From: Botryllus schlosseri
Lineage: Eukaryota
NCBI GenBank assembly: GCA_051294905.1
Contig: CM119385.1
Span: forward strand, 11,532,001-11,596,000
Reading direction: 5' to 3'
DNA length: 64,000 nt
The translations under genes were made by a program, and so were the position numbers. Below, piece by piece: positions 1-64,000 of this stretch (its first letter is position 1; every line of letters starts with the position of its first letter). The notes below the pieces were generated by a model. It saw nothing but the letters and a program-made list of their open reading frames with translations. It did no database searches and was not told where the DNA came from.

Positions 1-41
1 GGAACGCAGGTTAGGACCCTCTGATGTCAAACGCTCAAAAC

Positions 42-140
42 CAGTGGTTCCGAAAGTGGGTCCCAGCGCCCCTGGGGGCGCTAGCTACGAATTGGGTGAT
101 TGGGGGCGCTGAGAGTAAACGTAGGCGCTATGGAAAAATC
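42..140 (+). mobile_element. Probable left end of a decayed hAT-like element
   Basis: It starts CAGTGGTTCC, like the 2501 MITE, followed by GGGGCGCT subterminal motifs. No matching right end or TSD was found. Confidence 0.35.
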
Positions 141-2087
141 CATATAATATTAGCTTGTGGCGACACCATGCGGTGCCACTACAGTGGTCATCGAAGCGTA
201 CAGTCCTTGCTCTTTACATTGTCAAGAGCTGTTTGGTTGTTCTTCAGTCAGTTCGCTCAAGTGCTGCTTGCAATAAACTTGCTACTTGCTTGAAGCTCTC
301 TCTCTCTCTGCTCGTGCACCGAAGGCAGATTTAGGAATATTGTCAGGTCGTTCGCGGTCGGGCAAGTTGCATTCAATCGAAAATCGTCACCAGCGTTCTC
401 CGCGGATGCTCATTGTCATGCAACATTGAGTTTTCTTCAACTAACCATACAGACAGCCAGTCAACCAAACAACGAATAGACTAATTAAATTATTCAGTGA
501 CACTGATTTTGCACAAGTATGAGCAGTGAGCACACATTCAAATGTATTTACAGTACAACGAGGACGATAAAGTTGTGTGTGCATATCGCACCAAAACGAA
601 GTACGATGATTTGGAAGATAAATTGCCTTGTACGATTGTTTTCACTGATTGTGTCTGTACCAGAGTTCGTACAAAATCGTAACTCTGACATAGCACACAT
701 AACATATATCGGGCTGGCAATGAATTAGATCAACACGTGTAGTGACTGAGCAATGAGCATATGCACTGTGCAATGAGCCAAAAAGGTTTTGTCGGGAGAA
801 GAAGTGGTCTTTGGGGCGTTTGATTCTTGGTTTGCGACCCAGGGGCGTTGTTTTAAAAAAAACTTTGGAGATAGAATCAAGAAGCCTGGCAGGCCAAGCC
901 GGTTTGTTATTTTCTCCTGCGGAAAAGGTCCTAGCGATCAAAACGCGTGGCCTGAAATTTTACTAAGAGCCAGGGCGGACATTGTTTGAAACTTTGGGGA
1001 ACTCAACTCTAAGCGCTAATTTTGAATGATACTACCAAGTGGAACTCAGATCGGTGTTACCTTATGGTTCACGACCGTTTTTCCTCTCTGGGCCGTTTCA
1101 TTGTGGGTCAGTAAAATATCGTCGTAATTAATCCGCCCAACGTTGAAATAAATTCATCGAAGTCCCATAATATATTGAAACTTTCGTATTGGTAATCGCC
1201 AATCATATTGTTGGCTTACGATAGAAGCAAGAAGTCTAGCAGGCCAAGCCGCTTTGTTATTTTCTCCGACGCAAAAGGTCCCAGCAATATCTAGCGGTCA
1301 ATAACGCGAGGCCCAAACCTCAATTTGAGAATATTATTCTGGTAAATAGAGATAGATTCATTAATCCATAAACGCTAAGCAGCTGCGACCAGTCTACCGG
1401 AGCCTGAGGTAATCGATTGGTGGTCTTCCTAATCTACCATCTCCATAAGCCAACGTTGCTGAAACTATTTTCATCTGCACAACATAGTAAAAATACAATA
1501 TCGTACAATGAAATACACAGGACACAATGTAAAGTAATGAACAGATAGGAGAATGCTGGTTTGCGCTAATATTTATAGACGCAAGATATACGCACTATAC
1601 GCATATCGTATTGTATTCAATCAAACATGTTTTCTATAATACTGCAACTCATGTAGGAAAAAGGAGTGTATAAGTCATCAGGCAACCCGATAGAATTACA
1701 ATGAAAACTGCAATCTTAGATAAGTGTCAATTTTGGTCCTATGCGGGATAGGGTGTTAGAACTGAAATGACACTCGATTTTGACAGCAGCTGATGTTAAG
1801 ACACTTCCCGCAGTCGCGTGTCGCTTATCCGAATGCTACCGTCATACCGTGGTAGCTGCGAGGGGTCATTGCTTCTTCATTCAAGTGTGACGTAGCCTAT
1901 ATCAGAGCTCAGTGAAATTGATAAGTGCACGACGGAGTGAATTTATTCAGCTGAAGTGTTAGGAAGTGCACGTGAATAGAAGACTAATAAGTGCCATGAT
2001 GTAGCGGCAGTTAAATGCAAATAGAGGCTGCTCGTAAGATAGGTGTAATTGATTTTATCATGTAATAGCCCTTCTAATTGACTCCGT

Positions 2088-2706
2088 CTATTTCCGCACG
2101 GCAACACTGGATTTCATAGCACCAGGTAGTTGCGCTGTAGCAGGAAGTAATGTTGACCGCCGTGGTGAGCCGTGACGCATACTCCTTCTCGTAGGATTGC
2201 GGGACGCTTCTTCTCCTCCGTCATTATCCTGGTCTGCGAATCCTTTCAGATAGTGCAAAGGGAGACTGGCCAGATCGGTTTCGGACAGACATTCCATGCC
2301 TGTAAAATTCAATCACTATTATTGTGTTCACCCAGAATGCGAGGTTGCGCTAACGGGTCACAGCACTTTCGAGAAACCATCTTCACAGGAAGAAACATTC
2401 TTATTCACCACCTAGCTAGAATATATAGATAGATGGAGGCGCTCGGCACATTACTGTCCTGGACGAAACAAGATGCTAAATGTTTATCGATGATCCAGAG
2501 CAGTGGTTCCCAACCTTTTTCGACCCATCGCCCCCTTTTCAAGGTCAACACCGATCATCGCCCCCCAAATTTTGTGCACCGATAATTGGGCATACAGACT
2601 GTAATCACCGGCGGGTTGACTAAAAAAAAAAAAAAAAAAAAGGTCATCTTTCTCCGCTCAGAGCTGAAAATAACGTTTTTTCGCTCCGCATTGCTAGGTG
2701 GATGAC

Positions 2707-2737
<31 letters not shown>

Positions 2738-5700
2738 TCAGCCGTTTTACGCGTCATCGCCCCCCTATCGCCCCCTTCGCTATTTTCGCCCCCCGTCGCC
2801 CCCTTTGTCCATTTTCGCCCCCCTGTCGCCCCCTTCGTCATTTTCGCCCCCCTAGATCGCCAAATCGCCCCCTGGGGGGCGATATCGCCCACGTTGGGAA
2901 CCACTGATCCAGAGTAAACTATAACGTCGTGCAGCCCTTCGCAAGCACTAGCGTCAAACAATTCTCATATTCTCAGGGATTCGCGGGTGACTTTTCATGT
3001 ATTTGTAATGACCTGGCATTTTTTAACAGCTTATCTTTATATTTGCTTTTTTGTGTGTGCTTCTTCTATCAATATATGTTACAAATAGCCGCATCTACCT
3101 CTATCTTGCATTCGCCGTGACATAGGGAGATCGGGAGAGAAGTCGACTACATCCGTGTTCTGTAAACATTACTGTTATTTAGCATCAAATTCAACAGAAA
3201 AGCGAGGTCAAACTTACCGGTATAGAAAGTGCCTGAAACGGAGAGCAGAGGTTACCGAATCTTGAGGTCGTTTGGGGGTTTATGAACCCGACCCTATACC
3301 TTCTTTCGTGCCTCGTGGCTCTGCGTTTTGCCAAGCCCTTTTCCGTGGTTTCTCCTAGGATCTTTTCCTGAACGCGCATAGATTCACATTGCAATTCGCT
3401 ATGCCTTATGCCAACTCTAGTGATGAAACAGAGTTTGCAGCTCCCGTTTATGGTTTCATTTGATGGGACATGACCTTAATTAACCTTAATTTCATGTTCA
3501 CAAGGTTGCCGACCCCAATGCTGTACTTTACCTATGAGTTACGCTTTGTAGCTATAATTTGTATGCGCATCCATTGCCATTGATAACGTCACGCTACAAT
3601 GTTTGTGCATCATACAATCATTTGCCGGCGTTGTTTTGAGGCTTCGTATAAATATTATATATTGTGACAGGTATAACAGATGCAGTAAATCTTATGATTA
3701 TATTACACGAATGTATGGTAGGCTACTCAGTATACACACTAATTTTTGGTATAAGTAATTCATACAAGATAGCAATAGAATTACCTTCGGTGTTTCAAAT
3801 TTCGAAACCGTCTCTGCGCGTACAAGTTTGCGCGCTGAAGGTAGGGTTTTCTTATTTTCTGCCATAATATGCGTTGTCATTCTCCTTTCCGGGAGACGTT
3901 TCGAAGTTTGTAAATTTGGAAGTGCTGGTAATTTTACACTTGATAAGTCTTCATTGTGTGATTCCGCATTCTCGCCCACTTCAGCAACTGGATTATTACC
4001 TGCAATGACGATCAACAATTGTACATTTATATATTCAATTGAGTGATCATGTGGTAATCCTTATGAGTTTTTCGGGGGAGGAGCAACATACAGTATTTGG
4101 TTCAGTTGGCCGGCTTATGGTTGATTTATAGCTTAGGTTAAGGACTAACTAAACTTGGTTTTACACACTACCAGTCTGATGCATCGACAGGTGACAAGCA
4201 ATGGAGATTGAAGATCTTATAGACTTAGTCGAATATGCGGGATTTAGGGATCGCCCACATCCATTCTGACACATTTCCGTGATTTCGGTGTTCGCCAACG
4301 GCGGAACGCAATCGCCAAGAACACGCGGAATATGGAAGTAGAAGATTACACAAACTTTTGTGTTGGGTATTGGAATCAACCTTGTCTTTCACTTCATCCT
4401 CAAACGTGACGGACTGTGCGGGCAAATGATCCGGCGGCGTGTCTTCTGCCCGAGAGAAAGACATGAGATCTTGCATAACAGAATCGAACATATTGGACCA
4501 ACCTTGTGTATGTCGGGCTTCAGCCCCCGTGTGCGATACATCTTCAACTAGCTCTCCCCAAGGATTTCTGAAAAAACGGATTTTAGATTACGAAATAGTT
4601 GCGCAATAGCGTCATTTGGGTTCCTGAGAAATACACATGATTGCGCGACTTTAAACAACTCAAATTCTACAAACGTATGTCTCAAAATAGTTAACCTTGG
4701 ATGCTGGAAGGACGCGGGGTTCTTCAAGTTCCACTTCTTTTTCTGACCGAAAGTACCAATAAATTTCCCGTCCAAAGTCCACAGCCTAGCGGTTCTATCC
4801 GACGACGATGTGACGATTAATCCAAGAAATTCGTATTCAATGTAGTTCAGGCTCACGATTGCCATATCGTGGGCCTTCCACTGCTTCTTCAAGGGTGGAC
4901 TGTCGGTCTGAAACTGAAGGCCACGTATAGCAGGCAGTGACAGGAATGCCAATCTTGTGCTCTGATACCTCTTGCAGATCAGAAACACAGAAGTTTGAGA
5001 TGTCCCAAACTCTGACTGTTCCAGTCGTGTCACCTGTGATCAGTAGGGAGTTGTCTATAGACGACGCCATTCCTAAGATTGAAGACTCGGGCGTGTCCGT
5101 CGCTGAAAATTTCCCTGTACGCAAGGCATAGGTTGTAAATATGGTACCATCCAGCCAACAGATTTCACACAATTTCGGTTGCTGCAAATTCCATCGTAAT
5201 TCACACACCACTCAATATAACTCACCCAAATGATGCTTATGGCCAAAAAATGACCATAAATGAATGACTCCGCTTTCGCTGCTCAGTAGAACTGCCCCGC
5301 ATTTCTTGTTCTTCGACAATCTTTCTTTCGTTACTCTATTCTCCAGGAACAAAAGCTTTTCCACTGGGGTAGATTGATGTCTGTAGTATTATCATAATTC
5401 AGATGCAACAGCAACAGCCGGGTAAGTCAGCAGAGCGATTGAAGCCTAATTGATACCGCAGGGAGCATCGTAAAACCTACCCTTTCAGGGCTTTCGACTT
5501 TTTCAATACTGCGGAAATTTGTTCGGTTTCTTCGCTCCACACGATTATCGTACCGTCGTAGCTTCCAGTGGCGAGGTAATATGGGTCACAGTGGTCCATG
5601 GTTAAAATATCGTCCTGAAATAGCGATACGAGAGAATGAGAATACATAAATATCCCTTCCGCCATATTATAGAGAAAAATTGAGCAGAAGTGGTCAGTAA

Positions 5701-8700
5701 TGAAGTACTTCCACGTTTCATAGTTTTTAGGAAAAACTAGGCCCAGAATGCTTATATTCAATTTACTTGCAAATCGATACTTCTATACTTATAGCCGAGT
5801 AGACATTTATGACGTTACTTCTACTTCTATTTGAGCTCCAACGATGACTACATTGACAAACTTCTGAAATTGAGAACCCAACATTTACACTTAATACTGC
5901 ATTGGTAATCGGCTAGTATGGGTAGAGTACATAAATGAAAGGACGTCATTGTTATTGTGACGACATAGTTGAAATCATGCCACATCATCGAAATGCGAGA
6001 TTACGAATGATGTTTTTATCTTCTCGGCTGCCCGCCATGGGATTGCTGTTAAGATATTGTCGTTTTCTTATTTATATCAACAGGTACCCGCAAAAATCAC
6101 GGGATGCGTTGACACTTACCTTGTGCATTTGGCCGCCCTTCCAATTCGTGTTGGCGTGCACAAAGATGATCTGCAAACAACATTGAGATGAATTGCAAAA
6201 GTGATTTGTAACTGTGATCTGTGAATATATGTAATTACATCTGGATCTGAGTCGTCATATGTAGTTATTTGCCTACTCCAGCCGACGGCAAGGACTTTTT
6301 GGTCCTGGAATGACATAATTCCGGTCACTTCAGCCTCGGCGATCGACTTAAATTCATGCAGGCAGTTTCCATTTTGGAAATTCCAAGCCTATAATCGAGA
6401 TTTTGCGTCAGCACAATGTATGCACAATGTGAGCATAATGCAAGCACGAGGCCTATAGGGCTTTTCTTGAATATTTACTTTTATTGTTCCGTCTCTGGCC
6501 CCCGTAAACAGTCGTCGCCAGGATTTGTCGAACGCTATACAAGTTATCTCTTCGTGCCCGTGAGCGTTGCTGAATTTCAATGACCGAACCCCGTTTTCTA
6601 CATTCCATACGGAAACGGTGGAATCGTCCGCTCCAGTGACCACCTAAAATGTGACAACATAAAAACATGCATCGCGCGTATTATGATTGTAATCTGCAAT
6701 AAATATTCCTGGTACTTTTGAGATACCCATTTTGTCATATTCAAAAACACAAAATATGAGGCATATGCCCTGTTATCCATATCGCTATTAGTTAATTTCT
6801 GTTCATAGAGGTGGTCAGTAACGAAGTTTCTACTCGTTCAGAGTACTCAAGTATTAGGTTTTGCCTATACTTGCACTGATTACTCAAGTGATTATGTTGT
6901 TTTACGATACTACCACTTGTACTTTACAGAGTTTTCGGCAATATTACTTACTCTGAAGACATGAGATTTCCTAGAGTCTAAAGTAGTTATGGGATATGTT
7001 TGGATCGGGTTTGTGAGTGAGATTGATACAACGATTGGGCGAAATACCCCATGTGTAACGGCAACTGGATATATATTCGATAATTGCGGGAATTTGTGGT
7101 GTCGTTGGTCATTTTGCGTCAGTAGCGAAGATGCACCCTGCACTTTCGAAGATATAGCCATCTGCGGTCGACTATACTAAATGTATATAACGGCTCGATT
7201 AAATCTACTTTTCATAACCATATATACTTGAGTTTTTGAGCTCTTCAATTCTATTTCCACTTGAAGTAGTTTTGACATGTCTTGGAAATCGCTACTTCTA
7301 CTTGTAATTGAGTATAAACATACACCATTACTACTACTTACACTTGAGTACTAACAACGCTATATTTGACCATGCACCTCTGTTTGTCCAACGCTGGCTG
7401 GCCACTGATTACTAAGAACTCTAGCGGTATCGCGTCTCCTCTCAAACCTTGGGAGAAGGAGACTTTGTAGACCCTACAAGTAATTGATATTCAGTATAAT
7501 GAATAGCAAAGATCATGATATTGATGAAGTTGAATTCAGTCATATTTCATTGACAAAGTGTTACCTGATGAAAAAGATCGTTGTAGATCGCGTTGCACAG
7601 AGGAGCTTCGTGTGTCGTAGGCGCTTCTGGCGGTGGTTTCAATTTACCCATCTTAAACAGCGCAATGCAGTCATTGCAGCTCACCAGCATCATGTCATGA
7701 GGTTGCTCGAAGAGGTTCAACGGGAATTCACCTTTCGTCAGAAGGAATATACTCTAGTCAGGACGATAAATAATCCACTTCAAGGCAGAAATGTGAACTT
7801 GAAATTTTGATTTCAATAATTTTTTAACTACATACCGAACATACCATTTTAAGTTCCAAGTCTAAGCATCAGATTTTGTTTCCTATCGACATATTATATA
7901 TTAGTTTAATCTAAACAGTTTGTCGGATTTTGTAATTAGTCATAGCCGCGGCTTGCCTTCGAGTTATCTATTGCAATCGTATTTTTATTTGATATATATC
8001 CATAAGTCACACTACTGTGCCCAATCCCGCCCAGAAGTCATCAGCTAATAATACTGAACTGTGTAACATTGATCGATTAACTGTAGATAACCATACCATG
8101 ATCGGGAATTCTTCCCTGTGGAAACGAAGGGATCTTCAGGGTAATCGTCTGTAAACAGTTCTGTTCCTTTATATCCCATATCTTGAGTATCTGCGTTGTC
8201 AGAAAGCATAATACTCGATAAGATTTTCGAAGCGAGGTCACCGTCTTTTGTGTCGGTATTATGACAACGCCGAACACGAACAATGTGCAAATACCTCTAT
8301 ATAAGTATGTTTCTTTAATAAGCCTGAAAAAGCTTTGTTTGTTTTACCACAGCGGGACTTTGCGATCAATATTCACGCTGCGTTACTGCCTCTTCTCTGC
8401 GCTCACAGCGTTATTAAGATTCACGGCACTCGCCAATACCAAATTTGAAATAGTGTTGTCGAGATGAAAAACTCAGCTTGCTATCAATTAACTCAAGTGA
8501 AATGTTGCTACTAATAAATTACCTGTGGATCTTTGTTGAATCTCAATACACCACTAAGGTATCCAATCCAGTTTATTTATACTTTTAATCTTAAACGCGA
8601 TCATAAATCAACATGCCCTCAAAACAAACAGCAGTCGTGATAGAATAAGACCATAAACGAGAAAAACAGAGACACCTATAGGTCTACTCTCGGGTTCACA

Positions 8701-11700
8701 TCACAAAATCACTCGACATGATAAAGATTAAACTATCTCACCGCATCTTTAGAGTAGCTGATTATTTGTCCGAAAGATCTGTTGATCGCTACATCGCATA
8801 TTCCCGTGCTGTGACCCTGAAGGAGGCAAATTGGTTTCGCGTCGACGTAAGGATTCCAAATCCTGACTAGGTGATCTAGGCTTCCGGTAACCAGTACGTT
8901 CAGTGGCTTGCTGTAGTCGAAACATTCGACGCCCTGTCATTGGATTGTGAATATGCGGCAATAATCCACAGACTTTCCGATATTTGTGTTACCAAACCTT
9001 GTTGACTTTGAATATGTAGGGCTTCTTCTTCTTTTTTAAATCCATCAATACAACTGATGTGGCTGAGGAAGACGACGAGGATACGATTTGATTACCGTCA
9101 GCGACGTACATCACTCTACGTATTATCTCATCATGGATGTTTGGAATGCACTCGTAGGTGACAAACGCCCTGTGTATATTCTTGCTGTCTCTATACTCGG
9201 GATCCGCGATTAGGTCCTGTGCCACAGAAAAACTTATTTGATAAAGAGTCTATAAAACTGCGATTGCCGAAAATAGTTCGAACATCTGGCACTTGAAAAC
9301 CAGTAAACCTATTACCCATACCTGATTAGGAAAAAACCATTAATGAGGACAACGACAGGTTATGTGTGCATCGGAACATCACACAGTCGGAACACATTCT
9401 ATTAGTTTATTGAAGTCAATGGTACCATACAGCTTTCAGCAGTTGTCATGTACAAATATATCAGCCAGATTGGTCTAGCTTAGGCTTCCCAATTTACGAG
9501 ACGATCTGGAAATCCACACAATACATGCAAATCAAATATACATACGTTGAAATAGATTCGCTGAATTCCTTGCTTCGGATTGAACGGCTTTCCAAACAAA
9601 CGCGACTGTGGTGAGTGGAAATGCAACAAATGAACAGAACCCTCATCATCGCCAAAGATTAATATCGAATGCCCGTTTCGAGCTGTTTCAGAGTACCAGT
9701 AATTAACACAGTTCGGGACATCAGGGAGCGCTAAAATGGAGAAGATTATCGCAACTTATGAATGACTAGATGCAAACATCCATGTTACCATATAAGCAGA
9801 ATTCTGCATAATACGGATTTGTTGATGTGTCGTAAAAGTATATCTCGCGGCTGGTAGTCGTGAGCGCGAATTTTTGTGAGTTTTTCATGTATATTGCATC
9901 GGTTACCCATGTATGACATCTCCGTTTTGCACCAGTTTCATCGGCAGCAACATTCGAAGATAGTTTATAATTCTTAAAAGATATATAAGGTATGCGTGTG
10001 AGGGAACATAGATTTATCTCCTGAGAACGCAGTCATTTGAGTCTACAAACATAAATCGATTTAATCACCTTGAGCAGTCTTAATTCGGTATCCCAAACAC
10101 CAATATCACCGACTTTACTGACATTGACAATTCTTGTTGGATTTTCAACCAAAAACATTTTTGTCGTCGTCTCTTGCTAAACAGAAAAGTTGTCATTGTG
10201 TGCGGAATCACGCTGCTGCAATACACTCTGTATAGTGGATTTACCTTGTTATGATACGACCTTTTCACAATAGCTTCCGCTGTAAAGGGTTTTATTTGGG
10301 ATGTCATCTGAATGTGCTCGACTTCACGCATCTGTAGTACCATGTATGTACAAAATTCGTTCCAATCCACGAATCCATCGCATCCTGTATCAACCTAGAA
10401 TACATAGAATGGCAGTGTTGTACTTGGAATGCTACACGATACAGGTAGTTTCTCCACGCACCCAAGAAATTGCCAGGAACCTAATTTTATCCAAACCTAG
10501 AGCGTCCCTTCAACACCAGATATGATGGTGATGCTGTTATGTTTTCCGTATCAATGATTAGAAGTGTAATCTACAATGTACTGTACATATAAACATATTA
10601 CATGGACTATAGACCAGAGATCGGCGCTCACTATGAGTATACCGCTGTATGTTAATTATTCTTAGTTGTGTCGGTGAACAAAATCCATAAAATAATTCTT
10701 GACTATAATATACGCTTCAGCTGGGGTATAAAACGCATATACCTTGTAAAATAACATTTCCATTTGATCGTTCCATTTTTCTGTCCCCAACATTTTGGAT
10801 ACTATGTCTTTGAACTCTGCTAATGTCTTCTTCTCTGATTGTTGGGAATTGTCTAGAAGAAAATATTCGCATGTCTGATATGCGACGTGACGCGAGCGTT
10901 AGCTTGCTATCGTATAGGAACAGACCTTGGTCATGATCCGTCTTTTTCGGTTGGAAAATTCTAAGCAATTCCTCCAAATGTTTTCGTGTGATATGCTCTT
11001 CTAGTCTGATACTGCTGTCAGCGCTGTGATAAAGGAATGTATATCTATTTCCTTGGAGTAACCCTGCTACGCACGGCTCGGGCGATTATATATGACTTGG
11101 TTTTGACATCGAGGCCACTATATAATCAGTTATCATTTCCCTCCTACTGTGTATATATTACCTATCAGATATTGAATAACGATACGATCAAGTCTATATT
11201 ATCCATTGTCACACACTAATCACACACTTGTATAGGAATTTCTGATTCGTAGGGTCTTTACCTCACATTCTTAGAGCACGTATCAAGGTTTCAAATGCTT
11301 AGTATAGAGGCAACAACAACAGCGTTAAATATACACATTATTGTAATTTCTTATATACTTTCACAGTCCACAAAATGTAATGAGTCTACGTTGCCAGCAT
11401 TCATAACAGCTTCGCCTCAAGAATCGCATATAGACAGATTGTACCTATAAAGTTTCCTAGCTAATTTAGCAGACTGTAATCCGCTAATTAGTGGATAGAT
11501 CCCACTCATCACCAGATGCCTGCATATAGGTTCGGAGACGCAGTCCAATAAAAGTACTTACTAAGTAATCCTAACCTTCAAATGTCTTATTATATTCATA
11601 TAGTTGTGTCGGCAACAGAATGGTAATACTATTATTTTCATAAAAACACAGAGTAACATCACCAACCTTTTGTAGCTGTAATTACTCGACGTATCGCTCA

Positions 11701-11737
11701 TTCTACTCGATATTGAGTTGAAGGAATTCATAACCAT
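2088..11737 (-). CDS. EF-hand and WD40-repeat protein, WDR49 / 'WD repeat-containing protein on Y chromosome' (WDY)-like; 23 exons, about 1148 aa as assembled
   Basis: Exons in transcript order: 11667-11737 (tentative first exon, MVMNSFNS...), 10926-11023 (RLEEHITRKHLEELLRIF), 10743-10852, 10245-10394 (EF-hand VDTGCDGFVDWNEFCTYM), 10069-10176, 9789-9972, 9546-9730 (LPDVPNCVNYWY...LIFGDDEG), 8998-9216, 8742-8933 (GVECFDYSKPLNVLVTGSLDHLVRIWNPY), 8097-8190, 7565-7731, 6479-6643 (VTGADDSTVSVWN...FTGARDGTIK), 6239-6388, 6120-6170, 5481-5614 (LATGSYDGTIIVW), 5226-5380, 4969-5114 (LITGDTTGTVRVWDIS), 4696-4913, 4356-4567, 3785-3999, 3218-3367 (SRFGNLCSPFQAL), 3099-3159, 2088-2299 (stop). All junctions are GT-AG and phase-compatible, total 3447 nt. 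The family call rests on recalled motifs; the exact ortholog is unresolved. Confidence 0.88.
2501..2906. mobile_element. hAT (Charlie/Buster-like) MITE in the last intron of the WD40 gene
   Basis: 14-bp TIR CAGTGGTTCCCAAC / GTTGGGAACCACTG and a perfect 8-bp TSD ATCCAGAG (2493-2500 and 2907-2914). The interior has many CGCCCC motifs and two GACT(A)nGGTCA units. Confidence 0.92.
6806..7362. repeat. Degenerate MITE-like intronic repeat rich in TACTTC/AGTAG motifs
   Basis: Loose terminal inversion TAGAGGTGGTCAGTA / TACTAACAACGCTA. Similar TACTT/AAGTAG-rich tracts occur near 5780-5850, 35190-35400, 35960-36370 and 45470-45870. No TSD was seen. Confidence 0.4.
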
Positions 11738-12896
11738 TACTTGCGAGAACTATGATGTTTAGAAGCTTAGGCCTACATTCTCACGTCAAAGGACTATGTA
11801 TAATATCTACAGCTAAGTATTCTTGAGCTTTTGTACTCGCGCGTTCCAGAAGCTAAATTGAATACCTGCTCCGTTATAGGTTTGTTAGTATTGACTATAT
11901 ATCTATATATTCTATCTCTACATTCTACGCAGAGGCTCTCTAACTTATGTGATCAATTTTCGATTCAACTATGAGCTGAGAGCAATCATTCTTCATGGAT
12001 TATCAGGCCTCCTTATTTTGGACTCTTCACTATTGTTCTCTTGAGTGCTACTTGAACATACTCGATCTTATACGACATCGCTTCAATTAATATACGGGAA
12101 CTTGACTATATTCCATTAGCCGTGTGTAATACCTATTTCTAAAAGCTCCATGAAATCGCTCCTTTTTTCGTTATAGATATAGCGACTTATCCGGGTCGTC
12201 AAAGGTTTGATTACCAGGCTCGATTTCGTTTCACGTAGGTCCTAGAACATCACCTTACCACCAGTCAATATTGCTATTTGGATTAGATATGACTGACACC
12301 AGCAAAGCAAATACTATTCGAAGGTGTGTCAGGTCATTCGACGTAAGATGTGAAGCCATTTGAATTAATAAATGAGCGAGGATCTACTGTGTAAACGTCT
12401 ACCGACCATTGCAATAAGGGGTTTTATGGGGTATATATATCGGTTTTATCGTTTGCCTATACATCAGCGATTCCATATAACTGAGCGCCGTGACACTTCC
12501 CTAGCGGCGGCGCCGCCACGGTATTTTAAGGTTCTTGCATCTTGTGTATTGGGAATGCAAACACAACATAATCACCTAATAGTCAGTCAATATATAGTGG
12601 CTAACGGACGATTTAACTCAAACACAACCAAGTCCCGCCATCCGCTTCTACGGTGCTGGATTTCATTTTATAGAGTATAAGATAGAACCTAAGAAATGTG
12701 ACAAAATGGATGCTTTGTTACAACACACATGCGTGTAGAGTAGAATTCACCACATGCTTTTCACCAGAGTTAGTTAATGCCGGGATTATTGCACTGGGGT
12801 CCACGTACCCCTTATGGTCCGATAACTAGTGTATGGGGGTCCGTGAATGGCGATTAGGGCTCTTCAAAAATGACTTTTTTTCTCAAATCGTACTGG

Positions 12897-13595
12897 CTAC
12901 TTGATAAAATTGTTAGGTTTGCATTCAATATGCTGCTTCCAAGACAATTTGGAATCAATGGTGACGCCGAGATATTTTGCTGAGTCACATAGTGAGATTT
13001 GTTTATGATTGATGTTCACAGTGAAATTATGACTGGCATTATTTAAAACGAGCATCTCGGTCTTATCTGCATTCAAACTTAGTTTGTTTGCTTGGAGCCA
13101 TCTCGACACTTTTCGGAGTTTCCTATTCAAAGATGCATGCAAATCATCGACAGTGTTGGAGGTTATGAAGAGGTGAGTATCATCAGCAAATAGCGTTGTG
13201 CGGAATAAACATGCATTAACAATGTCGTTAATATAAATGAGGAAAAAAGTCGGTCCAAGGACTGAACCTTGTGGCACTCCACAAGTTATATCTCTGGTAG
13301 TCGTTCTTAATGTCCCCAGTTTAACAAATTGTTTGCGGTTTGCCAGGTAGCTTTCAAGTAGAGTTGCTGCAATACCCCTGATTCCATAGTGTTCTAGCTT
13401 GTATCTTAAGATTCTGTGGTTAAATGTGTCGAAAGCTTTGCGGAGATCGATAAAAATGCTGCAGCCACTTTCTTTTTGCTTGATGGTTTTGTAATAGTCC
13501 GTTACAATTGATAGTATTGCATGGTTGGTGTTGTGGTTTGATCTGAATCCATGCTGAGACGGAGACAGTACTGCATTCAATTCAAAAAAATTCAA
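12897..13595 (-). mobile_element. Non-LTR retrotransposon (CR1/L2-group LINE) reverse transcriptase fragment, truncated
   Basis: The ORF contains SQHGFRS, IFIDLRKAFD, GVPQGSVLGPTFFLIYIND, LFADDT, LNADKTE and KYLGVTIDSKLSW, which are typical RT motifs of this LINE group. There is no ATG start and no endonuclease. Confidence 0.92.
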
Positions 13596-14719
13596 AAAAA
13601 CAATGCCGATATTTCAGACTTGGAGGACAGATTCTAGCTTTCGGATTGCCAGAAATCCTACAGTCGCTTACGCAAAACAATTCTCCACTCCAGCCTCAGC
13701 GAAGCGGAACGAAGCTGCAAAATCGGTCGTTGCCGTTCCATGTTCAATTTCTATAGTGAATGCTTAATCGGTTGCGCAACAATGGCCAATACGCTTTTGC
13801 TGTGCGCTGCTTCTCACCTGCTCCCAGACGGCATCGTTGCGTCACAATACCAAACTCCGCTACCATCCAACATTCGAGTCTGATTTGGAGGGGGGGTTCC
13901 AGGACCACGAGCAGAATAAAATTTATATTTTCGCAATCAGTACCACGGTAGCTTTCTATTGATATTCGTTTTATCAAATTTGATGCTCGGCAAGCCGGTC
14001 AAAAATTATCGTCAAATTGCCTCTGGCCACATGGAAAGTGTGATGTTGATCAATTTCACTGAGCCGTGAGATTTGCTTGTCTCCACACCATATAGGACAC
14101 TATGCTGTTATTATCCCCGAACTAAAAATCATCAGCGTGACGGAAATATGAAATTGCTAGGAAGGGTTTTTTAATGTCCTTTCAAAATCTAAGTTGTTTT
14201 TTAAAACATTTATTACGAGGTGGACTTTTTGGAGTTAGCTGTGGAAATTGACAGATTTAAGAGACTGGTACGGGTACGAATCAATAGACACTTCGTGACC
14301 TTTGACACGAACCAATCAGGTTGCAGCAGGATGTAAACAAAGAACAAGGCCGGGCAAGCTTACTATGAGCTCTTATGGAAAAAGGTTGAAAAATGAAGGA
14401 TTTAAGCAAATTTACGTTGAATTTGGGATGGCTGGCCTTAATGAATAGTAATAGCGTAGAGCTAGTATGTAGTTGCAGCTTTTAGTGTAGGATGAACATG
14501 AATGGTGTTAAGTACGCATCAGCGTGCTGTGTCCAAATGCATAGATTTTTGACAACTTTTCGGATTAAGCGACGATCGTTGTATACTATACTATAGGATT
14601 GTGGTAATGCATATTTTGACGATTTCATAGGCTCCCGGTCTCGAGCGAAATTTTCAAGCATATCTCATGTTCAGAAATATATGCTATAAAATACAGCTGC
14701 TGCCACACATCACAATTTT

Positions 14720-15170
14720 GGTGCATTGAATATGAAACTTGAAAGCTATGAAGATTCTATCGAATTTCTGGATTTGAGTGGAACAGCATCGTCTTCTAAC
14801 ACCGCGTAGAAAGCTACGAAGTATTTCATGGAGCGCTACGTACACGACTTGGGGACAAAGATTGAGGAGACAATCCACTCTTTGTGGAAGCAATATTCTA
14901 GTGAACAGCCAATGTTATCGCAACTTGCGGAAAAATGAGATATCACACTCAATGGAAATACACGTTCTCAGAAAATCCATTATCGATTCGTCTTGCACTT
15001 GTAAGACAGGGTAAGTAAGGAAAAAGACATTTTGACAAAGACTCCTGCAATAGATATTGTAACCATGATTTATTTTCACATTAGGTTCTGATATATGCTC
15101 TCATGCAAATGCATTGATTAAGACAATACAGCACCTGAAGCTACAAGGACTATCTTGTGATTTGCATCAG
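14720..15170 (+). pseudogene. SWIM-zinc-finger second gene remnant of the ISL2EU element
   Basis: KATKYFMERYVHDL is followed by IIDSSCTCKTG|gtaagt...ttag|SDICSHANALIK, a CxC...CxH SWIM pattern split by an intron. ISL2EU elements are known to carry a second gene encoding a YqaJ-type exonuclease, but no YqaJ core is visible here. Confidence 0.6.
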
Positions 15171-15529
15171 CATCAGCATCAGTGAGCTCGATCGTGATTG
15201 ACAAGCTATCTCTCGACGTACTCGCAACCGATCAACTCCTGCCTCAAGGTAGATTTTGGTGTATCTGGTATCTTCAGTTTTTTAACATTCCACCAAACAC
15301 AAATAATCCTAGAACATTTTCACCTGGAGAATTGTTCATTCAACAAATTGGGCATCTAAATGAGCTTCAATGCACACCACTGGAATATAGTATGAATAGA
15401 CTAGACATGCAGTACACATTGACCATGGCACCGCGCAATTACGATCCGTAGCATGCTATTAGGCATTACGATATTCACAATGGAACTGAATTTTCACAAT
15501 TGCCGAATATGTTGCGTCAATCATTTGTA

Positions 15530-16850
15530 ATTTTCAATCTTGAATTAGAGTAAGCAATTAGTCCATATTTGGTTAGTTGATACACAATGCTGCATAGTAT
15601 GACACCAGACAAAATTTTACACTTGATTCTTCCGATCAGCTGTTCAATATGAATACGTTGTCTCGCCATCTTTCTTGTTGTGGCATTTGACAGTGTGCCA
15701 AATCACGTGCAGGAATATTTAAATCTAGATTCAATTTCTTGATTTCAGAACTAATGGTGAATCCCTTTTCTGTCATGATAGCATTTCCTGGTTCACCATA
15801 GCTGAACTCCATCATTTTCTCACATTTCTTGTAAAATTTCGATCTGAAATGGTCCCTGTGAACATAGTTCCTGCACAAAAATAAGTGCACCACAATCCAT
15901 CAATCCTTTCAAAGTTATATGTGATTTATTGACAGTCAACAATCATTCTACTTTTGAGAAATCATGAATGAATGCAAATGGTGCCTTTTTAAGAACCACA
16001 TATCTACCTGGCCAAATCGAAATTTAATGAAGCAGTTACATACGGTTGACCCAATGGTTTAATACTATGCTTACAGCAATACTATAAATTTGACGTCAGT
16101 GGTATAAGTCGGGCAATTCAGAAAGAATTTAATGTAGTCTAGCATAAAATTTCAGCTTCTCAGCATCTTTTGACATTATGATGCTCCTCTGAGAACTGAA
16201 CTTCACTAGCAATAATTGCCCTTCAATTTGTAATTTTCCTGGACGAGTTTCCTGTTTTGTGCTTCTACTTCTTCCAGAAATTTGATTTTCTTGCGTTTTA
16301 TCCATCGACTTCCTCTTTCTGCAGCTTCATAAAAGATATCCATCAAACCTGCACAAAATATATAATATGTTTATTTTACAGAGCAACACTGCTGTGCAGG
16401 CACCCATCAAGGCATACTCGTTCGACTCATGCAACGTATCACCGCTACCAATTTCAACTATTCATCTCATTATTGAATATATTGCTCTCAACAATTTCAA
16501 TCCATTACACACCATCAAGCAACAAAACTGGAGTGGAATAAAACGAGACACACACCAAGTCGATTGTGGCATCAAGTGTGACTGCATTTCAGATTGGACT
16601 CATTTTGAAACACAGAATTGTTTCATCTATTCTAAATTATGTCACGATTCAATATTTTTGGTACAATAATAGATATGTCATTTGAATAATAAAATGAGAA
16701 TTCAGATGACTACAAGGAAGTCCACATGCCTTTATCCAGATTTTACATTCTTCAATGCATGTTATTGGCTCTGGGAAAGGTACAAGCGCACACCAGGAAC
16801 GGTCTGGGTAGCGATCTCCAAGTTACACAGGCTATTAGCATAGTAGTTAT
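15530..16850 (-). pseudogene. THAP-HTH-DDE transposase remnant of the ISL2EU element (frameshifts and stops)
   Basis: Motifs HITLKGL, FTGTISDR, AIMTEKGF, LNIP and RIHIEQLIGRIKCKILSG are spread across frames; the 15636-15893 ORF carries part of the DDE core. Boundaries are approximate. Confidence 0.8.
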
Positions 16851-17455
16851 CCGGCATTTGTCCTGATTGATTCAATAAATGAGCTAGAACAAAAAATGAC
16901 GATTTCAGCTGGGAACGGATCATGTTGCCTAACATATATCATATTAATATGATCATTGAATATGCAGACAAGTGTTCAGTGTAACAGTTATTTGCTAGAT
17001 AATGATGCAGACTGTAGACTGTACTATATACGATTCCATAAATAGAACGCATATAACGCCAAGCCCACATAATGAATACCCCACATATCCTGACTCAAGA
17101 TTAATCTATGGCTATTCGGTACGACAATCCTATAGTATACGACTAAGGATAATACAGCAATAGTTGCTTCATCCGAAAAGTTGTCAGAAATCCATTCATT
17201 TGGACATACCATGCTGATGAGTGCTTGCCACCATTCATGTTTATTGTAGGTTAGAACACTGCAAATACATACTAGCTCTACGTTATTACCGTTCACCAAG
17301 GCCAGCTATTCCCAATTCAATGTAATTTTGCGAAAAACCTTCATTTTTCAACCTTTTTCCATAAGCGATCATAGCAAGCTTGCCCGGCCTGGTTCTTTGT
17401 TTACATCCTGCTGCAACCTGATTGGTTCGTGTCAAAGGTCACGTAAGTGTCTATA

Positions 17456-19089
17456 GGCCCATTTACATGACGGTTTAAGTCAGCTTCGAAGCTGACTCGT
17501 CGATCCGACTCTCTCGTATTCGATGAAGAGAGAAAGGCAAACTGCTTCAAGTCGACTCGAGCCTCAAGCTGTTGTGTAATGTGGTTTACGATCGGCTTGA
17601 GCATTCGACCATCGGCGTCCGGCGATTTTCGTTTGACGGCGCTGGGTTTTGCCGCGCGGGCTCTTGGCATCGTAATTCGTGTTTTTCATCTGATGTTGAG
17701 AAATTGGGAAAACATGGCAAGGAAAAGTGGAGCTACTTTGTAAGTGCTCGCTTGTTTACGATGGAATATATATGTAGTACACCAGTACCGGTGTAGCAAC
17801 CGTGCTCATTTACGGCAGTTGTATTAGCGATTCCCTATGTGTTCTTTGATATTTGGCTGCGACGCTTCGATCTGTAGTAGCCTAGTTGCTGTCATCAGCT
17901 ACATAAAATGGCTTACAAGGTAAAACGTTGCATCTGTATTTCTACTTCTCAGACTACAGTTCGGAAGAGATGTGGATTGTACCGGTACTACAATTCGACT
18001 ACGACATGCATAGTGAACTGATGGAAGAAGCGGCCTTGCAGTGTGCTATATCGATACGGGAATACATGAACGATTGCTGCATTTCCTACATACTGTTCCA
18101 CTGGATAAACTGATGTGAGCGCGCGTGTGATGGGATGGAGCTGGTGTCTCTCCCGGGAGGATGATATGGAGATTTGTGACTCTCCTGGTGATGATGAAGC
18201 GCAGCGGTGTTAGGATTATTGCTTTGTTTTTAGTTCTGAGTTCTGGGTTATAGTGTTCTGCTGATATGATGCGGTCGTGCGGGTGTTCACGATTTTCAGC
18301 TTGCCGTTTTGATATTGTATTCATGGTAGCCTATGTGTTTGTGAGGGTGCTGAAATTGGCACTTCTCAAAGTTTAATTGGTGGGTAGCAATTTAGTAGTA
18401 GTGCTCTATATTGCTCTTTATGACAGTTTTTATAGACATTCTTGGTATTGTTAACTTCCTATTTGGTATATCATGCCGACAAGATGCTGCAATAAAATCT
18501 CTGCAGTAGTTGTTGTATCGTGACTCTTGAGTCACCGGCATACATGGGGTAGTCTGTTGCAGAGGAGCGGCCGAACAACTAGAGGCCACATGGGGGTTGC
18601 AAGTGGGTCACTTGAGTGTTAATGACCGTATTTTAATCGCATCGACAAGTGATGCCTGAAATATCAAAACAGTCGTTACTCCCGCCTATACTCCACGGCC
18701 CATTTTCTATGACGCCGAAAAAGCTAGCTGATAACTTATACTTGTTGTTTTCCTCTACAATACTTGTCGTTTTCCTCTACAATCATGATATAAACAAGAT
18801 TATTTTCCTCTACAAATATCGATGTTATGAGTATCTCATCATCCTCGTTAATTTCGAGGATAAGAAACGTTTCAGAGTACGACCAAACACACATTGTCGT
18901 TGTACCTTTGCCCACCAAACTTACTACGAATATATATTTGTAAGGGGTAAAGCGACACCGGGTCGTCCACGATACAGCTTCCTGATGGATCATGTAAACA
19001 GGGCCCTTTAACGAGTCAGCTTGGAGATGAGGCGTGACGTCACTGGAGACGACTTGAACGCCAAGTCGAGTCGAACATGTAACCATGCC
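17456..19089. mobile_element. Harbinger-like non-autonomous element, longer and older copy
   Basis: Left end GGCCCATTTACATG and degenerate right end CATGTAACCATGCC|TAA. The subterminal blocks (GTCAGCTTCGAAGCTGACTCGTC..., TGACGTCACT..AGACGACTTG) are shared with the 19489-20118 copy. Confidence 0.65.
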
Positions 19090-19175
19090 TAATGAAACGT
19101 CGATCGTTTGATCGTAGTGCACTATGATGCAACAGTAGGGTTAACACACGTCCGCCTTTAGGAGAGAGAGAGTAT

Positions 19176-20379
19176 AGATTACTAACCTACGGATAGATAC
19201 GCAGGTCCCGTCGTTACGCTCCGGCAAGCAGTTACACTTGTTGCTGAGCAATCTAAAAGCGGCATATTTGGTGGTGTTATAACTTGCAACCCGAGGAGTG
19301 AAATTTAATGAAACTGGTCTTAATTGAGAGCTGCTGTCGCACTGGTTCTGAGAATACAAATTAAAATCTTGTCGGGGAAAGGGAACCACGTCAAAACATC
19401 CCCTGAAATATAAAAATCGGCATTGTTCTGAACAATCGCTTGATGAAATTGCAATTGTTACGTTAATCGTGTTGCGGTGGTGTCATTAAGCCCATTTACA
19501 TGGCCGTTTGGGTCAGCTTCGAAGCTGACTCGTCAATCCGACTCTCTCGTTTTTGAAAAAGAGAAAAAAGCAGACGGCTTCAATCCGTCTTGAGCTCAAT
19601 CCGTTCCGCAGAGTCGCTTGGAGACGGCTTGAACACAGACTACAGCAACATACCAACATTTCATGTTCATATTTCACGAAACCGGCACGTATTTCAACTG
19701 GGTGAATGTGAAAGCTCTATCAGTACATGATACTGCTTTTATAATGGGCACGTGGTCTTATTTGTTCAACGTCACAACTTTGGTTTATTAGCAATTTTAT
19801 CAGTTCAATACACCACAAACAATGCGATACAATGAAAAGAAAGGAAGATGTCGAAGCGACTAGGAGTTGTCTATGGAATCGGGTACAGCCAACAATATAA
19901 CTTGCCCAACTCACTATCAGAAAGAATATATATACGGTGTATTTGGTCATTCTAGGATTGTGTTGAAGTATTTCTGGATATCTCAACTGCCGTAGCATAT
20001 TCCCGAGATGCGATAAACATGACCATGACCATGTAAACTCGATCACTTTGGCAAGCCGTCTCATGACGTCACTCCAAGACGACTTGGCTTCAAGACGACT
20101 TGACCATGTAAATGGGCTTATTGTTGGAACAATGCCGATTTTCGGATTTTGAGGGCTGTTTTGAGGTGGTTCCATATCGCCGTCAAGATTTTAATTCGTA
20201 TTTTTGGAATCAGTGCGGCAGTAGCTCTCGATTAAGACCAGTTTCATTAAATTTCAGCCCTCGGGTCGCGAACTATAACACCACCAATTATGCTGCTTTT
20301 AGATTGCTCAGCAACAAGTGTAACTGCTTGCCGGGGCGTAACGACGGGACCTGCGTATCTATCCGTAGGTTAGTAATCT
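19176..20379. mobile_element. Long-TIR (foldback-type) non-autonomous DNA element with AT/TA flanks, inserted in (GA)n and interrupted by a Harbinger-like MITE
   Basis: 19176-19438 is the reverse complement of 20119-20379 (about 260 bp, moderately diverged). The termini AGATTACTAACCTACGG / CCGTAGGTTAGTAATCT are flanked by TAT/ATA and by GA repeats on both sides. Confidence 0.8.
19489..20118. mobile_element. PIF/Harbinger-like MITE
   Basis: Perfect TIR AGCCCATTTACATGG / CCATGTAAATGGGCT with TA(A)/T(T)A flanks. It belongs to the same family as 17456-19089. Confidence 0.8.
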
Positions 20380-21604
20380 ATAGAGAGAGATATCAAATTT
20401 ATTCTCGTCTCCACAATCTAGATGCTTTGACCATAGTCGTTTACAGCTGTGTTTTGACGACAGAGATGCGATACAGCGTTTAGGTAAGATCTAGTATGCA
20501 CCACCATTATTTTTCTCCTTCCAGCTCTCTGGCCCCAGTAGTGTATGACTGGCCAGACGAAGACCAGCTCCCCTTACCAGGTTACGAATTCTCAAGTGAA
20601 AAGCTCAACCATTTCGTATCACAAAAGGGAAGAGAGAACTTATGCAACTATTCACAGCAGTGTATGATTACCGAGTCATGCCATACCCATTCGATGTGAA
20701 AATGGTTGGCATGCAGCTGTTTAACCTGGATCTGCTAGGCCATATTGGAAGTGACCCTGGTGTACCGTAAAGGCAATTTGCCGACGTTATGGTTATTTTG
20801 CTAACAGATGATGAAGCTAGATTGAAACTACATATATTTAACATCTAAACCTTGGCGAAGTGTGCAAATGAACATGAATAACATCTTGAAAAGAAAGGGA
20901 CCGGGTTGTACTTCGAGCAGCGAAATCATAAAGCTAGCCGCCTGTAACCGCATTCTGCACAGTTGACCAAATTCACCAAAATGGGACGTTATTCGCATAT
21001 GGTGATATCAAAATAGGGTCGTTTGAGTAACTCATAGAATGAAAATCCTATGTAGTATCGTATCAATGTCATTCGACGCATTGAATCTTTCTATGCCAAA
21101 ATTTGAGATTGACAATTGATCCAACTGAAATAGAAGCTATTTGTTGGTATCATTCTCCCGTTCTAGCCTTCCGTCAAGTGTCAAATCTTCAGCAAAACAT
21201 ATGTGATCGATTAATGGGTTTGTTGAAGGTATCGTACGCAGCTCATACTCAAGAATAAAATGATATTCAATGATCCCGATATTTTTGTTGTATTTGTATT
21301 CCTTGAATAAAATACTACTTCTTTTGTAGATAACTATGCCCATCGTAGATGTTAGAGAGCACATTGGTATACTGACGTAAAGATTTGAAAATAAAAGTGT
21401 GATTTATTTCGTCTCGATATTGCCTTCTTGTGACCCGTAGAGTTGGCGAACCCTGCTGTGGACTGACTGGTTGGATCTGTCTCTTGGATCTATAGCAAAT
21501 CATCCACGTCAATGCACAACCTGTCACTCGTTGCTCAACGGAAATCTTTTGCCACGGAAATTTAGATGGGACAGAGCTGAATCTCATATTCTGCCTGCAG
21601 CAAT

Positions 21605-21750
21605 GCGTTAGAGAGAGAGAGAATCTTTATTCGTCTACATTATACATATCAACGTCACACAACAAAAATGAAAGACAGTGAAATGCGACATGCAAAAGGT
21701 AGACGGAGGCTCGAGCCTTCAGAGTCTTCAGAGCCGGGCCACCCTGGACA
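21605..21750 (-). repeat. Probable LINE/SINE 3' end
   Basis: On the minus strand it ends with AATAAA followed by a (TC)n tail, after a T-rich 3' UTR-like tract. A loosely similar tail with (TGAT)n lies at about 51330-51460 on the plus strand. Confidence 0.4.
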
Positions 21751-22494
21751 GGGGCAATTATCACAGTTGATATAACTAGAATAAAAAATAATGTCTCCTA
21801 CGTAATCTTGTATTCTCTGAGTGATTTAGAAATGTAAATCACAAACGGTACAGACAAAGAGAATTTATTGCTTCGTAGAAAATGAACAAATTTGACCGGA
21901 AATCATGATATCACATGTAAAGGTCTTACTACTCGTCGCCATCACAGCATTGGTATAATACAGGGTATTCATATTCATTTTACCATAGGATAGATAGTCC
22001 GCAAGGCTGCAACCGTATGAGATAATATAAGAAGAAACACAAGTATATAACTATCGAATGTAAATGTTTACATTCCATGATATAACTATAAACAGCAGTC
22101 TGATGTTGGAACTTGGAAGTGAATGGAAATAACTGTAGGAAATAACAAGTTTCACACAAATATGCCGGTGTTACCCAAACCTTGAAGAAAATCTTTTCCA
22201 TATTGTGAATCCAATCCTTCTTTAGCTTCCTGATCGAAGGAATGCGATGAAAGCAACCATTTTCCCGAAGTCATTATTGCGCAGCGCACATAAGGATTAG
22301 GGACGCAACAATGAGAGTGTGACTATAGTGTGGCACACCTTTCCCCCTTTCGACCTCGTTTTTCCATGCTATATAGACAGGCACAGCTCTGCAACTACAA
22401 TGACCTACGTCACGCCCCTTCAAAAGTGATGAGTTATACGAAACGTATGCTCCGACAACTGGCCAGCCTTTCGTAACAATGGCGCCGCCCATGC

Positions 22495-22600
22495 GCAGCG
22501 AGTGAATGCTGAGCTTAGAGCGGGATAGCCACGGATACCAGTTTTGGAGTCTTTGGTCCGACCCAGCCGGGCATTAAATCCACGACCTACCGATCAAGAA
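22495..22600 (-). mobile_element. tRNA-derived SINE fragment
   Basis: The minus strand reads GGTAGGTCGTGGATTTAATGCCCGGCTGGGTCGGACCAAAGACTCCAAAACTGGTATCC, a degenerate B-box followed by a body segment typical of invertebrate tRNA-SINEs (recognised from memory). Confidence 0.45.
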
Positions 22601-22752
22601 ATCTGACGCAGGAAATAAAAAAATGTCCTCCGACGACGCCCAAACAATTGTAAGTACACTGTACGTACAGGCATATATAAAAACGTCATAAATGACGCGA
22701 AATCTTGGGTCTGAAGCACAACATTTGGAGTAGGCCTACTTGAAGCATAGAG

Positions 22753-23228
22753 TTTAACGCAGAGCGAATGTTTGTAGTTGTATAATTGTATATCTGACTC
22801 CAAGATGTATTATTGACTCCAAGAAGGTTGCGTTTACAATTCGCTGCGTGTTTCTTCTTTCGTTCGACGAACCGGCGTAACCGCGCCGTACGGCCTTGTT
22901 GGCTGACGTACCACGAAGCCTGTCTATTGGACACGTATTCGATGGATCACACTGACGAATATATTTTGTTTCTGTCTCCACGACTTGTAACTTTATTGAA
23001 TCACGTACGACAAAGTAACGGACTTCCGAATCAGCGAAATATCAAGAATTGAATGACGGTCTCTCCTAGCCACGAGAGAGTACATGCCAAATTGTTATCT
23101 ACGTTCACACGATAGAATATACGACTTACAAAGGTCTTATCGGGTTCCAGTTCAGATAATTATGTAAGGTTTACCAACTCCTTATCGAATAATATTTAAA
23201 TGGCGTTATACCAATATACTCCGTTAAA
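22753..23228 (-). repeat. 3' LTR (476 bp)
   Basis: Direct repeat of 25740-26215. It follows the PPT on the minus strand, its ends are TTTAACG / CGTTAAA, and it has AATAAA on the minus strand at 22992-22997. Confidence 0.93.
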
Positions 23229-24276
23229 AGTTCCCCCTTCCCACCAAAATAACTTGGTGCAAAAAAAAACGAGTATATTGGTCAAAATCTCAAACCTAGG
23301 GTCATACAACATATGGACTGGGGCTAATCATAGGGACTGGAGACAGGAAACGATTTTATATGCAGGGGCAAAAGTAAACTAATGAAACGAAATACCATAC
23401 AAGCGTGACAGCGTGGCAAGCGGGTCAATCGTGGCAAGCGTGTCAAGCGTGGCAAGCGGAAACCCTATTTTACATAACCATCTCAGAACGACTCGCAATA
23501 TCATCGTTCCGTCCACTGGCAACTGAAACTCAGATCAACAATAGTTAGCGCTCAAACAAAACAAAGAAATAAAATACATAATTAAACCAGCACAAACGCG
23601 TTACAACCGTGACATTACAGATCACTTCGCATGCACTAACAACAAATTAATGAAAATGTATAATAAAGAGCAACAAAAACTAAAGTACTACAATACAATT
23701 CATAGACAGAAAAAGTCTATGTGCACTGACGAATGCCATCAACGTGTACGCAAGGCCAACATCATAATTCATCCAGCAATCATGCTTCAAAACCCACAGA
23801 ACATGCCATTCACTGTCATTCACTTACTTCTTCTACTTTCTCATCATTACTGTTAACCCCTGGCCAACGGGATCAACAATCATTCCTTCCAAATCCGTGT
23901 TGCTCGTACGTCTACGTAACAACAGAGGGCTGATGACAATCCCACAATCCTTCTACAGTGACCATTTCAAATATGACGCAAGCGACTACAAACGGGCCTA
24001 CACGAGACTAACATATTGGTGTCAGCATTTATCATTACAACGCATACTTCAGCAACGAGCTTCGGTGACCCCACCTCACATTCTACGACGGGGAGTCACA
24101 ACATGATGCAGCAATCCTGCATTTACATAATATATCAATGCGCAAATCACGCTTTTCACTACGCATATCTTTACTCTACGCGATTCAACAATCGATGAAG
24201 CAGCAATCCTGCATTTACGCAACATATTAATGCACAAGGCACAATTCTCATCACGCATATCTTTATTCTACGCGAT

Positions 24277-24621
24277 TTAATGCAACACGTAATCATTCAA
24301 ATGTCTTGGTCTAACAATTCGTCTCCCTCTGGACGTATATCTTGGACTTGACTCGGTGATATTTCTGCAATCACGAGATATTTGGGTCTTAGCATTATCG
24401 CGCACGCGGGATTCACGCCTACGAATTACGCGATAAACATCAACAGGTAAGCAATCAGATACACGCTCTCGGGACGCGCTACCAATTCTACTCGGACAGT
24501 CGCTCTCGCTGTCATCACTACCGGAGGAAATTACACCTGCGTCAACCGGATTAGCCGCGGAGTTTAGTACCGATTTGTCCGCATCAACGGGCGGAAACTG
24601 CTGAACAAAATCATCAAACAT
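24277..24621 (-). pseudogene. 114-aa ORF resembling the C-terminal tail of a Gypsy-type pol polyprotein
   Basis: It ends RYTSRGRRIVRPRHLNDYVLH*, matching the R-S/T-x-R-x-x-R-x-P-x-x-L-x-DYV motif that commonly terminates Gypsy pol downstream of integrase. It is in the sense orientation of the LTR element. Confidence 0.6.
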
Positions 24622-25739
24622 GTCGTTATCTACATCAAATGGCGGAAAGTAACATCAGTATGTTTATGCAGACTACTGAAATACAAATCAACAACATTAG
24701 GCGATCAAAAAAAACACAAACATCACTTAATACCTCAAAACAACACATACACGATATTACGGCAACATTAAAGGATACATTACATTGGGCATTCAGAAAA
24801 CCGATAATATCACTCGCACAACAACTAATTAGCAAGATACTGCTATGGGTAGAAAAAAAATCGAATATTCACCTGCAATCATTTTATTCTAAATTGATAT
24901 GAAACTTCCTAATTCATATCACGTAGCATTTAACATTGGTATATACCAACAGAACGAGAGTGTGCCCTATTTATTGTATTACATGCAAAGCAATGTTTGC
25001 AAATATCATGCACTACCGCGGTGCATATTTTCTCAATGATATACTCAACATAAGGGTATCGTCGTATGGCAGAGGCCTAATATCTCTTCATCAGGCTTGC
25101 AATATATCATTATTCATCACACATACATATCAAGCTATTCAGCTATTGGATGCATCATGGCATCGAATAAATAGGGTAGCCTTCTTGCTACGGGTTTACC
25201 CGCACACATCTCTTATCAAAACATTATGCTATATAAGCACCTGCGTCCTGACTCGCAGGAAATGCGACCCCTATCTGGGTATAGAAACCAATGATTGCAA
25301 GTTACTTTACAAAACTATACTTTGCCAATATCCCAATAACAGTAACCAACTAACGTCGTAGTGTAAGAGAATAAAATCGATCTACCTTATTGTTCTAATC
25401 TGTGTGATGCATGCTTGGAGCACCACTGTCCGCACATCTGCTAAACTTCTGCGATTTCCGAGCATTTTCTGACACTGCAGACGTCTTCTTCATTGTTGTC
25501 TTTGTTACGGCGTATTGATCGTCGAAAGCACAACCCCGCTGCATTTCTTCCTGGCAATAACGTCTCGTCGTTTTCTCTGAATGCTCTTTCTCGCCGCTGT
25601 GCAAGGCGAATCTTTATATTTACCGTTTCCGTGGTCCGATGCTGTATTGCTATTTCTCGCCGTCGGGCAGGGCGTATCTTTATATTGATTGTCTTCGGTC
25701 GGCCGGTCGTCGTGATTAATTAAATGTCGAGGGTCACCA

Positions 25740-26215
25740 TTTAACGCAGAGCGAATGTTTGTAGTTGTATAATTGTATATCTGACTCCAAGATGTATTAT
25801 TGACTCCAAGAAGGTTGCGTTTACAATTCGCTGCGTGTTTCTTCTTTCGTTCGACGAACCGGCGTAACCGCGCCGTACGGCCTTGTTGGCTGACGTACCA
25901 CGAAGCCTGTCTATTGGACACGTATTCGATGGATCACACTGACGAATATATTTTGTTTCTGTCTCCACGACTTGTAACTTTATTGAATCACGTACGACAA
26001 AGTAACGGACTTCCGAATCAGCGAAATATCAAGAATTGAATGACGGTCTCTCCTAGCCACGAGAGAGTACATGCCAAATTGTTATCTACGTTCACACGAT
26101 AGAATATACGACTTACAAAGGTCTTATCGGGTTCCAGTTCAGATAATTATGTAAGGTTTACCAACTCCTTATCGAATAATATTTAAATGGCGTTATACCA
26201 ATATACTCCGTTAAA
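25740..26215 (-). repeat. 5' LTR (476 bp)
   Basis: Direct repeat of 22753-23228, immediately followed on the minus strand by the tRNA-Trp-like PBS. Confidence 0.93.
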
Positions 26216-26897
26216 TAGAGCACGACAGCAATATTTAAATCCATGTATCCGTCAATGTCCGTCATGTATCCGTCGTGCAAAATATGACACTTGGCCTATA
26301 TGCAACAAACATGTTCATTAATTTTAGACATTCAAAAGAAGATTCAAATAGCTGTTTCAAACGAATGGATAGTAGCCTACCGCTGGCATAAAACTAATTT
26401 CCTGTCCTTTCATAGCACCGACAAACCGAAATGTTACCAAATAATTTCAAAAAAAAATGGCAATCAAAAATAGGATGAATGCACGACAATATTAGTCATT
26501 CTTCCTATCTTTTCATTTTTCCCCAATCTTGTGGTATTTTTAAATGGTGATTGATAAATAAATGAAATAGAAATGAATCCTAGTCGCTACCTCGAGATGG
26601 CGCGCTGTATCGTTTTCTTATCTTGCAATAGTTACGCTCAGCCGAATCTGCTTTAGACTTCCAGAGCAGAGATACGTTTTGTTGCGAAAAAACTTTGGAC
26701 TGTGAAGTCGGGATTGTGGCCAAAGTCCGAAGTCCTGTTTTACGCTTGGGAACTTTGACGTTACGGAGCGATCGTGAGGTTAGTGACGATTCATAACAAA
26801 AAGAATCAGTGGTTTAATGCGCTGGAAACACCAAATGTAAAAAGAGAGATACATACATACGTTAGGATATCGAAAAGCCGAAACACGGTCAATCTAT

Positions 26898-26927
26898 AGA
26901 TAACTAACCTCCGTAGGTTAGTTGTCT
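26898..26927. mobile_element. 30-bp hairpin micro-element made of fused termini of the 19176-20379 family
   Basis: AT|AGATAACTAACCT-CCGT-AGGTTAGTTGTCT|AT. The right arm matches the CCGTAGGTTAGTAATCT end at 20363-20379. Confidence 0.6.
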
Positions 26928-28719
26928 ATAGTCAATCAGTCTAACATCAATCTCGGCCCATTGATATTAATAGTATTCTGAACTTCTGCCTCTGTTTTTT
27001 TACGCTTCCTCGCTGTTTTCATTCATACTTGACCATGCCTTTCTCTGGGCATTTTGTAAGTCGCCATATGCTGTTGCGTAGTTCCATCTTAGTACCATCG
27101 CTCTGAAAATTGCAGAATTGATTAGTTCACTAACTGTACCCTACTTGTTTTAGCCTTTGGGTACAACTAGGTTTGAATTTCTTCAGTGATTTATGACTTG
27201 CTGGTACCATACCTTATCGGAAATGGCTTCATTACATTGACTGCACAGTAGTACAGTTATTATTATTCCTGTGATAGTTCTGATGGTAGAAGTGGGCTAC
27301 TATTCACTTAATGCTGTAACATTTAATGATAAAATTTCATTGAAAACTGTTATATTTCATGACAACCGTTTAAGTAGCCGATTGGGTTACAAGTGTTAGC
27401 ATTCTAAAGTTTGTTGCCGCACTTGAGAACAAGTAGATTGAATTACCATAGGAATGTAAATGAAATTTATTTTTCACTCATGTCATTATGTTGTAGTAAA
27501 TTTTTTGCATCTATATGTTCATGTTGAGAACCGTTACAGTAGGCCTACATGAACTACGGTGTTTGGTGATCTTGTCCAATTTTCGTGGTACAATTCCAAG
27601 TCATTGAAATCAACATTGATAGCAGTTGTCACTTGTCAGTGTAATCAATGAGACCTGATGGTGTACCGGTACTGCCTTTTTCTAATTCAATGTGATCTGG
27701 TATCATATCTCTGGTATCATGTTTGTTTCGCTCTCTCTTCAGGAGTGAATAGTAGAGAATATATCTGCGTATTTATATCAGATTGAATTTGATAATGGCA
27801 TTTTATACTTTATGCTGTCTATATGTGTCTTTTGCTGACAATAAATGTTCAGCTTAACTTTTAGATGAGCTGCACTTTGTTGGGTTCTGTCGTTTCAGTA
27901 TTTGTGCAACAAGTCAAGCTATGACTTTGTATACCTATGTAGCATATTTGTATGCAGTATTGACATGGATGACATGCAATCGTTGGGTGCGTTGATTGCC
28001 ATTTTGCTGGCGTTACTCTGTAGGATATATTGCAGCTCTTTGGCCAATCAAAGTGTAATGTTATTTATGTACGGTAAGACTTGATAATGATTAATGATTG
28101 ATGATATGTTGGTATTTGATGCTTGTGGTTTATTTGTGGATGCACGAGTGTGACGAGCCTAAGGTAACTTATCAATGTATACAACATTTTATTATATGGA
28201 ATATAAAAATATCAAATTTTATTAGCATATTTGAATATCTGAGTAAATCAGTGTATAGAGGCTACATTTCCCCTACATCCGATGTATCGCCTGAAATTAG
28301 TAATTAGAGCTACAGTATATAAGTGTCTATCAAAGTCTATAATTTACATTTTGATATCTCAGGCCCAAATGGTAGGAGCTATATTTTTCCAAATTAGTAT
28401 CTGTTAATAAAATAATAATGGAATGCCAGTAACTTGAATTACAGTACATGCTTATAACTTGAATTATAGATATTGAATTGTGATTGATATACTTTCTATG
28501 TTATTTAGTATCATTAACTAATTTGTGTCGGTATGCCATATACGGGTTTTATACTAACCTACCATCATGTGAGTAAAGGTTTGATGACGGTGCTATTATC
28601 TGATCAATCGCTGACAGTCTGGCTTGTGTTTTTGCCGGCAGGGTTATAATAGTATTTTTTCTGTTATGACATAAGCTGTGAACCGAAGACGCAAACTTTT
28701 GGTCCTCTGCCAAATAATA

Positions 28720-38253
<9,534 letters not shown>

Positions 38254-40151
38254 TGACGGTGTTGGAAAAATAATGGGAATTTCTTACCTGCCCGCTATTG
38301 ATCGTCTCCAATGTTGGCAAGAGATCAACGTAGGCTACGAAGTCGCAAATTTGCGGCAGTGACTTGTCAGATTCACATATGTGCCAATTTCGTCTATGCC
38401 CCAGTGCAGTTTGATATATACTGTATTCTTTGAAGTTAAACATGCGACCTATGACCTATGGCGCTATGGCACCTGCTTGTATAGGTGCCTAGTCGAAACG
38501 TAGGTATAGGCTGGTTTGTTGCATGAAATATCAAATTATCGAAGTTTATGCTTGTTAGAAAAGGTTTCTTACCAAATTTTGTAATTTTTGTTTGAATTTT
38601 GTGATTTTGAAAATTTCAATTACGTTGTCATGTTACCCGTCGTTTTGTAATAATGTGGTTACACATTTTCGTCTGTACGCTTCCATTTTCCTTTTTTTCT
38701 TCCAATTACCATACGTTCTTGCCACTTGTAATTTTCGTTACGCTTTCACGACTCAGTATCACCTAATCGCGCCAACCATTGTCAATTCAATTATGTTTTT
38801 TGATCACTTGTGGCATTTTTCTTGATGTTTTTTTCATTTTATTTTTAAATGTCAACGGCATGGGTCAGAATCGACTAACATCAGTCTGGGTCTGTATTGG
38901 GTCGCCTGTCGCCGTGACAGCATTTGCAGATGGGATCATGTCCGTCGACTTCGCCAGAATGGAAATGATAATAATGATGTAACGGCGTGAATAGACGTGA
39001 CGTGATGCAATGGAAGATCGTCATAATGTCCGAATGGACAATTCGCGGCTTACCCCACGTCATGTCAATCACGTCCATACTGATTTCGCAAATTCTACTC
39101 TCGCCATCATGTGGTTGATTTAATTTTCACCCCTTCAATTAGCATCATATTGATCGGATTCTAACGATCGGTAGGGTTATTTTTTTACTCTTGTTAGTTT
39201 TATTACCTTGAATAGTACCTTAACGTAGTGGTACATTGTGTTTTCGCGAGGTATTACGCTACCTAGTGCAATTATAATTGTTCTGTCCACATGGCGCTAT
39301 TCTGGATATCACCCGACGCTTTCGCATTTGAGAGGCCACGCTCCTACAATTGCTCTATGTCAATTTTGAAGTTTCGCGCGGATTAGCAGCAAGTGTGTAG
39401 TACCATTTCCATTACACTACGTCTATACTACTATACCATTGTATTTCTCTATTGCGTCCTGAATTGTCGATGATTTCTTTGGCCTGCCTAGTCCGACTTA
39501 TTGGTTGGATGGATTGTCGGACTTCTCTACAGTTTGTCTGTTTCTTCCGCTGCCACGCAGACACCGCATCTGTATACTAATCCATTGAACTATGCAATTT
39601 TTACTGCTTTTCGTGGGTGTCATTTTGCAAATACGGACTATCGAGCCTCAATATGTTGGCGTCGGCCAAATTTACGGGTTCATCGGTTTTGCCAACATAT
39701 ATTGAGCCCGATTTTTTTAGAAGTGTCGAATGTCCCGTATTGCCTTGGTGATATACCTAAATATATGTTACTATTGAAATCCTGAAAGCCGGTCGGTTGC
39801 GAGTTAGAAAGAATTATAACAAATATCAAGTTCAGTTCGTAGCAAATTAGATTCCATTCTCATAAGTATGAGAATGGCGAATGTCTGTGCACCAAGCCTG
39901 GCTTGCTTCACGATATACAGCTCTTCTGTAGCATTTTCAGAAAATAATTAGATTAAAATTAAAATTGGAGCCTTGCCAGGTAGTTATTTCGTCCAGTGGA
40001 GGTTATCCTTCGAGTCGAACCATTACGATTTGAATATATACGCAGTCTGCTGTAATGTAAGGATTTTACTTCATGTTGGTATAAACGCGTGCTCGGGGAT
40101 ACCGCGGACGCGTGTCCTACACGTATATTCTGGCTGATGGTGTAGATTGCA

Positions 40152-40499
40152 GGGGGACGTTCGCGTAGTGGTGACGACAAGCGCCCGCTACCCGGTCCGG
40201 GTTCTATTCCGCGTCGGATGCTGATCTCATGCCTGCGATCCGACTCTCACGCGTCGCTGTTCTTACGGCGACACAAAGACCCTGTGCAAAGAACGCACGT
40301 GGAATGGAAAGTGCCGCGGAATAAAGATTAACACCGAAAAACAACTGACATCGGGCACTAGGTCGAGATGGATGCCTGATTGAGAAAACGCAACTGGTCG
40401 TTCGGTATCATCCTGTCTGTTCATTCCTCACATTGTGTCTTATCGCATTATACATTATGTGTGCGTCTTGATCATATGAAAATAATAATCTGATTGATT
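40152..40499 (+). mobile_element. tRNA-headed SINE, copy A
   Basis: A-box-like CGCGTAGTGG, B-box-like GGTTCTATTCC, a central core shared with copy B (TGACATCGGGCACTAGGTCGAGATGGATGCC, 40346-40376) and a 3' end CATATGAAAAT...(TGAT)n. Confidence 0.7.
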
Positions 40500-40909
40500 T
40501 CCCGCTGTATTATCTCCAAAACGTTATGTTAAGTTGTTGTTAAGAGCCGAGACGCTCGTGTACACTGTACAATGTACATTCTCGCCCCGATTTTCATCTG
40601 TGCACTCATTGCAATTCTACATATAACCTTAGATTGAAACAGCGTTGGGATGACTCGAGTCACCTTTTTCGTATGTCTTGACTTAACTCGAGTCACTTTG
40701 CCACGAATCAGTCATTCATCGGATCTTTCTGGACTTTTTAGGTCACTACAATCGCAGTGAGGTCGACCATAGGAGTCCAGATAAACTTCCAACACGTAGA
40801 GGTAGAGCCGAGAATTGAACCAACAGCAATTGGTGCCGTATTGACGGTGTCGCGTAGCACACTGCGCCACTCTCTTCCCCCCTACAACGGAGCATATCCA
40901 TATCGAAAG

Positions 40910-40931
40910 CAGGGATATCTAGATATCCCTG
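40910..40931. mobile_element. 22-bp perfect palindrome with transposon-like ends and an 8-bp TSD
   Basis: ATCGAAAG|CAGGGATATCT-AGATATCCCTG|ATCGAAAG, with the direct repeats at 40902-40909 and 40932-40939. Confidence 0.7.
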
Positions 40932-41109
40932 ATCGAAAGGTTTGGTCATCGAGCGAAGGTCATTTTTGATCAAGGTTTTGTCGCCACTGATGTTTTTGGC
41001 GCCGCATTTTATCAACGGTATGTTGGCCAAAACTTTATATCTTCATGTGCCCAGACGCAGAAGGGGTTGGGCGTTGGCCTCGAAATGATTGAGTCTCATA
41101 GGCTTGAAC

Positions 41110-41930
41110 TAGGGCGGAGCATGGACCGGAGCCGGATTGGATATCCGGCCGGATTTTATAAATTTATAATATTTATAAATTACTTTTTTGATCCGGCCAG
41201 AATCTTTATTGATAAGCATGACTTTCGGAACTAATACTGAATGACTACCAACCAACCCCACGCAAGTAGCCGCCAAAGCCAATTCGAAAATAAACGAGCC
41301 ATATTTATAAATTCGCGGAACCATCGTACCGCGTAGGGTGGAGCATGGACCGCCGCCGGATTGGATGTCCGGCCGGCTTTTTAATTTTTAGCCGGATCCG
41401 GACCAGAGAATTGAAGAACAGGATCGGACTCGGACCAGACAATTTGTCGATCCGTTCCGCACTAGCCTGAATTAGCTCGCGTGAAATTTTGTCGGATTTG
41501 GATTGGATTAGGATTATAGATTTTTCCTGAACGGATTAGGATTTGGATTGAATTTGCCGATTTTCTGTGGGATTGATATGTCGTGTCACGTGTGGCGGAT
41601 GGCGACAAACTTTATTCAGATCAGTTATCAATGTAGCCTACTTATGGTAGGCTACACTACCCTATGGTACACTCGGTGCCAGTGAGCATTAGAGTTGTAG
41701 CCCGACACCAAGTCATCTTAAATCATGAGAATTGTTGGTTGTGAAAGAAAAATTTCCAATTCCTCCCTTGCATAAATTAGCATTTTGTTTTATGAATTTC
41801 AACTTGGAATCGGATTAGGATTGGACTTGGACTTGAATATACAGAAGTTCTGGATTAGCATTTGGATTTGGATTTGAAGCATCGGATTTGGATTGGATTA
41901 GGACATAGAAATTCCAAATCCGCTCATCTC
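41110..41930. repeat. Cluster of degenerate hAT-Ac-like MITE fragments rich in CCGGAT and GGATT motifs
   Basis: Two starts TAGGG(C/T)GGAGCATGGACCG near 41110 and 41334, a matching end GTTCCGCACTA near 41463, GGATTTGGATT tracts and an end CGCTCATCTCTG near 41932. Confidence 0.5.
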
Positions 41931-42248
41931 TGCCCCATGGGAAGCAAGAATAACGTGTTTTTTTTGGGGGGGGGGGTGGGGGGCTGACGAAGTGCTGTTT
42001 TGGCCCTGAGTAAAGGTAAACCTAACCCGGAGTGTCGTGAGGTCCATGATGAACTTTATACTAACAAGGAGTTGCTGGGGCAGGTTGTTTCTGGAATGTG
42101 ATTTGCCACGGCTCGTATAAACCAACGTATATGTACAAAAATGCTTTTTAATGCTAATCTAGTTTTTCGACTGTCCTTATTTTTGGGTCCATGTCGATGG
42201 CAACCCCGCATATATTTCTCGCGAGCCAAAGGTTCCCGACCACTGGTA

Positions 42249-42602
42249 TAGGGTTACCATACGTCCTCTTTTATGAGGACTTGTCCTCTTTTTTGAAAGT
42301 GTCCTCGGAGGACGCCCAAATGTCCTCTTTATTGAGATTTTGTCCTCTTTTTGAGAATTTTGGTTAAATATAGGGCTGTGACTAAAAAAAAGGTCATATT
42401 TCAGTCCTACTCCCGAATGATCCGCTTGAAACGTCCGCATTACATATTTCGCGTCATTTATGGCGTTTTTTAGTTCAGCCTGTCCATAAGACCAGCTGTC
42501 AAAGCTGTAAAGGAGGACGATTTTCAATATAACAGAAGACGTTTAGGCGTACTCGGAGGACATTTCCGATTTCCTGAAAAAGGAAGACATATGGTAGGCA
42601 TA
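42249..42602. mobile_element. Degenerate hAT (Tip100/Blackjack-like) MITE
   Basis: Left TIR TAGGGTTACCATACGTCC, degenerate right end AGACATATGGTAGGCATA, and internal (A)TGTCCTC / GAGGAC motifs. The TSD is not preserved. Confidence 0.5.
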
Positions 42603-43192
42603 ACCATAATCACTGCCTTTTATACATACGATTCGCAAGCGCAGACATTTCAATAAAATGAAAAGATAAGAATGAGTGGGAACGACTTATTGGTGTGATC
42701 AGACTAGTTGACCTTCACGGTCGTATCGATCATTCATATCTGATACCGAATAGCGAATACTGTGCATGCATATTTTCTGTACCATCATCATTGCCGTCTG
42801 TTTTTTTTTTAGGTATTTTGGTTGGATGAAAATAAAGACTCTATTGGAGTCAAAGGTCAAAGCTACAGTGCTACGATCAATCAGGTGACTCGGCTTTGAT
42901 GACTGTTAAATCGAGTCTCCCGTCTATGACGTGCTCATCTGTACATCGGTTTCACTCAATTGCATTTTGTAATGTATGTTATATTGACTTGCACGGTTCA
43001 CAAATAATAAGATTCTTGCTCTCATTTCTCCTTAGAAACAGAGTAACGCGGGCTGGTCAACATATCTTTGTGTTCAATCTTTATGTTTCTCATGTGGAAC
43101 GCCACAGTTAAATCTGGGTTGGTGACATTAGGACATCGAATTCGAGGAAATGGAGGTAAAATATTTCTGTGATCTCGGTGCGTAGCATTACA

Positions 43193-43570
43193 GGGGAGAT
43201 AGCGTATGGCGGTGAGCGTCAGCGCCATCCAAGCAGGCGGCACAAGTTCGATTCCGGGAGTCGTCGGAGGTTATTCTGGGCTCCTCGCCCCGATGTCGTT
43301 GTTCCTACGGCGACAAAAACAGCACAAAGACCCGATAACGAAAGAAAAAGAGCAAGAAATAGCTTCTAAAAAGGACTGACGAAGAAAGAGTAACTGTGAC
43401 TGTGACGTCGGGCACTAGGTCGAGGTGGATGCCAGTTCAAGAGACCCCAACTGGTTGGGTCGTTCGGCATCCCCTTATCTGCTCAAGTGCTCATTACATC
43501 GCATTGTGTGACTTGTATATCCCATTGTACTTGGGCATATGAAAATATAATCTGTCGATGGATTGATTGA
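43193..43570 (+). mobile_element. tRNA-headed SINE, copy B
   Basis: A-box-like TAGCGTATGGCGG, B-box GTTCGATTCC, the core TGACGTCGGGCACTAGGTCGAGGTGGATGCC (43403-43433) shared with copy A, and a (TGAT)n tail. Confidence 0.72.
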
Positions 43571-45923
43571 TGTCTTCAATTACACGACTAGGATCAGACT
43601 AACTGATCGATAAATCCTGTTACGATTCACTTATGAACTTGTGCGTACAACTGGTAATACATACCGTAAAATAAACTACGTCCTCTGGAAATACTGTCAG
43701 CTGTTGGTGTTTCAGACCAGTGACATGTTTCCTGCAGCCGGTCCCCCGAATATATATTTATATAATTTTATATCACAATTTCAAATTGCAGGAAGTTGGA
43801 CGCCTGTCTATTAATGAGAGAAATAAAGCATCAAAGGCTGTTTAAAAGTAGCTGCGTGAAGGCTACAGAGACCTCGTCAAATTCGGACTGTGCAATTAAG
43901 CGACACTTGGCAGTATAATCAGGCTCCGGATCGAAATGCCAAAACTGCCAAAAATAAAATTTTGAAAATGCTAAAAATAGGTATTTTTGAAAATATAGAT
44001 TTTTATGAAAGTTTTTGATAAAAATGTCGACAAGAATTTACAGGAGTTTGTATGAAGCGACAAAACCAGTGTGTAAAGCAGAATTCTTAAACTAGGGTCT
44101 ATTAATCCCTCGAGTGTCCGCAGTATTTTCAATATTATGTCTTCTATATATGTTCATTTCTTCTACGCCATTTTTGACCGCGGTGATAAGCGCCAAATTT
44201 TTATTTTAATATAAATAACAACAACAACAACAACAATATCCAGTGATTAGAAATTATATGATATTAAGCGATTGGAAAGTAGAAGATCTCTGCGCGCAAA
44301 AGTAGTAATCAAAATCAGCATATTTCGGAGTCTGTAATAGAGGGTCCTAACAAGGCCCCCAGATCTATACGTACCAGCATACTATACATTCAGTCCTTTC
44401 CTCGCTTTTCATTGCCGGGTGGATAATAATTTTTCATATAATATTCATTATTAAAGTCACTCATGATTTCTAACCATTGGTTGGGTAGTGAAGGCTGCGA
44501 TCCAAACGTGTTAGAATCCCTTTCGAATTGTTGTCATAAGTAATGTGACCTGTGTGAATGCCGGTAATTTTGCACGAATGGTGAATCGACTATTGAGAAT
44601 AGATATTGCAAACGCACTCGTCTTTTTATAGGAGAAATTTTGTCCACAACATCGTTTTCAAATCGGATTTAAATCTTGCTGTTTGATGTTTGAAATATGA
44701 AACTGAAGCATCTTATATAGTCCCTATATAATTGAATAAAAACATTGCAGTTTGGCTAATAATCCCAATTTAACATAGTGCGGCCCGCGAATGAATTCAG
44801 ATGTCGAATGCGGCCTGCGAATTGAAAAATTTTCCCACCTTTGCTCTAGGGCCACTTTTCAAATTTTGTAGAGGCCGCAATATCGAGATAAAATAAGCCA
44901 CAGTTTAACAAGCATGTTTTTAAAACTTTACGGCATTACAACGCTGTGCCCTGTAACATGGGAGACGGGCTAATTACCACAAAAAGGAATAATATTTTAT
45001 TAAATAAATGCAACAAAATATCATGATCACCTCATTCATTGTATTTTGCACTGTGAGCTGCTGCTCACGATGCATTACCTCACGGCAACACTTTTCAGCG
45101 ACTAAAGAATTATGATTTTGGGGTTAACTAAACAGTCTAAACACAGCACTTGCTGGAAAGTTATCTCCTTGTAAAGTGAGATCGTATAGGGAAGCACCAG
45201 GTCGTTTTCTATGAGCGTCTGGGCCATTGCACGTCCAGACAATATGCCAATTGCCCCTCTCTCCATGAAATGCTATTACCATCGGCGAAGTGGTATGATC
45301 TTGTTAGGAATTGTGATGTTGGACACATAAGAATAGCTTATTTTGAACACTAGCAACAATATTTTTAAACTGAAATCAATTTCATCATGTCAAAATGCTC
45401 TACTAAGCGTTTTTCCGAAATCTCCAATCAGATCGCGGGCCCCTGCTCCAGGCCGTGGGTTCTTAACCAAAGGTGGTCAGTAAGGAAGCACTTCTACTTT
45501 TTTGAAGTTTTCAAATAGTTTTGTTCTACTTGCAGTACTTATACTAAAATAAGTGTAATGTAATGTATTGGGGGATGACAAATGTTAAGAACCGCTGTTT
45601 CAAAAGAAAATTATTATTTGCGTTAGATAATGCGGTCGAATTCTTATGTCGTGGAAAATTAATTCCTCCCGGGATGTAGCGGGGCAAATCTAACTCGCTG
45701 CATCTTTCAGTTTCAATGCTGTTTTTGACAGTGCACAAGATCGTATTTACTTACTTGAGTAGAATTTAAGCCTCCCGATGCTGCTCCCACTTGACGTTCT
45801 TTGGGTGCTTTTAAAAACACTAATTCTAGTAGCCTACTGGACTAGAGTAGCTTTCTTTACTACTTTAACCACGTCTGTTCTTAGCCTGGGGTATGGACCC
45901 TGTATGGTTCCGAAGCAGGGGTA

Positions 45924-47732
45924 GGGAGACCGGGGACAATTGTAACACTTTTCGTATTTTCCAACATTACGTGTTTTTCTCGTGTAAATTTCACTTCCAA
46001 AGTTTTATATAAAGAAGCCAGCAACTCGATAGTTGATATGAAAACAAATTGGAACACAATCAACAATCAATCATGGAAATTTTGGGTCGCAAAAATCGCT
46101 GCTCAAATGTTACAATCGCCCCGTACCCAGGGGCAATTGTACCACCCTTGCGGGGCAATTGTAACAGTGTTATTTATAACTAAACACAAACTAAATGAAC
46201 AACGAAAACGGAAGCACAAATTGTAATATTGCATGAAACTAAAGGATGAGACGTTTGAACGCTTCCAGGCTACGCCCCATCGCATTTATGGCATCTGAAT
46301 GCAATATCACCCTTCGTGTCTTGTTCAAGCTTAAAGTGTACAAGAGACACATTCATTCCATCATCTCCCTACACGGTTCTATACCAATACCGAGAAAACC
46401 ATTACCGAGAATGGACGTTACTGAGAATGCCATTACCGAGAATGGACATTACCTAGAACGGGCATTACCGAGAACGGACATTACCGAGAATGGACACCAC
46501 CGAGAATGGACATTACCGAGAATGGCCAATGTCAAGAATATAGCTTACTGGGACTGACGTTGCCGAGAAATGTATACCCGAGCATCGATACCCAATGTGG
46601 CAACGCCGTGATGCACTCCCACGACCTGTGCATATGCATAACATGCCTGCATTGCATATATTGCATTCTCGGTAAAGTCCATTCTCGGTGGTGTCCATTC
46701 TCGGTAATGTCCATTCTCTGTGGTGTCCATTCTCGGTAATGTCCATTCTCGTTGGTGTCCATTCTCGGTAATGGCATTCTCGGTAATGGTTTTCTCGGTA
46801 TTGTCCGGACACCCTCCCTAAACATATTCGGCCTCTTCTACCAAGGTTCTGTTGTTCAGCGGGCATAATGGGTTGGTCATTCGGTCACCTGCGAAGGTGC
46901 GAAACCGACCTGGCTAACATATCTTGGTTGAATGGGCCGATGATAGTATAGTAAAACGAGGACGCAACATTGTGTGGCGTCATAGCTATAATGACATTTA
47001 TCTGTGCTGTAGAAAATTAACATAAATTGTTCGCATCAAATATCAAAATGTAAGTGGGCCATGATCAAAGTCAGAGGACGAGAATTTAGCCATGACTATT
47101 GAAGTTCAACACACCAAAAGTCGATCAACATGAGAAAGGGTGGTTGAATCACGAAAATAACCGAACCGTCAGATTCACATCACGGATGATCACAAATGAT
47201 CACGTTAGAATTGGTATCGCAAGGCAGTATCTGTTCTGGTGAACTTCTGGCTGTTGCAAGATTATTCTGCAATAGATGAATGGTAATACCAACATATGAA
47301 AAAAGACATTCAGAATTGATAACATATTGTAACGGGGCAAAAGTAACAGAGTGTTACGATTGCCCCTGACACGCTCGACCATGATTAGTGTCTCAGTATG
47401 GTACCTTCCGGCGATGCAAGTCCTATTCTTTCCATCACCACGGTAGACTATAGTAACATTGTTTCAGCTACACATATTACGTTGTAACTACTTGAGGTAC
47501 TATTCGTCTAGACAAATTATTCCAGACCAGAAAAACTTTACTCAAGGGTCAAAAATTTCGTTTTTTGCGAATTATTCCGGGGTTTCGCATCGTAGCTCAA
47601 CGTAACTCCAGGTATAATAGGATAGATAACTACTGCATGCGCACTTAAAATATCAAGCTGATTTCTCCATCCTACTAGCGGTGAGGTCGATTGTTACATT
47701 TGCCCCTAGTTACATTTGTCCCCGGTCTCCCC
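45924..47732. mobile_element. TA-flanked non-autonomous DNA transposon (Tc1/mariner-pogo-like MITE)
   Basis: TIR GGGAGACCGGGGACAATTGTAAC / GTTACATTTGTCCCCGGTCTCCCC, with TA on both sides and subterminal GGGGCAA(T/A)TGTAAC copies at both ends. No intact transposase. Confidence 0.75.
46374..46814. mobile_element. Foldback-type MITE with inverted arrays of a 16-bp unit, nested in the 45924-47732 element
   Basis: Left arm of tandem TTACCGAGAATGGACA units and right arm of the reverse complement. Flanks TCCCTACA / TCCCTAAA match at 7 of 8 positions (putative TSD). Confidence 0.8.
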
Positions 47733-48805
47733 TACGAGATGCTTTGTGGAAGTAGCCTAATACGCTATCGAGAGACAGAAATATTTTGTAAACCAGCAAA
47801 TAGTGGAATATTTTCTGGGAAGATTTATTAAACTCAAAATTTTTCTTCGTTTTACTAATGATTTCATGTCAATGGCCTTTTTGATTTTAATATAGGTACA
47901 ATCCAACGTTGTGTTGAAAATGGACGACAGCTGGTACGATAAATTTTATTGAAATCTCAGGGGGTACGGACGCTATAAATGTTAAGAAGCACTGCTCTAG
48001 GCTTTTGTTAAGACACCGCTTAAGCGAATCGAATGGCGGTGCGGGAGCATAAATAACCCTGCAAGACGAAGGCGAAGTTGACCTCGGCGAGACTCGAACT
48101 CAACATGACCTATACTCCGCTGTCAACCGCGTGATGAAACCATAGGTAGGGTCAAAAGGTTTGTTTGTGGGTTATCAACTTTTTACGCTTATTACGCAAT
48201 AATCAAATTCGGAGGTAAATGTATTGAAGAATCAAGAATGTTTCCTGTGCCTATAATTGTGCATTACGTATCATTTTCTTTCTGTATAAATGGTTTGAAG
48301 CCTTCTCTAATTAGGAAGGATAGTGGGAAGGGTTAGGGGGTAAATTAAGTGAGGTTTCAAAGTTTACGTCAGATCTCTCTATTCTGCATATGCAGGCCAT
48401 ATCCAACCAAGCGGCAACATAAGCGCTGTGTAGCCAAGTAAGTAACGAATATTACTACAATTTTTGTGGTGATCCGATTCTAATTGATATCACCGTCTTT
48501 GCCGCAAGGCTATATTTGGTATACTACAATCCGGTTTTAAATTTCAGGGATCATAAATCTACTCTCTGTGGATTCGCACCATCAGTATGAAGCGCAAAGG
48601 CCCGCCGTCTAACGGTAACAGGGAGACACCGCAAAAAAGGTCGCGAGAAAACGGTAAGGTCCGCAAAAGAATTTTCATAGGATCGGTGCGCTATTCTAGA
48701 AACCGGATGTTCAACAACATGTTACAGATTTACTTATCACTAAAATTGAAATGGGGTCATCAGACCACAGCATATTTCCTCAAACGCTTGAAAACCTTCA
48801 ACTAT

Positions 48806-48841
48806 TGATAACTAAGGAAAACCGGTTTACCTTAGTTATCT
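48806..48841. repeat. 36-bp AT-flanked hairpin micro-element
   Basis: AT|TGATAACTAAGGAAAACC-GGTTTACCTTAGTTATCT|AT. It shares GATAACTAA with the 26898 hairpin. Confidence 0.5.
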
Positions 48842-49439
48842 ATACTTCAACTCGACGCAAGCCCAATGCTTCAGTAAGAAAACGTTCATTTCTCCCCTGA
48901 GATGAAAAGTGCCATTTTCCTGGAGTTCTGTGAACCTTCCAAACCTGCAAACCTTCCAAACTTTCATCTTATGCCTGAGGAGGCCGAATTCAAAAATTCG
49001 AAATGTCAAGATGTGACAAATATTCCGAACATTGTAACGCGAATAATTTCGCCTAAGCATGTCCCAAGAGATGTACAATTGACCACAGTGGGTGGACTAG
49101 GCAGAAATGAGCCCAGTTTTGTAGATATCCATATATATCATTAGTATCATTGCGAAACACTTCACTCGTATATGGCAGATGCTGTTGTCATGGTGCAGTC
49201 AAACTGCCCATTCAGCTTATGAAGTATTTACGCTACCTGTCGTTTGAGTAGCGACTGCCACATATCTATGTCATGGGGGGAAATATAATGGGATTTTAGC
49301 ATTCCCGAGCGTAACCTTTTCATATGCTGTGGTTATTATTTTGTTCTTTGTATTGAATTTTATATGGCTCAACGCCTCAGCAACGGTTGGTCAGTCGATA
49401 TCGATATCCGCCCGGTATTGTTTATCGGTATATTACGCC

Positions 49440-49712
49440 TGGTGGGCATGAAGTGTCATGAGTACTACGTCAAAAGGACTCGGGATTCGGATAATTGATA
49501 TTACGTTATACGCCACTGGGTGTTTCGTCTTTGTTTCTTAGAATGACTCATACTTACATGATTCGGTTCGGGAAACTTCCTGTGTGTGGGGTTCGTCGCC
49601 GATCTAAAGGGAGGCTGTCCAAACAGCTCGTTTGTCGAACGCTGGGCTGGCTGGCTGCAGCTATACTTGAAACGATCTCTTTGTGTACGGTCCCGTATCT
49701 TATACCTTACCG
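49440..49712 (+). promoter_or_regulatory. Candidate promoter / non-coding first exon of the ZFAND5/6 gene
   Basis: This is a locally CpG-rich stretch with an ETS-like ACTTCCTG near 49575 and a donor-like CG|GTATAT at 49712/49713. The first coding exon has an acceptor at 57895/57896, only 5 nt before the ATG, so an upstream exon must exist. The assignment is an inference. Confidence 0.35.
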
Positions 49713-50252
49713 GTATATGAAATTGAAATGTAATTAATCGCTAATATATAATTCTATGTTGTCGTGAATCGATTTAGTTTTCGGTTAGCCTGCATGTAAT
49801 TTATGTGACTTCTGGTATATGAGTGCTAACTCAACTGTAGCCTACTAATAGCTGTAAGCCTGTAACATGACTAGGCGTGAACCGTGAATTATAACAGATC
49901 TGCTGAACATGATGTCACAAGGTGGTATTCGATGCATACTGTATTTCATATTTTAAGGAAACTTGGCAAAAAAAATGTGCCAAAGCCATATCCTAAGTTA
50001 TGCTGTGTATGCAGTATTAATCCATTGGCGCTATAATATTAAACAAAAATGGGTGCTGATAATAATAAGGATCTGAGTGTTATGCCATAGAAATCTGTTT
50101 GTAAAATCCGTATATCGATATTATTGCCATAAGAACAGATATATGAATATATGGTTGATCCTATTATTGTTTTGTTACCAAAGCTCTTTTTCATTGATTT
50201 TAGTTAAATAAGTCAGCCAATCATGCATGCCTCCTCTTTACATCGCCTAGGC

Positions 50253-51323
50253 CAGGGGTTCTCAGCCATTTCTTGGCTGTGGCCCATTTTCCGGTTTGAA
50301 ATTGTTCTGTGGCCCACCTCTTTTCAAGTCATGGTGCATTTCAATGTGTGGTAGGCTTATCGCCGCCGATATGACTATTTCTTTATAATATACGGATGTT
50401 TTTTTTATTACTAGTGTTCATATTTAATTATCGATCTGAGGGGGCCTGAAATCGCGCGAAGCGCGACGAAAAATTTCAAGGTAAATAAATCTCCAACAGA
50501 CAACCAATTATTAGCAACTTAGAGCTCTCCCAATTGTGGGTTAAGGATGCGAAAGTTACGGCGATGCAATATCGTATAACTCTTGCATACATCCTCTGTT
50601 CCACTCAAGTCGCGAAACCCAATGATCCGTTCCCCGCATTCACTGTGTGATTGGGGGTTTAATTCCACTCTGGTGGGGAATACTATACCCATTCTGGGCC
50701 CGCTTCAAACAATTCTTTGATGAATGGGATACTAAAGAGAAGTGAATTTTTTTAAATATGCTAGTAATACAATGTAGTCCTAACTAACATATGTCTTGTA
50801 CCTTTTGAAGTCACGATGTAATAACATTAAATCCAATGATACCACCAATGCATGTGACTCTTAAATTGTGTACAACGATTTCAAGGCCGGACAATTTTAG
50901 ACCGACTCCGAAGATTAATGTGCTGTGCCAACTCCTCAATCCATTATGACCCAGTCGGAATACTTGGATATTTATCCCAGCATTAACTTTCAGTTATTAT
51001 ATAATCGAAATTGTTTCCGTTGCTGTAGGCCAGAGGTTGTGATAACTTGGGGTATAAAAGCCGCCGTATCCCCACCCATTTCGACTTGTACATTCGCGAC
51101 TCCATACGTACCACTAAGTCTCATCAGAGTCGAATGAAAAGCTTTATGTATAGCATACGTAAAATTCGATAAATTCGATAATTCGATATATTTTTTTAAA
51201 TATATGAACAAAAGAAAAACTAAACTTTCACGAATTGTACAATTTTCCAAATAACTCTGTGGCCCACCCAAATTACTCCTGTGGCCCACTAGTGGGCCAT
51301 GGCCCACCCTTTGAGAACCCCTG
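50253..51323. mobile_element. hAT (Charlie-like) non-autonomous element, copy 1
   Basis: TIR CAGGGGTTCTCA / TGAGAACCCCTG, a perfect 8-bp TSD GCCTAGGC and GTGGCCCAC subterminal repeats. Confidence 0.92.
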
Positions 51324-54300
51324 GCCTAGGCCAAGGTGGGTGTCAGATTCCATAGACTACTCCTTGTCGCTTCGACATCTTCCTGTCTTTTCATTGTATC
51401 GCATTTTTGTGGTGTATTGAACTGATAAAATTGCTAATAAACCAATGATTGATTGATTGATCAATCGAAGAACAGAAATATCATCCAGCGAGGTCTATTG
51501 AGAGCAGTTCCCAAACTGCTGTACGATGAAGTGCTTGATGTGCATGTGCCAATGTAGTTTGAGTGTGTAAAAAACAAAAACTTACGGTATTGTCCGGATG
51601 GTGGGCTATACTGTGCTGTTTCGCACCTTGTAGATTCCCCAGCCGGGCCAGGGAGGTGTTGTGTGAAAATGTTGATGATACGCTGTACTAAACAATGTCC
51701 GTAGCGTAGGCAATAATGTGTAATATAGGTCAACATGAATTTGTGGCTTTCACCAACGTTATAACTTTAGCATTATAGGCTATTTAGTCTTTTGTACATG
51801 TTACGGCAGATATGGTATGGTATGAATACTATGAAAGACATCTTGCTGGTGCTCGGCTCTTGATTTTTAATTGTGCTCGCTTTTACATGAAAAGAAAGGA
51901 TATTGTGTATAATACAAATAGATTCCTCATTTTTTAACAAATAAATGGATTTGCATGTCGCTTGCAATATTTCGATTCGGTTTAGTACCAAATTACACGG
52001 CTGTCCGATATCGGTCCTATTTTATTAAAAAGGACTCTGACACAAATCTCACTTTCGCGACCGTATATTTGTGGGAATGTCAGCTCTGTTGTCCTAAAAT
52101 GAACCCAGTAGAGAATTTACCGATGACGAAGATGTATGAAATTGGATTCAGATGATTGAAATGCATGTATAGATGCATGCTTCTGCTCATTAACTCGGTC
52201 TGATCAGGTCTGACACACTAATGCGTGGCTATCAACAGCGCATAGAGGTTGTATCTGTCACGCTATCCTATACTTCAATACTACGGTAAGTTTAAGGCAC
52301 TTTTGTTCACTATACTGTATGTTCCTTTTTTCCAATGGGTATTTTCTATAACAGTGACTTTCTATTTGTTCTATTTGTTTGATAGTTCAAGCTTGAGTCA
52401 TGTGTGATCATTTGCTGTCACTGTTTACATTTTCAAAACATTTGAAGACATGATTCACATTTCTACTAAAAGAAAGTTCTGTCATCGCTTTCTTGGTCAA
52501 TTATATGGTTCAATTTGTTTCGTCGACCGTAATCCAATCCCAGTTACTCTATTCACATATTGGAATGAAATATCTAAGTTCTCTTTTGCATTTGTTTGAT
52601 TGTGTTAAATTGTATACAAGTGACTGGTTTATAATTAGTGCTAGGACATATTCCATGAGCTATGGATTAGTTTGTGAAATGATGTATTCTTGCTAGGTAA
52701 TGATTATGTAACATAGTCAATGAATCAACATGCATTAATCAAGGTGTTTTAGTGATTTTACATATCTAATTGAGTCAAATATGTAATCACAATGTATTGC
52801 ATATGCACTTAGTACTTTGTATATGATGCTCTTAGTATATCGCAGTTTTGTTCGCAAATTCTCTAGGTCTCGGCACACCCAGTTCCTCGCTGTAATTCTT
52901 TTAACCTTTAGTTTTGTTTGTCTCGTACCGCTTTGTATATATATAGACTCCCGTGAATTTCTATTAAATTTGTTAAAAAATTTCGATTCAATTGAAATTG
53001 GCTCTGACTTATCTGATGGGAGTTTCTGAAACTAATGTATCATCAATTTATCATATTTGAGATTATCACTTATGTTGTATCATGAACAGCCCAGTCTGAC
53101 TCTCAACATTCTTAATTTGATTTAATGTCATGCGAGATGCTCCGTGAGTTCTGGTATGTGTGGAATTGACGTGCTTGTATTTATGCTTGGTCTTATTTAC
53201 CTTACAGGCCTCATAGACAGTAACCACAAGGAATTGTGAATTGATGTTTTTTCCTGAATATTTTTTCAACGATGTGTTGTATATGATGGTACAAATAGGA
53301 CTAACAACTTGATAAAGCCAGATACACTTTTGTGACAGTATATTTTTATATATTCTTGAGAGCACCTATGCCTAGTTGTCTGAGATGTATTACTGGTATT
53401 ACCGACGACCAGCCCTGTACCACCCAACCAACATCAACAGCTGTTCGTTACTAAACCGTATTGATCAAAAGAGTGCAATGATTGATTGCTCAACACGAAA
53501 CTCAATTCCTGGGCTGTGGCCAGATGTAGAATTATAATAAATTCGTGAACCCTGGATACAGTAGTAGGAATAGATCAATTTAACAAAAATAAGGTTGCTG
53601 TGTATGTGTAGATTTGAAGACGAATTCAAATATTTCATCAAGTATATTTATGAGCTATTGAAATTTATTGCCTTCTAATGGGCAGATTGTAGATATCTTA
53701 TAATAGGTCCATTCGGGACGCTGTGTTAATGTTCTGAGTGGCGGGTGTTGGTTGTAAAGATAATTATAATCCTGAATTGCAGCTGAGATGTAGTATTCTT
53801 GTGCCATTCTGTCATGACTACTGCGTTATATTAGTCACTAGTTAGTTTTCCTACTTTCTAAATGACTCAGATCTATTGTCTGCTGTTCCTGTGTAGCTTT
53901 CAGCTGATAGTTTTTTCACAAAGCCTGTGCTTGTACTATGCATGCCCACAGATTTCTGTAATTTTATTGACATTTTATGCCTTCACTCCCTTTGTTCTTG
54001 AAGCTGTTTGCAAGTGATTTTTTAATCTGTGACAGCTAACGGTGATAGGAAAGTGTGTTTAAATGACATACAACCTGACCTTGCTTGTCTGGGCTGGTGT
54101 AATCTCCTAACAGGCCTCCATTCCTGTAGCATGATGTCATTTATTCAGTTTCTGTGCCAAGATTATTGCCAGTTCATCTGTAGCAGGTTTAGAACATGCA
54201 TCATTATGGCAGTATCACTGATTCTTGATCATGTTCAACACTACTGCAAGTTTCCAATTGTGTGATATCAAGGGTAATAGTAATTTCACATTCATTCCCA

Positions 54301-54863
54301 TTGGATTGGTTTTCTTATGACATTATAAATAAAAATAGCTTGCTGAATAAATTGCCAAAAGTTCTTTGATCTGATCACTTGACTTACCTATCAACTTGCT
54401 CAGAATGCTCTACATTTTGATCCTATGGTCGTGTTCCAATATTTTGTATCGTGGTTATGTAATTTTTGTAGCTACTGTCTAGTCTAGTTATAAATTTGTT
54501 CTAATGTGTTATGGACATCACATGCTTGCGTTTATCTATCGTTCCTGGTGTTTATTAATGAGTCATCGTTTAGATTTGTTATGCTCGGTCTCCTAGTAAG
54601 TAGGTTGTACAGTACGTAGTGTTTTTCAATGAACAGATGAGTTGTAAGTCAGAAATGATTGTTGAAAAGTTGCACAACTGCACATGGTGTGTGTGGTATT
54701 ACTCAAGCCATCTGTTCCTTGAATGCTTCCTGTGTTTTGGCACAATTCAGAAAATGGTGGTGTCGCAGGAAATGTTCTGCAGTGGATTCCTCAGATCATA
54801 CATTCATGCTTGGCATATTGTGTGTAGTCACTTTCCCTAATCCATTGTGCTGACTGTCTAGCA

Positions 54864-56093
54864 CAGGGGTTCTCAGCCCTTTCTTGGCCATGGCCCATTT
54901 TCCGATTTAAAAATGTGCTGTGGCCCACCTGATATCTTGGAGTCATAATCCTGTTTAATTCGTCGTTACGGACAGCGCCGATATGCCTATTTTTCTAATA
55001 TATGCGCATTTTGCTCTAACTGATGATATTTAAATCTCGATCTCTCGGGATATGAAATCGCGCGAAGCGCGAAAAAAAAATCAAGATGAATAAATATCGT
55101 TCAACAAACGATCAACGAAATAATCTTGGGCCCCTTCGAGCTCCCCCAATTGGGGATGTGGGTGCCGCAGTTACGGCCCTGGTAGATCATAAGCTAAAAC
55201 TCCTAAGTAGATTAATTTCGTCCGCTGCTCCATTCGCGTCGCGAAACACAATGATCAGATCCCCGCACTATGTGATTGTGACTTTAGTGATACTATTGTG
55301 GGGAATATTATATTCATTCTGGGCCAGCATCGAACAAGTCATTGGTGAATGGGGTACTACAGAGAAGTGGAGAAAGATTTTTCAATATGCATGATGTACT
55401 TTGCATGTCTTGTAGCAAAACAACTGACGTTGCGATGTCAGAATATTCAATCCAATGATGCAATCAGTTCCCGTGACTCTTTCAGTATGTACAATGATTT
55501 CCAGGCAGGACATTTAAACCGACTTCAAATATTAATGCGCTCCGATAAATCCTCAATCCATTAAGATTCGTTGTTGCGGTATGGTGCAGTATACCTTCGC
55601 CAGAAGTTGCTAATAATTTGCAATTATCGTTATGTTTAGCTTGCAATAATACGGCCTGCCGAAGTACAGTAAATCTATACATCAATTGCACTTCATTGCG
55701 AGTTCATTGCATACCCCTTTCAACGGGATACGACATATGACCCTGCCAGAATACTCGGTTACTTCAGCATTATCTTCCAGTTATTATAGGCTTGAAATTA
55801 TTTTAGTTGCTGTTAGCCGTAGGTTGTCATAGCCGGTAGAAAAAGCCACCGTTTCTCCCTAACGTTTTCGATTTGTACATGCTGACTTCATGCGTGCCAC
55901 TACGTCTAATCGGAGTCGGATGAAAAGCTTTATGTAGCCTACGTATAATTAGATAATACGAATATAAGCGAATAACATAAGAAATATAACTAAACTTACA
56001 TTAATTCTAAAATTTTCCAAATGGCTCTGTGGCCCACCTCAAAATGCTCTGTGGCCCACCAGTGGGCCATGGCCCACCCTTTGAGAACCCCTG
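54864..56093. mobile_element. hAT (Charlie-like) non-autonomous element, copy 2
   Basis: Same TIRs as copy 1 and a perfect 8-bp TSD GTCTAGCA. The interior is homologous to copy 1 but clearly diverged. Confidence 0.92.
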
Positions 56094-57900
56094 GTCTAGC
56101 AGGAGAAATTTTATTTAGGATATAGTGGAGCATGAGATATGAGACCCAACAGCGGTAGTACGAAAAGTTTTATCTAATAGCGCCTATTGATGTTGCTTTG
56201 TCCTTCTTGTCGAGGTTATAGATCCATGAAAAGCTCTCAAATTCACTTGTTTTCCTACTGTGAAAACTATAAATATTTTTCTTTCTCCCACATATCTTCA
56301 ATGACTTGATTAGAGAGCATGGCGAAAATAATTTGAAGCTTTGCCCTCGTGGTATGTTTCAGGGGGGAAGAGCTTGTGATGTTCTAGTTGACACGATTGC
56401 TAATAATCGGTCATAACCTGTGTGGTTTCGTCACATGCTGTCACAGTACGGAGAACAGTTTATACTGTTGTTTATTCAATATAGGGTTCTACTTCCTAGA
56501 AGGTTTATCCGGCTGAGCTAGTCGTACCGATTATAAGATGCCTGCAATAAATTCCTTACCATCAGCTGAAGGTTAATTTATTTTCACACTTTCGTGTTTA
56601 TGAAGTTGTTCTCAAGGTCGCTCTTACTGAATGATATCAATGATGGAGGAATAGCCAGCTTCCTGTCATTGCTTGTGATCTAACATATTAAAGGTAGTAT
56701 CGGTTATTTAGGCTTTTGTGCGACAGAAATGGAGTCTGACCTATTTCAAATAGTGGAGTTATGTCATGCTCTCTTGGTTATTGTTCTGGAACCTTTATCA
56801 TGACTGTTTTGACTGTGCTCTCTGTTTACAGTATTGGAGGTGTAGTGAAATCGTTGGTGTTCTTTGTTCACCTTGATTGATTGCCTACTGCATATATATT
56901 TTTACCACAGCATCAAGTGTCTTGTTGATATGCTTACAAGTTCCAGAGCGCAGGAACCATCTTTCTTTTATCCTAGTATTGCTTTATATAACTGGTACTG
57001 TTTTAATTTTCTATATGTTCATGACAAGTGAAACTACATGCTTGAGAGAATTTCTCTATAACAAAATGACGTGGGAACTAAAGTGACGTGTGGACTCGAA
57101 AGAATCGTGTAATCCTTTCAACAGTCTGGTTTCAGTCATATTAGTGATAATCTGTTGCTTACGAATCTATTATTATTATTTCTGCAAAATCAAAAACACC
57201 TTCCTCTTGCTTGTAATTTAGTGGTCTATCCAGCTATGGGGTCAACCTTTATTTCTCTGCCATCCTGTTTTTGTGGTGATATTTTCTTCACAGCTTGGTA
57301 ATTTGAGAAGGCATGTATCGCCTCAAGCAACGCGCATATCAGCACTATTCACCTTTGTTATTTCAATGAAATTGATTACGGCGACTAGAATTATCCTTTT
57401 AACTGCTTTGTCCCTGTGCCTAACTGCATTGAGGTGAATTCCTACCTGTTTCTAATGTTACAGCGAGCTTTCGCTAGGAATTGTGTGGTTATCATTTTCC
57501 TGCCGATGACACTTTCAACCTCAGCTGTTCATGTGGCCACGACTTCAGTTCATGCTGATGTTGACATAGTAACTTGGGTGACTCATCAGCTTTTGTATTG
57601 TGTTGTTTAGATTTTGGTGTCGTCATTAGGTTATTATTCAAACTTGTGGACTTGATCCATTACTGAGAGCAATATATTTGGATTTTACTCTGAACGGACA
57701 CACTTTCGAGTAACCCATAAAGCAACTGGTCGATAAGGCCGTGGATTGGATACTCGCTACATTATCATTTTGCCATCCGTTTTCATCAGTATCCGCCCTT
57801 TTTATCAGGTAATAGTTTGTGGAAGTTTCGATTTTTGGACAATCAAAACGTTGGACGTTCCTTCCGCCTGCTAACATTCGTATTCTACTCTATAGTGACG

Positions 57901-60900
57901 ATGGAAGAACCAAGTCAGTCGACTTCATCGCAACTGTGTCGCAACGGGTGTGGTTTCTACGGCACGTCTCAAAATGAAGGCATGTGTTCAAAATGTTATA
58001 AAGAGAATGTGCAAAAGAATAGCAATTCCGGACGCAAGTCGCCATCAGGTAATTTGAATTGGAAGACAGCACAGCGATTGAACGTGCAGAAAGTGACACT
58101 CTTGCTTCGTTTCTCAGCACATCCTATTGTATCACCTGTAAAGACGGAAATTCAATCTGCACCAAATAAGTGAGCCTTCTTCCATCAGTTTTGTTGTATT
58201 TTGCTGTCTTGTTCAACAGTGTGTTTATTGATTTGGTATATTGAAGCCTCGGTGCAGTCTTATGGCCTTTATTTTATCATATGCAAGTGTGTTTTTGTAC
58301 CATTTATTCAATGTGCTGGTCTCAAAACAGCAAAGACTTGATAGAGTGATAGCTTGTAATATCAGACTAATTCGATTCGATGGGCTGATGATTATTGTCT
58401 TGTTGCGATTTAGTACTTGATCTACTGACAGGGAAGACTTCCAGTCTCCATAGTCTAGAATAGATCGTTAACAGAGACTGGTCAAGTATCGAGTGTGTAT
58501 CATGAAAATCAGAAATCACTGACTAATTTTATGAGAACCAGTTTTCGTTCTGAATGCTGATTGTTCTTATAATTATGGTACCAATTTCCAAGTTTTTTCC
58601 CTGTTATCTCTGATCTGACATGGTGGTGGATGAAAATTTTAACCTACAACTAATTGCTGGTCTCATTTATCGCAAATTACAAAAATCTATTTTTTTAATT
58701 TACAAATTACAAGGTATTTCAAGTAAACTTTTGTAGCTGTAGGTTATATGGCAGAATACAATACGTTCCTCGTTCATATTGGCAAATATTATTCGCATCA
58801 AGCTTTCTGCTGACTGTCATTAGGTCATCACAGGAATCGATAATCTCGAGAAATCAAATTCTAAGGTTGTAATGACATATCAACAAAATTCTTTCCAAGT
58901 AAACACAAAGCCCAACACGTCAGCTGACATGACAGCGTACGGTAAACAGTTATAAAATGACTAAAAACAACAACTCAGTAGTTATGATCAATAAGTAGTT
59001 CCATTCCTATTCGTCACATGATAAATTCAATTTAACAAGGTTTAATGGTTCGATTTGCGGTGTCCCAATTTTCTTTATATCATTCAAGTCCTAACAGATT
59101 GTGATTAATGCAGTTGAAATTGAAACGATCCCACGTTTCGATATCATGGCAATGACTTACTACTTTGTAGGTGCTTTGAGTCTACTTGTGAGATCTAGCC
59201 CTACTGTTTAGCACATGTTTGTTATAATAATGTTTTCCAATCTTCTTGTTTCAGTTTTTCAAATAAGGAAAGGCACTCAGACGCCGCAGTGTCCAGTTCC
59301 ATGGCTTCCCTAGCTACTAGTGACTCTTTATCAAACAGCTGCAGGTGAGTTGGTCAATTTTTGTAGGCTAACATTGAAATGATGGAAATTGTATTTGTAG
59401 AGATTGCGAATTGTCGTTAGCTCCAGGCAACCCTAGGGTGTTTTTATGAGCCTTCCCAAACGATTGTTTTATTATTGTTATCTTCCGTGCTCGTGGTGAT
59501 GGCCGAGGAGATACTTCCAATGATAACATGTTTTCACATATTTTCGCTAAGCCGACGTGATGATGCATATCGTCAGTCTGGGGTGGAGTTGTAATAGAGA
59601 TATCAACTCTTCTTTGTATTACTGGCATGTTGTTCCAACCTTGACATACTGTTATTGGCTGTATAATGATATCCTAGAGCTAGACACTTCCATCATGTCT
59701 TATGCATTCTCCCTCAAAATTGTTGTGAAGAATGTTTATTCCGGAAATTGATTCAACTAGAAACCTGCTCCCAAAATGCTTCCGAATTTTGCATGAAATA
59801 TTCAGTGTTGTTTTAGGCACCAACTGCTGATTCGGAACGGGTCAATCCGTAACTGAATCACAACGAGTAAACATAGCGCAGCTGTTGTGCTGTTCGAAAA
59901 CTCCCAAATGTAAGTGGGAGCGGTGGCTTATAGCGTGTTGTATTGTCAACCAATTTGGGCACACCAACCGCTTATAAACATTCTTGAACAATGTTAAATA
60001 TGATTTTTCATGGTAACGGTGAGAAAAACATTTAAGATCGGTTTTCGAAGATAACAAATCCTATTACGTAAATTTGAAGGAGTCTACATGTTATAGGTGG
60101 TTGTGTCTGTTTTGACAGTGAAGTAATCAACTATAAATAATAATTTAGTTATAACTGAATGGTGGCTCTGAAGTATAGGCCTATTCATTTGTATTTCATG
60201 TTTTCAGTGGGATTCAGAAAATTCAGGTTCATTATTCTAATGTGACACAGTCGCGAATCATTCTATTCTGGTACAAGATGTAAAGCGGGATTTTGTCCTC
60301 CCTTTGATCCTACTTCAAACGAGGATGAACTCTGATTTGATATGAACTGAACTTAATTCAATCTCCGAGTTTCCGTGATTATAGTAATTCTAATTTAATT
60401 TGGAAAACCTGTGTAGCTATAATTCGAATGTGGTCTAATTTTGAAAAAATGTGTAGCTATAGTTCTAATTCTAGTCTAATCTGAAAAAAAGCAACCGTAT
60501 AGCATAACTATAATTCTAATTCCGAATCTAATTTAGAAAATCTAAATATCAGGGTGCATTCTAGGGCTGGGCAAAATCGAGTACCTGAGTGACTCGATTC
60601 TGAATCACGTATTATGCTTCGAGTCGAGTCGAGTATCACTCAATATGACGTCACAACAAAATAGAATGTGTCAAAGTTCAAATATGTACCTTTTGTGTCG
60701 CCACAAAGTGTTATCCATCACATTAAAGATACTCTTGGCATTTTTTTCAACCATACCGATTTTATTGCACTTTGTGACAATGTTTTGAGAGGATCATGAC
60801 TTCGAAAATGTTTTTCCAGTAATTGTCGTAGCGTTGCACTATTTATTTCGTATACTGCGATATGCCCAATCAAGGTTTTATGGCTTCCACAGTGGAAAAT

Positions 60901-62410
60901 AGTATCGAAACCATAATTCTCGTTGATAATATAACTTTCAGTACCGAGGAGCTTATAATTTCAGTACACGAAAATATCGTCTTTTTCTACTCGACTCGAA
61001 TCATTAAGATAATTACTCGAACCATTGTGCCCAGCCCTAGTGCATACACACTCGCATGCTACATAGAAAAAGGAATGAATCCGTAAATCATTTTGGTTTA
61101 CTCCTTAGTCGTTTACATGGCGGTCGGTTGAAGGATACGAATTTAATATTCCAGCGATGTCGCAACCACATCGAACGCAACCGCAGCCACCGTTACGACG
61201 AGCATATCGCATGCGCCTACGTCGTCAGAAGTCGACGCCTCGTCAGAACATCAAGATAACACCCCGTCGGGCCCGTCGTCGCCGGTCTCGTCATGTCCCG
61301 CCACGCCAGGCTCCGATGACTCGCCGTCCAAGCCGAAGAAAAGCCGGTGCGCCACGTGTAGGAAACGTGTCGGGTTAACAGGTAACGCCGCTCGCTTGTG
61401 ATCTTGTCGCCGGCTTGAAGTTTTGACACGCTTCAACCAGATTCCTGGAAATTTTTATGTACCGTAGAATCCATATTGTGTCTAGAGCTGGGCAAAGTCG
61501 AGTACCTGAGCAATTAGATTCTGAATCACGTACTGGCGTTGAGCCGAGTATCACTCATTTCACGATCATAACAGTATGAAAGATGTGGAAATTCAAGTTT
61601 GTACCTTTTATGCTACCGTAGAGAATACAATGCCAGTTCAGCATCACAATTTAGCGGTACTTTTTCGTGACCATGCCTATTTCATTGTACTTTGTGACAA
61701 TGCTGTGGGTGATCACGCCTTTGCAGAAGTGTCATTTCCACTAATGATGCTTAGCTTTGTGCGACATTTATCGGATGCTGCAGCTGTGATACGACCAATC
61801 ATGGTGTCAAGGCTTCCACAGTAGGAAAGACACTGTAATTTTGATTCACATTTGAGTACTAAGATCATTGTGCCCAGCCCGTGTCCTGTCATGTCTTCAT
61901 TTCGAATCGGCACGGATTTGACTTCAACGTCATTGTGTTGGCTCTAGCCTGTATTGATCAGCGCTACTCAATGTTCGAACAGTGTACGATAGGAATGAGG
62001 AAGAATTTTCGTTAGGGCATTCTTAATGTTGTGTTTTGCTTGCGCCGATATCCTATTAATCATCGGCTAAACATGCCAAACACTGTCAACTCGGCGCCGT
62101 GTCCCTTGATTGATCGAAGACTTGGCAAGACACTTTGACTTTGCGGTTATTGTGCTACACGCATTCGCGTATCTCAAAGCTATGACTTTTAGTATTGATA
62201 TCAGACGATTCTCCGGTCGCGTTGGGTTTTGTGCGGATAATCACGGCTTGCGTTTTGTCAGGTTTCAACTGCCGCTGCGGCAAGATATTCTGCGGAATCC
62301 ACCGTTATTCGGACCAACATAATTGTGATTACGACTACCGGGCCGACGCCCAGGCGAAAATACGCAAGGAAAACCCTGTGGTCGTCGGGGAAAAGGTCCA
62401 GAAAATATGA
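57901..62410 (+). CDS. ZFAND5: A20-type and AN1-type zinc finger protein (ZFAND5/ZFAND6 family), about 221 aa
   Basis: Exons: 57901-58048 (A20 finger [10 protein letters not shown]...GMCSKCYKE), 58118-58169, 59255-59344, 61155-61381 ([18 protein letters not shown]), 62262-62410 ([25 protein letters not shown]...[16 protein letters not shown]). Junctions are GT-AG and in phase. ZFAND5 and ZFAND6 cannot be distinguished here; this is probably a pro-ortholog of both. Confidence 0.92.
60345..60545. repeat. Degenerate AT-rich tandem array (TAGCTATAATTCTAATT...GAAAA-type units)
   Basis: About four imperfect copies of a roughly 45-bp unit, read directly from the sequence. Confidence 0.5.
60562..61039. 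mobile_element. hAT-Ac-like MITE, copy 1, in a ZFAND intron
   Basis: TIR TAGGGCTGGGCA / TGCCCAGCCCTA with flanks GTGCATTC / GTGCATAC (7 of 8 match, putative TSD). Confidence 0.85.
61483..61880. mobile_element. hAT-Ac-like MITE, copy 2, in a ZFAND intron
   Basis: Starts TAGAGCTGGGCAAAGTCGAGTACCTGAG, homologous to copy 1, and ends CATTGTGCCCAGCCC. The left flank ATTGTGTC is only partly repeated on the right (GTGTC), implying a small junction deletion. Confidence 0.75.
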
Positions 62411-64000
62411 GACCGGCAAAAAAAACTCCACGGCCGTACGATTTGACTTAACTGAATGATATCAACACTATCTCACTTTATCCTCTCTTACCCTAATTTG
62501 CATTTCTTTTAGCGTCTCGAATCCCCGTGGCGGCAAAAATTTGCGTTTTTGTCGCGGTCAAAATTCGTGGTTATGTATATGTAGGTCCTGTACGCTGTTC
62601 TTCTTCCGTTTTCGATGCACCGTCGCCCTGTAATATATTTCATATCGAAAGCAAATCGGTGTATGGCGACACAAATTCCTCTTATCGTAATTGTCATTAT
62701 TACCACTACTATTGTTATTGCTACGTATGATTAGACAAAGGATGTTCATTTAGATATTTTTTTTGGTCAAAGCGTGCCGGCTTTTGACGTAGAGGTCGGT
62801 AGTGTTATTTCTTTGTCTGTGCGTGAAATACATTTGCTTGTCCATGGGTGGTTATTGATTTGGCGATACGGGGCGCCGGTCGTTGTCTCGCATCCATTGG
62901 CGGAGATGTGAAGCATTCGGTAGTTGTGATTTTCATGCGACCCTCCCTCCCCCCTTTTCGGCTTGTGTGTTACAAAATTTTTGCTTATATGCTTTACGAA
63001 GTGCACTTTTTATTGTTTCTGTGAATTAGACCTAGCGCTCCATCCGTATGCTTTGACCTCGGAAGCGTACTCTCTCCCAGCGAGCACAGCGCCCGTGCCG
63101 GCCAGAATATGTTTTGCTTTTTCGAGTTTTCGTTGCTAATTTTTGTTAACGAGTCGAATGATAATAGTAATCTTCTATTGATTTGATATTTGCTGGAGCT
63201 CTGGTAACGTTTTTTCTTTGTCTGATTAGATATTTTGGTTTGTTGTTTCTTCCTGTCGCATAAAGAAATATTGTACATGTGTCGTGTCGCTCGAGCAGCA
63301 GCTCGGTCTGTGCGGGAGCATATCAATTGTATCAAACCAAGCGATGCTCACGTATACCATTGCTTGGTAGTAACGCATGCTTTTTTCTGACTTGGTTCGG
63401 TCTGTCTCCTGAAATTTACCATGCAGTCAATTTCACGTAAGTCACCTCGGCATGTTCCTGCATTCCTCTCGACATTTGTTGACTTGAAAGGTTTCCTACG
63501 AATATAGTCTTCCGTTCAAGCATTTATGAAAAGGGTCCGCATGGATTTGGTCTCAATATAACCGAAAATTTGGCTAGTAACGACTTCACGCCGCCATGTA
63601 CGTTCTTTTTGCTCCAATGGCGTTCGCCCGATTTAATTTTAACATTGTTTTATCATGATGCATCTTCTGTGTTCAGTGCTATTTATTTATTTTCCAATGA
63701 TAATACTCGCTTTGTTTTGTCGACACGACTGATGCCTGATAGCGTTGTCAGCCTTGGGACGAATAGTGCGTAAAGAAACAGTGAGCGATGATCGGTTGGT
63801 TAGGTAATCGTCCGCGAGGTCTAGTGCTTACCATTCGGGCGATCCGCGCATTTCGTTACCGCTTGGTGACGCTTCCGGTATGCCGCTGGGCTGAAGAGAA
63901 AATTTAGCTCTGATACTGAGCGCGTACCATTTTACTAACATATGGCGGCCCGTCTGTTTGTAACAACATATATCTACACCGAGCCGGTCTCAGGACTGCG

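What the first reader, a model, noticed from the sequence alone, without database searches (positions are those of the whole stretch)
22753..26215. Very recent LTR retroelement with non-canonical 5'-TT...AA-3' termini
Seen: the two 476-bp LTRs read identical. The shared sequence starts exactly at TTTAACG and ends at CGTTAAA, and the 5-bp TSD TAGAG abuts both outer ends. A PBS and a PPT sit at the expected inner positions. Known: retroviral and LTR integrases almost always act on TG...CA ends, and the terminal CA is important for processing; TGTAACG...CGTTACA would be the ordinary form of these ends. Inference: the same change at both ends, together with a clean TSD, suggests the element integrated with TT/AA ends. 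That points to a helper integrase with altered or relaxed end specificity. LTR finders that require TG..CA would miss such a family.
Basis: partly seen in the sequence, partly recalled or inferred. Interest (0 to 1): 0.8.

Follow-up and report, generated by a model that had tools for sequence, protein, structure and literature searches.

The report
Young non-coding LTR retrotransposon, TT…AA ends
This is a real, very young, non-coding LTR retrotransposon copy in an animal genome whose repeats end in TT…AA instead of the usual TG…CA; that is unusual but not unprecedented, and one copy cannot show whether a specialised integrase lies behind it.

Summary
Two 476-bp direct repeats (22753-23228 and 25740-26215) are 100% identical. 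They start TTTAACG, end CGTTAAA, and are flanked by a perfect 5-bp duplication, TAGAG. The element lies on the minus strand. There a TGG-initiated primer-binding site abuts the upstream LTR, a 12-nt polypurine tract sits 2 nt before the downstream LTR, and the only AATAAA in the LTR is in the sense orientation. The 2,511-bp interior has no gag/pol remnant, no protein homologue and no Rfam match. It is therefore a non-autonomous LTR retrotransposon that a partner's enzymes must have copied and inserted. Because both LTRs are rebuilt at every reverse transcription, the cDNA that integrated here must already have carried TT and AA ends. I found no other copy in the window, in IMG/VR, in JGI metagenomes or in the protein collections. 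The host is an unidentified metazoan. So I could not test whether this is a family trait, nor what the helper integrase is like. Non-TG/CA termini are already documented: plant non-TGCA Copia, errantiviral AGT…AnT, Troyka CG…CG, and automated calls in an annelid. TT…AA did not appear in the papers I could search. It is a modest new variant of a known kind.

The parts
22748..22752 (.). Target-site duplication, left copy (TAGAG; CTCTA on the element's sense strand)
   Evidence: identical to 26216-26220 and abuts the LTR.
22753..23228 (-). 3' LTR in the element's sense (476 bp). Sense strand starts TTTAACG and ends CGTTAAA. AATAAA lies at sense position 232-237 (window 22992-22997).
23231..23245 (-). 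Polypurine tract. The sense strand reads GGTGGGAAGGGGGAA, followed by CT and then the 3' LTR.
   Evidence: 12-nt pure purine run, background frequency 0.23%. Nothing comparable exists in the plus orientation.
23229..25739 (-). Internal region, 2,511 bp, with no recognisable coding capacity. It holds internal tandem repeats at 23400-23459 (9/18-bp unit), 24103-24277 (92-bp unit, 1.9 copies) and 25582-25697 (two copies of about 50 bp, 66 bp apart). The longest sense-strand stop-free stretch is 24280-24654 (125 codons).
   Evidence: No retroelement Pfam domain in any stop-free piece of 30 aa or more. No homologue among 1.84 billion representatives. No Rfam match at E<=5.
25726..25739 (-). Primer-binding site. 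The sense strand reads TGGTGACCCTCGAC and directly abuts the end of the 5' LTR.
   Evidence: TGG at offset 0. The primer tRNA was not identified.
25740..26215 (-). 5' LTR in the element's sense (476 bp), identical to the 3' LTR. Initiator-like TCATTC lies at sense position 173 and AATAAA at 232-237 (window 25979-25984).
26216..26220 (.). Target-site duplication, right copy (TAGAG)

Best explanation
A 3,463-bp non-autonomous LTR retrotransposon lies on the minus strand. It consists of two LTRs, a PBS, a non-coding interior and a PPT. Inferred life cycle: transcription starts in the right-hand (5') LTR and is polyadenylated after the AATAAA of the 3' LTR. A tRNA pairs with the TGG-initiated PBS and the PPT primes plus-strand synthesis. 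Reverse transcriptase and integrase are supplied in trans by an unidentified autonomous partner. The PBS abuts the LTR directly, so the U5 end of the cDNA is already ...TTAAA-3' with nothing to trim. On the U3 side two bases (CT) lie between the PPT and the LTR and could be trimmed. Integrase then joined 3'-terminal AA ends, not CA ends, across a 5-bp staggered cut, which produced the TAGAG duplication. The outermost T/A pair is as in ordinary elements. Only the second pair is changed, and the change is mirrored at both ends, so the 7-bp inverted repeat stays perfect. I therefore take TT...AA to be an inherited trait of this family and not an accident of this copy. Shown: the anatomy, the orientation, the identity of the LTRs, the duplication, the absence of coding capacity. 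Inferred: the transcription signals, trans-mobilisation, the end processing, and that the trait is family-wide.
For: Identical 476-bp LTRs with sharp boundaries and a 5-bp duplication. TGG at offset 0, the PPT and AATAAA occur only in the minus orientation. This is the only TTTAAC...GTTAAA pair with a matching flank in 64 kb, against 0.075 expected. No gag/pol domains or homologues. No ribozyme or small-RNA module. From the established mechanism of reverse transcription, U3 and U5 are copied from separate places in the RNA. Both LTRs of a new copy therefore carry whatever ends the template had. Four identical post-insertion mutations in otherwise identical LTRs are implausible; the same argument is made quantitatively for lotus in PMC9804982. 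Families with heritable non-TG/CA ends and identical LTRs exist.
Against: There is only one copy. No second copy, solo LTR or autonomous partner was seen anywhere, so family-wide conservation of TT...AA is inferred and not observed. The primer tRNA is not identified. There is no read-level confirmation of the junctions. The sense strand of the interior is T/G-rich, which is atypical for retroelement transcripts, although the interior is non-coding.
Confidence: 0.7

Rival explanations
1. This is an isolated variant of an ordinary TG...CA family. The source copy had picked up a G-to-T change at the inner start of its 3' LTR and a C-to-A change at the inner end of its 5' LTR. An ordinary integrase tolerated the altered ends once. 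On this reading no special integrase exists and the ends are not a family signature.
For: No other copy is available to contradict it. In lotus, elements with different ends often cluster together with TGCA elements, which suggests recent mutation of ends that integrases tolerate (PMC9804982). The ends differ from the rGmr1/Sushi-type motifs TGTNANR / CGTNACA of PMC3601003 only at the G and the C.
Against: It needs two independent changes at exactly mirrored positions that also give complementary bases and keep a perfect 7-bp inverted repeat. The insertion is otherwise textbook, with a 5-bp duplication.
Confidence: 0.2
2. This is an assembly or polishing artefact, or a local segmental duplication. 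The two repeats, or their terminal bases, would then not be as in the real genome.
For: Perfect identity of two repeats can be produced by collapse or polishing. No reads are available to me.
Against: An artefact would not create a PBS abutting one repeat, a PPT before the other, a 7-bp terminal inverted repeat and a 5-bp flanking duplication. The repeat boundaries are sharp and the flanks are unique in the window.
Confidence: 0.04
3. The cDNA was inserted without integrase, by recombination or a primer-homology pathway as described for Tf1. On this reading the ends say nothing about integrase specificity.
For: Such a pathway exists (abstract of PMC11042837, listed).
Against: [quoted passage not shown] The paper itself was not read. 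From general knowledge of integration, which was not tested here, the clean 5-bp duplication abutting full-length LTR ends is the signature of a staggered integrase cut. The flanks show no PBS- or PPT-like homology by my reading.
Confidence: 0.03

Closest known systems
Non-autonomous LTR retrotransposons (the TRIM / LARD continuum)
   Same: LTRs, PBS, PPT and a duplication, but no gag or pol. Satellite-like internal repeats. Dependence on a partner's enzymes (PMC13570524).
   Different: At 3.46 kb it falls in the undefined 1.5-4 kb gap between TRIM (<1-1.5 kb) and LARD (>4 kb). The host is an animal and the termini are not TG...CA.
Plant non-TGCA LTR retrotransposons (Tos17 TG..GA, AtRE1 TA..TA, TARE1 TA..CA, lotus TGCT and others, Rosaceae TGTT and AACA)
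   Same: Heritable non-canonical terminal dinucleotides, 5-bp duplications and copies with identical LTRs. The first base T is kept. TA..TA is likewise a mirrored change at the second position.
   Different: Those are mostly autonomous Copia elements of plants. None of the listed motifs is TT..AA. No 5' TT or 3' AA appears in those plant lists.
Drosophila errantiviruses (gypsy, ZAM, Idefix groups)
   Same: An animal lineage in which the integrase works on non-TG/CA ends as a stable lineage trait (AGT...AnT; Zam AGTTAYRK...TAAYT).
   Different: Different terminal bases. They are autonomous elements with three reading frames. No sequence relationship could be tested.
Troyka
   Same: A lineage of aquatic animals with a conserved non-canonical terminal signature that serves as a classifier.
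   Different: Troyka has CG...CG termini and 3-bp duplications. Here the termini are TT...AA with a 5-bp duplication.
Automated non-TGCA calls in the annelid Lamellibrachia luymesi
   Same: Animal LTR elements reported with motifs that include a TT start (TTAT) and an AA end (TGAA), mostly with 5-bp duplications.
   Different: Those are pipeline calls without manual boundary checks. TTAA itself is not listed.

Membership tests
LTR retrotransposon (generic) | Two direct long terminal repeats with sharp boundaries | tested here: met
   476 bp, 100% identical, no extension of identity on either side
LTR retrotransposon (generic) | Target-site duplication of 4-6 bp | tested here: met
   TAGAG on both sides, or 6 bp under the alternative reading. 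Chance expectation is 0.075 for the whole window.
LTR retrotransposon (generic) | PBS complementary to a tRNA 3' end next to the 5' LTR | tested here: inconclusive
   TGG (complement of CCA) lies at offset 0, with a candidate 14-nt site. No tRNA set of the host was available, and there is no tRNA in the window.
LTR retrotransposon (generic) | Polypurine tract next to the 3' LTR | tested here: met
   12-nt purine run 2 nt before the LTR, background 0.23%
LTR retrotransposon (generic) | TG...CA terminal dinucleotides | tested here: not met
   TT...AA under either boundary reading. This is a usual feature, not an obligatory one.
LTR retrotransposon (generic) | Short terminal inverted repeat of about 7 bp | tested here: met
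   TTTAACG / CGTTAAA is perfect over 7 bp. The usual extent is about 7 bp (PMC3601003).
Autonomous Gypsy / BEL / Copia element | gag and pol (protease, RT, RNase H, integrase) domains | tested here: not met
   No such Pfam domain in any stop-free piece of 30 aa or more. No homologues.
TRIM (strict) / LARD (strict) | Total length <1-1.5 kb (TRIM) or >4 kb (LARD), non-coding | tested here: not met
   3,463 bp and non-coding. It falls in the undefined intermediate range.
Troyka | CG...CG termini and 3-bp duplication | tested here: not met
   TT...AA and 5 bp
Errantivirus-type ends | AGT...AnT termini | tested here: not met
   TTT...AAA
Retrozyme / Cassandra-like / small-RNA-derived LTR elements | Hammerhead ribozyme, 5S or other small-RNA module inside the LTR | tested here: not met
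   No Rfam match at the gathering score or at E<=5 on the element alone
   The host genome is not in any searchable collection

The most novel reading that the evidence does not exclude
TT...AA (joining through an AA-3'OH end) is the fixed signature of a metazoan LTR-retrotransposon lineage. Its integrase has co-evolved away from the CA requirement. This would be comparable to CG...CG in Troyka or AGT...AnT in errantiviruses, and is invisible to motif-based LTR finders.
Probability: 0.3. Interest if true: 0.6.

Novelty: new variant of a known kind. Interest (0 to 1): 0.35.

Why it matters
The CA end is treated as close to universal for retroviral-type integrases and is built into LTR-finding software. 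The AA/TT step is absent from the short list of most deformable dinucleotide steps (TG, CA, TA) given in PMC5408687. From my own knowledge, and not tested here, it is a comparatively stiff step. A natural family that integrates cleanly through AA ends would be a useful natural comparison for how integrases read DNA ends. It would also be a reminder that animal genome annotations filtered on TG...CA (or on the eight LTR_retriever motifs) lose such elements. As it stands this is one copy in an unidentified animal, so the practical value is an annotation note and a lead.

Tried and rejected
(1) Other copies in the window: blastn of the LTR and the interior, a repeat scan and a motif+duplication scan found none.

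(2) Exact look-up of ten window ORFs in the 15-billion-protein collection: none present.

(3) Word-indexed homologue search with the ORF spanning the LTR, PBS and leader (25508-25933, minus strand): nothing.

(4) Exhaustive HMMER search with the longest sense-strand stretch (24280-24654, minus strand). I had suspected it was a remnant of an integrase C-terminal tail. The single hit was a repetitive protein, so I rejected the idea.

(5) DNA pattern scans with LTR-end+PBS and PPT+LTR-start motifs, allowing CA or AA at the end:
- IMG/VR gave 2 and then 42 hits, all chance matches without LTR structure or any blastn similarity.
- JGI metagenomes gave nothing, twice.
- Prokaryotic genomes gave nothing.

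(6) Host identification:
- The LINE RT fragment finds only relatives of about 50% identity.
- Its best neighbour confirms an APE+RT LINE.
- The ZFAND-like exon finds an 84%-identical transcript in Logan run SRR32906213.
- No paper mentions that run, so the taxon remains 'metazoan'.

(7) Plus-strand orientation: rejected. It has no adjacent TGG, no PPT and no poly(A) signal.

(8) Retrozyme or small-RNA-derived LTR: rejected.

(9) Repeats at 17447/19480 as the LTRs of a second element: only 127 bp at 82%, so not pursued.

(10) Literature search for TT..AA termini: only substring hits inside TGTT..AACA.

(11) The primer tRNA could not be identified because no tRNA set was available.

These were terminal and PBS motifs of well-known retroelements, and 5' ends of tRNAs. 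I stopped when I noticed. None was put into a tool, script, note or this report.

Full report
**Observation.** Reading the region, the repeat finder and a direct comparison agree.
- Window 22753-23228 and 25740-26215 are both 476 bp with no mismatch, and the identity does not extend by a single base on either side.
- The repeats start TTTAACG and end CGTTAAA, a perfect 7-bp inverted repeat.
- TAGAG lies immediately outside both outer ends (22748-22752 and 26216-26220).
- The base before the left TAGAG is also A. One could therefore read a 6-bp duplication with one LTR end a base shorter. The termini are TT...AA under either reading, and no TG or CA lies at or beside a boundary.
- A scan of all 64 kb for TTTAAC...GTTAAA pairs 100-15,000 bp apart with matching 5-bp flanks returns only this pair, against 0.075 expected.

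**Orientation and anatomy.** The element is on the minus strand.
- Read that way, the upstream LTR (25740-26215) is followed at offset 0 by TGGTGACCCTCGAC (reverse complement of 25726-25739). This is a primer-binding site that begins with the complement of the tRNA CCA end.
- The downstream LTR (22753-23228) is preceded by GGTGGGAAGGGGGAA and then CT. A purine run of that length so close to a given position occurs at 0.23% of random window positions.
- In the plus orientation there is no adjacent TGG (the nearest is 26 nt away) and the longest purine run is 5 nt.
- The only AATAAA in the LTR is in the minus orientation, at LTR position 232. An initiator-like TCATTC lies at 173 and a GT-rich patch follows the signal. 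This matches the layout described for animal LTRs in PMC3601003. These transcription signals are predictions only.

**Coding capacity.** There is none that can be recognised.
- No stop-free piece of 30 codons or more in any frame of the interior matches a retroelement Pfam family. The best matches are chance-level hits to unrelated families.
- The longest sense-strand stretch (24280-24654, 125 codons) has no relative among 1.84 billion representative proteins, apart from one repetitive sequence.
- The ORF that runs from the LTR through the PBS finds nothing.
- Rfam finds nothing in the window at gathering score, or in the element at E<=5. There is thus no hammerhead, 5S or tRNA-like module.
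- The interior carries tandem repeats.
- At 3,463 bp the element sits between the classical TRIM and LARD size classes, a range that PMC13570524 describes as an undefined part of a continuum.
- Since there are no recognisable genes, there are no gene breaks to count.

**What the ends mean.** From the established scheme of reverse transcription, U5 is copied from the 5' part of the RNA and U3 from the 3' part. Both LTRs of the new DNA are assembled from them.
- The cDNA that integrated here therefore already began TT and ended AA.
- Producing the present state after insertion would need four identical changes in LTRs that are otherwise identical. PMC9804982 uses the same argument for lotus elements.
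- The clean duplication indicates a staggered cut by an integrase.
- The PBS abuts the LTR, so the U5 end needs no trimming. Two bases separate the PPT from the LTR, so the U3 end may be trimmed. This is inference.
- Relative to ordinary ends, the outermost T/A pair is kept and only the second pair is changed, G:C to T:A. The change is mirrored at both ends.
- Against the motif table in PMC3601003, the ends differ from the rGmr1/Sushi-type motifs (TGTNANR / CGTNACA) only at that G and that C. This is a weak hint of affinity and no more.
- The mirrored change makes an inherited family trait more likely than two chance mutations in the source copy. That is reasoning from one copy.

**What could not be shown.** I found no second copy, solo LTR or partner element. 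The window has none. The window's ORFs are not in the protein collections. Pattern scans of IMG/VR gave only chance hits without LTR structure. JGI metagenomes and prokaryotic genomes gave nothing.

The host is a metazoan. The window holds:
- an HNF4-like nuclear-receptor DNA-binding exon near 29.8 kb;
- a ZFAND5/6-like gene near 57.9 kb;
- WD40 exons at 4.5-5.8 kb.

The closest relative of the ZFAND exon is an 84%-identical transcript in a Logan run that no paper in the library mentions.

**Comparison with what is known.** Non-TG/CA termini are well documented.
- LTR_retriever lists seven non-canonical motifs in 42 of 50 plant genomes and notes that only the first T is invariant.
- In lotus more than 25% of Copia elements are non-TGCA, including the mirrored TA..TA type.
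- Rosaceae have TG..TT and AA..CA families.
- Drosophila errantiviruses end AGT...AnT.
- Troyka ends CG...CG with 3-bp duplications across many aquatic animal phyla.
- An automated survey of an annelid lists TGAA and TTAT among others.
- TT...AA itself did not turn up in the library, and it is not in the LTR_retriever motif set.
- PMC5408687 names TG, CA and TA as the most deformable steps. AA/TT is not among them, which makes this variant somewhat more curious than TA..TA.

**Verdict.**
- The object is a very young, non-autonomous LTR retrotransposon on the minus strand that integrated through TT...AA ends.
- Whether this is a family or lineage signature with a matching integrase is open. I put the family-trait reading at about 0.7 and the isolated-variant reading at 0.2.
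- It is a new variant of a known kind and of modest interest.

Noticed in passing
window 12900-13613 (-): A 238-codon stop-free reverse-transcriptase piece (Pfam RVT_1, E=8e-29). Its best relatives are only about 50% identical, and one of them sits next to an APE-type endonuclease ORF. It is therefore a LINE fragment unrelated to the LTR element. I did not count its breaks.
   Followed up: partly
window ~29825-29887 (+): An exon encoding a nuclear-receptor C4 zinc-finger DNA-binding domain that looks HNF4-like from my own knowledge of the motif. It shows the host is a metazoan. The LTR element lies about 3.6 kb upstream of it, in antisense orientation.
   Followed up: partly
window 57901-58170 (+): First coding exon of a ZFAND5/6-like protein (A20 zinc finger). 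Comparison with the 84%-identical transcript-derived protein P0122 suggests a short in-frame, stop-free intron of about 75 nt before the next coding stretch.
   Followed up: partly
window 4551-5782 (-): WD40-repeat coding pieces lie in overlapping stop-free stretches of two frames (4551-5039 and 4840-5211). This could be a spliced gene or a pseudogene. Many further minus-strand stop-free stretches run up to about 11 kb.
   Followed up: no
window 50247-51329 and 54858-56099: Two copies of a repeat of about 1.1 kb, 70-76% identical, in direct orientation 4.6-4.8 kb apart. This is an unclassified interspersed repeat.
   Followed up: partly
window 17447-17573 and 19480-19605: A 127-bp direct repeat at 82% identity with copies 2 kb apart. 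It is probably two copies of a short interspersed element and not LTRs.
   Followed up: partly
window 22753-23228 and 25740-26215: The LTR is strikingly CpG-rich: observed/expected 1.74, against 1.20 for the interior and 0.99 for the whole window. There is no CpG depletion, which fits a very young insertion and a host without heavy germline methylation here.
   Followed up: no
window 23229-25739: The sense (minus) strand of the interior is T- and G-rich (T 32%, G 24%, C 17%). This is the opposite of the A-rich sense strands that I recall, from my own knowledge, as typical of many retroelements. It is unexplained.
   Followed up: no
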